Positions 1 to 64,000 are shown, counted from the first letter of the stretch. The stretch is 64,000 nt of DNA from Bdellovibrionales bacterium (GCA_965203095.1 OZ241877.1:480001-544000); one strand, 5' to 3'. Notes: generated from the sequence alone by a model not told the origin. Translations and numbers: made by a program.

Positions 1-345
1 TTTCAATTTTATGTGGCGGAAGGCCGTTTGAGTTGCCATTTATATCAGAGAAGTGCTGACGCTTTTTTAGGAGTTCCCTTCAACATTGCCAGCTACTCTT
101 TATTGACTTTAATGTTGGCTCAAGTCTCTCAACTTCAACCGGGTTTTTTTATTTTGAGTTTTGGCGATGTTCATATCTATCACAATCATTTTGAGCCGGT
201 AAAAACCCAGCTTTTGAGAAAGCCTTACCCCTTACCAGTGATGAAAATCCGTCCAGAGGAGAACCTCTTTAATTACAAATATGATAATTTTGAATTGAGC
301 AACTATCAACATCACCCGGCCATTAAAGCCACTGTCGCTGTTTGA
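1..345 (+). CDS. thyA: Thymidylate synthase, C-terminal part (gene starts before the window)
   Basis: Frame open from base 1: FQFYV...[23 protein letters not shown] and GDVHIYHNH, hallmark ThyA motifs. Confidence 0.97.
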
Positions 346-372
346 GTTTTTCATAGATCTGGGGGAGTAAAA

Positions 373-1827
373 ATGTCTGCTATAGAGTTTGAAAAAGAAA
401 GCCTGTTAAAAATTAAAAATCGTTTGGACTCTATCAGCCCTTCCTTTTGTTTGGCTAAGTGGCTGTTTTTAAAAATCCATCTGATGACGGGGAAAACTCA
501 AAGTTGTTATCATGTCCCTGAGCATTTTGCTGATAAAAACGAAATCCAAAAAAATCCCTCGGCCCTGCACAACACCACTCAAAAAAAGTGGGAGAGAAGG
601 CAGATGATGGCGGGTAAAAAACCCCCTGGCTGTTCCTACTGCTGGCGGATTGAGGAATCCCACCGGAGCTATAGCGACCGGCATTATCAATCCCTTAACC
701 CATGGGCACTCCCTCGTTTTGATGAGATAGTGAAAAAGGGCAGTGAATATGATGTGATCCCCTCTTATGTAGAACTTAATTTGAGCAATGCTTGCAACTT
801 CAAATGCAGTTATTGCTATCCAGAATATTCTTCTTCCATTCACAAGGAATTAAAAAAACATGGCCCTTTTCCCACAAGCCCTCCCCATAATGACCTCATA
901 CATTTAAAACAGATGGGATCCCTACCCCCTTCCTTTTCTGACAAAAAAGAAAGCCCTTATGCCAAAGCTTTTTGGAAATGGTGGCCAGAGCTTTACCCTC
1001 AACTCAAAGTCCTCCGTTTGACGGGTGGAGAGCCATTGATAGATCAAAACAGCTTTAAAATCATGGATTACATTATGGAACAAGCCAATAAAAAGATGGA
1101 GCTGGCTTTTACTACTAATTTATGCCCTCCGGTAAAATTAAGAAATCGATTTAAAACCAGTATGGAAAAAATCATTAAAGAAGAAAAAACAGCCTCAGTG
1201 CGATTGCACATTTCCATAGACAGCTGGGGCCCTCAGGCGGAGTATATTCGTTTTGGATTAAATATTCGTCAATTTGAGGACAATGTGATCTTTTTTTGCA
1301 AAGATTTGAATCTACACATCAGCTTTATTATAACAGTTAACGCTCTATCTATTTTTCATCTTAAAAGTCTTTTTAGGAAAATTTTAGAGTGGCGTCAAAA
1401 ACTTTATCGCCCCTCCGATGATTTAAAGTTGTATGATTGGATGGGTTTGGATTTGCCTTATTTAAGGCATCCTGAATGGATGACTCTATCTGTTTTGCCT
1501 CAGGAGTTGGCCCATCGCCATCTCAAAGCGACTTTTTTATTTATGAAAGACAATCTCTTTGATCCGGTCAAAAAGCCTTATGGTTTTTCTTATTTTCAGC
1601 TCAATAAGATGAGCCGGCTGTTGGATCTGATCCGGAAGTCAGCCTTTACTGGCTTCAAGTTAAAACAGAATCGAATCAATTTTTATAAATTTTTTAACGA
1701 ATATGACGCCCGACGAGGAACTCATTTTTTAAAAACCTTTCCAGAATTAGAGAAGTTTTGGAGGCAGTGTCAAAAACTGGCTGAAGAAAAGCAAAAAGCG
1801 ACTATTTATCCGGTTTGTCCAAATTGA
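373..1827 (+). CDS. Radical SAM protein with N-terminal twitch-like Cys cluster
   Basis: CNFKCSYC (CxxxCxxC), LTGGEP; N-terminal FCLAKW/SCYH/CSYCW Cys motifs. Confidence 0.85.
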   Translation: MSAIEFEKESLLKIKNRLDSISPSFCLAKWLFLKIHLMTGKTQSCYHVPEHFADKNEIQKNPSALHNTTQKKWERRQMMAGKKPPGCSYCWRIEESHRSYSDRHYQSLNPWALPRFDEIVKKGSEYDVIPSYVELNLSNACNFKCSYCYPEYSSSIHKELKKHGPFPTSPPHNDLIHLKQMGSLPPSFSDKKESPYAKAFWKWWPELYPQLKVLRLTGGEPLIDQNSFKIMDYIMEQANKKMELAFTTNLCPPVKLRNRFKTSMEKIIKEEKTASVRLHISIDSWGPQAEYIRFGLNIRQFEDNVIFFCKDLNLHISFIITVNALSIFHLKSLFRKILEWRQKLYRPSDDLKLYDWMGLDLPYLRHPEWMTLSVLPQELAHRHLKATFLFMKDNLFDPVKKPYGFSYFQLNKMSRLLDLIRKSAFTGFKLKQNRINFYKFFNEYDARRGTHFLKTFPELEKFWRQCQKLAEEKQKATIYPVCPN

Positions 1828-2485
1828 TATCTACAGAACTTTTGCTTTTTTCCTTAGAAGAGGGTTGCCTTTGTCTTCTTTTAAGGGCTTGTTCCTCCTG
1901 CAAGGCTTTTTTATGGGCAATTAAAACCTGTCCGGCACTTGTTGATGGGGAAGAAGTCTTCCCCCTCCCCATATCTAAGAGGAGATAACTTTGTAATTCT
2001 CCAGAAATTTTTAATTTGGCCTGTTTAATATTTTCTAAAATGGCTCGGCTCTCCTGATTGTTTATGGATTTGAGATAAGATATGGCATTTTCCATAAGAT
2101 AAAGGAGGCTGGCCTGCTGAGCTATTGATTCTTTTTCGGATGGGAACTTAACTATGGCGGACTGGACCTCTTCTTGCAAAACGCTCATAAAAGATCTGTA
2201 TTTGACAATTTCATTTTGAAGAAGAGCCATTAGATTGGCTTGAACAGAATCCCTATTGGGTCGCATAAGCAAGACTCTCAACCCTTGCCTCAGCTCCAAA
2301 ACGGCTAAAGATTCCCCCATATCCTTATCTTCAGAAAGATGGTTTCGGGATTTCTCAATGAACTGTTTGAGGATGTCCCTCATATCTTCATAGTCTTTAG
2401 TTTTCAAGATTTTGGAATTATAGGGGTTGGTGGCCGTCGCCCACAGCGGGCATTGAAGGCAAAAAAACAGGAGGATCTTTAACAT
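1802..2485 (-). CDS. Hypothetical secreted protein
   Basis: 227-aa ORF with signal-peptide-like N-terminus. Confidence 0.7.
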   Translation of the reverse strand: MLKILLFFCLQCPLWATATNPYNSKILKTKDYEDMRDILKQFIEKSRNHLSEDKDMGESLAVLELRQGLRVLLMRPNRDSVQANLMALLQNEIVKYRSFMSVLQEEVQSAIVKFPSEKESIAQQASLLYLMENAISYLKSINNQESRAILENIKQAKLKISGELQSYLLLDMGRGKTSSPSTSAGQVLIAHKKALQEEQALKRRQRQPSSKEKSKSSVDINLDKPDK

Positions 2486-2594
2486 GGCTGAATTTTAAAC
2501 CCATCCCATTTAAAAATAAAGAAAAAAATTTGCCCTGCTTAAAAAATTGTTATATCCTGCTAAAGGTTTATTCAAAACACTATGGAGGTTAAGC

Positions 2595-3362
2595 ATGAAA
2601 AACATTCAAATTGTGGCTTTAGTCTTGGGGACGGGCCTTGTGACTTTTATCTTGTCGGTTGTTTTTTCAATAAATATGGTTTCCATCAGCCCGAAAAATT
2701 TAGCTAAAGTGATAAAAGAGGATCCAGAGACTTTTATTGAAGCCATTAAGTCCGCAGGGGAAGAGCACCGGAAACAATCTGAGGAAAAGGCTATGGAGGA
2801 TCAGTTTAAAAATCCCAAAGACATACCAACCAAAGGCCGGGTGGTTTTTGGAGATCCCTCTGCTGAAGTGACCATCGTGGAGTATTCTGATTTCCAATGC
2901 CCTTATTGCCAAAGGGCGGCCCACAGCATGAAGGCTCTGATAACAAAATATGAGGGAAAGGTGAAACTCGTTTATAAACACTTCCCCTTAAGTTTTCACC
3001 CTTTTGCTCAGCCCGCAGCGGAGTATTTTGAGGCCATAGCCCTTATCAGCCACGACAAAGCTCGCCAGTTTCACGACAGCATTTTTGAGGATTTCTCCGA
3101 TTATGCCAAACTGCAAGAGGAAAAAGAGATCAAAAAAAGCCTAAAGGAATTGGTGAAAAAAGTAGGTGCAGATATGAAAACAGTGCAAGACAATATGGAA
3201 AAAGCACAAAAGCTTGTTGCAGAGGATATGGAGGAAGCTAAGAAGTTTAATGTCCGAGGAACTCCCAGTTTTTTTGTTAATGGGGTGAATGCAAGGGGCC
3301 GTATAGAAATGGTGGTTGAAAAATTTTTAGAAAAAAACGGAAAAGATAAAGAAGAGGAATAA
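2595..3362 (+). CDS. DsbA-family thioredoxin-fold oxidoreductase
   Basis: EYSDFQCPYC and GTPSFFVNG motifs, N-terminal TM anchor; ATG at 2595 follows GGAGG. Confidence 0.92.
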   Translation: MKNIQIVALVLGTGLVTFILSVVFSINMVSISPKNLAKVIKEDPETFIEAIKSAGEEHRKQSEEKAMEDQFKNPKDIPTKGRVVFGDPSAEVTIVEYSDFQCPYCQRAAHSMKALITKYEGKVKLVYKHFPLSFHPFAQPAAEYFEAIALISHDKARQFHDSIFEDFSDYAKLQEEKEIKKSLKELVKKVGADMKTVQDNMEKAQKLVAEDMEEAKKFNVRGTPSFFVNGVNARGRIEMVVEKFLEKNGKDKEEE

Positions 3363-3379
3363 AAAAACCTAAGGGGCCG

Positions 3380-4387
3380 GTGGCTTTCCGGCCCTTTTTT
3401 GATCTTATGATTTCTCTTGTCCCTAATGGCTGGCAGGCCGAACTTTTGCTTTGGTTTGAGAAAAACAAAAGAGATCTCCCCTGGAGGCAGGCAAAAGATC
3501 CCTACAAGATCTGGATCTCTGAAGTTTTACTCCAGCAGACCACATCTCAAGCTGTTATTCCTTATTATAGGGCTTTTTTAAAAAAATTCCCCAATATTTC
3601 GGCTTTGGCAAAGGCGAGCTGTGAAGAGGTTTTCTCCCTATGGGCAGGAATAGGTTATTACAAAAGGGCGGAAAACCTATTGCTTGCGGGAAAAAAGCTC
3701 AAAAAAAGGGGCCGGTTCCCCCGCAATCACAAAGAACTATTGAATTTGCCGGGCTTTGGGCCTTATATTTCTCGTGCGGTCAGCTCTTTGGCTTTTGGAG
3801 AACCAGTGGGGGTTTTAGATGGCAATGTGATTCGGTTTTTGTCCCGCTTTTACGCTCTACCCTTAAAATGGTGGAAGGCTGAGGACAGAGCTTTTTTGCA
3901 AAAACTCAGTGACAGTTGGGTCAAAAATCAAAAGGCGAGGGATATGAATCAAGCTCTTATGGAAATAGGTTCTCTTGTTTGCCGGAGCCGCCAACCCCTT
4001 TGCCTTTTGTGCCCATTGGCTAAAAATTGCCAAGCCCTTAAAAAAGGTTTGGTAACGGTGCTCCCTTTAAAAAAAGCCAAAAAGCCTGTTGAGTTTTGGC
4101 TTTGGCGACCGGAAAAAATCCGGCGGGGCCACCGGTGGGCATTTATCAAAAATAATCATCTGCCCTTTCTCAAAGGGAAATGGCTGTTTCCGGGATCTGC
4201 AAGACAGCTCTCTGGCAAAGCTAAAAATTGGAGTTTTAAACACAGCATCACACATCATCAGATCTTTGTGCGTCCCTCTTTAATGCCTTTCCAAAAGAGG
4301 GAGGCTAAGCAGTTCCACTGGCTCACAAGGGAGGAAGTGAATTATCTCAACCCCTCCTCTTTAATAAAAAAGGTTTTTGAAAAATGA
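3380..4387 (+). CDS. mutY: A/G-specific adenine glycosylase
   Basis: RDLPWR, WISEVLLQQT, HhH LPGFGPY, LDGNVIR, CxxxxxxCxxCxxxxxC Fe-S motif; start may be slightly downstream. Confidence 0.93.
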   Translation: MAFRPFFDLMISLVPNGWQAELLLWFEKNKRDLPWRQAKDPYKIWISEVLLQQTTSQAVIPYYRAFLKKFPNISALAKASCEEVFSLWAGIGYYKRAENLLLAGKKLKKRGRFPRNHKELLNLPGFGPYISRAVSSLAFGEPVGVLDGNVIRFLSRFYALPLKWWKAEDRAFLQKLSDSWVKNQKARDMNQALMEIGSLVCRSRQPLCLLCPLAKNCQALKKGLVTVLPLKKAKKPVEFWLWRPEKIRRGHRWAFIKNNHLPFLKGKWLFPGSARQLSGKAKNWSFKHSITHHQIFVRPSLMPFQKREAKQFHWLTREEVNYLNPSSLIKKVFEK

Positions 4388-5535
4388 GCTTTGTTTTTAA
4401 AGCTGTGGGCCGGCCCGCAAATATCCCTTACAAGCAGTGGAATGACTGGAAATGGCAATTAAGGCATGTCAAAAAAGCCTTTACTCAATCTCAACTTTTC
4501 ATGGCGGGAGCCTCCCCTTATTATCTCCGGTTGATAGAGCAAAACCCTATTTTAAAACCTATTGTTCAGCCCACAAATAGGGAAAAGGCTCCGGCCCTTC
4601 AACAAATGGAAGATCCTTTAGGGGAGGAGAAGCATTCCCCCCTTCCCCGGTTGATTCACAGATACCCGGATCGGGTTTTGCTTCTCACAACTGATCAATG
4701 TGCAGTGTATTGCCGATATTGCACCCGCAAGCGGTTTACGGGAAAGCAGAAATCTTTTATTCCTCTGCAAGAGAGGGAAAAGGCCCTCTCTTATATTAAG
4801 AGGAACAAAGGCATACGGGAGGTGATTCTCTCTGGAGGCGATCCGCTCAGCCTTTCTGACAAGCTTTTGGACCAGCTTTTACAAAGTTTAAGGGCTATCC
4901 GGCATATTGAAATCCTCCGGATAGCCTCCCGGATGCCAGTGGCTTGCCCTATGAGGCTGACCAATTCCCTCATAAAAGTTTTAAAAAAATATCAGCCCGT
5001 TTTCCTGATGAGCCATTTCAATCACCCTTTAGAATTGAGTTTTGAGGCCAAAACAGCCCTTACTCGGATGGTGGATTCGGGCATATTGATATTCAATCAG
5101 ACTGTTTTGCTGAACAAAATCAACAATCACCCGGCCATTATTCAGGCCCTTATGCGGAGGCTGATTTATCTGAGAGTCAAACCTTATTATATGTTCCAGT
5201 GCGATCCCTCTGAGGGCAGTGATGGTTTTCGGACCAGCATTTCCAATTCTCTAAAAATCCAAAAAGAGCTTTGGGGAAGGTTTTCTGGCCTGGCTTTGCC
5301 CCCTCTGTCTGTGGACATTCCTGGAGGGGGCGGAAAGGTGGGTCTCACTCCTGACTTTATCAGCCAAAAAGGGGATAAGGAATGGCGATTTAAAGGTTGG
5401 GACGGTTTGGAATCGGCTTATATCAACCCCCCCATGGGGGATTTTGAAGATAATTTTAAACAGCCCGCTTTGAAAGCCTATAAAAAAGAATGGGAAATTA
5501 TAAAAAACCAAAGTTATGGGGCAAAAAAGCTCTGA
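4384..5535 (+). CDS. KamA-family radical SAM protein (lysine 2,3-aminomutase-like)
   Basis: WNDWKWQL, HRYPDRVLL, CAVYCRYCTRK, LSGGDPL, PGGGGK. Confidence 0.92.
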   Translation: MSFVFKAVGRPANIPYKQWNDWKWQLRHVKKAFTQSQLFMAGASPYYLRLIEQNPILKPIVQPTNREKAPALQQMEDPLGEEKHSPLPRLIHRYPDRVLLLTTDQCAVYCRYCTRKRFTGKQKSFIPLQEREKALSYIKRNKGIREVILSGGDPLSLSDKLLDQLLQSLRAIRHIEILRIASRMPVACPMRLTNSLIKVLKKYQPVFLMSHFNHPLELSFEAKTALTRMVDSGILIFNQTVLLNKINNHPAIIQALMRRLIYLRVKPYYMFQCDPSEGSDGFRTSISNSLKIQKELWGRFSGLALPPLSVDIPGGGGKVGLTPDFISQKGDKEWRFKGWDGLESAYINPPMGDFEDNFKQPALKAYKKEWEIIKNQSYGAKKL

Positions 5536-5686
5536 AAGCTTAATTTTTAAGGCTTTTGGCCAAGGTCTGATTTTTTTGACATAAAATTTTTAAAAAAACT
5601 TGACCTTATTTTTGACTATGATTAGAAAAAAAGCATTAGTAGGCTCAAGTGGCCTGTTTTTTTAACCTATTTAATAAGGAGAAAAT

Positions 5687-6292
5687 ATGAAACAACTTTT
5701 ATTTTTTATAAGTGCTTTGGCCTTTATGGCTTGTAGCAGTTTTAAAGTGGCGAATCATTATGAGGAAAAAATAAAGGCCGGGGAAACTGTGATTGAGCCT
5801 AACGCTTGTGGGGTTTTTAGTAGTGGAATTTTTGGCGATTTTCCCTTAAAAATTACTAAAGAGGATGGTTCTGCCCTGTCCGACAGTGCTGAAGTGGATG
5901 AGGAATATTCAGCAACTCATTATATTGTGCAAGCGGATGGTTCTGTAAGTCAGGAAGAAGAAGAGCCTAAATGTTCAGCAGGAGAAGAGGATAGCGAGAA
6001 GGATGAAGGTAGTAAAAAAAATACTGAAACAACTAAAACGGAGGAAAAACCAAAAAAAGATCCTGCCACAGTTGCGGCTGAGGCAGTAATGGACAAATGT
6101 AAAAAAAGTGGTGGAACTCCTTTAACTTATTCTGTGGGTAGTGGTTATTATGGGTGTGAATGCCCTAAAGGCAAAACCAAATCTCCAACAGATATGGATA
6201 TGTGTGTTTTTCTCCCCGCCACCACAGCTAGAGGTTCAAGTTCTGGTGCACTGGATATGGGTGGTGGTGGAACAGCCCCTGCAACTCAGTGA
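5687..6292 (+). CDS. Hypothetical lipoprotein (paralog of 6431..6961)
   Basis: Lipobox-like FMAC, RBS AAGGAG, Cys-rich C-terminus. Confidence 0.8.
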   Translation: MKQLLFFISALAFMACSSFKVANHYEEKIKAGETVIEPNACGVFSSGIFGDFPLKITKEDGSALSDSAEVDEEYSATHYIVQADGSVSQEEEEPKCSAGEEDSEKDEGSKKNTETTKTEEKPKKDPATVAAEAVMDKCKKSGGTPLTYSVGSGYYGCECPKGKTKSPTDMDMCVFLPATTARGSSSGALDMGGGGTAPATQ

Positions 6293-6430
6293 GAACTGGG
6301 CTTTGTTGGGTAGTCAAAGGGCTAATTTTTTCAGCTTTTTGATTTTTTTTGGCAAAAAGCTTGTTGACTTTTTTATAAGAGTCCGTTTAAACAAGGGAAA
6401 TAAGTTTAATATTTAACCTAAACCAAGGAG

Positions 6431-6961
6431 ATGAATATGAAAAAGCTTTTATTTTTTATAAGTGCTTTGGCCTTTATGGGTTGTAGCACTTATACGGTAA
6501 AAACTGAAGTGCCTGCCAAAGTGGCTGGTGAGGAAATGCAAGCCGGTGAATGTAAAGAGTTTAGTGATGACCTGTTCGGGATTTTTGGTGATTTCCCCAT
6601 TACAATCACTGATTCAGATGGTGAAAAAATAGGCGATGAAGAATCCTATCCAGCCAATCACTACATTGTAAAAGCCGGTGCGGTGGAAACTTCAGATACA
6701 GCCTGTGTTCCTCAGGAGGATGATAGTCCTAAGGATGAAGATGGAGATGATGGAGTTGCAAAAACAGAAAAAGAAAAATCACCAGAAGCCAAGTGTAAGG
6801 ATACTGGTGGTGAATGGAAACAAGTAGCGGGCAATCCCCATCCTGTGTGTGTATGCCCTGCTGGCAAAAAGTTGGCAAATGAAGAGTGTGGGAATTTTGG
6901 TCGCTTTGCTCCAGCTCCTGCCACAACCACTCCAACTCCTGCTGGAGGTTCTGGAGGTTAG
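6431..6961 (+). CDS. Hypothetical lipoprotein (paralog of 5687..6292)
   Basis: Lipobox-like FMGC; shares LLFFISALAFM, GIFGDFP and HYIV with the upstream gene. Confidence 0.8.
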   Translation: MNMKKLLFFISALAFMGCSTYTVKTEVPAKVAGEEMQAGECKEFSDDLFGIFGDFPITITDSDGEKIGDEESYPANHYIVKAGAVETSDTACVPQEDDSPKDEDGDDGVAKTEKEKSPEAKCKDTGGEWKQVAGNPHPVCVCPAGKKLANEECGNFGRFAPAPATTTPTPAGGSGG

Positions 6962-6983
6962 GTAATTGTTTTGTTTTTTGGAC

Positions 6984-7016
6984 AAAAGGCTGTTTCTCAG
7001 AGGAACAGCCTTTTTT
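6984..7016. terminator. Rho-independent terminator, probably bidirectional
   Basis: AAAAGGCTGTTTCTCAGAGGAACAGCCTTTTTT hairpin with flanking A/T tracts between convergent genes. Confidence 0.8.
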
Positions 7017-7055
7017 GTATGGATTCCTGCTTTTACAAGGTCAGGGACTTTTTAA

Positions 7056-7634
7056 TTAAATATATAAATTGATTTTTAGGCCCGAATTAAAATGAATATT
7101 GTATTTGCTATAAATTAAATCTTGCCCATTCATTGCCGGAGGATTTTTTAATTTATACCAAGAATAAAGCCCCACAAAAGGCGAAAAACTGATATAGCGG
7201 TTAAGCGACAGGCCCAGGCTAAACCTCAGCCAAGCCCCCGCTAAATGAGAGGGAACAAGGCCCAAAGTGATTGAAGGCACAATACTGGATCGGGAATGAT
7301 TTCTGCTTAAGTTCCAAGTAAAAAAAGGAGAGATGAAGTTTTGTCCTGTGTGTTGAATTTTGGCCCCTATTTCATAATTTCCAAAATTACGGGACACTTC
7401 TAAACTGTGAAAAAAATCGTTCATCTGCCCTTCAGGATGAAGAAGGGGTCTTTGTTGTTGAGGAATGCTGGAGTGGATGTCTTTTTTAGCTTTAGAAAAG
7501 CTATAACCATTAGCTAAAGATAGAGACCATTTCCTTTTAGCCACCCGCCTCTTTCTGGCAGAAGAATCCACAGGGATTAAAAAACATAAAATAAGAAAAG
7601 TGGAAAAAAGAATTTTCATTATGTTAGCTTTCAC
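7056..7634 (-). CDS. Hypothetical outer-membrane beta-barrel-like protein
   Basis: Signal peptide, alternating beta-strand pattern, aromatic residue near the C-terminus. Confidence 0.6.
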   Translation of the reverse strand: MKANIMKILFSTFLILCFLIPVDSSARKRRVAKRKWSLSLANGYSFSKAKKDIHSSIPQQQRPLLHPEGQMNDFFHSLEVSRNFGNYEIGAKIQHTGQNFISPFFTWNLSRNHSRSSIVPSITLGLVPSHLAGAWLRFSLGLSLNRYISFSPFVGLYSWYKLKNPPAMNGQDLIYSKYNIHFNSGLKINLYI

Positions 7635-7729
7635 TTTATGTCCAAGAGCTTTTCTTTGTCTATTTCTTTCCCGATTTCCACTCCGATCTTAAAATTTTAT
7701 AGGCTTTGGTTTGGTTTTTTGCAAAAAAA

Positions 7730-7996
7730 TTAAGGGGAAAGGGATGAAACTTTAGAAGCCCATCGGGACTTTTTCCGCCGGCCGGTATTTTTTTTGATAA
7801 TGCCCTTGTTTTTTGCCCGGTCAGAAAGCTTAAAAAGCTTTTTCAAACCCTCTTCTAAAGCTTTTGCATTTTTGTCCTTTAAGTCTTTTTTCAACTGCTT
7901 TTCACAATTTTTTAAAGTTCTCAAAACTCTTTTATTTCTCTGTGCTCTTTTTTTAGATGATCGCACTCGTTTTTCAGCAGATTTATGATGAGCCAA
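7730..7996 (-). CDS. rpsT: 30S ribosomal protein S20
   Basis: MAHHKSAEKR...KGIIKKNTGRRKKSR; TTG start after AAGGAG. Confidence 0.95.
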   Translation of the reverse strand: MAHHKSAEKRVRSSKKRAQRNKRVLRTLKNCEKQLKKDLKDKNAKALEEGLKKLFKLSDRAKNKGIIKKNTGRRKKSRWASKVSSLSP

Positions 7997-8099
7997 AACA
8001 AACTCCTTATATTATTGGGCAAAAACCCCAGCCCCCTTGAGGGAAAAAGCTCAGGACAGACTCAATATTACACATTTTTTAAAAAAGTCCAAACAATTT

Positions 8100-8996
8100 T
8101 TAAAAAAAATGTCGCCTTTGGGATCGAGTTTGGAAGAACCGGATCAAAGGCTGATAAATATCTTTTTGGCAATCTATAAAAATGGACTCCGAACGGCAGG
8201 AGACCAACTGCCGGTCCCTCTCTTTTATTTTTTTTGCCATAGAGTTTTTGAGCTGTCTTTGAGAAATAGGAGAAGAAAAATCTACAACCATTCTCTCCCC
8301 TGTCTCCATATCATGAACATCCACTAAGCCCAATGGGGGGATTTCTCTTTCTAAAGAGTCGGATAAAAGAAAGGGGATCACATCATGTTTTCTCGCAAGC
8401 CTTTGGATGGCTTTTTCAAAAGGGGAGCGAGTTAAAAAATCACTAAAGATAAAAATATGGCTTTTTTTCCTCAAGACCTTCTGTAAAAAGGAAAAGCTTT
8501 TTTCCATATCGGTTTGATTACTTTGCCTTTTAAAACAAGAAATATCCCGAATCACGCGAAAACAATGCCTCATCCCTTTTTGTGGTGGCACATAAAGCTC
8601 CACATCAGAGGAGAAGAGAAGTAGTCCTAAAAAATCTTTGTTTTTTTGGGCGGAAAAAGCTATTACAGCACAAAGCAGGCTTAAAGCATCTCTTTTAGCC
8701 CCTTCTCCACAACCAAAATCCATGGAGGCACTGATATCCACAGCTAAGATGATTTGAGCCGTCCGCTCCTCCTCAAAAGTTTTTACATAGGGTTTAGACA
8801 TTTTGGCTGTGAGATTCCATGCAATGGATCGAATGTCGTCTCCAGGGACATACTCTCTGACATCCGAAAAAATAATCCCCTGGCCTTTAAAAGCCGAGCG
8901 GTAGTTTCCGGAAAATAAGGAATGTGTTTTTCGCCTCAGGCGAAGGTCGATTTGCTGGACTCTTTTTAAAGTATACTTATCCAAATCAAACCTCAA
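8100..8996 (-). CDS. DUF58 / vWA-domain protein (MoxR partner)
   Basis: FKGQGIIFSDVREYVPGDDIRSIAWN, VDISASM, IFSDF. Confidence 0.92.
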   Translation of the reverse strand: MRFDLDKYTLKRVQQIDLRLRRKTHSLFSGNYRSAFKGQGIIFSDVREYVPGDDIRSIAWNLTAKMSKPYVKTFEEERTAQIILAVDISASMDFGCGEGAKRDALSLLCAVIAFSAQKNKDFLGLLLFSSDVELYVPPQKGMRHCFRVIRDISCFKRQSNQTDMEKSFSFLQKVLRKKSHIFIFSDFLTRSPFEKAIQRLARKHDVIPFLLSDSLEREIPPLGLVDVHDMETGERMVVDFSSPISQRQLKNSMAKKIKERDRQLVSCRSESIFIDCQKDIYQPLIRFFQTRSQRRHFF

Positions 8997-9966
8997 GCTC
9001 TTTTAGAATTTTGTTTAAGACCTGTTCTTCTTTAACATTTTCTGCCTGTGCTTCGTAAGATAAAATCAGGCGATGCCTTAAAATGGGCAAGGCCAGCCTT
9101 TTCACATCGTCTAAGGACACAAAGTGTCTCCCCTCTAAAAAGGCCAAAGCCTTAACCGCTTTGGGAAAACCCACTGTGGCCCTGGGAGAGGCCCCCACCT
9201 CTATCCAGCCTTCTATTTCCGGAAAACCATAATGCTTGGGATTTCTTGTGGATTGGATCAGATCCACAATGTATTTTTTAATTTGATCGTCCATGTGAAT
9301 TTTTTGAATGGCTTTTTGCATTTCAATAACCTTTTCTCTGTTTAAAATAGGGGAGATCTCTTTTTTTTCCTCTTTCAAGCTGAGGTTGAGAATAGCCATC
9401 TCCTCTCCCTCCGATGGATAGTCCACTTTAATTTTAAAGAGAAAGCGATCCCTTTGAGCCTCTGGCAAATTGTAAGTTCCCTCTTGCTCTATGGGGTTTT
9501 GAGTGGCCAAAACCAAAAAAGGAGAGGGCAGGCTATAGCTTTTGTCGCCCAGGCTGACTTGCTTTTCCTCCATAGCTTCTAAAAGGGCACTCTGCACTTT
9601 AGCTGGTGCCCTGTTGATTTCATCAGCTAATAAGATGTTGGTAAAAACAGGCCCTTTTTTTGGAGTAAATTCTTGAGCTGAGGGATGAAAGATCATAGTG
9701 CCAATAATATCTGAAGGGAGCAGATCAGGGGTGAATTGGATCCTTTGAAACTTCAGATCCACAGCTTGAGCTGTAGTGGACACGGATAGGCTTTTGGCCA
9801 ACCCCGGCAAACCTTCAATTAAAATATGACCCCCAGTCAAAAGGCCAATCAAAAGGCTCTGGATCATATCCTCCTGCCCAACAATGTTTTTTTTGATCTC
9901 TTTGATCAGTTGGCGGATCTCCTGACTGTTGGAGGCGGGGTTTTTGTCCGGACGAGTTTCATTCAT
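8986..9966 (-). CDS. MoxR-family AAA+ ATPase
   Basis: GLPGLAKS, RIQFTPDLLPSD, ADEINRA, TQNPIEQEGTY. Confidence 0.95.
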   Translation of the reverse strand: MNETRPDKNPASNSQEIRQLIKEIKKNIVGQEDMIQSLLIGLLTGGHILIEGLPGLAKSLSVSTTAQAVDLKFQRIQFTPDLLPSDIIGTMIFHPSAQEFTPKKGPVFTNILLADEINRAPAKVQSALLEAMEEKQVSLGDKSYSLPSPFLVLATQNPIEQEGTYNLPEAQRDRFLFKIKVDYPSEGEEMAILNLSLKEEKKEISPILNREKVIEMQKAIQKIHMDDQIKKYIVDLIQSTRNPKHYGFPEIEGWIEVGASPRATVGFPKAVKALAFLEGRHFVSLDDVKRLALPILRHRLILSYEAQAENVKEEQVLNKILKELEV

Positions 9967-10068
9967 TATGCTTTACTCCCATTCATTTTTTGTTTTCTAT
10001 ACTTGATTTTCAAGTTTTTGTCCAATAAAAATGACCCTAACTTAATCCATAAAAATAAAGGCTCAAAA

Positions 10069-10887
10069 ATGCGAAAATTTTATAAATCCTACATATTCCT
10101 TTTGGTTTTAAACGGCCTTTTGATTTTGCCGATCTTTTTTTTTGGAGAGTTTAAACTCTTGATCCCCGCTTTTGCCAGCATTTTAACTCTGGATCTGTTC
10201 CTCCTGCTTTTTCCTGATTTCTATCTGAGAAAAAAAATCCCTCTCTCATCCTATGTCCCGAAAGACCCTTATGGGGCACAGGCTATTTTTGAAACATTAA
10301 AAAAAAAATACGGCATGCCAAAGGCCCGTTTGTTCAAGCCCACAAATAACCCAAGTTCTTTTTTTTATTTTTTTAGTTTTGAAGGACCTTGTGTGGTCCT
10401 GTCTGAGGATATTTTAGAAAAATTCCCCCAAAAAGACATAAAATATCTTTTGAGCTATCCCTTTTATTTTGCCCGTTCCGGGGATCTGCTTTTTTTAAGT
10501 CTTCTCAGTGCTTTTTTATGGATAATGGAAAAAATAGCCCGTTTTTTAAGTTATCCTTTGTTTCGTCTGTTTCGTCCAAGAAAAGGTCTTCAAAAAGAGC
10601 CGTTTTTTTTGGTTTTGATCTTAAAAATTCTGTCTTTAATCACGAAAAGGATTTTTTATCAAGCGGATGCCCATTTTACTCTTTCAAAAGAGGACAAAGC
10701 CTCTTTAGCCCTCCTGTTGTGGAAGTTAGATAGCTTAGTGAAAGTTCGCCCGCCAAAGGCTTTGCCTTTTACCCTGCCTTTATTTTTAATAAAAGCTTTG
10801 ACTTCTACAGGCAAAGGGCCTTATACTTCCCTCCAGCCTTTAATAAAAAAGCGGATCCGGTTTTTAACAGGGGTATATCCCCCTTAG
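10069..10887 (+). CDS. Membrane protein, degenerate M48/HtpX-like fold without HEXXH
   Basis: TM segments, EKFPQKDIKYLL...DL pattern, C-terminal QPLIKKRI resembling HPxxxxRI; ATG at 10069 avoids overlap with moxR. Confidence 0.55.
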   Translation: MRKFYKSYIFLLVLNGLLILPIFFFGEFKLLIPAFASILTLDLFLLLFPDFYLRKKIPLSSYVPKDPYGAQAIFETLKKKYGMPKARLFKPTNNPSSFFYFFSFEGPCVVLSEDILEKFPQKDIKYLLSYPFYFARSGDLLFLSLLSAFLWIMEKIARFLSYPLFRLFRPRKGLQKEPFFLVLILKILSLITKRIFYQADAHFTLSKEDKASLALLLWKLDSLVKVRPPKALPFTLPLFLIKALTSTGKGPYTSLQPLIKKRIRFLTGVYPP

Positions 10888-10916
10888 TTTTTTTAGTAAA
10901 AGGCCAGGGTTTTAAA

Positions 10917-11198
10917 ATGGAAAAAGACAAAAAACAAACAAAATTACCAGCACCTCAATTCAACAGCTTGGTCATGTCAATAGCCTCTACAGCCCTCCTT
11001 AAAATGGGCCTCAATTCAGAAAAAAAGGAAGAAAAAGACCTGACTATGGCCCGCTACAACATTGATCTTTTAGATCTTTTAAAGGAGAAGACAAAAAACA
11101 ATTTGAGCTTAGAGGAAAAAGAGCTTTTAGACTCCTGCATCAGTGATCTTCAAATTCAATTTGTCCATATTCAAAACCAAGAAAAGGATAGCCCATGA
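10917..11198 (+). CDS. DUF1844 domain protein
   Basis: ARYNIDLLDLLKEKTKNNLSLEE motif. Confidence 0.88.
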   Translation: MEKDKKQTKLPAPQFNSLVMSIASTALLKMGLNSEKKEEKDLTMARYNIDLLDLLKEKTKNNLSLEEKELLDSCISDLQIQFVHIQNQEKDSP

Positions 11199-12526
11199 GC
11201 CGATATTTTTTTATTTTTTGTTGGATCTTGCCCGTTTTGGCCTATTCTGTAGAGCCTCATCAAGATTTTATCCGTTTGGCAAAAAAAGCCCGGCACAGTG
11301 TGGTGAATATTTCTGTAGCTAAAGAAGGCTCAAACAATGTGATTCCATTTTACCAAGGCTATTACTTAATGCCTTTTTCTCCTCCTGAAATTAAAGGTTC
11401 TGGTTCTGGTTTTATTGTGGATAAAGCGGGATTGATCGTCACCAATGCCCATGTGGTTCAAAATTTTGATAAAATTCAGATTCAATTTGCTGAAGAGGAA
11501 AAGCTTTATCCCGCGAAAATTTTAGGCTTAGATCGTCAAAGTGATATTGCCCTTTTAAAAGTGAGCACTAACAAAAAACTTGTCCCTATCCAGATGGGAG
11601 ACAGTGAAAGGTTAGAGGTGGGGGAGTGGGTGGCCGCCATAGGCAATCCCCATGGCTATGGGCACACAATGACTAAGGGGATCATATCCGCTGTTAAGCG
11701 GGAAATTGATGACCTTAATCTTTTTCCTCTCCTTCAAACAGATGCGAGCATTAACCCTGGTAATTCCGGTGGCCCTTTAGTCAATTTAAAAGGAGAAGTT
11801 GTGGGTGTGAATCAGGCCATTGCCAGAGGGGCTATGGGTATTAGTTTTGCCATTCCCATCAATAATGTTAGGGAGGTGCTTAAAGATCTTAAATCCTTTG
11901 GCTTTGTGAGAAGAGCTTTTATCGGGGTGGAATTTTTCAGTGATGGGAAGGACGGTGCTCTCATTGTAAATGTGTATTTGGCCAGCCCGGCAGAAAAGGC
12001 AGGGCTTAAAATTAAAGATCGAATTATTGAGTTTGCCGGAAACAAAATCACCAACCCAAAAGATCTCCCTAAGGCCATCCGCAGGGCCACAGCGGGTAAA
12101 ACCGTCTCTTTAAAAGCGGTTAGAGAGGGCCGGACCATTCAACTCAAAATCACTCCTCAAATGTGGGATAAGCATAGTTTTTCTGCTGAAAGGAAGAATC
12201 CACAACAGAGGAAATCAAAAATCAAAGGCCAGGTTCTTCCCGGAGGTTTTAAAGCCTTAGAGGGGACAAAATCCCACCTGAGTCGCTTTGGCCTACCCAC
12301 TTGGGCCGGAAGGTATCCCATAATCTCTTATATTCATAAAGGATCTTTGGCTTCTAAAAGCGATTTGAGGGCGGGGGATTTGATTTTTCAAATCAATGGC
12401 TATCCCACTCACACCATTCCACAAGCCAAAAAGGCTTTTAGAAAGGGTAAAAATCAGATAAATATTTTGAGATATTACCAAAAATATGACAAATATTTTT
12501 CAATATCCACTTCTTTCACTCTTTAG
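11195..12526 (+). CDS. HtrA/DegP-family serine protease with PDZ domains
   Basis: GSGSGFI, TNAHV, DIALLK, QTDASINPGNSGGPL. Confidence 0.95.
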   Translation: MSRYFFIFCWILPVLAYSVEPHQDFIRLAKKARHSVVNISVAKEGSNNVIPFYQGYYLMPFSPPEIKGSGSGFIVDKAGLIVTNAHVVQNFDKIQIQFAEEEKLYPAKILGLDRQSDIALLKVSTNKKLVPIQMGDSERLEVGEWVAAIGNPHGYGHTMTKGIISAVKREIDDLNLFPLLQTDASINPGNSGGPLVNLKGEVVGVNQAIARGAMGISFAIPINNVREVLKDLKSFGFVRRAFIGVEFFSDGKDGALIVNVYLASPAEKAGLKIKDRIIEFAGNKITNPKDLPKAIRRATAGKTVSLKAVREGRTIQLKITPQMWDKHSFSAERKNPQQRKSKIKGQVLPGGFKALEGTKSHLSRFGLPTWAGRYPIISYIHKGSLASKSDLRAGDLIFQINGYPTHTIPQAKKAFRKGKNQINILRYYQKYDKYFSISTSFTL

Positions 12527-12682
12527 AGATGGCCATCTCAGCACAATATAAAAGCAAATAGCTTAAGGCTAACCCCTGTTGGCAGGTTTTTTTCAAGACT
12601 AAAGTCTGATTTTCCCCCTCTTTTTGGAGTTGATATTTAAGTCCTCGGAGCTGTTTTCCGATAGGGATAATGAGGTTTCTTT

Positions 12683-12982
12683 ATGGAGATTACAGAAGTT
12701 AAAATCAAACTCAAGCCTGACAGGCCCCCTTTAAAGGCTTTTGCCAGCATTACTTTTGACAACTGCTTTGTTGTGCATGATCTCAGGGTGATTCAAACCG
12801 AGGGCAAAATTTTTGTGGCTATGCCCAGCAAAAAAGTTAGAGACGGCAATCGATTGGGTGTGCCTTATAAAGATATAGTTCATCCTATAAAACCGGAGAT
12901 GAGATCTCTAATTGAAAAAGCCGTTTTAGAAAAATATAAGCAGGCTATGGAGAACCTTAATCTTTCAAAACCAACAGTATAA
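12683..12982 (+). CDS. spoVG: SpoVG family nucleic-acid-binding regulator
   Basis: MEITEVKI...ASITFDNCFVVHDLRVI...FVAMPS...YKDIVHPI. Confidence 0.95.
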   Translation: MEITEVKIKLKPDRPPLKAFASITFDNCFVVHDLRVIQTEGKIFVAMPSKKVRDGNRLGVPYKDIVHPIKPEMRSLIEKAVLEKYKQAMENLNLSKPTV

Positions 12983-13020
12983 TATTGAGCCATCTATAAT
13001 TTTCTGCTAGAAAACCCTAT

Positions 13021-13138
13021 TCTTTAGTTTTTTTGTCCAAAGGCTCTGTCCCATTTCGGGACGGCAATACCTTGGACCCTCATGGAACAAAACCTTTGGA
13101 TAAAAGAAGTTAAAAGGATACTTTTTCACGGGGAGTTA
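13021..13138. repeat. Dispersed MITE-like repeat family B (core AATACCTTGGACCCTCA)
   Basis: 13052-13085 is the exact reverse complement of 37776-37809; internal IR TCCAAAGG/CCTTTGGA; ends TTTTTCACGGGG. Confidence 0.75.
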
Positions 13139-13314
13139 TGTAATCTTGAAAAATGAAACATTCCTCTTCATTTGGGGGTAAGGGGTAATGGTGAAAATCA
13201 AGAAAAGGGGAAAGTGGGGAAAAATGGCATTAAAAATCTTGATTTTTTTTAAAAAATCAAGGATATTTTTCTCTCTAAGAGGCTTTGTAAAAAAAATTGA
13301 GCCTTAAAGTATAA

Positions 13315-13389
13315 TGGGGTGTCGGCAAGTGGTAAGCCAACAGATTTTGGTTCTGTCATGCGCAGGTTCGAATCCTGCCACCCCATCCA
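13315..13389 (+). tRNA. tRNA-Gln (TTG)
   Basis: Cloverleaf TGGGGTG/CACCCCA acceptor stem, ACAGA-TTTTGGT-TCTGT anticodon arm, GCAGG-TTCGAAT-CCTGC T arm, encoded CCA. Confidence 0.97.
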
Positions 13390-13443
13390 TTATAAAAATC
13401 ACTCTTGTTTTAAATTCCATAAGCAGGATAGTCCCCTTATTTT

Positions 13444-13761
13444 CCCGACTTCAGCACGACACGACATGTTAAAATATTAAAAAATATTGTGACAACTTGT
13501 CAACTACTCTAAAAGCAGGGCTAAGAAGAACTCAGCTGACAGACTTAGACTGATTGAGCGTCTGATGAAGAAAGTTAAAAACAACATCGTATGCCTTCTA
13601 AATCCACAGAAGAGATAAGAACTATATACGAGGCTTTTGGCCTTAAAAGAGTGTCTCAATTTATCCCCACATCTTACATTAAATCTTAGAATGTGTGGCA
13701 CCAAAAACCTGCAAATCCCTATAAATACTCATTTGTTGCATTGCATTATGCGGAAGTCAAG
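13444..13761 (+). mobile_element. Internally deleted IS1634-family element remnant
   Basis: Imperfect terminal IRs CCCGACTTCAGCA / TGCGGAAGTCAAG; translated fragments LVNYSKSRAKKNSADRLRLIERL and RMPSKSTEE/IYEAFGLKR resemble IS1634 transposase segments. Confidence 0.6.
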
Positions 13762-13921
13762 AAAAGGACATTTCTCAAGATAAATTATTCAATCTGGTTG
13801 AAGTGTCATTACAATACAATTACAAAAATTGAAACAAATGGTATATCTAATTTTACTATTGAAACTATGAAAAAATGTTACTTCTTTAGCAGTCGCTATG
13901 ATAATTTAATGGAATAAAACT

Positions 13922-16651
13922 ATGTTAAGGCAAGAACAAAAAAATATCTGGCAAAATCTTTTTGAAAAAAAAGAAAAAGCAAATTTGTCAGAATACCTAA
14001 AAGTTTATCAAAAAAGAATACAACAAGAAAGTGAGAAACTTTTTGTCTCAGAGTTTTTATATCCTATATTTGGAAAATATAACATTAAATATGTTATACC
14101 TCAATATCCTTTCATTGATTCAGAGGGTAGAAGCAGAAGAATAGATTTTGCAATCATAAAAGACGGTAAGAAGTTAGCTTTTGAAGTCAATGGTGAATTT
14201 TACCATGCAGAAGGGATTATCCCTAATGAAATGTTTGATGATAATTTGTCTCGTCAAAATGAGATTTTAAATGCTGGTTATCAGTTGCTTCGTTTTTCAT
14301 ATAATCAACTTCAATCGCCTGCTTGGAGAAAACGAGTTTTTGAAAATATTAGAAGATCAGTATACAAAAAATTTCCTGAGTTAATTTCTGAAACTATTAT
14401 TGAACCAAATTATCTTCAAAAAGAAGTATTAAAAAATCTTGATCTATATAGATCTAAAGGCTGGAAAAAAGGTATTGTTGTTTTACCTACTGGAACCGGA
14501 AAGACTTACTTATCCGCGTTTGACACTTTAAAAACAAATGGAAAAATTTTATTCATTGTTCACCGTCTGGATATTCTCAATCAGTCAAAGGTTGCATTTG
14601 AAAAAATATATCCGAAAGAAAAGTTAGGTTTGTTGACAGGACATGTCCAAGAAAATTTAAAAAAATCCAAGGTATTATTTGTCTCTAAGGATTCACTAAA
14701 AAATGCTGTTCATTTAAATATTTTTAAAAAAGATGAGTTTTCATATATTATTGTTGATGAAGTGCATCATGGTCAAGCTCCTTCATATAAATTGATACTG
14801 GATTATTTTGATCCTTCTTTTTTCATGTTAGGCTTAACAGCTACACCTGACAGAATGGATCGAAAGGATATTTTTGAAATATTTGATTATAATAAGGTTT
14901 TTGAATACTCACTGATTGAAGCTATAGAAAGTGGGTTCTTAGTGCCGTTCAATTATTATGGTTTAAAAGATAATATCAATTATTCAAATATTCGCTATAA
15001 AGGAGAAAAATATAATGTCCGAGACTTGGATCGCCATTTAATTATAGAAAAAAGGAATCAGCAGATATTTGAAGAATATTTGGAAAAGGGAAAAGGAAAT
15101 AAGGCTATAGGGTTTTGTTGCTCAATCAAACATGCTGAAAGAATGGCTGAATTTTTCAATCTTCAAGACATTCCTTCTGTAGCAATCACATCTTTAACAG
15201 ATCAGCGAACTGATCTAATTGATAAATTCAAAAAAAATGAAGTAGCAGTCGCTTTTACAGTGGATATTTTTAACGAAGGAATGGATTTTCCAAATGTGCA
15301 AGTTTTAATGTTTCTGAGACCTACAGAATCTAAAACAATTTTTATGCAACAACTTGGCAGAGGATTACGTCTCTGTGGTGGAAAATCCAATATTGTAGTT
15401 TTAGATTTCATCAGCAACTATAAAAAAGCCAATAAGATAAGAAAATATATTTCAAAAAACTTAAAAGCAGTTAGAAACCCTAAAAATAAAAGAATTGAAA
15501 AAATCGAATACAAGTATTCTCCAAAATGCAATGTTTATTTTGATAGTGAAGTGGAACAGATTTTTGATGCACAAGATAGACAGGAAAGAGAAATAACAAA
15601 AGAAGATTTGATCGGAGCATACTATGATTTATCGGAATCCTTGCAAAGAAAACCAACACAAGAAGATATAAATCAACATGGAGAATTTAAAATTTCAAAA
15701 TATCTTTCAGTATTTAAGTCATGGGTGAAATTTCTTAGAGAGATTGGCGAGTTTACTGAAGCGAGTTATCATTTTCCACAAGGACTTCACTTAGGGCATT
15801 TGCTATATATTATAAAAGTGGTAAATTCCAGTCGATTTAAGAAGAGTCATCTCAATCAGAAATTTGTAAAATTAAGAGGAAATTTTGATCCCGGAAGGCT
15901 TGGGACTTTTCAAAGACAAACTAAATATAAATTACAAGGTTTAATGGAACTGGGGCTATTGATTGATGATAGAACTTTAGAAAAAGACGAAAAACTTGAA
16001 TTGAAACTAACTCCACAAGGGCTTATTTTCTATAGACTCTTAAAATCTGTTATAGAAACTCTTAATTTGTCTTTTAAAAAGAAACAACAGAATATCCCTT
16101 CATGGGACATGAATATCCCTGCAACTGATTTCAATTTGTCTATTAGGAGTTTCCTCTTAAAACATAAGAATAAAAAAGATAAAATCAGGGCTATATTTCT
16201 GGAAATGCATGCAATTAGACTCATGCTCAATTATCTTTACAGAGTGGAGAGAAAACAGATTATATCTAAGATTGATATTTATAAAGGTTTTTTTAATTCT
16301 CAGGAGGTCGCAAGGTATTGTGATCAGAATGGTATTGAAATTGCTACAGAGGAAGGGGCCAAACATCGTTGTCCTTTTTTGCTCAATGTGTTAGAAGCAA
16401 TAGGAATACTGGAAAATAGAAAAAATGAAGTGGAGTTGAAAACATTTTTAGTTTCACCAAAACTATTGATTTCTCAACATAGGGAACCGGACACATTATT
16501 AAAAATGCGTTTTGAAGCAATCAAAAAGTATTATTTGAAAACTGTAATTGACCTTCCAGCAAATGAACTATCCATATTAAAGGAGCTGTTTGGTAAAGAT
16601 TTTCTCACATCAAACTATTTTTTAAATAAGATGGAGTTTAACAATGCCTAA
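13922..16651 (+). CDS. PD-(D/E)XK (DUF559/Vsr-like) nuclease fused to SF2 DEAD/DEAH helicase (ResIII-like) with long C-terminal extension
   Basis: N-terminal RIDFAI...FEVNGEFYH...RQNEI...LRFS; PTGTGKT, DEVHH, TATP, FNEGMDFP, QQLGRGLR. Confidence 0.88.
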   Translation: MLRQEQKNIWQNLFEKKEKANLSEYLKVYQKRIQQESEKLFVSEFLYPIFGKYNIKYVIPQYPFIDSEGRSRRIDFAIIKDGKKLAFEVNGEFYHAEGIIPNEMFDDNLSRQNEILNAGYQLLRFSYNQLQSPAWRKRVFENIRRSVYKKFPELISETIIEPNYLQKEVLKNLDLYRSKGWKKGIVVLPTGTGKTYLSAFDTLKTNGKILFIVHRLDILNQSKVAFEKIYPKEKLGLLTGHVQENLKKSKVLFVSKDSLKNAVHLNIFKKDEFSYIIVDEVHHGQAPSYKLILDYFDPSFFMLGLTATPDRMDRKDIFEIFDYNKVFEYSLIEAIESGFLVPFNYYGLKDNINYSNIRYKGEKYNVRDLDRHLIIEKRNQQIFEEYLEKGKGNKAIGFCCSIKHAERMAEFFNLQDIPSVAITSLTDQRTDLIDKFKKNEVAVAFTVDIFNEGMDFPNVQVLMFLRPTESKTIFMQQLGRGLRLCGGKSNIVVLDFISNYKKANKIRKYISKNLKAVRNPKNKRIEKIEYKYSPKCNVYFDSEVEQIFDAQDRQEREITKEDLIGAYYDLSESLQRKPTQEDINQHGEFKISKYLSVFKSWVKFLREIGEFTEASYHFPQGLHLGHLLYIIKVVNSSRFKKSHLNQKFVKLRGNFDPGRLGTFQRQTKYKLQGLMELGLLIDDRTLEKDEKLELKLTPQGLIFYRLLKSVIETLNLSFKKKQQNIPSWDMNIPATDFNLSIRSFLLKHKNKKDKIRAIFLEMHAIRLMLNYLYRVERKQIISKIDIYKGFFNSQEVARYCDQNGIEIATEEGAKHRCPFLLNVLEAIGILENRKNEVELKTFLVSPKLLISQHREPDTLLKMRFEAIKKYYLKTVIDLPANELSILKELFGKDFLTSNYFLNKMEFNNA

Positions 16652-17597
16652 TAAATCACATCATAACTCAGGACACCGAGCAATGAATCTTATCAATAAA
16701 TGCGGTAAAAAGCACAGCTCTTTTGTGAAAAGTGAGTTGCCAAAAAAAACCAGACATATACTATATGTTGAAGACGCTGTAAGTTTTCTGAAGAAGATTC
16801 CGGATTCATCAGTTCAGTTGATACTTATTGATCCTCCATATAATCTTGAATTGGATGTATGGGATAAATTTGATAATTATCTGGAATGGGCTAAACAATG
16901 GCTGGATGAAATTTACAGGATTTTAAATACTTCAGGAAACTGTGTTATTTTTGGAGGCTTTCAATATCAGGATTTGAAAAAAGGTGATCTTTTGGAAATT
17001 TTGCATTACACAAGACATAATACAAAATTGCGATTTATAAATTTAATTGTTTGGTATTATAAAAACGGAATGTCTGCTCATCGGTTTTTTGCCAATAGAT
17101 ATGAAGAAATAATTTGGCTTTCAAAAACAAAACAGTATTATTTTGATCTTGATTCTGTCAGAGTTCCTTATAATTTTGAATCAAAACAAATAGCTTTAAG
17201 AGACAAAAGATTAAATCCTGATAATATTGAAAAGGGGAAAAATCCTACTAATGTGTGGGAAATACCCAGGTTGAATGGAAATTCAAAAGAAAGAGTAGGG
17301 CATCCAACACAGAAACCCTTGGAAGTGGTTAGAAGATTTGTAAAATCGCTTTCCTATCCTAATTCTTTGGTTTTAGATTTTTTTTCTGGTTCTGGAACAA
17401 CTGGTAGAGTGTGTATTGAGGAAGGAAGAAATAGCATTCTTGTTGATAATGATCTAAATTCAATAGAATACTTGAATAAACATATAAGGAAAGTTGGCAG
17501 AATGGGATTACCCTGTGATTTTGAAATACTGGACAATATACCTGTAAAAGATTTTATTGATAAACTGAAGCAGGAATTTGATGATGGTCATAAATAA
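16644..17597 (+). CDS. Beta-class N6-adenine DNA methyltransferase, M.RsrI-like
   Basis: DPPY, HPTQKP, DFFSGSGTT; SHHNSGHRAMN, NGMSAHRFFANR and RLNGNSKERVG resemble M.RsrI as recalled. Confidence 0.88.
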   Translation: MPNKSHHNSGHRAMNLINKCGKKHSSFVKSELPKKTRHILYVEDAVSFLKKIPDSSVQLILIDPPYNLELDVWDKFDNYLEWAKQWLDEIYRILNTSGNCVIFGGFQYQDLKKGDLLEILHYTRHNTKLRFINLIVWYYKNGMSAHRFFANRYEEIIWLSKTKQYYFDLDSVRVPYNFESKQIALRDKRLNPDNIEKGKNPTNVWEIPRLNGNSKERVGHPTQKPLEVVRRFVKSLSYPNSLVLDFFSGSGTTGRVCIEEGRNSILVDNDLNSIEYLNKHIRKVGRMGLPCDFEILDNIPVKDFIDKLKQEFDDGHK

Positions 17598-17610
17598 ACA
17601 AGGTAATAGA

Positions 17611-18156
17611 ATGAACGTTAAAAAAGAAAATTATTTAAAAGTTGGAAGTGATCCAAAGTATAGAAAATTAACTTGGGATGAAGAAAATACAAAATTTATA
17701 ACTGGTCCAAAAGAAGAAAAAGATCTCACCATTTCAGAATTAAGAAAAGAAATAGAGCCTTGGCTTACCGCTTTATTTCAAAGTGAGCGGTTAAACCTTT
17801 TGGTAGGGAGTGGACTCACCACTTCTCAGGAAATTCTTGCAACTGGAAAATCTACAAAATTCATGGAGTGTATGGATTTTGATGTGTTTTCTAATCAAAT
17901 AAAAAAAGCAGGAGTGAAGAAGGCCGAACAAGAGGGAAGGAAAGAGCTTAATATAGAAGATCAAATAAATATAGCAAATACTCTTTTAGAAGGATTAAAT
18001 ATTTATGTAGAAGATAATGGCACAGAAGCATTAAAAGGAGATATTGAGAAATTAAAAGAAAATATAAATAAAAATTTAGAGAACTTTATAAAAAAAACTC
18101 TCTATGTGGAAAAAACAATTATAAACAAAAAAAATAAGACAATACAATATCTAATA
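17611..18156 (+). pseudogene. Truncated SIR2-like protein (N-terminal part)
   Basis: EPWLTALFQSERLNLLVGSGLT and NIEDQI motifs; the TTNYD and later catalytic motifs are missing. Confidence 0.65.
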
Positions 18157-18449
18157 CCTTTTTACTTCATAGGATCACAAATGACAGGGATCAGGAGATG
18201 GTATCTCGTTTATTACCGGATAGTTTAAAAGGCACGATGCAGGAATTACCAGCTCTACCTTCTCGTCATGCTTATTTATTGGGATGGGCTTCAGAAATTC
18301 CCATTTTAACAAAAATATCTTATTTGCCGGAAAAAGCCAGACCTCAATCAGATGATCCCGATTTCTGGAAGGTATGGACAAGAGAAAAAGAAAGAACAAT
18401 TAATTGGAAAGCTATAGCAGATAAATGGCAGGGCAAAGACAAAGACTAA
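18153..18449 (+). pseudogene. C-terminal remnant of HerA-like ATPase
   Basis: Reading through from 18153: NTFLLHRITNDRDQEMVSRLLPDSL...LPALPSRHAYLLGWASE...RPQSDDPDFW; Walker motifs absent. Confidence 0.7.
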
Positions 18450-18576
18450 TCAATCTACTGAAAACGGAATTTTACCTTTCTGATATTCTTATAAATATTT
18501 CATTCAGTTAAATTAACTTTTGAGTTGCCTATTAGTCAGTCTTATATTTTTTATAAGAAATTATTTTAAATGAAAC

Positions 18577-18652
18577 TTATACTGATTACATTTGAGATTT
18601 CCGGTCAAAACAGAGTAGAGAAAGCAGGAATTTTCAAACAAAATCAGTATAA
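18577..18652. mobile_element. MITE-like family A copy 1
   Basis: Terminal IR TTATACTGATT...AATCAGTATAA; interior homologous to copies at 23861 and 56624. Confidence 0.75.
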
Positions 18653-18669
18653 CAGAAAAAATAGGTTCT

Positions 18670-19563
18670 TTAAATTTTTAAAGGGATAAGATCTTTAAGA
18701 GAGGAAGGGGGTTTTTTGTTCCAAAGGCTGATGATATGCCCTCCTAAACCCGAACCTGTAGGTTTTACAGCTAAAGCTCCACATGTTTTTAAATGATTCA
18801 TCCGCCTCTCTAAGTCATAAGAGATCAGTTCCCAATCACGAAAGCACTTTTCCCCTAAGCTGAGAGCTGAGGATAAAAGCTGAAGGGATTTTTCACTTTT
18901 CTTTTCCTTCAAGGCCGAAAGTGAAAGCTGGACCGATTGTGCCATATTTCTGTCAATTTGTTTGGCCTTTTGAGGGTTTTTATTAAAAATATTTTGAACT
19001 TGAAGCACACTCACAGAAGTAGAAGCCCTTCCTCCAGAATGAGACAAAAACAAATAGGGTTTTGATTGGAAGGAGGGAAGAGGCTTGAGTTTTTTACCCT
19101 TTTGATAGAGAAGGGGCCTTTGCTCTAAAACCGCTGTCACATCCATACCACTGCTTTTTCCATGGAAAAAATCTTCTAAGAAGATAGCAAAAGGCTTGAG
19201 ATGAAGTTTGGTAATCCATTTTTTATGCAAAAATAAACTGGCAATACCTGCACTTAAAACTGCCGAAGCCCCTAAGCCCGCACCAAAGGGAATAAAGCCC
19301 TCAATAGTTAAACAGCCTTTTAGATCCTGTCTTTTTTTACCGGCTTTTTTTAAAGCTCTATCTAAAAGAGGGCTGAAAGAGAACTCCAGCCCCGCAGGAT
19401 ATTTCCCTCCTTTTTTTACTTTCAAAACCGCATTGGACTCTGTCCAACAAAAGTCTATATAATATCGAGACAAAGGGTAGACTATAGCCGGAAAGCCCCT
19501 TAAAACACTGTGCTCTCCGGACAAAACCCACTTGCCAAAAAATCTTTTTTTAAACCGGCTCAT
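18670..19563 (-). CDS. Mevalonate kinase (GHMP kinase)
   Basis: GKWVLSGEHSV, PFGAGLGASA, HGKSSGMD, KPTGSGLGG; clustered with mvaD. Confidence 0.85.
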   Translation of the reverse strand: MSRFKKRFFGKWVLSGEHSVLRGFPAIVYPLSRYYIDFCWTESNAVLKVKKGGKYPAGLEFSFSPLLDRALKKAGKKRQDLKGCLTIEGFIPFGAGLGASAVLSAGIASLFLHKKWITKLHLKPFAIFLEDFFHGKSSGMDVTAVLEQRPLLYQKGKKLKPLPSFQSKPYLFLSHSGGRASTSVSVLQVQNIFNKNPQKAKQIDRNMAQSVQLSLSALKEKKSEKSLQLLSSALSLGEKCFRDWELISYDLERRMNHLKTCGALAVKPTGSGLGGHIISLWNKKPPSSLKDLIPLKI

Positions 19564-19664
19564 CTCATACCGATCCTTTAGAAATGTAATGGTTTTAACT
19601 CAAAAACAGATTTCTTTATATCTTAACATATTTTTAAACATATTCTCAAAATATTTTTCCCAAT

Positions 19665-19799
19665 AGTCCCTTGTGAAAAAATCTACATTTAATGGATCAC
19701 ACAAGCAAAAGTCCAGCTTGTTCGCGGGAAAAATACCTTGGACCCTCACCGCTGGCTTTTGCTTGTGCGATAAAGGGCAGAGCTTTTTCATGGAGGGCT
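19665..19799. mobile_element. MITE-like family B copy
   Basis: TIR AGTCCCTTGTGAAAAA/TTTTTCATGGAGGGCT, internal stem CACAAGCAAAAG/CTTTTGCTTGTG, core AATACCTTGGACCCTCA. Confidence 0.72.
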
Positions 19800-19860
19800 T
19801 GTAAGCAGATGTTTCAGGAAAAACAGAGATCCCTGGATTCTTGTTTTCACAGCCAGCGAA

Positions 19861-20925
19861 TCAGTGAGAGGACAAAACAGTAAAGTCAGATAAAAGAGTT
19901 TTTATTTTCTCCCTCTGATCCCTTTGATCCGGACGATACAGGAGGTGAATATTGGCTCCAGCATCCATTGTCACTAAAGGCCCATCATGTTTCCAAAAAG
20001 TTTGAATACAGCTCAAAACCTTTTTTACTACCGAGGTCTGATATTTAAAAGGAGGACGAGAGCTTTCAAACAAAAGATGAATATCCAAAAATTCCTCATT
20101 ACAGATTTTAAAGCAAGCTCTCCAATCCCTCTGTTCAAAAGCTCTCATCAAAAATTGCATTCGCTTTTTGGCCCTTATTGGTCGATCCTTAAAGTGAGGA
20201 CTTGTCCGGACCCTCTCATGAGCTTTTGTAGAGCTTATCTTTTTTGGACGAGGATCTATTACAACGAGTTGGTGGAGTAATTTCCCCCAAGGAGCCGTAA
20301 AAGCTCGCACTCCCGAATCCTCCCAAAGGCAAAAAGGGGCAAAAAAAGATCGGCAAGAAGAACCTGAACCTACACGACTGAGCTGAGCCAACTTTTCCCA
20401 AGTCATTTTATTGATTAAAGATTTTATGGGGGAACGATTTTTAGCCAATTTGTAGACGGCCTGGGTGAGGGCACAAAAACTACTGGCCGAACTGGCTGTC
20501 CCTATAGATATAGGGAAGTTGCTTTGCGAAAAAACTGTATAGTGCCCAGGGAGAGAAAAAACCTTTTTCAAAAACCGGAAAAAATCCAAAAACCTTTTTT
20601 GTGCTGAGGGGGGAAGGCTGTTTTCAAAAAAAAACTTTTGAGATGTGCTATAACTGAGCTGTTTAAAAGGATTGCTTTTAAAAGCCGACCATTGATCTTT
20701 CTCTGACTCTTCAATAAGGACTTTAGTTTTAAAGTGTTCTAAAGTGTAAGATAAAGAAGGGTTTACACTTATGTTTTTAAAATAAAGATCCCCCTTTTCC
20801 TCTTCTGACAAGTTTTGGAGAAAACAAGGGTCGAAATGGACAGGAGGGATAAGGCTTTGGCCTTGAGCTTTGCCCATATACTTGATGAGAGCAATATTAG
20901 AAGGGGCCCCAGCCGACCAACTCAA
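19861..20925 (-). CDS. mvaD: Diphosphomevalonate decarboxylase
   Basis: APSNIALIKYMGK, ASSASSF, RVGSGSSCRS, TMDAGANIH. Confidence 0.92.
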   Translation of the reverse strand: MSWSAGAPSNIALIKYMGKAQGQSLIPPVHFDPCFLQNLSEEEKGDLYFKNISVNPSLSYTLEHFKTKVLIEESEKDQWSAFKSNPFKQLSYSTSQKFFFENSLPPSAQKRFLDFFRFLKKVFSLPGHYTVFSQSNFPISIGTASSASSFCALTQAVYKLAKNRSPIKSLINKMTWEKLAQLSRVGSGSSCRSFFAPFCLWEDSGVRAFTAPWGKLLHQLVVIDPRPKKISSTKAHERVRTSPHFKDRPIRAKKRMQFLMRAFEQRDWRACFKICNEEFLDIHLLFESSRPPFKYQTSVVKKVLSCIQTFWKHDGPLVTMDAGANIHLLYRPDQRDQREKIKTLLSDFTVLSSH

Positions 20926-21830
20926 TGAGAGACCTCCTCAGGTTTTGTCAATTTATGAAAAGTGACACCATAAGTGAGTTGGCTACTATCAGCCACAAGT
21001 TTTAAAAAAGATGTTTCCCTTCGGACTTCTTCTTCATCTTGTTTTTTATAAAAAACAATCAGAGTCTCTGCCCCCATAGCCCCACAGGCCTTACAGGCTT
21101 GAATGGCTTTTATATTTGTGAGTTTGTTTAAAATTTCCTGACTTTTAGTTGTGATATAATTTTTGTTAAGTAAGCCTTTTCTATAGTTATTGACGGCTGA
21201 GATAAACGCCAGCTCATCCCTTTTTTTCATGGCTTGAACCCCCTCTTGAGAGATTTTTTTAAGGTCGGAGACATCACTCAGTTTAAAATTTTTTAAATAT
21301 TTGTGGGTTTCAAAATACTCTCCTGTTCTTAAAATCAAACAATGAAGCTCTGGAAGAGATGAGGTTAATGTCTCTACAGAGAGCAAAGGATCCTGTTCAA
21401 AAATACTCACCCCTCCCACCCACTGTGTGATGACATCCGCACCACTGGGTAAAAAACCGTCAAATTTTAACTGCCGATAGCTCCTCCATATATCCTGAGG
21501 TTTAATCTGATCAATACTCCCCTCTCTTAAAATAAAACTGTAAGCATATAAAATATTAAACTGTGCTGAGGAAAATCCTAAACCTCCCACAGGGCGATCC
21601 CCATTCAGCCAATTTAATTGGACTGTTTGGAAGTCTCGAGGGTTTTTCCTAATCCATTGGCCGGCAGGGCTATTTTCACTTAAATCGAGTGAGCGAGCTT
21701 GAGAGACTTTTTGGATCCGGCAAATAAAACGAGGGGCTGTGTTCAAAACAATGGCTGGCCCGCCGTCTAAAACAGCATATTCCCCTATGACAAAGGTTTT
21801 GGCAGGGCAACTGATTTCAATCACATTCAC
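20922..21830 (-). CDS. GHMP kinase, probable phosphomevalonate kinase
   Basis: PAKTFVIGEYAVL, GLGFSSA, SGADV, KACGAMG; GTG start at 21830 inferred. Confidence 0.75.
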   Translation of the reverse strand: MNVIEISCPAKTFVIGEYAVLDGGPAIVLNTAPRFICRIQKVSQARSLDLSENSPAGQWIRKNPRDFQTVQLNWLNGDRPVGGLGFSSAQFNILYAYSFILREGSIDQIKPQDIWRSYRQLKFDGFLPSGADVITQWVGGVSIFEQDPLLSVETLTSSLPELHCLILRTGEYFETHKYLKNFKLSDVSDLKKISQEGVQAMKKRDELAFISAVNNYRKGLLNKNYITTKSQEILNKLTNIKAIQACKACGAMGAETLIVFYKKQDEEEVRRETSFLKLVADSSQLTYGVTFHKLTKPEEVSH

Positions 21831-22144
21831 TGTTGACAAAATCCTTTCAGGTCGTTTCACTATCCCGACCCTCCTGAAAAAAGTCAGTTGGGCCGGCCGT
21901 TTTTTCATACTCCTCAAAACTTTTATTGTCAAGAACAGAATGTTATGTCCCTATTTTTCCCTTGTTTTTGTGCAACAGCCATGTTAAAATGGCCTTCATA
22001 ATGAAAAGAAAAAGCTCAAAATCCGGCAAAAATCTTTTAAAAGAAGAGCTATTTGTAATTCAAGCCACAGGTGACAATGCAAGACTCATCAACTCCACCC
22101 CATTTAAAGCTAAAGCCTTTTCTTAAAAACGACGGTAAAAGGGT

Positions 22145-22831
22145 TTGAAAAAAGCCAGTCAGCTAAGGAAAACTTTTATCGTTGGCGATGTGCATGGTTG
22201 TTTTAAAGAGTTTCTATTTTTGTTAAAAAAAGCCGGCTATCAACAGGAAATTCACCGTTTAATTTTAGTGGGAGATGCCATCAATCGAGGCCCGGATTCC
22301 CTTAAAGTGTTAAAATGGTTAAGGCAAAATGGGGCTGAGCTTATCCGTGGCAATCATGAGCAAGCTTTTATTAAATGTTTAACAGAGGGGGGGCCTTTGC
22401 CCTCTGCCCTTAAAAAACTCAAAGAGGACATGAAAGGGGAAGTGGATGATTGGTTGAAATGGTTGCTCCAACTCCCTTTTTATATTGAGGATAAAGATTT
22501 TTTAGTGGTGCATGCTGGCCTGCTTCCCGGGAAAAGTCCAAAAAAAACTGAGCCTCATATTTTAATGAACATTCGCACTTGGGATGGCCAGGGAAAAGAT
22601 ATAAAAAATAAACTCAACCCCGCATGGCATTCTTTTTACAAAGGATCTCAACTGGTCATTTATGGGCACTGGGCAGAACAGGGCCTTAAGCTGAAGGAGA
22701 ACTCTATAGGCTTAGACACAGGTTGTGTGTATGGCCATAAATTGTCTGGGATTTGGCTTCCAGAGAGAAAAATTTTTCAGGTTCCTGCCCTTAAAAAATA
22801 CTATTCCGTCACCCATGAAAAAGCTCTGTGA
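22145..22831 (+). CDS. Calcineurin-like metallophosphoesterase (ApaH/PrpE-like)
   Basis: GDVHGC, GDAINRGPDS, RGNHE, VHAG, LDTGCVYG. Confidence 0.92.
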   Translation: MKKASQLRKTFIVGDVHGCFKEFLFLLKKAGYQQEIHRLILVGDAINRGPDSLKVLKWLRQNGAELIRGNHEQAFIKCLTEGGPLPSALKKLKEDMKGEVDDWLKWLLQLPFYIEDKDFLVVHAGLLPGKSPKKTEPHILMNIRTWDGQGKDIKNKLNPAWHSFYKGSQLVIYGHWAEQGLKLKENSIGLDTGCVYGHKLSGIWLPERKIFQVPALKKYYSVTHEKAL

Positions 22832-22856
22832 TCTATTCGAATGTAAATTTTCCGGT

Positions 22857-23789
22857 TTAATGATTACGGGTACTTTTAAGCTCCTTTTTGCCTTCAAGAG
22901 TGAGTATCCAACTGTGGGTAAAGTAGGAGTTGGCCTCTTTTCTCACACCTTCAAGTAAGCCAGAAGTGACTCCTGTAGCTAAAAATAAAAGCTCCCCTTT
23001 AGCCAACTCATCCCTATCCCAAACTTTATCTAACTCCGAGACACCAGCTTGCAAAGTTTTTTGCCTTTCCTCTTCGTTTTTATATAAAAGTCGCCCTTGG
23101 AAACCACCTCCCAAACACTTTAAAGCTCCTGCTGATAAAACCCCTTCGGGAGCACCTCCGGCCCCCATAAGCAAATCAATGGAGGAGGATTTTAAGGCGG
23201 ACTCCAAAGCCAAAGCCACATCACCATCCCCTAAAAGTTGAATTTTTGCCCCAGCTCTTCTTATTTTTTCAATCAACTCTTTATGGCGAGGGCGGTTTAA
23301 AACCCCTACTGTGATCTCCTCAGGAGTTTTGCCCAAAGCCTTTGCTGTTAAGGCAATGTTTTGGCTGGGTTCCGCATTCAGATCTATACAATTTTTAGCC
23401 TCTGGCCCACAGGCGATTTTTTGCATATAAATATCGGGAGCTTTAAATAAATAGCCCCTTTCCGCCACGGCTATTACACAAAGTGCTCCCCTACGGCCCT
23501 CAGCACATAAAGTGGTCCCTTCTAAAGGATCCACTGCCACATCCACTTTTAAAGAGGCATGGGGATCGCCTAACTGTTCCCCAGTGTAAAGGCGAGGGGC
23601 CTGATCTCTCTCCCCCTCTCCTATAACGATTTGAATATCCATCGGCAAGCGGTTAAAAGCCTCTCTCATAGCAGAGACCGCAAGCTTATCCGCCCCTTGG
23701 GGGTCCCCCTTCCCTATTAGAGAATGACAAGCTATGGCCGATTTTTCCGTAATATTGACAAAATCTAAAATATAATCTTCCCATCGCAT
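22857..23789 (-). CDS. glpX: Fructose-1,6-bisphosphatase class II
   Basis: VIGEGERD, VDPLEGT, DGDV, GGAPEGV, ATGVT. Confidence 0.96.
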   Translation of the reverse strand: MRWEDYILDFVNITEKSAIACHSLIGKGDPQGADKLAVSAMREAFNRLPMDIQIVIGEGERDQAPRLYTGEQLGDPHASLKVDVAVDPLEGTTLCAEGRRGALCVIAVAERGYLFKAPDIYMQKIACGPEAKNCIDLNAEPSQNIALTAKALGKTPEEITVGVLNRPRHKELIEKIRRAGAKIQLLGDGDVALALESALKSSSIDLLMGAGGAPEGVLSAGALKCLGGGFQGRLLYKNEEERQKTLQAGVSELDKVWDRDELAKGELLFLATGVTSGLLEGVRKEANSYFTHSWILTLEGKKELKSTRNH

Positions 23790-23860
23790 GGCTCGCAGTA
23801 TAAAAGTTTTGGAGTGGCTTTTGCAATGTTTTTTAATTCAGAGGGGATTAAAGTTCAAGA

Positions 23861-23932
23861 TATACTGATCACAGTTGAGATTTCCGGTCAAAACAGGAGA
23901 AAAGATAGGAATTTTTAAATAAAATCAGTATA
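23861..23932. mobile_element. MITE-like family A copy 2
   Basis: TATACTGAT...ATCAGTATA ends; shares TTGAGATTTCCGGTCAAAACAG with copy 1. Confidence 0.75.
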
Positions 23933-23974
23933 AATTCTGGACTCGCTCAAAACAAAAAAGTAATATTCCTTATT

Positions 23975-24211
23975 ATGAGAAAATCTTGTGCTATGTGCCT
24001 TATGCCTTTTAAAAAAGATCCAGGGAAGAGAGAATCCGATACCTACTGTAGCCATTGCTTTAAAAATGGAGAACTCCTTTACAAGGGAAAAAATGTTAAA
24101 GAATTTAAAAAAATTTGCCAACAAGCCATGATAAACAAAGGCATGAACAAATACACTGCTCAATTTTACACTTTTTTTATCCCTTTAGCCCCTTATTGGC
24201 GAAAGAAATGA
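23975..24211 (+). CDS. Small zinc-ribbon domain protein
   Basis: CAMCLMP...YCSHCFKNG, C-terminal IPLAPYW; ATGA overlap with prs. Confidence 0.8.
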   Translation: MRKSCAMCLMPFKKDPGKRESDTYCSHCFKNGELLYKGKNVKEFKKICQQAMINKGMNKYTAQFYTFFIPLAPYWRKK

Positions 24212-25143
24212 AGATTTTTTCCGGTCGCTCCAATCCCGCCTTTGCACAGGCCACAGCTCAGTGCCTCAAGGAAAAGGTAGGAGATCTGGCCATCTCTCAC
24301 TTTGCGGATGGGGAGATCTTTGTTCAAATTAAGGAAAATGTCCGTGGCCTCCATGTTTTCCTCATACAAAGTGCCTGCCCTCCAGTAAATGAGAATTATA
24401 TGGAGCTGTTTTTAATATTGGATGCCCTTAAAAGGGCCTCTGCCAAAGAGATCACTTTAGTCATGCCCTATTATGGCTATGCCCGGCAGGACCGGAAATC
24501 CGCCCCCCGTGTGCCCATCTCCGCAAAATGCATAGCGGATATGTGCTCCTGTGCAGGGGCCAACAGGCTCTTGGTTGTGGATTTGCACGCCCCACAGATT
24601 CAAGGTTTTTTTAACATTCCCGTAGATAATCTTTTTGCCTCGCCGGTTTTAGCTAAAGCATGGCAAAAAAACCATTCGGAGGGTGATGTAGTGGTGGTTA
24701 GCCCTGATGCTGGAGGGGCAGAAAGGGCCAGAGCTTTCGCTAAAAAAATCAAAGGGGCCAGTGTGGCCATGATTGATAAGAGAAGGCTGGAGGCCAACCA
24801 AGCGAAAGCCTTAAATGTTATTGGCGATGTGAGAGGTAAAACCGCTTTGATTTTAGATGATATGGTGGACAGTGCCGGCACCTTGTGCGAAGCCTCTGTC
24901 CGGCTTTTGTCTGAAGGGGCTAAAGAGGTGACGGCCTTGGCCACTCATCCATTATTTTCCGGCCCCGCCATAGAGAGGATTAAAAAAAGCCCACTCAAAG
25001 AGGTTTTTGTCACGAACACGATCCCCCTCAGTGCAAAAGCCCAAGCCATTAAAAAAATCCACACTGTGGATCTGGCCCCCCTTGTGGCAGAAGCCATCCA
25101 AAGAATATCCAACAAAAGCTCTGTGAGCTTTTTGTTTGATTAA
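24208..25143 (+). CDS. prs: Ribose-phosphate pyrophosphokinase
   Basis: FADGE, PYYGYARQDRK, DLHAPQIQGFF, SPDAGG, DDMVDSAGT; ATG at 24208. Confidence 0.97.
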   Translation: MKIFSGRSNPAFAQATAQCLKEKVGDLAISHFADGEIFVQIKENVRGLHVFLIQSACPPVNENYMELFLILDALKRASAKEITLVMPYYGYARQDRKSAPRVPISAKCIADMCSCAGANRLLVVDLHAPQIQGFFNIPVDNLFASPVLAKAWQKNHSEGDVVVVSPDAGGAERARAFAKKIKGASVAMIDKRRLEANQAKALNVIGDVRGKTALILDDMVDSAGTLCEASVRLLSEGAKEVTALATHPLFSGPAIERIKKSPLKEVFVTNTIPLSAKAQAIKKIHTVDLAPLVAEAIQRISNKSSVSFLFD

Positions 25144-25263
25144 AATTAAACATTGCAAATAATTTAAGATTGACAAGCCACCGGTTTTAAGCTTAAAGTG
25201 GCTTTTTCTCTTTTGGTTTTTTTTAAAAAGTGACATAAATGGCAAATATATTGAGGAGATAAA

Positions 25264-25920
25264 ATGGAATTAACAATTAAAGTTTCCCCAAGGAATGAGA
25301 GAGGGAGGCAAAACAAAAAAATTCGTAAAAATAAAAGAGTTCCCGCTGTGGTTTATGGCAAGGGGCAAAAAAATTTGTCTTTTTCTATGGACATTCGCTC
25401 TGCGGAAAAATATTCTACAAAAAAGTATGAAAATAAAATCTTCACTTTGGATTCGGAAGATGAGCAGTTAAAAGGGCTAAAGGTCATAAAAAAAGCCCTA
25501 TCTCGCCATAAAGTGAGTGGGCGACCTCTCCATTTGGATTTCCTTTCTTTAGATATGACAAAAGCTCTCCGTGTTCCAGTAGATATTCACTTCAAAGGCC
25601 TTCCTAAGGGAGTTAAAGAGGAGGGAGGGATTTTTAACATTATATTAAGAAATCTTGAGATAGAGTGCCTACCTAATGAAATCCCCCCCGCTATTGATTT
25701 GGATGTGTCCCAGCTCACTTTAAACCAAAGTATTCATGTTGAAGATTTAAAATTGCCTAAAAATCTGAAACGGATCACTAAAGGCAAAAGAACTATCTGC
25801 ACTTTGGTTCCAGCTAAAGAGGAAGAGGAGAAAAAGGCTGAAGAACCAGGCGATGATTCCGCCTTAGAGGGGAAATCACCACCATCGGAGAAGGCAGAAC
25901 CTAAAAAGGACAGTAAATAA
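25264..25920 (+). CDS. rplY: 50S ribosomal protein L25/Ctc
   Basis: VPAVVYG, LHLDF, GVKEEGG, CLPNEIP; prs-rplY-pth order. Confidence 0.95.
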   Translation: MELTIKVSPRNERGRQNKKIRKNKRVPAVVYGKGQKNLSFSMDIRSAEKYSTKKYENKIFTLDSEDEQLKGLKVIKKALSRHKVSGRPLHLDFLSLDMTKALRVPVDIHFKGLPKGVKEEGGIFNIILRNLEIECLPNEIPPAIDLDVSQLTLNQSIHVEDLKLPKNLKRITKGKRTICTLVPAKEEEEKKAEEPGDDSALEGKSPPSEKAEPKKDSK

Positions 25921-25932
25921 GAGCGGAAAAAT

Positions 25933-26496
25933 ATGAAAATCATTGTGGGTTTGGGGAATCCGGATCCAAAGCACAGTCTTACAAGACATAATTTGGGCTT
26001 TGTTCTCATAGACGCTATAGTGGGGGGAAATAGTTTTGAGAAAAAACACAAAAGCCTTATTCGAAAAACAAAAATAGGAGAAACTGCCGTCCTCTTAGTC
26101 AAACCTCAAACCTTTATGAATTTGTCCGGCCAGGCCATAAAAGAGATTATCCATTTTTACAAAAGACCTTTAGAAGATCTGTTGGTCATTCATGACGATA
26201 AAGATCAAATTTTTGGGCAGATGAAATTTCAAAAAGGCCGTGGGCATGGCGGGCACAATGGAGTAAAAAACATACATCAGGAGTTAGGTTCTTCAAATTA
26301 CTGCCGGTTAAAGATAGGGATAGCCCGGACCGAACCGATCCGGCAAAGCACATCTCAGTTTGTCCTCTCCCCCTTTCAACCTGATGAGAAAAAACAACTC
26401 CCCACACTTTTACAAAAGGGAGTAGAGGCTGTTCGCTCTTTTGTGATTCATGGCTTATCATTCTCAGCTAATCAGTTCAATTCCAAAAAGCTATGA
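25933..26496 (+). CDS. pth: Peptidyl-tRNA hydrolase
   Basis: IVGLGNP, TRHNLGF, KPQTFMNLSG, GGHNG. Confidence 0.97.
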   Translation: MKIIVGLGNPDPKHSLTRHNLGFVLIDAIVGGNSFEKKHKSLIRKTKIGETAVLLVKPQTFMNLSGQAIKEIIHFYKRPLEDLLVIHDDKDQIFGQMKFQKGRGHGGHNGVKNIHQELGSSNYCRLKIGIARTEPIRQSTSQFVLSPFQPDEKKQLPTLLQKGVEAVRSFVIHGLSFSANQFNSKKL

Positions 26497-27632
26497 GTTT
26501 AAAATGCGGAATTGTTGGCCTGCCCAATGTGGGAAAAAGCACACTTTTTAACAGTTTGACTAACTCCTCTCAGGCACTGGCCGGCAACTACCCTTTTTGC
26601 ACCATAGAGGCCAATAAGGGGAGAGTTTTTGTTCCCGATAATCGTTTAAAAGAGTTGGCCCGGATCATTCAACCCCAACAAATTATCCCCACATCTTTTG
26701 AGTTTATAGATATTGCCGGCTTGGTTAAAGGGGCAAGCAAAGGGGAGGGCTTAGGCAATCAGTTTTTATCTCATATCCGGGAGGTGGACTCTTTACTTCA
26801 TCTTGTTCGGATTTTTAAAGACAAGCAAATTAGTCATGTTTATGGAGAACCCAATCCTCTAAGGGATATTGAAATTATAAACACAGAGTTATTGTTAGCC
26901 GACTTAGAGATGGCAGAGAGACGATTTAACAAAATAAAAAAAACAGCCCAGTCCGCAAAAGATAAAAAACTCCTGCAAGAATGTGAAACTCTAAAAAAAG
27001 TTTTGGACATTTTATCTCAAAATAAAAGCTTAAGGGATTTTGATTGGAATAAGGATGAAAAAACATATTTAAAATCTTTAAACTTTATTTCCTTAAAGCC
27101 CGTTCTTTATATTTGCAATTTTAAGGAGGAAGATTTTCTCCAAAATCAAAAAGAGAGTGCAAGCTTGAAAACTCAGCAGGCCAGCTTAGCCTCTATGGCT
27201 CAAAAAATAAAAGACAATTTAATAAAAGAAGAACTTATCAGTATCTCTTGTGCTTTAGAGGCTGAAATGTCCGGCTGGACTTTTTTGGAAAAAATAGAAT
27301 TTTTAAAACCCTTGGGCCTTAAAGAACCGGCCCTTCACTCTGTTATTAAAAAAGTCTACCAACAGTTGGATTTAATCTCTTTTTTTACAGCAGGGGAAAA
27401 AGAAGTTAGGGCTTGGACCATCCCTAAAGGGGCTTTAGCCCCTGAGGCCGGCGGGAAAATTCACTCTGATTTTGAAAAAGGATTTATCCGTGCGGAGGTC
27501 TATCCTTGTGAAGAGCTTTTTAAACAAGGATCAGAAAAAACTTTAAAGCAAAAAGGGCTTGTCCGGGCTGTGGGAAAAACTTATGAAGTGCAAGATGGCG
27601 ATGTCTTACATTTTTTATTTAATCGCCCGTGA
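26493..27632 (+). CDS. ychF: Redox-regulated ATPase YchF
   Basis: GIVGLPNVGKSTLFN, NYPFCTI, DIAGLVKGASKGEGLGNQFL, TGS domain. Confidence 0.97.
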   Translation: MSLKCGIVGLPNVGKSTLFNSLTNSSQALAGNYPFCTIEANKGRVFVPDNRLKELARIIQPQQIIPTSFEFIDIAGLVKGASKGEGLGNQFLSHIREVDSLLHLVRIFKDKQISHVYGEPNPLRDIEIINTELLLADLEMAERRFNKIKKTAQSAKDKKLLQECETLKKVLDILSQNKSLRDFDWNKDEKTYLKSLNFISLKPVLYICNFKEEDFLQNQKESASLKTQQASLASMAQKIKDNLIKEELISISCALEAEMSGWTFLEKIEFLKPLGLKEPALHSVIKKVYQQLDLISFFTAGEKEVRAWTIPKGALAPEAGGKIHSDFEKGFIRAEVYPCEELFKQGSEKTLKQKGLVRAVGKTYEVQDGDVLHFLFNRP

Positions 27633-27724
27633 AAAACCTTGTTAAAAAATAGTTTTCCACAAGATGGACTCTGAAAAAACAGAAAGTGAAAATGCTTGGC
27701 GAAAGGCTTTTTCACGAGGGGCTA
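27625..27724. repeat. Family B-type terminal inverted repeat pair
   Basis: GCCCGTGAAAAA...TTTTTCACGAGGGGC; left arm includes the ychF TGA stop. Confidence 0.5.
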
Positions 27725-27737
27725 TTTAATGTTTAAA

Positions 27738-28670
27738 CTATTTTGCAGATATAAATTGAGTAGTAAAGCTCCAAGTTTTTTTAAGGAGCTTTATGGAAAA
27801 CCTTTTCTCCTTCCTTTCCAAATGTTTGAGAATTTCTTCAATATGAGATTGCCCGTAATGGGAAAGCTTGAGTTTTCGCATATAAAAAGCCAAAAGCCTT
27901 TTTTGATCCTTTAGTGGCAATTCCATCAAAAACTTCCGGCGAATCCCCTGATTTGTGACGGCTAAAAAAAGGGAATCTTCTTTTTCCGAGTGAGACAGCA
28001 AATCTAAGGATCGGGCCAGGCTTTTTTGAGAGCCGGGTCTTTTTTTTTCTAAATCCAAAAGCCATTGGTTCCGGATCCAGTTTCTTAAATAACGGTTATC
28101 CTTATTAGAAGGGTCCTCTATCCATTGGAGTTGGTTTTCCCTGGCATAACATTCGATCTCTTGCCGAGTCCAAAACAAAAGTGGTCGCAAATAAGGAGCT
28201 TGATGGGCTGGTAAAGCCTTTAAACCCGTTTTGCCACAACCTCTAATTAGTTGAATCAACTGAGTTTCTAAAAGATCATTTTTATTATGAGCTAAAGCTA
28301 AAATGTCTGCTCGCTTTTGCCTTAAAAATTTTTTAAAATGAAAATGGCGAAAATTTCTCATACCCTCTTCACTTTTTAAAATAGTTTGAGCTTGTGGAGA
28401 GCATAAAAACTCCTGAGAGTAGTTTTGGCTCAACCGATAAACTTGCTCACAAGCCCTTTTCCTGTAAGTTTGAATCAGTTTTTTATGAGAGGGGCCATGG
28501 TGAATATGAGCTATATAAAGCTGAAGCCGGCAGGGCCGGCGGAGTTGGGACAAAAGATCCAGCAAGACCACTGAATCCAGCCCTCCAGAGATCCCTAAAA
28601 TGATTTTTTTATTTTGAATTTTATGACTCTTAAAAAAACTTAAAATTTTGTTAAAAAAATGTTTTTTCAC
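27738..28670 (-). CDS. tilS: tRNA(Ile)-lysidine synthetase
   Basis: SGGLDS, AHNKNDLLET, RPLL, EDPSN, RNWIR. Confidence 0.93.
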   Translation of the reverse strand: MKKHFFNKILSFFKSHKIQNKKIILGISGGLDSVVLLDLLSQLRRPCRLQLYIAHIHHGPSHKKLIQTYRKRACEQVYRLSQNYSQEFLCSPQAQTILKSEEGMRNFRHFHFKKFLRQKRADILALAHNKNDLLETQLIQLIRGCGKTGLKALPAHQAPYLRPLLFWTRQEIECYARENQLQWIEDPSNKDNRYLRNWIRNQWLLDLEKKRPGSQKSLARSLDLLSHSEKEDSLFLAVTNQGIRRKFLMELPLKDQKRLLAFYMRKLKLSHYGQSHIEEILKHLERKEKRFSIKLLKKTWSFTTQFISAK

Positions 28671-28975
28671 TTCCGCTCATTTTTTTGATCCTGCTTGTAG
28701 CCACAAAAAAAATAGCTAACCACAGCAAAAGGCACAAGAGGGCTGAGGCTCACTATAGCGATCAGGCCCTGAGCCACATCACTCATGTTAAGGATAATGT
28801 AAGGGAGGCTTAAAGCCAATAGGGAGTATATCAATCCCCCCACTATGCAAAGCCATGTAATGGAATTGGCTTTAAGAGGAACCTTACACCCTCGACAACT
28901 CCAGCGGGCCCAACTATATTTTATAAGCCATAGCTTTAAGGATATAGGGGGTTGACGGCAAGAAGGGCATTTCAT
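28667..28975 (-). CDS. Small membrane protein with N-terminal CxxC..CxxC
   Basis: CPSC, CRGC, two TM helices; 4-bp overlap with tilS. Confidence 0.65.
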   Translation of the reverse strand: MKCPSCRQPPISLKLWLIKYSWARWSCRGCKVPLKANSITWLCIVGGLIYSLLALSLPYIILNMSDVAQGLIAIVSLSPLVPFAVVSYFFCGYKQDQKNERK

Positions 28976-29241
28976 AAAAAACTCCTTTTTTACTTTTTAA
29001 TGTGGATAGTATTTTTTGTCAATGGAGACTGCAACTGGCCTAAAAACCAAAGGGAAAGGGCAGGACTTTATCCCTAAATCCTGCTTTTATAAAATAAACT
29101 TGATTTTTCCTTATTGTTTTTGTTAAAATAAGCTGAGGTTGGCTTTAGTCCTGCTCCAATAAATCTCTTTGACATCTCGATTGTCAAAAAGGGAGGGCAT
29201 TAAGCCTAACTCTGCCAAAGTTTTTAAACAAGAAGGCCATT

Positions 29242-30210
29242 ATGTCTAAAAATTTTTCTACTGTCCTGCTCTTTTTTCTGGCTTTTGTGGCGATAGCCCT
29301 TGGTGGCTATCAATGTTCCACAAGGGTTTCCGATGGCAGTTCGCAAGTTTATCTTCCCATCGGCCATCAAGGGCCTCACAATTCTTATTCCCCTTCGGCT
29401 CCCTCTACTAAAAGTCCCTCTTCTTCCTCTTCAGACACTAAAGATTCTTTACCAAAGGAGCCCGATCAGGATTCAGCCTGCCCTCTTATAGAAAATAGTG
29501 GGAGTCATGGGACTATCGCTAATTTCCGGTTCAATCCTCCCAGTCTTGAGGATTTTCTCTTAGGTCGCAGATCAAATTTTGATATAAGATGCTCTCGGAT
29601 GATCCTTTCCATGAGCCAGCTTAACCCCTCTGCCGACAAACCCATATACAAAGGTCGGCTAATTTTAGCTTTTTATGGTGGTGGGGCGGGCTATTCAGGA
29701 CATCAGTTCCTATCTGGAACTACGGATAAAGAAAACAAAAACAACCATTGGGAAATCAAAGGCACTTGGAATACCAGTAAAAGAAAACCTGATATTTCTG
29801 GCAAAAAATTTTACTCTATTTTTGACAACGAAAAGGGAGCTATTATTTTAAAGTTAGAAGATGTTCGCACCAGGGAAGTCAAAGATGGGGAATTGGCCTA
29901 CTTGGCCGCGGGGGACATTTACTACAAAATGTTCCGGATATGGACAGGTGACAATGCCGACACTTGTTATAACAAAGGTATTTATGTCAGCCAAGCACAT
30001 AGTGCTCCATCTAAAGACGGAAGGTGCTGGTTAATAGGCTCTGGGCCTTTCAGTTGCTTGCCTACAGGCCCTCTTCCTCCTTCGGGAGGGCGATCGCCAC
30101 AGGCACCAGACATAGATATTAAAGGTTCCTTACCCTGTTATAGTCGCCTGGGTGAATTTTATAATTTGAATATAGAGAAGGCTTTTAACAGCTCTGTTGA
30201 TGACTTGTAA
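29242..30210 (+). CDS. Hypothetical exported protein / lipoprotein
   Basis: Signal peptide with YQC, Ser/Pro linker, Cys pairs. Confidence 0.75.
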   Translation: MSKNFSTVLLFFLAFVAIALGGYQCSTRVSDGSSQVYLPIGHQGPHNSYSPSAPSTKSPSSSSSDTKDSLPKEPDQDSACPLIENSGSHGTIANFRFNPPSLEDFLLGRRSNFDIRCSRMILSMSQLNPSADKPIYKGRLILAFYGGGAGYSGHQFLSGTTDKENKNNHWEIKGTWNTSKRKPDISGKKFYSIFDNEKGAIILKLEDVRTREVKDGELAYLAAGDIYYKMFRIWTGDNADTCYNKGIYVSQAHSAPSKDGRCWLIGSGPFSCLPTGPLPPSGGRSPQAPDIDIKGSLPCYSRLGEFYNLNIEKAFNSSVDDL

Positions 30211-30259
30211 ATCAATTTAACTGCTTTTTCATTATTAGCGAAAAGGCTAAGGAGGTTTT

Positions 30260-30844
30260 ATGTTTGATGTTTTAAAAAAAATTTTTGTTTTGTTGTCATT
30301 TTTTTTGCTTATTTCTTGTGACAGTAAATCAGGAGAAAGCACTACTGCCACTGGAGGGGTGGCGACCCCTCAACAACAACTTATTTTTTCAAAAACTTGC
30401 CCAGCTGGTTCTGTAAATGTCCATCATACTCCAAGCACTTTAACTACTGCGGGAACTGTAACTTTAGGTCAACTTCCTGTAGGGGCTAAAGTCAGCATTT
30501 CCGGAACCATTACTTCGGGAGGTTGTGGTCAAACCGGCCCTCTCACTTTCACCTGTTCCGCTGTTGTTCAGATCACTAACAATCGAGCTTATGTTTGTGA
30601 GAGTGGAACTATAAGCTCCTCTATTTTAACAGCGAGTGCTCAAACTGTTACGGCAGGGCAATCACCTGTGGCACCAGGGATTGTGCCTCAGCCCCGATCT
30701 TTTGTTGGAGGCTACTTTATGGTTTTTAATAACGGCACCAGCTTATTTGGCCGTATTGAATTGGGGCCTTCACAATGGATTCAAACAAACTGCCCGATAA
30801 GTTTTAATTGTGGTGTTGGTCAAGCTCCTTCTCTTGCTTTTTAA
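30260..30844 (+). CDS. Hypothetical lipoprotein
   Basis: LISC lipobox, RBS AAGGAGG, Thr/Gly-rich. Confidence 0.78.
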   Translation: MFDVLKKIFVLLSFFLLISCDSKSGESTTATGGVATPQQQLIFSKTCPAGSVNVHHTPSTLTTAGTVTLGQLPVGAKVSISGTITSGGCGQTGPLTFTCSAVVQITNNRAYVCESGTISSSILTASAQTVTAGQSPVAPGIVPQPRSFVGGYFMVFNNGTSLFGRIELGPSQWIQTNCPISFNCGVGQAPSLAF

Positions 30845-30912
30845 TTAAATAGGATTTTTTTAAATGGATCTCTGGATATTTTTTTCCCATTTTTAAAAAG
30901 TGGATTAAAAAG

Positions 30913-31773
30913 ATGCTTTTATATGAGGAGGATTTTTTAAGAGATCTGTTTCACCGTGGCTATTCTGAAAACACAGTCTCTGCTTACAAAAGGGACTTGG
31001 CCCGGTGGGAAGACTTTTGCCAATCTCGCCGGCCTGTTCAAGAATTTTATCGTTTTTTAACTAAAGAAAAACTGAGCTTAAGTTCTCAAGCCCGGGTGAT
31101 CAGTTGCGTCCGGAGCTATCTGAAGTTTTTGCAAAAGCGAGGGCAGACAGTAAAAGAGCTGAAATTTATGAGCCTTCCCCCTCTTAATCGCAAACTCCCT
31201 AAGCCTATCCGTTGGCAAGAATTTAAATCCTTATGGCGGGCTTGTGAGGGGAAAACAACAAGTCAATCAATTAGAAACCAACTGATTTTATCTTTTTTAT
31301 ATGGTTTGGGTTGCCGTGTGAGTGAGTTGGTGTCGCTCAATCTTCAGGACTTTAATGAGACAGAAGCTTGGATCAGCCTTATGGGCAAGGGGGGCCGTGA
31401 GAGGCTTTTGCCCTTGACAGGTCATCTCTATAAATTGCTCCTACTTTATTTGAAGGAATCTCGCCCTCACTTAGGGAAAGTGAGCCATCCCTCTTTATTT
31501 TTTAACAATAAGGGCCGGCGCCCCTCCAGAGTGGATATATGGCGTTGGTTAAAAGCATGGTCTTTAAAGGCGGGTTTTGAGGATGTGAAAAACCCTCACT
31601 CCTTCCGCCATGGTTGTGCCACAGGACTTTTAGAAAAAGGAGCTGACCTCAGAGCCATTCAAAAACTTTTAGGCCATTTGAGCATTCAAACCACACAAAT
31701 TTACACTTCTGTCAGTTCAAAAAAACTGAAAGAGGTTGTGGATGAGTTTCACCCTCTTTCACAAGCAAAATGA
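30913..31773 (+). CDS. XerC/XerD-family tyrosine recombinase
   Basis: YSENTVSAYKRDL, GCRVSEL, GKGGRER, PHSFRH, LLGH..IQTTQIYT (R-K-H-R-H-Y residues). Confidence 0.92.
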   Translation: MLLYEEDFLRDLFHRGYSENTVSAYKRDLARWEDFCQSRRPVQEFYRFLTKEKLSLSSQARVISCVRSYLKFLQKRGQTVKELKFMSLPPLNRKLPKPIRWQEFKSLWRACEGKTTSQSIRNQLILSFLYGLGCRVSELVSLNLQDFNETEAWISLMGKGGRERLLPLTGHLYKLLLLYLKESRPHLGKVSHPSLFFNNKGRRPSRVDIWRWLKAWSLKAGFEDVKNPHSFRHGCATGLLEKGADLRAIQKLLGHLSIQTTQIYTSVSSKKLKEVVDEFHPLSQAK

Positions 31774-32091
31774 TTTTTTTTAAAAAAGCCCTTCAAACTT
31801 TTTTATATTGATTCATGACACTTTAGGCTATGCCTGATATTAGCTAAAGTGTTGAAATGAATAGGAAAAATGTTTGAAAAACAAGCTCTAAAAGTGTCAT
31901 GAACTTTTAAATTTTTAGGCAAAATGAATTAAGCTCTAAAACTCTCTATTTTCCCCTCTAATCTATATCTATATTCCAGCATTCAAGACACAAACAAGCT
32001 TATTCTATCTGACATTTGAGCACTTTAAACAAAACTTATTTTTTAAAAAAAGTTGAGGCAGGAAAGCCAAGTTTCTCAATATCAAAATAAT

Positions 32092-33063
32092 TTAATCAAT
32101 CAGGTCATATTTTCGTAAAAGTTCAAGGTGTTCCTCATCTGAAGTGACAGCGTCCAGTTCTTCCTGAAATTTTCTGCTTATCTCTGCATCACGGGCATCC
32201 TTCTCTTCTACAAAGTGATTCAGATCATTAAATATTACATCTAACTCATCGTAAGCTTTTTTAATAATCGGAATTATTTCCTCCTCAAGTAAATCATTAT
32301 ACTCTTGACAATCCGGCAAAGCATCCCTGCAAGATCTTTTGTTTAAAAGGGAGAGCCTCTCCCCCTCTAATGGCAAAAGGGCTTGGGCGGAATCTTTTAA
32401 CACCTGACAAGCTGATTGATAAAACCGGTAGAGCTCTTCTATAAAATAATCTTTCATTGGTAGGGAGAGGCAACGGTTGGCATGCTCAATGGTTTTTTCC
32501 AAACTGTCCTCAGTATATAAATTGTAAGTGGGGTAAGTGTTTAAATTCCTCTCCCCATTGTAATTAGGAGATTGCATTAAATATAAATTATAAATGCCTT
32601 CAGCTCCTGATCCAAACTTATCAAAGTAAGTCATAGGGACCTGATAATGGGAGTTCAGCTCCATCTGGTCTGTTTGCTCATGCCAGAGCAGGACAGTATC
32701 AAAATTTTGGCCATTAAATCGAGGATAGTCAAAAGTCCCTTCAATTAAAGATATTACCCGGAGATAAGCCACTATAGTTTCATTCAATTGCTCATAATCC
32801 CTTGTTCCATAATTCCATTGGTGTTGAATGTATTTGGCCATATAAAAAGCACCAGGGATATAGCCTTGATTGTCCAGATCTTGAATAAAAGCTAAAGCCT
32901 TTTCTTTACCCCCGTTAAAGATAAGGCAATGAGCATAATTCATCATATCAGCTTTAGATTCCGGAGAATAATGATATTCTTCCTCCCATTCCTGACAAGC
33001 CGGATTGGCATAAGCATTTAAAGTGAACCCTATCATCATAAAAATCAATATTCTAAAAAACAT
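32092..33063 (-). CDS. Secreted Sel1/TPR-like helical protein, array member 5
   Basis: Signal peptide ending AYA; KEKALAFIQDLDNQGYIPGAFYMAKY resembles a Sel1-like repeat; paralog of four neighbours. Confidence 0.85.
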   Translation of the reverse strand: MFFRILIFMMIGFTLNAYANPACQEWEEEYHYSPESKADMMNYAHCLIFNGGKEKALAFIQDLDNQGYIPGAFYMAKYIQHQWNYGTRDYEQLNETIVAYLRVISLIEGTFDYPRFNGQNFDTVLLWHEQTDQMELNSHYQVPMTYFDKFGSGAEGIYNLYLMQSPNYNGERNLNTYPTYNLYTEDSLEKTIEHANRCLSLPMKDYFIEELYRFYQSACQVLKDSAQALLPLEGERLSLLNKRSCRDALPDCQEYNDLLEEEIIPIIKKAYDELDVIFNDLNHFVEEKDARDAEISRKFQEELDAVTSDEEHLELLRKYDLID

Positions 33064-33098
33064 AAATCCTCCTTATTTTTATGCTTTAATATGAGACA

Positions 33099-33127
33099 TT
33101 TATAACTAAAAACAGGCTAAAAGTCAA
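33099..33127 (-). promoter_or_regulatory. Sigma70-type promoter repeated before every array gene
   Basis: TTGACT-17 nt-TATAAA on the minus strand; also at 34186-34214, 35303-35331, 36380-36408 and 37463-37491; RBS AAGGAGG follows. Confidence 0.75.
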
Positions 33128-33184
33128 GTTTTAACCTGCTGAACCTTTAAACAAAACCTGTTTTTTTAAAAAAAGATTGAACTT

Positions 33185-34144
33185 CTATGAGATTTCACAA
33201 GTAAATTCATCAGTTAGGATTATTCCCTGCTCATCAAAAAGTCTTTGTCTTCTTTCAAGTTCTGCCTCTAAGCAAGCATCCTTCTTTTCTAAAAAGCGAC
33301 TCAGATCGTCAAATATCACATCCAATTCATCGTAAGCTTGATGAACAATTGAAGTCATTCTTCCATCAGCCAAGTCATTATACTCTTGACAGTCAGGCAA
33401 AGTATCCCTGCAAGACCTTTTGTTTAAAAGGGATAGCCTTTCCCTCTCTAATGGCAAAAGGGCTTGGGCAGAATCTTTTAATACCTGACAGGCCGATTGA
33501 TAAAACTGGTAGACCTCCTCTATAAAATAATCTTTCATCGGTAGGGAAAGGCAACGGTTGGCATGCTCAATGGTTTTTTCCAAACTGTCCTCAGTATATA
33601 AATTGTAAGTGGGGGAAGTGTTTAAATTCCTCTCCCCATTGTAATTAGAGGATTGCATTAAATATAAATTATAAATGCCTGTAGCTCCTTCTATAAACTT
33701 ATCGAAGTAAGATACAGCAACTTGATAATGGGAGTTCAGTTCTATACTGTCTGTTTGCTCATACCAAAGCAGAGCACCATCAAAGCCCTGACTACTAAAC
33801 ATGGGGTAATCAAAAGCCCCTTCAATTAAAGATATTACCCGGAGATAAGCCATTATAATTTCATCTAAACGATCATAATCCCTTGTTCCAAAATTCCATT
33901 CGTTATGAATGTATTTGGCCATATAAAAAGCCCCAGGGATATAGCCTCGATTGTCCAGGTCTTGAATAAAAACTAAAGCCTTTTCTTTATCCCCGTTAAA
34001 GATAAGGCAATGAGCATAATTCATAGAAGTAGCATTATGTTCCGGATGAGCATGATATGCTTGCTCTACTACCGAACAAGATGGATTGGCATAAGCATTT
34101 AAAGTAAAAATCATCATCATCAAAGTTAAAAGCTTTAAAAACAT
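33185..34144 (-). CDS. Secreted Sel1/TPR-like helical protein, array member 4
   Basis: Paralog; N-terminal block identical to member 1. Confidence 0.85.
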   Translation of the reverse strand: MFLKLLTLMMMIFTLNAYANPSCSVVEQAYHAHPEHNATSMNYAHCLIFNGDKEKALVFIQDLDNRGYIPGAFYMAKYIHNEWNFGTRDYDRLDEIIMAYLRVISLIEGAFDYPMFSSQGFDGALLWYEQTDSIELNSHYQVAVSYFDKFIEGATGIYNLYLMQSSNYNGERNLNTSPTYNLYTEDSLEKTIEHANRCLSLPMKDYFIEEVYQFYQSACQVLKDSAQALLPLERERLSLLNKRSCRDTLPDCQEYNDLADGRMTSIVHQAYDELDVIFDDLSRFLEKKDACLEAELERRQRLFDEQGIILTDEFTCEIS

Positions 34145-34295
34145 AAATCCTCCTTATTTTTATGCTTTAATATGAATATGAAACATTTATAACTAAAAAT
34201 AGGCTAAAAGTCAAGTTTTAACCTGCTGAACCTTTAAACAAAACCTGTTTTTTAAAAAAACTGAGGCAAGCCAAAGTTCTCAATATCAAAATAAT

Positions 34296-35267
34296 TTAAT
34301 CAATCAGGTCATATTTTCGTAAAAGTTCAAGGTGTTCCTCATCTGAAGTGACAGCGTCCAGTTCTTCCTGAAATTTTCTGCTTATCTCTGCATCACGGGC
34401 TTCCTTCTCTTCAAAAAAGCGATTCAGATCGTCAAATATTATATCCAATTCATCATGAGTTTCTCCAATAATCGGAAACATTTTCTCTTTAACCAATTCA
34501 TCATACTCTTGACAATTCGGCAAAGCACTCCTGCAAGACCTTTTGTTTAAAAGGGAGAGCCTCTCCCCCTCTAATGGCAAAAGGGCTTGGGCAGAATCTT
34601 TTAATACCTGACAGGCTGATTGATAAAACCGGTAGGCTTCCTCTATAAAATAATCTTTCATCGGTAGGGAAAGGCAACGGTTGGCATGCTCAATGGTTTT
34701 TTCCAAACTGTCCTCAGTATATAAATTGTAAGCGGGGTAAGTGTTTAAATCCCTCTCCCCACTGTAATTAGAAGATTGCATTAAATATAAATTATAAATA
34801 CCTGCCGCTCCTTTTTTAAACTTATGAAAGTAAGTCATAGGGACCCGATAATGAGAACTCAGCTCCATCTGGTCTTTTCTCTCATGCCAGAGCAGGACAG
34901 TATCAAAATTTTGGCCATTAAATCGGGGATAGTCATAAGTCCCTTCAATTAAAGATATTACCCGGAGATAAGCCACTATAGTTTCATTTAAACGCTCATA
35001 ATCCCTTGTTCCATAATTCCATCTGTGCTGAATGTATTTGGCCATATAAAAAACCCCAGGAATATAACCTTGTCTGTCAAGCTGTTGGATAAAAGCTAAA
35101 GCCTTTTCTTTATCCCCGTTAAAGATAAGGCAACGGGCATAACCCATAACATCCGGGAGATAATCTGGAGAATAATGATATTCTTCCTCCCATTCCCGAC
35201 AGGCTGGGTTTGCATAAGCATTTAAAGTAAAAATCATCATCATCAAGGTTAAGAACTTTAAAAACAT
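34296..35267 (-). CDS. Secreted Sel1/TPR-like helical protein, array member 3
   Basis: Paralog; C-terminal tail shared with member 5. Confidence 0.85.
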   Translation of the reverse strand: MFLKFLTLMMMIFTLNAYANPACREWEEEYHYSPDYLPDVMGYARCLIFNGDKEKALAFIQQLDRQGYIPGVFYMAKYIQHRWNYGTRDYERLNETIVAYLRVISLIEGTYDYPRFNGQNFDTVLLWHERKDQMELSSHYRVPMTYFHKFKKGAAGIYNLYLMQSSNYSGERDLNTYPAYNLYTEDSLEKTIEHANRCLSLPMKDYFIEEAYRFYQSACQVLKDSAQALLPLEGERLSLLNKRSCRSALPNCQEYDELVKEKMFPIIGETHDELDIIFDDLNRFFEEKEARDAEISRKFQEELDAVTSDEEHLELLRKYDLID

Positions 35268-35384
35268 AAATCCTCCTTATTTTTATGCTTTAATATGAAA
35301 CATTTATAACTAAAAACAGGCTAAAAGTCAAGTTTTAACCTACTGAACCTTTAAACAAAACTTATTTTTAAAAAAAACGAATTT

Positions 35385-36344
35385 CTATGATATATCACAA
35401 GTAAATTCATCAGTTACGATTATTCCCTGCTCATCAAAAAGTCTTTGTCTTCTTTCAAGTTCTGCCTCTAAGCAAGCATCCTTCTTTTCTAAAAAGTGAT
35501 TCAGATCATTAAATATTACATCTAACTCATCGTAAGCTTTTTTAATAATCGGAATTATTTCCTCCTCAAGTAAATCATTATACTCTTGACAATCCGGCAA
35601 AGCATCCCTGCAAGATCTTTTGTTTAAAAGGGATAGCCTCTCCCCCTCTAATGGCAAAAGGGCTTGGGCGGAATCTTTTAACACCTGGCAGGCCGATTGA
35701 TAAAACCTATAGACCTCCTCTATAAAATAATCTTTCATCGGTAGGGAAAGGCAACGGTTGGCATGTTCAATGGTTTTTTCCAAACTGTCCTCAGTATATA
35801 AATTGTAAGTGGGGTAAGTGTTTAAATTCCTCTCCCCATTGTAATTAGGAGATTGCATTAAATATAAATTATAAATGCCTTCAGCTCCTGATCCAAACTT
35901 ATCAAAGTAAGTCATAGGGACCTGATAATGGGAGTTCAGTTCTATACTGTCTGTTTGCTCATACCAAAGCAGAGCACCATCAAAGCCCTGACTACTAAAC
36001 ATGGGGTAATCAAAAGCCCCTTCAATTAAAGATATTACCCGGAGATAAGCCACTATAGTTTCATCTAAACGATCATAATCCCTTGTTCCATAATTCCATT
36101 CGTTATGAATGTATTTGGCCATATAAAAAGCCCCAGGGATATAGCCTTGTCTGTCAAGCTGTTGGATAAAACCCAAAGCTTTTTCTTTATCTCCTTCAGA
36201 AATGAGGCAAAAAGCATAACCCATAACATCCGGGAGATAATCTGGGGAATGATGATATTCTTCCTCCCATTCCTGACAAGCCGTATTGGCATAAGCATTT
36301 AAAGTAAAAATCATCATCATCAAAGTTAAGAACTTAAAAAACAT
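35385..36344 (-). CDS. Secreted Sel1/TPR-like helical protein, array member 2
   Basis: Paralog; mosaic of blocks found in members 1, 3, 4 and 5. Confidence 0.85.
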   Translation of the reverse strand: MFFKFLTLMMMIFTLNAYANTACQEWEEEYHHSPDYLPDVMGYAFCLISEGDKEKALGFIQQLDRQGYIPGAFYMAKYIHNEWNYGTRDYDRLDETIVAYLRVISLIEGAFDYPMFSSQGFDGALLWYEQTDSIELNSHYQVPMTYFDKFGSGAEGIYNLYLMQSPNYNGERNLNTYPTYNLYTEDSLEKTIEHANRCLSLPMKDYFIEEVYRFYQSACQVLKDSAQALLPLEGERLSLLNKRSCRDALPDCQEYNDLLEEEIIPIIKKAYDELDVIFNDLNHFLEKKDACLEAELERRQRLFDEQGIIVTDEFTCDIS

Positions 36345-36461
36345 AAATCCTCCTTATTTTTATGCCTCAATATGAAACATTTATAACTAAAAACAGGCTA
36401 AAAGTCAAGTTTTAACCTACTGAACCTTTAAACAAAACTTGTTTTTTAAAAAAACGAATTT

Positions 36462-37421
36462 CTATGATATATCACAAGTAAATTCATCAGTTAGGATTAT
36501 TCCCTGCTCATCAAAAAGTCTTTGTCTTCTTTCAAGTTCTGCCTCTAAGCAAGCATCCTTCTTTTCTAAAAAGTGATTCAGATCATTAAATATTACATCC
36601 AATTTATTAAGAGTTCTATTGACAATAGGGACCATCTCCCCTTGGAGAAGATCATTATATTCCTCACAGTTAGTCAAGTCCCCTTGGCAAGATCTTTTGT
36701 TTAAAAAGGATAGCCTCTCCCCCTCTAATGGCAGAAGGGCTTGGGCAGAATCTTTTAATACCTGACAGGCTGATTGATAAAACCGGTAGACCTCTTCTAT
36801 AAAATAATCTTTCATCGGTAGGGAAAGGCAACGGTTGGCATGTTCAATGGTTTTTTCCAAACTGTCCTCAGTATATAAATTGTAAGTGGGGTAAGTGTTT
36901 AAATCCCTCCCTCCACTATAATTAGGAGATTGCATTAAATATAAATTATGAGCACCGTTAGCCCCTTTTGTAAATTTATTGAAATAAGACACAGAGACAT
37001 TATAATAGGAGCTCAACTCCATACTGTCTGTTTGCTCATACCAGAGCAGAGCACCATCAAAATTTTGGCCATTAAATTGGGGATAGTCATAAGCCCTTTC
37101 AATTAAAGAGATTACCCGGAGATAAGCCACTATAGTCTCATTTAAACGATCATAATCTCTTGTTTCAAAAGTCCCTCCAGTTTGAATGTGTTTGGCCATA
37201 TAAAAAGCCCCAGGGATATAGCCTCGATTGTCCAGGTCTTGAATAAAAACTAAAGCCTTTTCTTTATCCCCGTTAAAGATAAGGCAATGAGCATAATTCA
37301 TAGAAGTAGCATTATGTTCCGGATGAGCATGATATGCTTGCTCTACTACCGAACAAGATGGATTGGCATAAGCATTTAAAGTAAAAATCATCATCATCAA
37401 AGTTAAAAGCTTTAAAAACAT
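36462..37421 (-). CDS. Secreted Sel1/TPR-like helical protein, array member 1
   Basis: Paralog; most divergent middle segments. Confidence 0.85.
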   Translation of the reverse strand: MFLKLLTLMMMIFTLNAYANPSCSVVEQAYHAHPEHNATSMNYAHCLIFNGDKEKALVFIQDLDNRGYIPGAFYMAKHIQTGGTFETRDYDRLNETIVAYLRVISLIERAYDYPQFNGQNFDGALLWYEQTDSMELSSYYNVSVSYFNKFTKGANGAHNLYLMQSPNYSGGRDLNTYPTYNLYTEDSLEKTIEHANRCLSLPMKDYFIEEVYRFYQSACQVLKDSAQALLPLEGERLSFLNKRSCQGDLTNCEEYNDLLQGEMVPIVNRTLNKLDVIFNDLNHFLEKKDACLEAELERRQRLFDEQGIILTDEFTCDIS

Positions 37422-37625
37422 AAATCCTCCTTATTTTTATGCTTTAATATGAATATGAAACATTTATAACTAAAAATAGGCTAAAAGTCAAGTTTTAGCC
37501 TACTGAACCTTTAAACAAAACCTGTTTTTTAAAAAAACTGTTTAAAGATTGAACAGTTTTTTAATTAAATAATTTTCCTGAAATTATAGCATGAACAAAA
37601 CTTTAGTGTTGAGAGCCAGGATATC

Positions 37626-37646
37626 TGGATTCCCGTTTTCACGGGA
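37626..37646. repeat. REP/dRS3-like palindrome (family C)
   Basis: TGGATTCCCGTTTTCACGGGA, reverse complement of the TCCCGnnnnnCGGGAATCC pattern. Confidence 0.65.
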
Positions 37647-37686
37647 GCTAAAAAGCTTGGGGAGCTTTTGGGCAAAGAAATTAAAT

Positions 37687-37937
37687 AGTCGTCCGTGAAA
37701 AAGTCTCAGTTAGTCCTTCTCATTCTCTGCTTTTACAGGGGCAAGCTTTTCAATTGCTTTTGCCTAAAGGCCGTCCCATGAGGGTCCAAGGTATTGCCGT
37801 CCCGAAATGCTGTGGCCTTTGGGCAAATAAACTAAAAAGTCCTCTGTAAACTATTGCACAAGCAAAATCCCTGGTGAGGGGCCAAGGTATTTTTTGCTCA
37901 AAATGGGATAGCCTTTAGATAAAGAAACTAAAAAATA
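37687..37937. repeat. Two adjacent family B repeat copies
   Basis: CCGTGAAAAA end; TGAGGGTCCAAGGTATT at about 37779 and TGAGGGGCCAAGGTATT at about 37875; GCACAAGCAAAA shared with the 19665 copy. Confidence 0.7.
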
Positions 37938-38074
37938 GTGCTTTTAGATAAAAAAATAAAAAAAAGCTTGAGATTTTTTCTCAAACTGTTAGGATGTAAG
38001 TCCGTTTAAGTCTTAAGTAAATCTCAAAGAGGTGGCTGAAAATGACTTCAAAACATAAAAACAGGGAGGAAAAC

Positions 38075-40423
38075 ATGAAACTCAATATAAAAAAAACCGT
38101 ATTTTTATTTCCCCTTATTTTGATGGGGATCGGGGGCTTATCTTTTTGGGCTAGTAATGCCAACAATAACAGCAATCCCTTTGGATCTGGAGGTAGTGAT
38201 CACTCTCCCACAACAAGTAGTCGTAATATAAGCAATCAATACCAAAGTTTTGTGGATACAGAGTTGAGCGAACATTTTGGTCAAATTGCCCATCCTCAAG
38301 CGGGGCGATCCAGTTATTATTTTAATGCTCACCTTCCGGCAAGTGTGGCCTTTCAAAAAGCTTGCCCAAATAATTACAATTCTTTTAGAACAGCTATGTT
38401 GAATTACAATAAGGCAAGATCTGTGGAGAACCAAAAAACATCGGAGCGAAGCATCCGCAATTCCAGAAACAGCTGTGCTGGAACTATTTTTGATAGTTTC
38501 AACAATATTTATCAGTTGGCAATGAGTCCCTCTATCCAAAGGTTTAAATCTGTTTCTGAAGTGCGAGCAGATATGACAGCTCCATCAGCTCTTCAAAATT
38601 TATGGCCACCTTTTTCAGAATGGGATAAATTTTATGCTGAATGTGTCGAAAAAGCCCAGGGAGCCTTTTATGGGCATGGAAGAACAAGCCGTTATCCAGG
38701 CCAAGCCTCACTTCGTGACTTCGGTTCCAAATTATCCGAGTTAAAACAAGCCGGCTGTTTTGAACAGCAAGAAAAATTCACATCCTTTTTTGAATCTTTA
38801 GATGAATTGTATAAAAAAGCAGAACAATCCTGCCGGGACCCTCAAAGACCTTGTATCGCTACTCTATCATCTAAAATAAATCTCAATTCAGAAAACTCTT
38901 TATTTAAAACCTGCCTATCTCAAACAAAAGAGGTGGAGAGTTGTTGTGCTGGGGCGGGTTGTGAGTATTTTTCCAATGAGGAAGTGATGAGTAAATACAA
39001 CTCCCAAGTCCAACCTTTTTTATCCACTGGAAACAATACTGCGGGAAACACTGCTGGCAGTGGTAATATGTGCCAAGCAAATAGCCCTGCATTTCAAAGG
39101 TCAAAGTCTGGTATTTTGTCTCAGTTAAATGATATATGCAAGGATTCTACCGATAAATGTGCTGAAAACTGTTTGTCCGAGTTAGAAGATTTTAAAAGAG
39201 ATTTTCTTTCTTGTTTTGCCCTTCATAGTGTGGAGGCTATGGCTATGCACGAAGGAGAGCTTGTAAGTAGCTCTGGGAGAGCTTATCAACAAAGTAGCTC
39301 CCAGTGTGAACAACCTTTAAAAAAACTGAGGCTTGAGTTCAGTAAGGCAGTGGCACAAGTTTGGCCTTTGTCTGATAGGAAGGATATTAGCTTGGCCCTA
39401 TCATCAGAGGCTTTGTCATCGTCAAAAAGTCCTTTTTTGTCGGCTTGTGATAAACCCTATAATGATTTAAAAACTTCAGAGTCTATGAGGTTAGCTAAGG
39501 TGGGTGGTATATTCCAGCAATCTTGTTCGGCCTTAGGGGGAGGTTCTTTTACTCAGGCCAATAATCTTCCTACTTCTACTACTCCAGGTTCTTCAGGAGG
39601 AGAGGATACTTCTTCAGGAACGGATAATTCTAATAACAGATATCCGAGTTCAGTTTCTGCTTCAGGTGCTTTGCCTTCTGGTCCTGTTGTTCAGGAGAAT
39701 ACTGTTGAGGGTTCTAATAGTAAAGAGCATGATGAGGAGATTGCTTTATTGTTGGAAGAAGGGGTTTTAACAGAGGAGCAACTTAAGATTTATCATCCGG
39801 AGGATATTAAGAATATTAAGGAGTATGCTCGAGAGCAAAGGGCTAAGAGGTTTGATCCTTTAGGTGGTTGGGCTCAAGGGACGAGGAGTGTGAATCCTTT
39901 GGTTAAGGGGGCTACGGCTCGGAGGCTTGAGAGGCAAGCGAAGGAGCGGAGGAGAAGAATAGCGAATGAGAATATATCGGAGAAGTTTAACAGGTGGATA
40001 GATGAGGCTCCTGATAGGATTGAGGATTTTAAGAGTGCGATTTCTGCGGCGAAGGAGAAGGCAGTGGAGCGTCGTGATGATGTTTGGAGGTTTGTGGATC
40101 GGACTTATGAGGATGTGACCGGTGGTAAGGAGTTTCCTTTTCCTCCACCTTTGAGGTTGAGGGATTGTATTCCTATGAACATTCAGCCAAAGGCGAATAT
40201 ATTGACATTACATGAGTATTTGGTGAGGGAGGTGGTTTGTAAGAGGAAGCTTGTTGAGTGTAGGAAGGATTTGCCGGAGGTGGATTGGGAGGCCAGAGGT
40301 TTGGATTTAAGCAAGCTTAAGGAACACACTCCGTTTAAGATTACGGATCGCCGTTGTCCTAATTACAAGGAGGAGTTAAGAGATGTGGATAGAATGTCTA
40401 TCGACCCTGTTCAAGATGAATAA
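38075..40423 (+). CDS. Large secreted Cys-rich hypothetical protein
   Basis: ATG after GGAGG at 38075, signal peptide, many Cys, Ser/Thr linker, charged C-terminal domain. Confidence 0.82.
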   Translation: MKLNIKKTVFLFPLILMGIGGLSFWASNANNNSNPFGSGGSDHSPTTSSRNISNQYQSFVDTELSEHFGQIAHPQAGRSSYYFNAHLPASVAFQKACPNNYNSFRTAMLNYNKARSVENQKTSERSIRNSRNSCAGTIFDSFNNIYQLAMSPSIQRFKSVSEVRADMTAPSALQNLWPPFSEWDKFYAECVEKAQGAFYGHGRTSRYPGQASLRDFGSKLSELKQAGCFEQQEKFTSFFESLDELYKKAEQSCRDPQRPCIATLSSKINLNSENSLFKTCLSQTKEVESCCAGAGCEYFSNEEVMSKYNSQVQPFLSTGNNTAGNTAGSGNMCQANSPAFQRSKSGILSQLNDICKDSTDKCAENCLSELEDFKRDFLSCFALHSVEAMAMHEGELVSSSGRAYQQSSSQCEQPLKKLRLEFSKAVAQVWPLSDRKDISLALSSEALSSSKSPFLSACDKPYNDLKTSESMRLAKVGGIFQQSCSALGGGSFTQANNLPTSTTPGSSGGEDTSSGTDNSNNRYPSSVSASGALPSGPVVQENTVEGSNSKEHDEEIALLLEEGVLTEEQLKIYHPEDIKNIKEYAREQRAKRFDPLGGWAQGTRSVNPLVKGATARRLERQAKERRRRIANENISEKFNRWIDEAPDRIEDFKSAISAAKEKAVERRDDVWRFVDRTYEDVTGGKEFPFPPPLRLRDCIPMNIQPKANILTLHEYLVREVVCKRKLVECRKDLPEVDWEARGLDLSKLKEHTPFKITDRRCPNYKEELRDVDRMSIDPVQDE

Positions 40424-40521
40424 ACTTAAAAGTATTTATCAATAAAATCATAAACTAATGAACTTAAGAAATAAATTGAAAAGTCCTTTTTGGAAACACC
40501 ACTTATCTTTAAATTAAAATC

Positions 40522-41178
40522 ATGGTCCAAATTAAACTTTTTGGCCTCAGTTCGCAAGGGCTTCCCATTATCAGTTATGAGTGGGGGTCTCAAGGCCCTG
40601 TAATTCTCATCTTAGGAGGAGTTCACGGGGATGAACCAGAGGGAAATTACATTGCCTTGGGTCTTTTAAAAAAATGGCTGGTAAAATTCCCTTATAAACT
40701 ACGCGTTCATCTTGTTCCCTGTTTTAATGTGGAGGGTTCTCTTTTGGCCCAAAGGACAAATGCCAATGCAGTGGATTTGAATCGCAATCTTCCAACAAAA
40801 AATTGGACCAATAAATACGAAAAAAAAAGATACTGCCCCGGCCCTAAAGCCAATAGCGAAACAGAAAACCAAGCACTGGTAAAATGGCTGAACCAAAAAT
40901 CACCTCAACTTATTATTTCCCTTCACTCATGGAATCCAATGATCAACACTAACGGAGACTGTCAACCAGAGGCAGGAATTTTGGCTCAAGCTACAGGATA
41001 CAAACTAACGGATGATATTGGCTACCCCACTCCGGGAAGTTTGGGAGACTACTGCGGGAAAGAAAAAGACATTCCCGTCATCACTTATGAGGCCGAACGG
41101 GGAGGGACTATCAAAGAGGCTCTGCAATTTCATGTTCCCGCTATTGAAAAGGCCCTTTTCGCCAGTGAAAACCGCTAA
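40522..41178 (+). CDS. M14 zinc carboxypeptidase / murein peptide amidase MpaA-like
   Basis: GGVHGDE, NANAVDLNRN, ISLHSW, GYPTPGSLG, ITYE. Confidence 0.88.
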   Translation: MVQIKLFGLSSQGLPIISYEWGSQGPVILILGGVHGDEPEGNYIALGLLKKWLVKFPYKLRVHLVPCFNVEGSLLAQRTNANAVDLNRNLPTKNWTNKYEKKRYCPGPKANSETENQALVKWLNQKSPQLIISLHSWNPMINTNGDCQPEAGILAQATGYKLTDDIGYPTPGSLGDYCGKEKDIPVITYEAERGGTIKEALQFHVPAIEKALFASENR

Positions 41179-41974
41179 GCCCCCTTTTTTTGTGAGCATC
41201 CCTCATAGTGGGACTCAAATTCCCTTAGAGGCCAAATGGCTAAAAAATATTTCTCCATCTATTTTGATGAGTGATGTAGATCGTTTTGTGGATGATCTTT
41301 ACCACCCGGCATTGTCAGCATTTAAAATCCCTTCTGTTATTTTTAAATGGCATCGCTACGCTTTAGATGCCAATCGCTTGGCAACAGATATATCCCCTTT
41401 AACCGTTAAAGGAGCTCAACAAAAACCAAAAAATTCTAAGGAAAAAAGCCCTTCCGATATTCATTGGCACAAAAGCTCTAAAGGAGATCTTTTGATAACT
41501 GATCCTTTGCCTAAGGAGTTGAGCCTCCGTTTGATTCAAAATTATTTTGAGCCTTTTCATCAAAAAATTCAGCAGATGATAGATCGTTTAAAATCAACTA
41601 AGGCTAAGGTGTATCTTTTAGACCTGCACAGCATGCCCTCTAAGGGTTTAGCTTTTCATAGAGATCCTGGGGAACGGAGAAAACAAATTGTGATTGGAGA
41701 CCGCAACAACCATTCCTGCTCTTCATCTTTTAGAGATTTAATTATTACTGCTTATGAACAAGCAGGGTTTGAACTGTCCCTCAACTGGCCTTATAAGGGT
41801 GGGGCGATCACTCAAAAATATGGCCGTCCGGATAAAGGGCAAGAAGTTTTACAAGTGGAGTTGAATCGCCAGCTTTATATGGATGAAAAAAGCGGGAAAA
41901 AAAGCCCTCACTACCAACAAGTCCAAAATCAATTAAAACAGGCCATAGCTTTTATTTTTCAAAACTTGAAATAA
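41165..41974 (+). CDS. N-formylglutamate amidohydrolase family protein
   Basis: SIPHSG, DRFVDDLY, DANR, DLHSMPS, NWPYKGG, QVELNR; GTG start inferred. Confidence 0.9.
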   Translation: MKTAKPPFFVSIPHSGTQIPLEAKWLKNISPSILMSDVDRFVDDLYHPALSAFKIPSVIFKWHRYALDANRLATDISPLTVKGAQQKPKNSKEKSPSDIHWHKSSKGDLLITDPLPKELSLRLIQNYFEPFHQKIQQMIDRLKSTKAKVYLLDLHSMPSKGLAFHRDPGERRKQIVIGDRNNHSCSSSFRDLIITAYEQAGFELSLNWPYKGGAITQKYGRPDKGQEVLQVELNRQLYMDEKSGKKSPHYQQVQNQLKQAIAFIFQNLK

Positions 41975-42201
41975 AATCCCATTCAAACTTATTAAAATGG
42001 CTGGAATAGGCCAAAATCCCTGTTAAAAAATAAACCAACAGAGTTTTTATGCAGAGCGTAATTCCCCACCAACAAATAAAACGCAGTGCGACAAAATCCT
42101 TTAAAAAAAGATAGAAATCACTTTATCCCTTGACAATCCTTTTTCCTTCCCTTTAGTTTGAGCTTGGTTTTTTTAAAAAAAGAAGAATAAGGAGTTGTAT
42201 C

Positions 42202-42672
42202 ATGATGGGAGTTAACAAAGTCACATTGTTAGGGAACTTAGGGGCTGACCCTGAAGCAAAAAAAACAGCCTCTGGGCAAAGCATTACACTTTTCAACATG
42301 GCCACCAGCAATTTTTGGACTAACCGGGAAGGGCAAAGGCAGGAACATACAGAGTGGCATCGTATTGTGGTTTGGGGCAAACTGGCTGAAACATGTGCAG
42401 AATATCTTTTTAAGGGGAAAAAGGTTTATGTTGAGGGCCGATTGCAAACCCGCTCTTGGGAAGACGAGAAAAACCAAAAAAGATATATGACGGAAATTGT
42501 GGCCTCTCAAGTCCTATTCCTTGGCGGAAGTCAGGAGAGAAACCAAGACAGATCTTATGACAAAAACAGAGAATCTTCCCCTTACAATAAAGAGCCTGCT
42601 TTTGGAGAATCTTCTTCTGATAAAACTGATAATGATGAAAAAACAGCTCCAAATGATGACATTCCTTTTTAA
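42202..42672 (+). CDS. ssb: Single-stranded DNA-binding protein
   Basis: NKVTLLGNLGADPE, TEWHRIV, VEGRLQTRSW, C-terminal DDIPF. Confidence 0.97.
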   Translation: MMGVNKVTLLGNLGADPEAKKTASGQSITLFNMATSNFWTNREGQRQEHTEWHRIVVWGKLAETCAEYLFKGKKVYVEGRLQTRSWEDEKNQKRYMTEIVASQVLFLGGSQERNQDRSYDKNRESSPYNKEPAFGESSSDKTDNDEKTAPNDDIPF

Positions 42673-42869
42673 TTGATTTGTGGAATTTTTTTAATATCAG
42701 TCAAGATTTAAGTTTTCGCAAAATCTTCCTTCACAGCATCAAATATTTTCAACCTCAGAGAGTGAAGCCTTATCTTTTAACCAAAGATATGATATCTAAG
42801 ATAAAATGGAAATATACCCTCTACAACATTAAAACAAGACAACTGAATTTATGGAGGAAACCTAATAAA

Positions 42870-44282
42870 ATGAAAATAAAATCGCCTAAAACTTCTAAAA
42901 CTTCAAGCCAAAACAGTATACAAAGTTTAAAGGCTATTTTGGATCCTCAGCAAATCAGTGAAGATCCTCAAGATATTGCTCAATACGGGAAGGACTGGCT
43001 CAAACAATGGAAGGGCCGGGGTTCTGCTGTGCTTTTTCCAAAAAAAACTCAAGATATTATTCGTATTGTCCAGTGGGCCAGAGAACATAAATGCCCACTC
43101 GTCCCTTCTGGAGGTCGAACCGGTTTGAGTGGAGGGGCAGTGGCCATTAAAAAAGAGTTTGTGGTCTCTTTTGATAAAATGAATCGGATTTTGGATTTTA
43201 ACCCTTTTGAACAAACTGTCTGTGTGGAATCGGGTTGTGTCACACAAAAAATTCAAGACTTTGCGAGAGAGAAAGGACTTTTTTTTCCCATATCTTTTGC
43301 TTCCGAAGGCTCTTCACAAATTGGAGGCAACATTGCAACCAATGTGGGAGGGGTTCATGTCATTCGCTATGGGAATATGAGAAATCGCGTTTTAGGTATT
43401 GAGGTGGTCACCGGCCGAGGGGAACTTTTAAAGTTAGGACGAGGGCTAATTAAAAATGCCGTGGGCTATAGTTTAAAAGATCTTTTTATTGGGAGTGAAG
43501 GCCTTTTGGGCTTTATTACAAAAGCGGTTTTATCTCTCATCCCAGCTCCAGAATCCTCTTTTGTTTTTTTAGTCGTTTTGGACAAGCCAGAAGATCTGTT
43601 AGCTCTGTTTCAAAAATTTAAGGAGAAAACTCAGCCATTGGCCTTTGAGTTTTGGACTGAAACAGCCTTAAAACATGTTTTGTCTCATGGGATGAACTAT
43701 CCTCTTTCTCAAAGAGGGCTTTTTTACACCTTAATTGAAGTGGAGAAAAAAGATCGGGAAAAAGCTCTCTTTATTTTTGAGCAAGCCCTTGAAAAAGGAA
43801 TTGTCAAAGACGGAACTTTAAGCCAAAACCCTACTCAATCCAAAGAGCTTTGGAAGTTGAGGGAGAGCATTAGTGAATCTATATCCTCATTTTGCCCTTA
43901 TAAAAATGACATTAGTGTTCGCCTCTCTCAACTATTGGATTTTTTAAAAGATCTGGAAAAACTTTTAAATAAAAAATACCCGGATTTTGAAGTAGTCCTC
44001 TTTGGTCATCTTGGAGATGGCAACCTGCATATCAATATTTTACAGCCAAAAAATTTATCGCACGAAAATTTTTTAAACCAATGCGAACAAGTGAATGACT
44101 TTTTGTTTGAGTTGGTCGGGAAATACCAAGGATCCATTTCCGCAGAGCATGGTGTGGGCTTACTTAAAAAACCTTATCTTAAATACTCCCGATCTTCAGA
44201 AGAGATAACCATTATGAAAGAGATTAAAAAAGTTTTTGATCCCGATAATATTTTAAACCCTGGAAAAATGTTTGATCTTTAA
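42870..44282 (+). CDS. FAD-binding oxidoreductase (D-2-hydroxyacid dehydrogenase / GlcD-like)
   Basis: GGRTGLSGG, GSEGLLGFIT, GHLGDGNLH, SAEHGVG, DPDNILNPGK; ATG at 42870 after GGAGG. Confidence 0.92.
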   Translation: MKIKSPKTSKTSSQNSIQSLKAILDPQQISEDPQDIAQYGKDWLKQWKGRGSAVLFPKKTQDIIRIVQWAREHKCPLVPSGGRTGLSGGAVAIKKEFVVSFDKMNRILDFNPFEQTVCVESGCVTQKIQDFAREKGLFFPISFASEGSSQIGGNIATNVGGVHVIRYGNMRNRVLGIEVVTGRGELLKLGRGLIKNAVGYSLKDLFIGSEGLLGFITKAVLSLIPAPESSFVFLVVLDKPEDLLALFQKFKEKTQPLAFEFWTETALKHVLSHGMNYPLSQRGLFYTLIEVEKKDREKALFIFEQALEKGIVKDGTLSQNPTQSKELWKLRESISESISSFCPYKNDISVRLSQLLDFLKDLEKLLNKKYPDFEVVLFGHLGDGNLHINILQPKNLSHENFLNQCEQVNDFLFELVGKYQGSISAEHGVGLLKKPYLKYSRSSEEITIMKEIKKVFDPDNILNPGKMFDL

Positions 44283-44293
44283 ATCTTTTTTTG

Positions 44294-44408
44294 CAAATAC
44301 TACTGTCATTCCAAATACTACTGTCATTCCCGTAAAAACGGGAATCCATATATCTTGTTTTGCGAGGAAAAAAGGGATTCCTGGATTCCCGCTCAAGGCG
44401 AGAATAAC
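44294..44408. repeat. REP/dRS3-like inverted doublet (family C) with an 18-bp tandem duplication
   Basis: GTCATTCCCGTAAAAACGGGAATCC plus inverted GGATTCCCGCTCAAGGCGAGAATAAC; CAAATACTACTGTCATTC x2. Confidence 0.8.
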
Positions 44409-45124
44409 TCTTTTAAAAATTGAATCATCTCCTCCCAGGAGGCTTTGTCGGCCTCTTCATTATAAGCTAAGGGGAGTTTAAACTTTTTTCCATTTTCTGT
44501 CGCTTGAGGATTAGTGAACCCATGAAGAGCATGAGGATAGTTTACAAAGCGATAGTCCGCTTGAGCCTGATCCATTTCCTCCTTAAACTTTTGAATTTGC
44601 TCTTTAGAAACAAAAGAGTCGGCCTCGCCATTAAGAACAAGTATCCGGGCAGAAATGTTTTTTTTAGCTAAAGAACTATCCCTCTCTAAGCCACCATGAA
44701 AGCTCACAAGCCCTTGAATATCTAACCCCGCACGGGCCATGTTTAAAGAAAGAGTCCCCCCCATACAATAACCCAAAGCAACGGTTTGACTTTTAATTAT
44801 TGATTTTAAACTTTTCATTTCATTTAAAAAATGATTTAATTTTTTTAATGTGGAATCCATGTTGGAAAAAAGCTTTTGCATAGCCGTTCCTGCTGAATCC
44901 GCCTCCTCAGTTGTCCAACCCTCCCCGTAAAGATCCGGGGCCATCACAATATAGCCCTCTTTTGCCAGTTGTTTGGCCTTATTTTTAATATTTTCTGTAA
45001 GACCCCAAAACTCATGAAGCATTAAAACCCCCGGATAAGACCCTGCACCCATAGGCTGAGCCAAAAAGGATTTTGACATTTTATCCCCTTGTTTTATATG
45101 AAAATTAGCTGTTCTCCATGACAT
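44393..45124 (-). CDS. Dienelactone hydrolase family protein
   Basis: HEFWG, APDLYG, GYCMGG, SFHG, HGFTNP. Confidence 0.93.
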   Translation of the reverse strand: MSWRTANFHIKQGDKMSKSFLAQPMGAGSYPGVLMLHEFWGLTENIKNKAKQLAKEGYIVMAPDLYGEGWTTEEADSAGTAMQKLFSNMDSTLKKLNHFLNEMKSLKSIIKSQTVALGYCMGGTLSLNMARAGLDIQGLVSFHGGLERDSSLAKKNISARILVLNGEADSFVSKEQIQKFKEEMDQAQADYRFVNYPHALHGFTNPQATENGKKFKLPLAYNEEADKASWEEMIQFLKELFSP

Positions 45125-45432
45125 TTTCCCCTCCTGTAATTTTTCCTCTTTATATATTGTTCTCTCACATATTGCAACAACATAATTAACTTTTCAAAGC
45201 TTGCCTCCGTTTACAGAGCTTTTTTCCAGTAAAAACCTACAAAAATCCCCTGAACGGCACCCCCTTCAATAAAAGATTGACTTATGCTCAAAAAAAAGGT
45301 CCAATAGGCATTGTGTTAGATTTTTTGCAAGAATTGGCTTTTATTAAACAAACCCTTATCAAACAAAAAGTTGTTTTTTAACGGGGTTTTTTGGACACAT
45401 ACAAAAATATATAAAAATATTCTATAATAAAA

Positions 45433-46662
45433 ATGTCTAAAACTCTATTAAAAAATTTAAGAAAAAGATTCCCACAAATTGCCTTTATGGATCACCAGGG
45501 AGAAATTTACTTAGACAGTGCTTCCACCACTTTAAAAATGGATTTAGTTTTAAGTGTTTTGCAAGATATTTACACCACTTCTGTATCCAATGTTCATAGG
45601 GGAGATCATGAACTGAGCCTGAAAGCTACAGAGAGGTATGAAAAGGCTCGCTCCTCAGTAGCCAAGTTTATAGGGGCTGTAGCTCCTTCTGAAATTATTT
45701 TTACAAGAAACTCCACAGAGGGTCTTAATCTTCTGGCGGAAAGCTTAAGCGAAAGTTTGCACCCTGGGGATGAAATCCTTGTAAGTGCTATGGAGCATCA
45801 CTCCAACTTCCTCCCTTGGCAAAGCCTATCTCAAAGACTCAATGTCCAGCTGAAAATAGCCCCTGTAGATCAACAAGGAGCTTTAGACTGGCCTATTTTT
45901 AAAAAACTACTGAGTCGGAAAACAAAAATTTTATCCCTCAGCCATGTTTCCAATGTGACGGGGTTAATAAACCCTTTAGAAAAGATCATTCCCTTAGCAC
46001 GAAAGCAGAGTCAGGCAAAAATAATTATTGACTCGGCTCAATCCGCCTCTTTTTTGCCTATTGATGTTAAAAAAATGGACTGTGATTTTTTGGTTTTTTC
46101 AGGGCATAAGATTTTTTCTCCCGCAGGCATTGGTGTTCTTTATGGTAAAAGCTCTTGTTTAAAAAATCTGCCCCCTTATCAAAAAGGAGGAGGGGCTATT
46201 TTTAAAGTGACAGCAAAAAAAACGGATTGGGCCAACATTCCCTATAAGTTTGAGGCCGGCACCCCTTTTATTGAAGGGGCATGTGCTTTAGCTGAAGTCC
46301 TGTCTTTTTTAAAAAAAGGGGCCGGATTTGAAAATTTTTTTAAATGGGAAAGAGATCTGCTCTCTCAAGCAGAAGAGGCTTTATCCCAGATCCCTGGCCT
46401 TTACATTGTGGGGCCAAAAAACAATCGATCCAATATTTTGTCTTTTACTGTTGCAGGCATTCCCTCTCCGGATCTGTCCTTTATTTTAGCAAAACAAAAG
46501 CTGGCTCTTAGAGCAGGCCATCACTGTTGCATGCCATTAATGGATTCTTTAGGCTTAAAGTCCGGAACTGTAAGGGCCTCCTTTTCCATCTACAATCGGG
46601 AAGAGGATATTCAAGCTTTAAAAAAAGGAGTCATAAAAGCTTTGGAAATTTTAAGATCTTAA
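45433..46662 (+). CDS. sufS: SufS-type cysteine desulfurase
   Basis: YLDSAST, EHHSN, FSGHK, FEAGTP, RAGHHC. Confidence 0.9.
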   Translation: MSKTLLKNLRKRFPQIAFMDHQGEIYLDSASTTLKMDLVLSVLQDIYTTSVSNVHRGDHELSLKATERYEKARSSVAKFIGAVAPSEIIFTRNSTEGLNLLAESLSESLHPGDEILVSAMEHHSNFLPWQSLSQRLNVQLKIAPVDQQGALDWPIFKKLLSRKTKILSLSHVSNVTGLINPLEKIIPLARKQSQAKIIIDSAQSASFLPIDVKKMDCDFLVFSGHKIFSPAGIGVLYGKSSCLKNLPPYQKGGGAIFKVTAKKTDWANIPYKFEAGTPFIEGACALAEVLSFLKKGAGFENFFKWERDLLSQAEEALSQIPGLYIVGPKNNRSNILSFTVAGIPSPDLSFILAKQKLALRAGHHCCMPLMDSLGLKSGTVRASFSIYNREEDIQALKKGVIKALEILRS

Positions 46663-46758
46663 GCCTCAAAAATTTAAATAAAGCTTTTCAAAATCATTTT
46701 TTGTGCTATACTGGCTAAAGCTATTGTAAGGGAGAGCACAAAAATCAGGAGGATAATA

Positions 46759-47340
46759 TTGAGTAAAACCAGCCTTTCTTCAAAAGATATTTTGGTTCGT
46801 GTGTTAAAGACACCTAACCCTTTGGCCATAAAATTGGTCATGAATTTCCCTGTGAAAAGGGAGGGAAAAGCCTCTTTTACAAAAAAAGAACAGCTTTCCC
46901 ACATTCCTCTGCTTTTAAACCTTTTTAACATTCCGGGGATCCAACAAATTCATGTATTTGAGAATCAAATCAGTTTGAGCCATGAGGGAGGAGTGAGTTT
47001 TGAAGAGATAGGGGAACAGGCAGAAAAAATCATAAAACATTTTGGGGCGAGTCATAATGCGGATTTTCCCTCCCCTACGGAGGAAAAGAAAAAAAGCTCC
47101 AGCTCACTCTCTAAAATCCATCGTTTAGCGGAAGAGGTTTTGGATCGAAGTATTCGCCCGGGCCTTCAAGCCGATGGCGGAGATCTGGAAATTGTATCTT
47201 TTAAAGGCAATAGGGTGGAAATAGCCTACCAAGGAGCTTGTGGTGGTTGCCCCAGCTCTTATATGGGGACTTTAGACGCTATTGAAAACATACTTCGCTA
47301 TGAGTTGAAAAATGATAAAATAGAAGTCTACCCTGTGTAG
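46759..47340 (+). CDS. NifU/NfuA-family Fe-S carrier
   Basis: TPNP N-terminal domain, IRPGLQADGGD, GACGGCPSS. Confidence 0.92.
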   Translation: MSKTSLSSKDILVRVLKTPNPLAIKLVMNFPVKREGKASFTKKEQLSHIPLLLNLFNIPGIQQIHVFENQISLSHEGGVSFEEIGEQAEKIIKHFGASHNADFPSPTEEKKKSSSSLSKIHRLAEEVLDRSIRPGLQADGGDLEIVSFKGNRVEIAYQGACGGCPSSYMGTLDAIENILRYELKNDKIEVYPV

Positions 47341-47371
47341 GGTTATTTATACTTCTCATAAAATTAAAGTT

Positions 47372-48079
47372 ATGAACTTGTTTTCCTCTAAACCATGGTT
47401 TTCTGATCCGCGAGTGCAAGCTTTTTTAAACAAGATTCTATTTGTCAAAAAAACAATAGAGCCTTCCCATTTTTATTTAAGGACTGCTTTTTTTATCCTT
47501 CTTGTAGTATGGGGATTGAGCTTTTTTGACGAAAACGATTTTGAGAAAAATCCTTACGGGGCTATGGACTCCTTTTGGCATCGTATCCATTTGCCTTTTC
47601 ATGAGGCTGGGCATTTGATTTTTAATTGGGGTGAATTTATGAATGCTTTTGGCGGGACCCTCATGCAATGCCTTGTTCCTATAGTGATTATGGTTTATTT
47701 TATCCGGCAGAAGGATAATTTTTCCGCCTCTTTTGGCTTGTGGTGGTTAGGCCAAAGCCTTTTAGATATTGCCCCTTACATTTACGATGCTCATGATCAA
47801 AAATTGATTCTTCTTGGAGGAGGCACAGGAAGAGATATGCCAGGTTCGCATGATTGGCATTATCTTTTGAGTGCGATCAATCGTTTAGATAGCTATGCTC
47901 AGCTGGCCTCTTCTACGGTCCGGATGGGAAAGCTCATCCTTTGCCTTTCTTTTATATGGGGCGGGATCGTTTTATATAGGCAATTCCTCATACTAAAAGA
48001 TCAGAGATTTAAAAAACCCTTAGAGGGGGAAGAGGAGCACTCTCAAGCAGGATTTTTCAAACAAAATTGGTATAAATAG
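47372..48079 (+). CDS. Membrane protein with HEXXH (M50-like zinc peptidase)
   Basis: PFHEAGH, FGGTLMQ, HDW, several TM helices. Confidence 0.7.
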   Translation: MNLFSSKPWFSDPRVQAFLNKILFVKKTIEPSHFYLRTAFFILLVVWGLSFFDENDFEKNPYGAMDSFWHRIHLPFHEAGHLIFNWGEFMNAFGGTLMQCLVPIVIMVYFIRQKDNFSASFGLWWLGQSLLDIAPYIYDAHDQKLILLGGGTGRDMPGSHDWHYLLSAINRLDSYAQLASSTVRMGKLILCLSFIWGGIVLYRQFLILKDQRFKKPLEGEEEHSQAGFFKQNWYK

Positions 48080-48085
48080 TCGCCC

Positions 48086-48613
48086 ATGAAAAAAAATTAC
48101 AATACCCCTTTACAACAAATGTATTTATCTGAAGTTTTAGGTGTAAGCCATTACCTTTGTCCGGAAGATATTTATTCGCTCCGATCTTTAAAAGGTCCTC
48201 TTCCCTGCTCTGTTCTCATCGTGTTGTTTCAAACCAGTTCTCCTTCTCAAAAAAAATTACTTAAAAAAATTATGGCGAGCATAAATGTTTTTGAATACAG
48301 TTTGCTGGAAATAAAAAATGACGCGGTTTTAAGTTTATTGTTCTCTAAAAAATGGGCAGACTTTATATGTTTTTTTGGAGGAAAAGACTTAATTAAAGAG
48401 GGTTTTTTAATTAAAAAAAATAACCAGCTACTTTTAGCTAATCAAAATAAGATAGAAGCAGAATTAAAAAAACCTACTTCTTTTTTACAAGTTTGTGCCT
48501 TAGAGGAGTTGGAGGGAGTGGGCACAGAAGTTAATAAAAACAAACACAAAACCTGGACCTTGCTGAAACAATGTCGACAAAATTTTTCCAAAAAAACAAT
48601 TCTATATTATTAA
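48086..48613 (+). CDS. Hypothetical protein
   Basis: 175-aa ORF in operon orientation. Confidence 0.6.
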   Translation: MKKNYNTPLQQMYLSEVLGVSHYLCPEDIYSLRSLKGPLPCSVLIVLFQTSSPSQKKLLKKIMASINVFEYSLLEIKNDAVLSLLFSKKWADFICFFGGKDLIKEGFLIKKNNQLLLANQNKIEAELKKPTSFLQVCALEELEGVGTEVNKNKHKTWTLLKQCRQNFSKKTILYY

Positions 48614-48632
48614 GAGCTGATCTCCGATAAAA

Positions 48633-49415
48633 TTATAAAAACTCTTTCAATAACTGGATAAAAATTTGCAACTGCTCAAAGTTAAGCCAATGCCCGCTCT
48701 CTTTTACCTCTTTCCCAATAATTTGTGGGTTAAGTTTTAAACTTTTTTCAAAATCGGATCGCAAAAAGTGTGTAGAATGTTCCCCTCTCAAAATAAGAAT
48801 GGGAATTTTTAAACGGCTTAATATAGAGGGATAATTCGCCCGTCTCACATCAGGCAAGAGTTTTAAAAGCCCCTCACGATCAAATAGGAATCGAACAGGG
48901 CCTTTTGCTGGATTATTCAAACTGGCCATTAGGAAATCAGCCATTGAACGGGAAAAAAGCCCCTTGGCCACAGCTTTTTTAAAAAAATCTCTACCTTGTC
49001 GCCGATGGGGGAACGAATCAGGAAGTTTAAAAAGAATGTCCTCTATTTGTTTTCCAGCAGAAGCCAAGGGCCAGGGAGAACTATCCACAATAACTATTTT
49101 TTGCACCCGATCAGGAAATTTTTTTGCAAAAAGAAGTGCAACATAACCTCCAAGAGAATGTCCTACAAGACTAACCCTTGGCCAATTTAAAAAATCCAAC
49201 ATATTTTTTAAATCCAAAGCCAACTGTTTCACAGTGTAAGGCTCACTGTGAAAAGACCGCCCATGGCCCCTTTGATCATAAAGTAAACTTTTATGTTTAG
49301 GCTTAAGAGCATGGCTTGCACTATAAAAGTTTCTCCAAAAGCCCAAAATCCCATGAATAAAAACAAGAGGAGTGCCTTTTTCCCCAATCTGCCGGTAATA
49401 AAATTTATCTTCCAT
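48633..49415 (-). CDS. Alpha/beta hydrolase (YbfF-like esterase)
   Basis: HGILG, DQRGHG, GHSLGG, SGHW. Confidence 0.92.
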   Translation of the reverse strand: MEDKFYYRQIGEKGTPLVFIHGILGFWRNFYSASHALKPKHKSLLYDQRGHGRSFHSEPYTVKQLALDLKNMLDFLNWPRVSLVGHSLGGYVALLFAKKFPDRVQKIVIVDSSPWPLASAGKQIEDILFKLPDSFPHRRQGRDFFKKAVAKGLFSRSMADFLMASLNNPAKGPVRFLFDREGLLKLLPDVRRANYPSILSRLKIPILILRGEHSTHFLRSDFEKSLKLNPQIIGKEVKESGHWLNFEQLQIFIQLLKEFL

Positions 49416-49578
49416 ATTTTTAAACCTTATACCTCACAAATTCATCTCATCTTTTAAGTGATAAGGATCTCACAGGATAACTTCCTAAAGAGAATCTATA
49501 TTTTTCTTTGCTCAAGTCTATACCACTACATTTTTAAAAAAACAACAAAAACCAGGTTGCAATTCGAAATCAAGCAGA

Positions 49579-52329
49579 TTATTTAATCTTTAAAATCTTA
49601 TTTATAATTTTATGAACTTTCTGACCAGTTTCATCTTGTGAAATAGCAAACCGCCAAGCTCCGTTTTCCTCATCTTGATTAACAGCTTTAACCCATGTCT
49701 TCATATAATTCCACTTGGATTCATCTTTTGGCTTTTCGACTCCTTTAACTTCAAGAATAAGATGGCTTTTGTCTGAGAGACGAACAATAAAATCAGGAAT
49801 ATAACTATGTAAAGCTCCATTATGAACATATTTTATTTCAAAACCCAGGTGATCATTTTTTGCCCAAGCTTTAACATGTGGATTTCTGTCCAACTCTCTG
49901 GCATGAGCCAATTCCCAAGCACTATCCACAACACATCTGTTAATGTGTGTTTTTTTAAATATATCTGTTTTTTTACCAGTCCGCCATTGTAAAACTTCTT
50001 TTGTTGATCGGTATTTTGGATTTTTATAAAGAAGAGAAATATCCTCTTGATTCTGATGGTTAATAGCAGAAAAAACTTTTCTCACAATTTGCTCCATCCC
50101 CATCATAATAGCAATTTTCTTTTTTATTTCATTTTCTTGAAAAGATTTGGGCTTTATTTGAAATTTATCAGAATTTAAAAATTCCTCCACAATTTGGATC
50201 AGTTGAGAGAAAGCACAATCTTTATTTATTTTGCTTTTCCAATTGGGATTTATTTGATCATAAACATTGGAGGCAACAGTAAATAAAAGGCTTTGCATGC
50301 GAACATTTTTGTCTTTGATAAGCTTTTCCAGATCTATGGTTTTTATTTGTTCATAACTTGGCTGACCGTTAATTTCAGGAGCTAAATCGGCAATTTTTCT
50401 AACTTTAGATATTTCTAAAGGCTTTATTTTCTCAAAATCTACTGTCAAAACTGGTTTTAGCTCAAAATCAATCCTTTCCACATTAGGCCAAGTGATTTTA
50501 TATTTTTCTTTTTCCGGATCAGGAAAAATAGCAAGCTTTGGGGAGGCCGGACGGGGATCGCCTCCTTGAACCTCCTCTTGTGGAATAAAAGAAAAGGGAA
50601 TGCCAAAAATATTTACATATTCCGGATCAAAAAAACCTTTTTCATTTAGCTCATAAGAAGTTCGCCTTAGTCCTCGGCCCACAACTTGCTCGCATAACAG
50701 CTGACTGGAAAAGGCTCTCAAACCCATAATATGAGTCACAGTCTGACAATTCCAACCTTCAGTGAGCATAGCAACAGAAATAATATGCCTTAACTGCTCT
50801 CCCGGCTTTCCCTCTTGACCGGCAGTGTTGACTTTTTCCCGTAGCTCTTTCATTTTTTTGTCTTTGTCTTCAATAAAATCCAGATCAGAATAAATAAGGG
50901 CAGTTGTTTCCTCTTTACAAAGCTCTGGAATGACAATTCTTTTTTTCTCAAACATATATTTTACTCTGTCGGCTGTCTCTTTTCTGTTTACAGCTGAAAT
51001 CATCACCGGAGGAGTGGGCATTTTTTCCTTTTGCCAATGTGTTAAAGTTTTTTCCCAATCATGAGCCAAAAGCAAATAGCCATTTCTCACTAACTCAGGA
51101 AGTATCTCTGTCGGCTGAGATCCCTTTCTGTTTAAGTTGGACTTAACATCCTCATCATTGTAAATATGATAAAGTTTTGATCTATAACTTTCAGGATCTA
51201 TGGGGCCATCATCCCGGACCACAAAGCGAGGAGTCTTTGTCAAACCCGACTCCACAGCATCCATTAAGCCAAAATCGCTAACTATCCAATCAAACAGGTC
51301 CTCCTTATAAGAGGCTTTGCCTTTTGTGCCAGAAGGAGCAAAGGGAGTAGCTGAAAAATCAAGGCAAGTTAATATACCGTTTACTTTATGGATTCGGTCC
51401 AGCCCTTGGACCCAACAAGTGGCTCTTTCTTTCTCATTTTTATCAATGCCTTTTTGTTTTTCCTCGCTTCTATGTCTCCAAGCATGATGAGCTTCATCGT
51501 TAATAATGAGAATATTTTTTGCTTGAGCCATATCGCATAAAACATCTTTGATATAAACTCTGTCGCTTTTTGGCCCTCTTTTATCGACAGTTTTTTTCTT
51601 TAGCAAAGCCTCCTCACTATCCCACATAAGAGTATGCCAGTTTTCAATAAGGACTTTCCCTTGTCTTAATAGAGGAAATAGATCATAAGGAATAATTTTT
51701 TTCTCTTCATAATAATTATTTTTGTCTTTAAAATCTAAAACAGAGAGACGATTCTTAACAGTTAAATTGGGAGCAACAATAAACACATGTTTTGAAAAGC
51801 GAGTGTCTTTAGGGTAAGAGACTTTATTTAAAACCTGCCAAGCAATGCTCATAGCCATTACATAAGTTTTGCCTGTGCCGGTGGCCATTTTCGTGCAAAG
51901 TCTTTCAAAACTCCCTCCGTCTTTTGGAATTTCAATGCCTGTTGATTCCGAGGCATGAGCCTCTTTAAGCCAAATCAAAGTTTCTATAGCTTCTTTTTGA
52001 CAAAAGAAAAACTCAAAATCCCGTCCATCCGCGTTTTTGCTATTCCAAAACTTCAACAGGCTTTTTGTGATTCCTGTCACTCCCGGATAGCCCTTGTCTC
52101 GCCATGATTTCACTCTAAGGCGGATCTTATTTGCTAAGGGAAGTTCAATAAAATCTCCAACCTCTTGGTATTTTTTGCTCTGGGAGGCAATCACATAACC
52201 AGCGGGCCTTCGTCCCGCTTTTATAAAATGCTTGCCTTTAGTTTTATCAAAATCCCAATGTTGTTCTGGTTCTTCAAAAGGGGAGTTTATAATTAGCCTG
52301 TCAATTTTTTCTTTAAAAATTGTTTTCAT
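49579..52329 (-). CDS. Type III restriction enzyme Res subunit
   Basis: MATGTGKT, DEAHH, SATP, EGWN, QVVGRGLRR; C-terminal YIPDF...LILEVKG nuclease. Confidence 0.92.
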   Translation of the reverse strand: MKTIFKEKIDRLIINSPFEEPEQHWDFDKTKGKHFIKAGRRPAGYVIASQSKKYQEVGDFIELPLANKIRLRVKSWRDKGYPGVTGITKSLLKFWNSKNADGRDFEFFFCQKEAIETLIWLKEAHASESTGIEIPKDGGSFERLCTKMATGTGKTYVMAMSIAWQVLNKVSYPKDTRFSKHVFIVAPNLTVKNRLSVLDFKDKNNYYEEKKIIPYDLFPLLRQGKVLIENWHTLMWDSEEALLKKKTVDKRGPKSDRVYIKDVLCDMAQAKNILIINDEAHHAWRHRSEEKQKGIDKNEKERATCWVQGLDRIHKVNGILTCLDFSATPFAPSGTKGKASYKEDLFDWIVSDFGLMDAVESGLTKTPRFVVRDDGPIDPESYRSKLYHIYNDEDVKSNLNRKGSQPTEILPELVRNGYLLLAHDWEKTLTHWQKEKMPTPPVMISAVNRKETADRVKYMFEKKRIVIPELCKEETTALIYSDLDFIEDKDKKMKELREKVNTAGQEGKPGEQLRHIISVAMLTEGWNCQTVTHIMGLRAFSSQLLCEQVVGRGLRRTSYELNEKGFFDPEYVNIFGIPFSFIPQEEVQGGDPRPASPKLAIFPDPEKEKYKITWPNVERIDFELKPVLTVDFEKIKPLEISKVRKIADLAPEINGQPSYEQIKTIDLEKLIKDKNVRMQSLLFTVASNVYDQINPNWKSKINKDCAFSQLIQIVEEFLNSDKFQIKPKSFQENEIKKKIAIMMGMEQIVRKVFSAINHQNQEDISLLYKNPKYRSTKEVLQWRTGKKTDIFKKTHINRCVVDSAWELAHARELDRNPHVKAWAKNDHLGFEIKYVHNGALHSYIPDFIVRLSDKSHLILEVKGVEKPKDESKWNYMKTWVKAVNQDEENGAWRFAISQDETGQKVHKIINKILKIK

Positions 52330-52386
52330 TTAGTTTGTTCCTTTGCTGTTTATTTTAAATTTAGTTGTTCTGATTTTGTTATTCTT

Positions 52387-53169
52387 TTAACTGGCCAACC
52401 TCTTAATATCCTTTACTCCTTCTTGATTAAAATCAGTTAGATTTGGGTATTGTTTGTCTGAGTTTCTGGTAAGATATATAAGCTCTCTATTGCCTAAATT
52501 CTGCATATCCTTATGCACTGCCAAACTAATAAATAAAAGTTCTGCTTTTTTAAATTCCAATAAAGCAATAGCTGTGTCTTTTGCTTTGTTGCTTTCAAGA
52601 ATCCCAAATACATAGAACTTTCGGGTTTTCCAGTTTAAAGACCAATCTACTTTAAAGACAGAAGTTTCTTTTTCCTCTTGATTATCTGAAAGAGGAGTCA
52701 CATCAGGCTGTGGATTAAATTCTTCCAGTTCTTTTAAAACAAAGTTTTGCAAGTCTTTATAAAAAGTGGATTTAGCTGTCTCTCTGCTCCAATAATCCAT
52801 ACTACAAACTTTTTGTGCACAACCTGCAAACTGAAAAACACTCTCATAAATTTTATCGACAGGAGCATCTAAATAAAGATTTCCATTGTCATTTTGAACG
52901 CCATTGTTAAACAAGATGCTATTAAAGATTTTTTTCTTTGAGATGGTGTTCAGCTCATAGCTGTAAGAGAGACGCTGTCCAGCCATGCCAAAATCGCATA
53001 TCCGAACATATCCAGCCCCTTTAGGGCTTTCCTGCAAATAAATATCCACCATATCCCCATCCTCATGCAAGATAGGAATTGTCAGCTGGTATTTGCCTGG
53101 GCGACGCTCGTAAACACTAAAGCTTGGCCGGACTTTGTTTAATATGTTTAATATGTTTTTAATGTTCAT
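52387..53169 (-). CDS. DUF1828-like domain protein
   Basis: IPILHEDGDMVDIYL...RICDFG pattern; C-terminal restriction-like fold residues. Confidence 0.7.
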   Translation of the reverse strand: MNIKNILNILNKVRPSFSVYERRPGKYQLTIPILHEDGDMVDIYLQESPKGAGYVRICDFGMAGQRLSYSYELNTISKKKIFNSILFNNGVQNDNGNLYLDAPVDKIYESVFQFAGCAQKVCSMDYWSRETAKSTFYKDLQNFVLKELEEFNPQPDVTPLSDNQEEKETSVFKVDWSLNWKTRKFYVFGILESNKAKDTAIALLEFKKAELLFISLAVHKDMQNLGNRELIYLTRNSDKQYPNLTDFNQEGVKDIKRLAS

Positions 53170-53719
53170 TAAAAAGATCTCCTTGCTCTAATTCAGAAAA
53201 ATAACTTTGCCAGTTAGTTATATTTATATCTTTAAAAAAAACCAAAAGCCCCTCTTCTAAGCTGTTATATTTTTTGGTCATTTCCAGATTTGTTGGTTTA
53301 GGATTTGAACTATTGGAATTTATATCTTCTTCTTTCATTTTGTGAATATGTGGCATAGGATGATGGCTTTTTCTCCTCTTTTTTTTGTTGTTTTCCACTG
53401 TCTCTGAATCATGAGGCCCATTATAGCGAACAATATTCAAACTCTTTTGGAACTTTGAAGATTTATACACTAAACCGATAGAAAAATTCTCTATAAAATG
53501 CTGGTTTTGCCGGATAAAAACCTCAAATTCTATTATTTTTTTTAAATCCTTGGCCTTTTGCATTTTGACACCTTGCAATTTGTTTAGTATGCTTCTCTCT
53601 GCACTTACAATTAGTTTACATCTTTTATACCCATTTTCTGTCTTATATCCTTTCTGTGGTTCTTTCTTATAAATTTTTTTTGGAATTTCTATTAAATTTT
53701 TAATTTCTTTGTTTGTCAT
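53159..53719 (-). CDS. Hypothetical protein (DUF6978-like)
   Basis: ENFSIGL...RYNGPH...PHIH motif; 11-bp overlap with the DUF1828-like gene. Confidence 0.6.
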   Translation of the reverse strand: MTNKEIKNLIEIPKKIYKKEPQKGYKTENGYKRCKLIVSAERSILNKLQGVKMQKAKDLKKIIEFEVFIRQNQHFIENFSIGLVYKSSKFQKSLNIVRYNGPHDSETVENNKKKRRKSHHPMPHIHKMKEEDINSNSSNPKPTNLEMTKKYNSLEEGLLVFFKDINITNWQSYFSELEQGDLFNEH

Positions 53720-53858
53720 TTTTTGCTTTCTCCATAATATATTTTATCATATAACTTTTCTATTTTGGTTTAAAATTTTACAGACTTAAGTCCAAATTAT
53801 ACCCATTATGACATTCCTCAAAAATGGCTAAAAAAGCTCTTCCTTTTGGGTATAAACA

Positions 53859-56321
53859 TCATGCCACTTTTTTTTGAGCTTTAGGAAAATCTAAAATTTT
53901 TAAAGATTCAATTCCTCTGTCGTCAATAATTTTGACAGCAATTTTCTTATTTTTTCCCTGTTTAAAGGGAAGGGATTCTGTTCCTCTGTATTTTTCTATC
54001 AAATTCATATTTATTTCTGATTTTAAACTCTTGGCTAATTTTGCCCAACCGTCCCTTTTCCCAGACATAGGGAAAAACACCTGTCTTGGGAAAACCGCTC
54101 TTTCATCATAGTCTGTATCTAAAAGCCACATGGCAATTTTACTTTTCCCTCCTGATTCGATCTTTCCTGATGAAGGGTTATAATAATCCCAACCATAAAC
54201 TTCTGCAACATACTCATCTTTATTTTTTCCAGATCTATTGTTTATTTCCACATCAGGAGAGCCAATAAGCCAAAAACTATCATCAGCAGTTTTCTTTTTT
54301 AAATCGGCAGTTTGTAAGTCCATATTCATTTGAATTTGAACAGTTTTTAAGCTTTTTGAACCGTATTCATTGATAAGTTTTGAGGCTTCCGGGTCAAAGT
54401 GAAAAGAGGCAAAAACCAAAACATCCGGTTTTTCTTCTTTTGTTTCTATTTCTTTTAACGCTAATTCCACATGTCTTTTATCTAAAGGGGAATGCTCCGG
54501 TCCAAAAGATATTACCACTTTTCTTGGATTTTTTGTTTCCCCTTCTGCATGAAGATATTTAAAACCGGAGAGCTTTTCCAGCCGGACAAAATTCATATCG
54601 GTTGCTATTCCCTTTTTTCCTCTAATTCCTGATTTTCTCACTTCCTCTAACCATTCATATTTGAAAAAAATTTTCTCTTGCCCTATAGCTTGCACAATTT
54701 GAGAGGGAACAGCCTCCACTGTGAAAGGGCCGGTCACTCTGGCTTTTTTGTTATCCTTAAGAGGCTGATCGTAAAGAACTTCTTCTGTTGGAGGTTCATT
54801 ATTGGCAATAGATCCCAAAGTGATATGAGGAACCGTTTTATATTGAAACCCTGAGCTTATGCCTTCATCTTGGTTTTTTAATTTGTAATAGTCAAATACT
54901 GAGGTCATAAGTCTTTGTTTAGCCAAAGTGATAGCTACTCGCGAAGTATCACAAGTAATCCAACGCCTACCCCATTTTTCCGCCACATAAGCTGTTGTGC
55001 CACTCCCACAAGTCGGATCAAAAACAATATCCCCTGGATCTGTTGTCATAAGGATACAGCGTTGAATAGGAATAGTACTTGTCTGAACAGCATAAGTTTT
55101 TTCTCTTGAAAAAGTAGAAATTATTGTCCCTGTCCATATACTATCATATTCAGTATAATTAAAATCATCTTCATATCTTTTCCAGTATTTATTTTTAATA
55201 AGTCTTTTTTCTCTGTTTAAATTCTTAATTTGTCTTTCTGTTAAATGACTTTTTAACTGTGCAATCTTATATCTTTTATTTGAGTTATTATCATGTTTAT
55301 TAAAAATATTTAATATCTCCGCATTGGTCCTAGAACGATATAGTCTTCTAAATTTGATATGGGTTGTTTTTCCATACCATATCAAACAATCATATAGTCT
55401 TTGTATTCGATTAGCATTTTGGTTCGTCGCGGTTTTGAACAAAATTAAACTTATAAAATTCTCTTTTCCAAAAACTTCATCCATTAAGTTGCGAATCAAA
55501 TGCACATTTTCATCAGAAATTTGCACAAAACAAGAGCCACTTTCCGTCAATAGTTCCTTTGCTAAAAAAAGTCTATCCCTTATGTATGTCAAATAAGAAT
55601 GGATGCCAAGCTCCCAAGTGTCGCGAAAAGCTTTTAGCATTTCCGGTTCTGCTGTTAAATCTTCATCTTTATCCGTATTTTTATTTACATTTTTTTTGTT
55701 TGTAAAAGGCTGAAAATTAGAACCATAATTTTTTCCATAAGGAGGATCTATGTAAATACATTGGATTTTACCGGCCATAGCCTCTTTTTGAAGTAGAGAG
55801 TTCATCACCAAAAGAGAGTCCCCGGCAATCAAACGATTGCTCCAATTTTTATCGTGTTGGTAAAAATCTATGGCCTCATTTTCAGGAATAATCTGTTCTT
55901 TTTTAAAAAGAGACAGTTGCTCGTAATTTACAGAGTTTGTTTTTCTCACTCTTTCTACGATAGCTCTGGAATCTATCTTCTCGTGGGTGTGTAGTGAAAC
56001 TGTGGGAACTTCAAAAGAACCTCGCTCTGCCTTGCCGGTCCAGTTTAAATAAGGCTCTTGTTTCTTTTTTAATTTTTTAAGTGCAAGCTTAGCCTCTTCT
56101 GCTGAGCCGGAAAGCCCTTGGTCAATAATCTTTTCAATTTTTGCTCTTTTAGGGTCAAATTGGAGTTCTGGTGAAAGATGCTCGTCAAAAACATACTTTT
56201 TCTTTTCGGCTTTAAGTGGTTCTGTTTTATTGCTGACAAGGCCAACGGAAGGATTGTTTTTCCGTTTTTTCTTATCGTGTTTAATTTGTGTAATATCAAT
56301 TTTTCTTACTGATTTCTCCAT
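53859..56321 (-). CDS. Type III RM Mod subunit (N6-adenine methyltransferase)
   Basis: NRLIAGDSL, YIDPPY, AFRDTW, DPTCGSGTT; upstream of Res. Confidence 0.92.
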   Translation of the reverse strand: MEKSVRKIDITQIKHDKKKRKNNPSVGLVSNKTEPLKAEKKKYVFDEHLSPELQFDPKRAKIEKIIDQGLSGSAEEAKLALKKLKKKQEPYLNWTGKAERGSFEVPTVSLHTHEKIDSRAIVERVRKTNSVNYEQLSLFKKEQIIPENEAIDFYQHDKNWSNRLIAGDSLLVMNSLLQKEAMAGKIQCIYIDPPYGKNYGSNFQPFTNKKNVNKNTDKDEDLTAEPEMLKAFRDTWELGIHSYLTYIRDRLFLAKELLTESGSCFVQISDENVHLIRNLMDEVFGKENFISLILFKTATNQNANRIQRLYDCLIWYGKTTHIKFRRLYRSRTNAEILNIFNKHDNNSNKRYKIAQLKSHLTERQIKNLNREKRLIKNKYWKRYEDDFNYTEYDSIWTGTIISTFSREKTYAVQTSTIPIQRCILMTTDPGDIVFDPTCGSGTTAYVAEKWGRRWITCDTSRVAITLAKQRLMTSVFDYYKLKNQDEGISSGFQYKTVPHITLGSIANNEPPTEEVLYDQPLKDNKKARVTGPFTVEAVPSQIVQAIGQEKIFFKYEWLEEVRKSGIRGKKGIATDMNFVRLEKLSGFKYLHAEGETKNPRKVVISFGPEHSPLDKRHVELALKEIETKEEKPDVLVFASFHFDPEASKLINEYGSKSLKTVQIQMNMDLQTADLKKKTADDSFWLIGSPDVEINNRSGKNKDEYVAEVYGWDYYNPSSGKIESGGKSKIAMWLLDTDYDERAVFPRQVFFPMSGKRDGWAKLAKSLKSEINMNLIEKYRGTESLPFKQGKNKKIAVKIIDDRGIESLKILDFPKAQKKVA

Positions 56322-56623
56322 TAGAGTCTCCTTGACTTTGAATTTAAAATCGGAATATTCTGTAATAAACTTTAATAAATTTTATAAGCATAAAGTCTTG
56401 TTTTATTCAGGATTAACCTTAATTTGGAATTATTGAACTGATTTTCTAAGGTTCTTATCGTAAAAAAACGATAAACAGGACTAATGTCAAGTTTTATTTA
56501 TTTAAAAATCGTTTTATTATTAAAGCTTTATCAGGACTTTATAATGTCATCAAAAAATAAGGCAACATTTTTTTTGGCAAAATAAAGTTTGACATTATGA
56601 AGAACCACTTTTGCAGGAGGCAA

Positions 56624-56700
56624 TTATACTGATTCTATTTGAAATCTCTACTTAAAAACAGAATAGAGAAAGCAGGATTTTTTAAATAAAATCGGGATAA
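56624..56700. mobile_element. MITE-like family A copy 3 (degenerate)
   Basis: TTATACTGATT...AAATCGGGATAA; AAAACAGAATAGAGAAAGCAGGA matches copy 1. Confidence 0.65.
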
Positions 56701-56707
56701 AATATCT

Positions 56708-59700
56708 ATGAAAAAACATTCTGATTTGACTTTTATCACCAATGAGAAAGATCAAAATCTTTTAGATAGGTTTAGGGTTCTCATTCGGGATACAGAGTTT
56801 TTTGATGTTCTTGTGGGGTATTTTTACAGTAGTGGCTTTCAGGCCATTTATAAGTCTTTAGAGAAGACACAAAAAATCCGCATTCTGATAGGTATCCACA
56901 CTGATAAAAAGATTGTGGATTTAATTCAGCATGCGGAGGAGCAACTATCCCATGCTGTAGCAAAAGAGCAATTTTCCAAAAAACTGATTCAGGAAATGGA
57001 ACATTCCTCCGACACAAAGGAAGTTTATGAAGGGGTCATGAAGTTTATAAAATGGCTGAGATCGGGAAAGCTTGAAATAAGAGCTTACCCCAGCCGGAAT
57101 CTTCATGCCAAGTTGTATATTATGTCCTTTACTAAAGGAGATAGAGACCGGGGACGGGTTATCACAGGCTCCAGCAATTTTACAAAGGCTGGATTAACTG
57201 ACAATTTAGAGTTTAATGTGGAGCTTAAAAACTTTTCCGACCATGATTTTGCACTTCAAAAATTTAATGAATTGTGGCAGGATGCTGTAGATATTCAAGA
57301 GACTTACCTTAAAACCATTCAAAAGAAAACTTGGTTTAATGATAAAATTAGCCCTTATGAGCTTTATCTTAAGTTTTTATATGAGCATTTTAAAGAGGAT
57401 TTAAAATCCACGGACGAAGCCTCTTTCCCATACCTACCTCAAAATTTTAAACAGTTAGAATACCAAACCCAGGCTGTTCGAAATGCCAAGAGGATTTTAG
57501 AAGAGTATGGCGGGGTTTTTCTCTCTGATGTAGTGGGGCTGGGGAAAACTTATATGTCCGCCATGTTGGCCAAACAGCTGGATGGTTTATCAATAGTTTT
57601 GGCTCCTCCCTCTCTTTTAGATAAATCAAACCCTGGCTCCTGGCGAAATGTATTTTTAGATTTTCATGTTCCAGCAGAATTTGAATCCCTTGGTAAATTA
57701 GACAAAGTAATATCCAGCGAGACAGACAAATACAAAAATGTTTTTATAGACGAAGCCCATCGTTTTAGGAACGAAACTAATATTACTTATGAAAATCTGG
57801 CCAAGATTTGCCGAGGGAAAAAAGTTATATTGGTGACAGCTACCCCTCTCAACAACAAACCTAAGGATATTTTAAGCCAAATCAAGCTATTTCAACCGGG
57901 CAAAAAAAGCACAATACCCAATGTCTCTAACTTGGAGCTGTTTTTCAAACAATTGGAGGAAAAAACAAAAAAACTAAATAAAAAGGAAAACTATGCAAAG
58001 TATGTAAAAGCCACAAAGGAGAATGCTAAAAAAATCCGGGAATCTGTTTTAAAATACCTTATGGTCCGTAGAACCAGAACAGAGATTGAAAAATATTTTG
58101 CCGGTGATTTAAAAAATCAAAAAATTAAATTTCCTGAAGTGAAAAACCCAGAGCCGTTATATTACCAATTCAACAAACATGAAAGTGAGGTTTTTTATAA
58201 AACCATTAAGCTTATTGGCAAACAGCTCAAATACGCCCGTTATATGCCTTTAACTTATTATAAAGGGGAAAAGCAGTTGGATTTGATTATCCAATCCCAA
58301 AAAAACCTTGGGGGTTTTATGAAAACTCTGTTAGTAAAAAGGTTGGAGAGCAGTTTTTATGCTTTCCGAAACTCTATTCGCCGATTTATCCAATCATATC
58401 AATTATTTTTAAAAGAGTTTGAGGCTGGAAATGTTTATATCAGTAAGGATTATTCCAAAAAAATTTTTGAGCTTTTGAACAGTGATAATGAAGAGGCTGT
58501 TCAAAAACTAATAGATGAGGACAAAGCAAAAAAATATTCTTCAAAAGATTTTAATGAGCAACTTAAAAAAGACTTAAAAAGTGATCTTAAAATTTTGCAG
58601 GAGATAAAATCCCTTTGGCAAGAGGTAAAACGCGATCCAAAACTTTTGGCTTTTATAGAGGCCCTTTCTAAACCTCCGGCTTTAGTCCGCAAAAATAAAA
58701 ATGTTATTGTTCGAAAACCTCTTGAAGTTTGCCTAAAAACAGCTCAGAACTTAAACAAATTTTCAGCTTTAAAAAACAAAAATAATAAACTGATTGTATT
58801 TACAGAATCTAAGGAGACAGCAGAGTATCTTGAGGAAAAGCTGAATAAAAAATTTCCCAATGAGGTTTTGGTTTTTACCGGATCAAGTGCTACCTCTATC
58901 CGGGAGAGTATCATCCAAAATTTTGATCCCAGGGCCTTTCTTCCAAAAAATGATTACAGAATATTGATCGCAACAGATGTTTTGTCGGAAGGAGTAAATC
59001 TCCATCGCTCCAATGCAGTTGTAAATTATGATATTCCTTGGAACCCTACCCGCCTTATGCAAAGGGTGGGAAGAGTAAATCGTGTAGATACTCCATTTAG
59101 TGAAATTCATACTTTTAATTTTTTCCCCACGGAGCAGTCCAATGACATTATTAAACTGGAAGAAACAGCTAAGGCCAAGATAGAGGCTTTTATCAATTTG
59201 CTTGGGGCAGATGCCCGGCTTTTAACAGAAGAGGAAGCCCCGGAAAGCCATGAGCTGTTTGGTCGTCTCAGCTCTAAAAAAACTATTACTGGGGAGGATG
59301 AGGAAGAGGAAAGTGAACTAAAGTATTTAAAAATTATAGAGGACATTCGGAACAAAGATCCCGATTTATTCAATAAAATAAAACAACTCCCTAAAAAAGC
59401 CCGAACAGCCAAAAAATCTAAAACAAAAATATCAGGGCTTTTAACTTATTTTAGAAAGGGCAAACTGAACAAATTTTGCATTGCAGGAGAGGAGAGTAAG
59501 GAGTTGGATTTTATGAGTTCTGCAAAGCTTTTGGAATCTAAAAAAACCACTCCAATAGAAAATTTACCAGAGGATTTTTTTTCTTTGTTAGAAAAAAATA
59601 AGAAGAAGTTTTCCTCTCTCACTTCAGAAGAAAATGATTCGTTGCCCTCCCAATCGGGTAGGGACATGGATTCAAAGCTACTCCAAACTTTAAGAATCAT

Positions 59701-59986
59701 TCAACAGGATTTGAGGCAATTTACGGAAGAACAAGAAGTTTATTTTAAAAAAATCCTACTGAGGATTGAAGAGGGGGCTTTGCCCAAGAAGACTGTGAAA
59801 AAAACTCTTAAGGTTATTACAAAAGAGATAAAAGCCTCTTCCGGCCAGCCAGAGCCTTTAAAAATACTGGTTCTTTTACAAAAAAATATCTCTGATGAAT
59901 TGTTGAAAGGGCATATTTCAGAAAGCTCCACTGCCACGGATGACCCTCGCGAAGTGATTCTATCAGAATATTTAATTGGAGAATAA
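56708..59986 (+). CDS. PLD-nuclease / SNF2-type helicase fusion
   Basis: LHAKLYI...GSSNFT...NLEFN (PLD-like); DVVGLGKT, DEAH, TATP, SEGVNL, QRVGRVNR. Confidence 0.9.
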   Translation: MKKHSDLTFITNEKDQNLLDRFRVLIRDTEFFDVLVGYFYSSGFQAIYKSLEKTQKIRILIGIHTDKKIVDLIQHAEEQLSHAVAKEQFSKKLIQEMEHSSDTKEVYEGVMKFIKWLRSGKLEIRAYPSRNLHAKLYIMSFTKGDRDRGRVITGSSNFTKAGLTDNLEFNVELKNFSDHDFALQKFNELWQDAVDIQETYLKTIQKKTWFNDKISPYELYLKFLYEHFKEDLKSTDEASFPYLPQNFKQLEYQTQAVRNAKRILEEYGGVFLSDVVGLGKTYMSAMLAKQLDGLSIVLAPPSLLDKSNPGSWRNVFLDFHVPAEFESLGKLDKVISSETDKYKNVFIDEAHRFRNETNITYENLAKICRGKKVILVTATPLNNKPKDILSQIKLFQPGKKSTIPNVSNLELFFKQLEEKTKKLNKKENYAKYVKATKENAKKIRESVLKYLMVRRTRTEIEKYFAGDLKNQKIKFPEVKNPEPLYYQFNKHESEVFYKTIKLIGKQLKYARYMPLTYYKGEKQLDLIIQSQKNLGGFMKTLLVKRLESSFYAFRNSIRRFIQSYQLFLKEFEAGNVYISKDYSKKIFELLNSDNEEAVQKLIDEDKAKKYSSKDFNEQLKKDLKSDLKILQEIKSLWQEVKRDPKLLAFIEALSKPPALVRKNKNVIVRKPLEVCLKTAQNLNKFSALKNKNNKLIVFTESKETAEYLEEKLNKKFPNEVLVFTGSSATSIRESIIQNFDPRAFLPKNDYRILIATDVLSEGVNLHRSNAVVNYDIPWNPTRLMQRVGRVNRVDTPFSEIHTFNFFPTEQSNDIIKLEETAKAKIEAFINLLGADARLLTEEEAPESHELFGRLSSKKTITGEDEEEESELKYLKIIEDIRNKDPDLFNKIKQLPKKARTAKKSKTKISGLLTYFRKGKLNKFCIAGEESKELDFMSSAKLLESKKTTPIENLPEDFFSLLEKNKKKFSSLTSEENDSLPSQSGRDMDSKLLQTLRIIQQDLRQFTEEQEVYFKKILLRIEEGALPKKTVKKTLKVITKEIKASSGQPEPLKILVLLQKNISDELLKGHISESSTATDDPREVILSEYLIGE

Positions 59987-60007
59987 AACAACAAAAAGGA
60001 GGATAAT

Positions 60008-60502
60008 ATGAAAAAAGAAATTCTTATCTACCAATCAAAAAGCGGAAAGATTGAGTTCCGGGGTGAACTCAAAAAAGACACCATCTGGGGAACACAAAAA
60101 CAAATTGCTCAGCTTTTTGGAACTAAAAGACCTGCTATTACAAAGCATTTGAAAAATATTTTTAACAGCCAGGAACTGAGAGAAAAATCAGTTAGTTCCA
60201 TTTTGGAACATACTGCTGAAGACGGTAAAGTATACCGGACAAAATACTATAACTTAGATGCTATACTATCTGTTGGTTATCGTGTCAATTCCAAACAAGC
60301 CACACAATTTCGTATATGGGCTACAAAAACTTTAAAGCATCATCTTTTGGAAGGATACACGATAAACAAAAAACAGTTGGTTAAAAATTACCAGAAGTTT
60401 CAAAAAACACTTAAAAGCATAAAAGCCCTTTTACCAGTAGATAAATCTCTTCCAGCAGGAGAAGCTTTAGAACTTGTAAGTGCCTTTGCCAATACTTGGT
60501 GA
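60008..60502 (+). pseudogene. RhuM-family protein, probably truncated RhuM-Fic
   Basis: TQKQIAQLF, YNLDAILSVGYRVNSKQATQFRIWAT; ends abruptly at FANTW. Confidence 0.65.
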
Positions 60503-60508
60503 TAAAAA

Positions 60509-63500
60509 ATGAGAGAAGAGCAAGCGAGAAGATTAGTTAAAGACAGTTTTGAAAAGCCTTTTGATAGAGGGAAATTTTGTCTTTTAGTTAAAAATCTTCT
60601 AAATAACATGGATGAGACAAAACCCTTTCCCCGTCCTCTGGGAGGCTCTCTTATTTCTAAAGGTTTTCGGGATCATATCAAAACTTTAGATCGGGTCGGG
60701 CAATATAAAGATACGGACGGGAAAATTATTGACATTCTTATTGTTTGCTTAAAAAAAGAGACTTCTTTAGATCGAGCCAGAGCAAAACAGAGAAATTACA
60801 TTGCAAAATATCTTAAAGAGGATCGTAGAGGGCAATTTAAAGACGGTGCTCTTGTTGCTTTTATTTCCCCTGGTGAGGAGGATTGGCGGTTTTCCTTTAT
60901 AAAAATAGATTACAAGTTTGATGAAAAGGGAAAGATAAAGGATGAGCTGACTCCTGCTCGCCGTTACTCCTTTCTTGTGGGAAAAAACGAAGCCAGCCAC
61001 ACGGCCCAAAGCTCTCTTATTTCGCTATTGCAAAAAGATGACAAAAATCCCTCCATTAAGGATTTAGAACAAGCTTTTTCCGTTGAAAGAGTGACAAAGG
61101 AGTTTTTTGAAAAATACCGAGAGCTTTTTCATAAACTAAAAGAGTCTTTAGATAAAATCATCAATGAAGACAAAAAAATAAAAAAGGATTTTTCGAGCAA
61201 GGGAATCTATTCTGCTGATTTTGCTAAAAAACTTTTAGGTCAAATTGTGTTTTTGTATTTTCTTCAGAAAAAAGGATGGTTTGGTGTGGAGAGAGGGAAG
61301 GATTGGGGAACCGGCTCAAAACATTTTTTGCGAGAACTTTTTAATAAACATTCTCAAAAACCAGTCATTCCCGCCTTGAGCGGGAATCCAGAAACCAAAC
61401 AATTCTTTAACAACATACTGGAACCTCTTTTTTATGAGGCTTTAGGCCTGAGGCATGAAAAAGATTATTACAGCCGGTTTGATTGCCGGATTCCTTTTTT
61501 AAATGGAGGTTTGTTTGAGCCTCTTAAAGCTTATGATTGGGTAAATACTGATATTTTACTCCCGGACAGTCTTTTTTCCAACAAAAACAAAACCAAAGAG
61601 GGCGATATTGGGGACGGCATATTGGACATTTTTGACCGTTACAATTTTACAGTCAATGAAGATGAGCCTTTAGAAAAAGAAGTCGCCATTGATCCGGAAA
61701 TGTTAGGCAAAGTGTTTGAGAATCTTTTAGAAGTGAGGGACCGTAAATCCAAAGGAACATACTACACTCCGCGAGAGATTGTTCATTACATGTGCCAAGA
61801 GAGTTTAATCAATTATCTCTTTTTTGCCCTGTCCCAGCAAGTTCCTGTCCCTGCTCTCCAACCCTCCTCTCCTTCTCACTCCGTCTTTCCTACAAAGCCC
61901 GCCGTTCCCAAAAAGCTCGTCGTTCCCGCGAAAGCGGGAACCCATACCCACTCTGTTCTTTCCAAAAACCCCGTCGTTCCCATGCAAACAGGAATACAAA
62001 GATCCGACATCGAAATTTTCATAAAGATCAGCGACTCCTCTCTTGAGCATGATACTGTTTACCAGGAGAAACAACTGGAAAAAGCACTAAAGGGAAAAAC
62101 AAAAACTACAAGTCGTTATGACAAATCCAAATTGCCAAAAGCGATTATTGAAAATGCTTTTTTAATAGATAGAGCATTGGCTGATATAAGAATATGCGAT
62201 CCGGCAGTGGGTTCCGGTGCTTTTCCTGTGGGGATGATGAATGAAGTTGTCCGTGCCCGCAATGTCCTCACCCCCTTTATAAAATCTCCCGCGAAAGCAG
62301 GAATCCATACCCTCCCTGACAAGGGGGGCCAGGGGGGTTTAAGAAGCCCTTACCACTTCAAACGGCATGCGATTGAACACTCCTTATATGGTGTGGATAT
62401 TGATCCCAGTGCCATAGAGATTGCCAAACTCCGCCTCTGGCTTTCCCTTGTGGTTGATGAGGAAGATCGAGATAAAATTCAACCACTGCCTAACTTAGAT
62501 TATAAAATGCTTTGTGGCCATTCCCTCTTAGGAATAGAAGAGATAGAAAAAGATCTGTTTAATATGAAACAATTTAATGAGTTAGAAAAACTAAAACTAC
62601 TTTATTTTAATGAAACTTCTGCCAGAAAAAAACAAAAGTTCAAACAGGAAATTGAGCAGTTTATAGATAAAATCACTGACGGTAAAAAAATATTTGACTT
62701 TGAAATTTACTTTTCTGAAGTTTTTCAAGAAAAACAAGGCTTTGATATAGTTATCGCCAACCCCCCTTATGTTAAGGAGGGAGTTAATAAATCCGCCTTT
62801 GATGGTTTAAGAAAATCCCTTTATTATCAAGGAAAAATGGATCTCTGGTATTTATTTGCCTGCAAGAGCATTGATATATCCCGGCCAGGTTCAGGAGTTA
62901 TTGCTTTTATTGCTCAAAATAATTGGGTCACCAGTCATGGGGCTAAAAAAATGCGAAACAAAGTGATAAAAGATTCTCAAATCTTAAGCTTGCTTGATTT
63001 TGGAGATTTTAAAGTATTTTCAGCTGGGATACAAACAATGGTAATGCTTTTCCAGAAAAATAATTTTATGGAAGAATACAGTTTTGACTACAGAAGGCTC
63101 AGTGGGAAAAATCTTAAAACCAAAGATATGATTTCTCTCCTTAATAAAGAGCAAAATCAAAATGCAGAATATTTATCCTCTAAAATTCAAAGAGAAAAAT
63201 TGAAAAATAAAAATTTAAATTTCAGCAATTCTAAAGTTGAAAGTATCCTCAATAAAATGCTGTCTCAGGTTGGTTTTCAATTAAAAGATAAAGAGGTAGG
63301 AAAAGCTATAGAATATAATATCGATACTCTAAAGAAAAAACACATGGCCAGTCTTTATTTAACAGATCGAGAAGTAGCTCAGGGTGCTGTTTTTCCTCAA
63401 GATTTTGTTAATAAAAAAAGCAAAGCAAAATTAAAAAAAGCTCAATTTAAAGTGGGTGATGGTGTATTTGTTCTCAGCGATAAAGAAAAAAATAACATCC

Positions 63501-64000
63501 CTCTCACAAAAAAAGAATTGAGCTTGATAAAGCCTTACTATACCACAAAAGAATTGTTTCGCTGGTTTGGAGATCCTAAAAATAAACAATGGGTAATATA
63601 CACAGATTCCAGTTTTAAAGATAAAAGCAAAATGAAAGAATATCCCAATATAAAAAAACATTTGGATCAGTTTAAAAAAATTATTACTTCCGACAACAAA
63701 CCTTATGGCCTTCACAGATCCAGAAGAGAATCTTTTTTTAAGGGTGAGAAAATAATAGCTGTTAGAAAATGCACTATCCCCACCTTTTCTTATATTGATT
63801 TTGACAGCTATGTTTCTGCAACATTTTATGTTATACAAAGTTCCCGGCTCAACTTAAAATATTTGACTGCCCTTTTTAATTCCAAACTAATAGCCTTTTG
63901 GCTCCGCCACAAAGGCAAAATGCAAGGGAACAACTATCAAATAGATAAAGAACCTATTATGTCCATTCCTTTAATGAATCCTCCTGCAACAGTTCAAAAA
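60509..64000 (+). CDS. Eco57I/Type IIG-like N6-adenine methyltransferase (RM enzyme); runs off the window and is absent from the ORF track
   Basis: ATG at 60509; manual translation gives IPFLNGGLF, DPEMLGKVFENLL, GTYYTPREIV, DPAVGSGAF, GVDID, IANPPY and a TaqI-C-like TRD; no stop seen. Confidence 0.9.
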   Translation, partial: MREEQARRLVKDSFEKPFDRGKFCLLVKNLLNNMDETKPFPRPLGGSLISKGFRDHIKTLDRVGQYKDTDGKIIDILIVCLKKETSLDRARAKQRNYIAKYLKEDRRGQFKDGALVAFISPGEEDWRFSFIKIDYKFDEKGKIKDELTPARRYSFLVGKNEASHTAQSSLISLLQKDDKNPSIKDLEQAFSVERVTKEFFEKYRELFHKLKESLDKIINEDKKIKKDFSSKGIYSADFAKKLLGQIVFLYFLQKKGWFGVERGKDWGTGSKHFLRELFNKHSQKPVIPALSGNPETKQFFNNILEPLFYEALGLRHEKDYYSRFDCRIPFLNGGLFEPLKAYDWVNTDILLPDSLFSNKNKTKEGDIGDGILDIFDRYNFTVNEDEPLEKEVAIDPEMLGKVFENLLEVRDRKSKGTYYTPREIVHYMCQESLINYLFFALSQQVPVPALQPSSPSHSVFPTKPAVPKKLVVPAKAGTHTHSVLSKNPVVPMQTGIQRSDIEIFIKISDSSLEHDTVYQEKQLEKALKGKTKTTSRYDKSKLPKAIIENAFLIDRALADIRICDPAVGSGAFPVGMMNEVVRARNVLTPFIKSPAKAGIHTLPDKGGQGGLRSPYHFKRHAIEHSLYGVDIDPSAIEIAKLRLWLSLVVDEEDRDKIQPLPNLDYKMLCGHSLLGIEEIEKDLFNMKQFNELEKLKLLYFNETSARKKQKFKQEIEQFIDKITDGKKIFDFEIYFSEVFQEKQGFDIVIANPPYVKEGVNKSAFDGLRKSLYYQGKMDLWYLFACKSIDISRPGSGVIAFIAQNNWVTSHGAKKMRNKVIKDSQILSLLDFGDFKVFSAGIQTMVMLFQKNNFMEEYSFDYRRLSGKNLKTKDMISLLNKEQNQNAEYLSSKIQREKLKNKNLNFSNSKVESILNKMLSQVGFQLKDKEVGKAIEYNIDTLKKKHMASLYLTDREVAQGAVFPQDFVNKKSKAKLKKAQFKVGDGVFVLSDKEKNNIPLTKKELSLIKPYYTTKELFRWFGDPKNKQWVIYTDSSFKDKSKMKEYPNIKKHLDQFKKIITSDNKPYGLHRSRRESFFKGEKIIAVRKCTIPTFSYIDFDSYVSATFYVIQSSRLNLKYLTALFNSKLIAFWLRHKGKMQGNNYQIDKEPIMSIPLMNPPATVQK
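61364..62340 (+). repeat. Family C REP-like palindromes inserted in frame in the IIG gene
   Basis: 61364-61389, 61880-61997 and 62287-62340; encode VIPALSGNP, VVPAKAGT, VVPMQTGI and PAKAGI. Confidence 0.8.

Follow-up and report, generated by a model that had tools for sequence, protein, structure and literature searches.

The 64,000-nt stretch of DNA that we analyzed (the window) carries a tandem array of five minus-strand ORFs encoding proteins of 319 or 323 aa (W1 to W5; Table 1), whose bounds are exactly those given in the original prediction. Protein alignment reproduced the pattern of shared blocks that had been described for them: NPSCSVVEQAYHAHPEH is common to W1 and W4, PDYLPDVMGYA to W2 and W3, PMFSSQGFDGALL to W2 and W4, PRFNGQNFDTVLLWHE to W3 and W5, and both QVPMTYFDKFGSGAEG and NDLLEEEIIPIIKKAY to W2 and W5; of the tails, DACLEAELERRQ is common to W1, W2, and W4 and DAEISRKFQEEL to W3 and W5. 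The conserved blocks named alongside these are likewise present. At the nucleotide level, W1 and W4 are identical over nt 1 to 231 of the gene and W2 and W5 over nt 406 to 578 and 712 to 852, and W3 has identical tracts with four copies (B1, B2, A2, and A4) that lie in other arrays of the genome.

Table 1. Features at and around the five-gene array (positions counted from the first letter of the window)
Feature	Position	Strand	Description	Basis
793-aa cysteine-rich protein gene	38042..40423	+	Divergent from the array; conserved neighbor of every array	
Inter-unit spacer and W1 leader	37422..37545	-	T/A tract, palindrome, promoter-like sites, duplication, SD	Alignments
-35-like site of W1	37486..37491		TTGACT	
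-10-like site of W1	37463..37468		TATAAA	
SD sequence of W1	37426..37432		AAGGAGG	
W1	36462..37421	-	319 aa; first array member; tail type I (two extra Cys)	ORF and alignment
Spacer before W2	36345..36461	-	Like the W1 spacer	Alignments
W2	35385..36344	-	319 aa; tail type I; protein chosen for modeling	ORF and alignment
Spacer before W3	35268..35384	-	Like the W1 spacer	Alignments
W3	34296..35267	-	323 aa; tail type II	ORF and alignment
Spacer before W4	34145..34295	-	Like the W1 spacer	Alignments
W4	33185..34144	-	319 aa; tail type I	ORF and alignment, shared tracts
Spacer before W5	33064..33184	-	Like the W1 spacer	Alignments
W5	32092..33063	-	323 aa; last array member; tail type II	ORF and alignment, shared tracts
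Array end	32020..32091	-	T/A tract and GTTTTGTTTAAAG of a further inter-unit spacer kept, then similarity stops	DNA alignment
XerD/XerC-like recombinase gene	30913..31773		320 nt past the array end	

In the spacer before W1, the palindrome AGGCTAAAA-CTTGAC-TTTTAGCCT encloses the -35-like hexamer, which is separated by 17 nt from the -10-like one. The 6-nt leader duplication that had been reported for the first and fourth genes is present as TTCATA, twice on the coding strand, and recurs in copy A1 of another array. Across all 11 units recovered from the genome (see below), the inter-unit spacers show a mean pairwise difference of 0.047. A promoter scan demanding T at position 6 of the -10 hexamer left the sites before W1 to W5 unlisted for that reason, and flagged the palindrome as terminator-like at two of the five spacers.

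Searches of the genome recovered 11 full copies of the gene in three tandem arrays, six of them in the two arrays (A and B) besides the one in the window. All 11 are intact, full length, and different from one another, have open frames, and carry promoter-like and SD sequences of their own; apart from them there is a single partial copy, a 31-aa stub that closes array A and retains the 5' end. The original prediction had covered neither these six further copies nor the exchange between arrays nor the large partner gene. Within each gene, near-uniform segments alternate with segments that occur in four to seven alternative versions, and these versions combine almost freely among the copies. Long, perfectly identical tracts join copies within an array and also copies in arrays hundreds of kilobases apart.

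Several statistics bear on the claim that a single duplication tree cannot account for this pattern. For the five genes (157 informative sites, Rmin of 29), the PHI statistic was 0.229 against 0.407 +/- 0.008 in 2,000 permutations (z = -21, P <= 0.0005), which is decisive; for all 11 genes, z fell to -41 (P <= 0.0005). Eight perfectly identical tracts of at least 90 nt were found among the five genes, against a mean of 0.01 (maximum, 1) in 200 alignments simulated on the maximum-likelihood tree with site rates kept in place, and the fraction of four-gamete-incompatible site pairs was 0.44 against 0.22 (maximum, 0.34) in the tree simulations. Among the 11 genes, the longest identical run exceeded that in 1,000 permutations for 43 of 55 gene pairs; tracts of at least 90 nt numbered 54, against 0.6 in column shuffles, and 37 of them join different arrays. 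When only gap-free columns were considered, there were 43 identical tracts, against a mean of 2.1 (maximum, 8) in 100 simulations on the tree that left site rates in place. Trees built from five separate segments of all 11 genes proved mutually incongruent in the AU test: the data of segments 1, 2, 4, and 5 each rejected all four foreign trees (p-AU <= 2 × 10−4), and those of the conserved central segment rejected two of four. The mosaic is thus upheld, and, judged from these alignments, segmental exchange between paralogs, by gene conversion and/or unequal crossover as originally proposed, is the only reading that fits the recombination data.

The family is multicopy and mosaic in four species. 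In three species besides this one, PHI gave z values of -28 (12 genes of genome G002), -21 (6 genes of G007), and -15 (8 genes of G009), and paralogs cluster by genome in all eight sources. A protein of 59% identity from another source likewise has tail type I. Among the genomes searched, no member was found outside this one genus of small-genome bacteria, and the family carries no name in the sources searched.

The distribution of diversity along the gene is uneven. Promoter and conserved coding segments have a pi of about 0.05, and variable segments have a pi of 0.13 to 0.27, with a pairwise maximum of 0.47. Over the whole of the small genes, mean pS is 0.24 and mean pN is 0.11. The central block combines a pN of about 0 with a pS of 0.12 to 0.34, which points to purifying selection rather than mere homogenization. 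Throughout, pN/pS stays below 1 (0.45 overall, reaching at most ~0.9 in codons 31 to 45, 76 to 105, and 256 to 270), so that relaxed constraint in the variable blocks would give the same pattern as positive selection. The neighboring large genes have a pS of 0.04 to 0.08 and a pN of 0.02 to 0.03, i.e., they are 3 to 6 times less diverged at synonymous sites than the small genes, and amino acid identity among copies, large versus small, is 95 versus 80%, 93 versus 77%, and 86.5 versus 77% in three genomes. By these comparisons, diversity among the copies is kept rather than erased.

Each protein begins with a hydrophobic leader that resembles a signal peptide and ends in AYA|N. Six cysteines are shared without exception by 28 family members drawn from seven genomes and one metagenome contig. 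With this leader and these cysteines, the small proteins look exported. The earlier suggestion that they are exported binding proteins is accordingly backed as to export, and binding is a role that they may have. One of the 30 family members scanned is fused to a peptidoglycan-binding domain. An AF2 model of W2 (mean pLDDT, 81.4; pTM, 0.79) is all-helical, with 12 helices; it has helical hairpins at residues 21 to 109 and resembles a hairpin repeat only in this N-terminal third, the rest being a bundle of long helices. Of the positions in the two central helices (residues 183 to 241, the region best conserved between species too), 0 of 17 and 4 of 33 are variable; the C-terminal helix, by comparison, has 38 variable positions of 54, and the first helix has 8 of 12. 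The invariant Cys23 and Cys46 lie in helices 21 to 32 and 37 to 49, and Cys198 and Cys219 lie in helices 183 to 199 and 209 to 241; there are only two such pairs.

The description of these proteins as Sel1/TPR-like gained little backing from profile and fold searches. The Sel1 profile (PF08238) had no match at an E value of <= 1 in the five window proteins in Pfam, and only TPR_19 was weakly matched, in three of the five (E = 0.003 to 0.007; 17 to 18 bits against a cutoff of 25). Among 30 family representatives, there was one Sel1 match at 19.3 bits (cutoff, 30.7) and one TPR_19 match at 25.5 bits. Judged by profile, the window proteins do not qualify as Sel1-like repeat proteins, as no Sel1 match reached the gathering score. 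The Sel1-like fold is a right-handed superhelix of helix-turn-helix repeats of 36 to 44 residues. Fold searches with the W2 model gave no significant match: the best Foldseek E value was 0.08, and the VIA-align Z values of 9.3 (PDB code 4bwr; root mean square deviation, 3.5; 123 residues aligned), 9.2 (6deh), and 9.1 (6onw) are below those of designed helix bundles (Z = 10.9) and in a range common for helical models. A protein-language search placed the query nearest Campylobacterota clusters automatically named "beta-lactamase," along with Sel1 clusters (0.92).

The large gene adjoining the array has three copies in the genome, one at the head of each array (3 of 3), which are 93.8 to 96.8% identical overall, with 100% identity in the last ~250 residues. 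The 793-aa product starts with a hydrophobic anchor or signal and has a helical region (residues ~62 to 500), a linker rich in S, T, and G, and a charged C-terminal part. This protein had no Pfam match better than an E value of 0.12 and no NCBIfam match, and its AF2 model had a mean pLDDT of 52, with a best fold-search Z of 7.1, i.e., noise. The pairing of large and small genes recurs in six modules of G002, in divergent orientation, and in five of G007, in the same orientation; two small genes of G002 are without a large neighbor, and in G009 the linkage is weak (one match with E = 2 × 10−4; the interleaved genes there are unrelated). Possibly, the large protein is retained in the inner membrane by its anchor. 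Were this so, the pair would be periplasmic, which would argue against the outward-facing recognition of prey or host that had been envisaged.

Taken together, we favor the reading, with a probability of roughly 0.6, that this is an 11-gene family whose variable segments are exchanged and that the exchange likely keeps up a repertoire of binding proteins, exported, helical, and disulfide bridged, that would act with the ~790-aa protein. The invariant central helices would serve as an unvarying docking surface, perhaps for the large neighbor, and the variable N-terminal hairpins, the loops, and the long C-terminal helix would contact varying ligands. Since every copy is full length and has promoter-like and ribosome-binding sequences of its own, such a repertoire would be coexpressible rather than switched one member at a time. 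A more elaborate version, which we regard as unlikely, is a two-part exported recognition device, restricted to this genus, composed of a constant cysteine-rich scaffold and interchangeable helical adaptors. The contact surfaces of the adaptors would be reshuffled among the three arrays by recombination, which would provide combinatorial binding specificities for the cells that the bacterium lives on or against molecules that come from those cells. If the bacterium depends on other cells, both families would be good candidates for mediating that dependence, and this is testable at the bench.

Recombining multigene families are the classic sign of proteins whose partner keeps changing, be it a host, prey, competitor, or phage. 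Switching of Opa proteins relies on a pentamer repeat in the leader that shifts the reading frame, and in cassette systems flow is one-way, from promoterless partial copies to a single expression site. We reject an Opa-like phase switch, all 11 frames being open and the leader holding only an in-frame run of ATG triplets, and equally silent-cassette antigenic variation, given 11 full-length copies and a stub with a 5' end as the sole partial one. The likeness to Neisseria opa lies in about ten full-length loci per genome, any of which may be expressed. These loci have semivariable and hypervariable regions and are far more diverse than the average of the genome, and copies in one genome can be identical or nearly so (PMC13183285); however, Opa proteins are outer-membrane beta-barrels, whereas those described here are all-helical and encoded in tandem arrays. 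As with pilE/pilS-type variation, segmental gene conversion makes mosaics from a stock of variant segments (PMC3899283), but here every copy is complete with its own expression signals. The slr/Hcp proteins of Helicobacter, as presented in portions of their description, likewise form a family of secreted helical-hairpin proteins that expanded in one lineage. That family is rich in cysteines, which bridge the two helices of a hairpin, and evolves faster than housekeeping genes; unlike the present family, which has no Sel1 Pfam match and is hairpin-like only in its N-terminal third, their genes are dispersed, and block mosaics are not described in those portions (PMC1941758). Segment swapping that likely keeps a set of exported binding proteins varied has precedents among surface-antigen and toxin-immunity gene families.

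The latter comparison raises the possibility, which we consider doubtful, of an immunity-gene array, in which small periplasmic proteins neutralize variants of an exported toxin and tandem recombination renews the immunity repertoire; that the toxin is the neighboring large protein, or comes from competitors, is just as tentative. The fusion of one relative to a peptidoglycan-binding domain would suit a periplasmic location, and a large exported protein with no assigned domain always adjoins the arrays; yet no toxin, secretion-marker, or enzymatic domain was detected in that protein by Pfam, NCBIfam, or fold searches, and its three copies are near-identical while the small proteins vary, the opposite of toxin-immunity covariation in one genome. 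No TssC was found in the 90%-complete genome, and the small gene of G007 lies upstream of the large one, an unusual order for immunity genes. The anatomy does match that of the tandem immunity-gene arrays of esaG in Staphylococcus aureus and tipC in Streptococcus and of the S. aureus lpl lipoprotein cluster: non-identical tandem copies, conserved blocks beside variable ones, homologous recombination through those blocks with copy number change and chimeras as its outcome, and a larger partner gene at the cluster head (PMC9484751). Non-identical tandem copies, homology blocks, and evidence of exchange are all found here; the protein family, however, is unrelated, the bacterium is Gram negative, the proteins have export leaders and conserved cysteines, the neighbor is near-invariant without a known toxin domain, and exchange extends to three distant arrays. 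A further parallel is the three Sel1-like-repeat paralogs PA5086 to PA5088 of Pseudomonas aeruginosa, which are encoded with one large exported protein, PldB, and bind it via their repeats as immunity proteins, but PldB is a phospholipase D delivered by type VI secretion (PMC13736854), whereas here there is no enzyme domain.

A less probable account is neutral concerted evolution of a duplicated, lineage-specific family, with conversion tracts as a by-product, a nonadaptive mosaic, and redundant copies. The clustering of paralogs by genome, the pN/pS values below 1, and the lack of dedicated machinery in our searches would all be expected of it, and the stub in array A indicates that copies also decay. 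Nevertheless, homogenization is uneven, with deeply diverged variable blocks between near-uniform promoters and conserved blocks; all 11 copies are intact and distinct; the adjacent large genes, which share the recombination regime, are much less diverged at synonymous sites; and the pattern recurs in three more species.

It is very unlikely that the mosaics are assembly or polishing artifacts, i.e., chimeras of mixed reads from similar copies. The order and phasing of the genes inside the array rest on the assembly, the proteins are known from this one assembly, and contig pieces of public runs on the array are only ~130 to 280 nt long, none bridging a gene. However, of the 174 placed contig pieces of run X1, 133 match at >=99%, and the genome consists of a 1.78-Mb contig and one 17-kb contig, a result that short reads would not yield across three such arrays. 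Furthermore, some shared tracts are perfectly identical and others have diverged slightly, and the statistical signal recurs in other species, in three independent assemblies that each comprise one or two contigs.

Programmed variation, whether by a dedicated recombinase, by shufflon-like inversion, or through one expression site fed by silent cassettes, is scarcely credible despite the XerD/XerC-like gene beside the array, since that gene scores as an ordinary Xer (253 bits against an equivalog cutoff of 329.6), arrays A and B have no recombinase neighbor, the copies all run in the same direction with 24- to 28-nt promoter palindromes as the sole inverted repeats, and all 11 are full length with their own expression signals.

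As to how the segments of the putative binding repertoire are exchanged, the diversification system of the original prediction was not borne out as worded: a dedicated recombinase, long inverted repeats, and silent cassettes were sought, and none was found. RecA, MutS, and MutL are present in the genome, so that general homologous recombination suffices, and it is the likely driver of the exchange. RecA-type recombination would start in the conserved segments (promoter/leader, nt 286 to 330, and nt 471 to 735), gene conversion would copy or swap the variable segment lying between them, and unequal crossover between neighboring units would alter array length. With MutS and MutL intact, exchange between copies differing by 10 to 20% should be restrained; the three arrays offer a clean natural example of exchange between distant loci with mismatch repair intact.

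The five small ORFs of the window are co-directional on the minus strand, encode proteins of 319 or 323 aa, and are separated by spacers of 117 to 151 nt. The proteins are 69 to 82% identical to the first copy, with a mean column identity of 84% in the protein alignment. Each shared block listed in the original prediction was found in that alignment in the copies named, and DNA alignments likewise recovered the 6-nt leader duplication of copies 1 and 4. The array, described at the outset as one of five genes, has those five in the window but belongs to a larger family: a genome-wide search, covering a contig of 1.78 Mb and another of 17 kb, recovered 11 full-length copies, no two alike, and one 31-aa stub, distributed over three tandem arrays. 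The stub, which closes array A with its promoter and leader intact, is the remnant of a deletion. The C-terminal tails exist in two versions, of which type I carries two extra cysteines. In all three arrays the first gene is of type I and the last of type II, and the order (I-I-II-I-II in the window, I-II-II-II, and I-II) looks as if a two-gene unit resembling array B had expanded from within.

Coordinates of the small-gene arrays, their associated elements, and other features (window positions unless a contig is named; C1, main contig of the same genome)
Feature	Position	Description
Window array (W1 to W5)	36462-37421, 35385-36344, 34296-35267, 33185-34144, 32092-33063	5 full-length copies, minus strand
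Array A	C1:204081-208613	4 copies and stub
Stub of array A	C1:208518-208613	31 aa
Array B	C1:1593492-1595540	2 copies
T/A tracts	33155-33173, 34241-34263, 35365-35384, 36435-36461, 37521-37543	One before each promoter
Palindrome	37477-37502	At -35-like box
Gap repeat	37620-37860	Core, ~37742-37840
Large gene	38042-40423	Plus strand, 793 aa
Tandem copies in genome G002	G002:C1:170900-175800	
Low-GC island	13922-18228	
Two ORFs	29242-30844	322 and 194 aa
Defense-type cluster	49579-59986	

The claim that a single duplication tree cannot give the observed pattern of sharing is borne out, as the sharing exceeds chance by every test run, tree simulations included. The PHI statistic was 0.229 versus 0.407 ± 0.008 for the five window genes (z = -21) and 0.366 versus 0.652 for all eleven (z = -41), with minimum recombination counts of 29 and 51, respectively. 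For 43 of the 55 gene pairs, none of 1,000 site permutations gave a stretch of identical polymorphic sites as long as the longest one observed. Maximum-likelihood (ML) trees of five segments are incongruent by the AU test: segments 1, 2, 4, and 5 reject all four foreign trees (P ≤ 2e-4), and the data of the conserved central segment reject two of the four. The eleven genes share 54 tracts of perfect identity at least 90 nt long, versus 0.6 in column shuffles, the longest spanning 482, 285, 239, and 231 nt; 37 of the 54 connect different arrays, and exchange is therefore not confined to neighbors. Because conserved blocks alone could yield long identical runs, simulations were run on the ML tree with site rates in place. 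The gap-free columns of the eleven genes held 43 tracts versus a simulated mean of 2.1 (maximum, 8), and the share of four-gamete-incompatible site pairs was 0.61 versus 0.38 (maximum, 0.48; 100 simulations in each case). For the five window genes, the corresponding values were 8 tracts versus 0.01 (maximum, 1) and 0.44 versus 0.22 (maximum, 0.34; 200 simulations in each case). Recombination among the copies is thus very probably part of the best explanation.

The small proteins begin with a short, positively charged segment followed by a hydrophobic one and the residues AYA|N, which we read from the sequence as a probable Sec leader. Six cysteines are invariant across 28 aligned family members. 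An AF2 model is all-helical (pLDDT of 81.4, pTM of 0.79), with short hairpins at positions 21 to 109 and long helices at 134 to 164, 183 to 199, 209 to 241, and 253 to 306. In the model, cysteine pairs 23/46 and 198/219 are each spread over both helices of one hairpin, an arrangement that may recall, in position only, the disulfide-bridged hairpins of Helicobacter Hcp (PMC1941758). Attempts to name the family recovered no secure relative: Pfam returned only TPR_19, always sub-threshold, and NCBIfam no secure family; the best hits in the PDB had E values of 0.42 by sequence and 0.08 by Foldseek with the model; VIA-align gave Z scores of 9 to 11, a range common for helical models, to designed bundles and some Sel1-repeat/TPR proteins; and the nearest entries in the protein atlas were Campylobacterota clusters auto-named "beta-lactamase" and Sel1 clusters, at 0.92, a match sharing 166 features, under the guide of 170. 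With these searches sub-threshold or insecure, the label "Sel1/TPR-like" is therefore fair for the N-terminal third and for nothing more. The small proteins are a new, unnamed family with an already known evolutionary behavior.

A gene for a protein of 790 to 795 aa, transcribed divergently from the small genes, lies at the head of all three arrays; this conserved partner is newly noticed here. In the large protein, an N-terminal hydrophobic segment precedes a helical region (~62 to 500), after which come a low-complexity linker and a charged tail; of its ~22 cysteines, 16 are invariant across species. The protein had no family match in Pfam or NCBIfam, the fold search returned noise, the atlas gave no usable match, and its AF2 model is poor (pLDDT of 52). 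A complex prediction pairing residues 62 to 500 with the mature small protein, made without controls, scored 0.00 and carries no weight either way. Among the related genomes, G002 has six large genes, each paired head-to-head with a single small gene or an array in modules that take in 11 of its 13 full-length small genes, and G007 has five, which follow its full set of six small genes immediately downstream and in the same orientation. A search of G008 found no large-gene homologue, and G009 yielded one weak match only; the ORFs that alternate with small genes in G009 were rejected as relatives of the large protein (unrelated; hhalign probability of 0.6%). The adjacency, kept despite the change in orientation, argues for a functional tie between large and small genes.

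The large proteins are more alike than the small ones in each of three genomes, with amino acid identities of 95 and 80% in the genome of the window, 93 and 77% in G002, and 86.5 and 77% in G007. The three large copies accompanying our arrays are 93.8 to 96.8% identical, and wholly so over roughly the last 250 residues. We infer, with a probability of about 0.6, that the mosaic family is a repertoire of exported binding proteins with constant docking and variable contact faces, working with the large protein. The main rival, that these are arrays of immunity genes, draws on an anatomy that the two have in common; there is, however, no recognizable toxin, and the large copies are near-identical, so that we regard it as unlikely, though worth keeping in mind.

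Variation along the small genes is strongly partitioned. Near-uniform segments (promoter and leader, nt 286 to 330, and nt 471 to 735; mean pairwise difference of ~0.05 over all copies) are separated by variable ones that occur in 4 to 7 distinct versions, with mean pairwise differences of 0.13 to 0.27 and a pairwise maximum of 0.47. In the central conserved block, pN is 0 to 0.03 and pS is 0.12 to 0.34, which therefore points to purifying selection beyond mere homogenization. The pN/pS ratio is 0.45 overall and reaches ~0.9 at codons 31 to 45, 76 to 105, and 256 to 270; since no codon window exceeds this value, positive selection was considered and dropped. On the AF2 model, variable residues occupy 0 of 17 and 4 of 33 positions of the central helices, 8 of 12 in the first helix, and 38 of 54 in the C-terminal helix, and they also fill several loops. 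Neutral concerted evolution would fit a pN/pS ratio that is never above 1, but the homogenization is very uneven and the small genes (mean pS of 0.24) contrast with the large ones (0.04 to 0.08), leaving this explanation distinctly improbable beside a repertoire of binding proteins.

Of nine other genomes of the genus, six gave a match to a single-protein query, whereas the same query found no member in 31 genomes representing other genera in the family and order; a family profile likewise found none in another 150 genomes of the order. When 1.84 billion representative proteins were searched by profile, 268 clusters matched at E ≤ 0.001, of which 211 reached ≤1e-10 and 103 reached ≤1e-30; the ten looked up bore no names. 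In a Pfam scan of 30 family representatives, 8 had weak TPR- or Sel1-type matches, one reaching the cut-off; two representatives are fusions, one with a peptidoglycan-binding domain and the other with an FGE-sulfatase domain. A word-indexed protein search returned only the genome's own copies and a single other protein, 59% identical and encoded on a contig of 1.4 kb, and a scan of genome contigs with the family alignment gave 174 pattern matches with 0 confirmed. A scan with the housekeeping protein YchF, intended to place the lineage, gave only relatives of ≤51% identity from many phyla and was set aside. The tandem copies of G002 lie 540 to 840 nt apart, with spacers much longer than in the window and no further conserved ORF between them.

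In the family tree, copies group by genome, and PHI is significant within G002, G007, and G009 too; mosaicism is therefore a property of the family, beyond one assembly. Public sequencing runs cover the window array as contig pieces of ~100 to 300 nt, giving neither array order nor heterogeneity, and their variant letters in the arrays may originate in the other two arrays. A contig of run X1 joining 36251 to 32971 (body of W2, head of W5) has only 4 unambiguous bases and was not counted. Run X5, from another study and labeled a sponge metagenome, contributed only low-depth pieces, mostly 88 to 99% alike, which were set aside as habitat evidence. That the mosaics arose in assembly is very unlikely, as three independent assemblies give the same signal.

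No dedicated recombination machinery was found at the arrays. By its score, the recombinase encoded past the window array is an ordinary Xer protein, and its gene is absent at the other two arrays; there are no inverted repeats at the arrays besides the promoter palindromes, and the family copies include no promoterless donor cassettes. The proposed "diversification system" thus stands as segment exchange between copies but falls short of a dedicated apparatus, and programmed variation is disfavored to the point of being barely credible. With RecA, MutS, and MutL present in the genome, ordinary homologous recombination seeded in conserved blocks is therefore best supported. It would begin in these blocks, gene conversion would carry variable blocks between copies, and unequal crossover would alter array length, with the stub of array A and the incomplete spacer that closes the window array as its likely scars. 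Recombination through conserved blocks has been described for the clusters of esaG, tipC, and lpl (PMC9484751), and we propose the same process here. With its many loci, each complete and separately expressible, the layout resembles that of opa (PMC13183285).

Every window spacer repeats one unit, composed of a T/A tract, a palindrome around a -35-like TTGACT, a 17-nt gap, a -10-like TATAAA, and a ribosome-binding site (AAGGAGG) 6 nt ahead of the ATG, which we read from the alignments as a putative promoter. These -35/-10 sites were not listed by a consensus promoter scan, since it accepts only -10 hexamers ending in T; the same scan scored the palindrome as terminator-like at 2 of 5 spacers. 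In some copies, both arms of this palindrome, which has equivalents in the other spacers and in arrays A and B, change together (CAAGTT...AGCTTG in copy B1 versus CAGGTT...AGCCTG), hinting that a hairpin or dimer-binding site is kept; it may serve as a terminator of the upstream gene, an operator, or both. The T/A tract varies in length by copy (T7A6, T8A5, and T7A7), which could tune the expression of single copies.

The gap that separates the large gene from the first small gene of its array is 620 nt in the window and 719 and 402 nt in the other modules. In the window it holds dispersed repeats, with ~90 blastn matches to the core in the genome, many loose contig ends, and contig depths of 311 to 839 (runs X1 to X3) and 186 (X4) versus tens elsewhere; this element probably belongs to the hairpin/MITE repeats. 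Elsewhere in the window, the interval from tilS to the Xer-like gene contains two ORFs whose products have hydrophobic leaders and no family assignment. An island of low GC content (0.30 to 0.32 versus ~0.40 around it) encodes a 909-aa helicase/restriction-type protein, whose RadD- and EcoAI R-subunit-like matches are far under the cut-offs, followed by two ORFs. In the defense-type cluster, a restriction endonuclease of the BPTD_3080 family clears its cut-off at 967 bits; the cluster also encodes a 1,092-aa SNF2/DrmD-like helicase with a PLD-like anti-phage match and a protein of 820 aa, one part of which is a methyltransferase.
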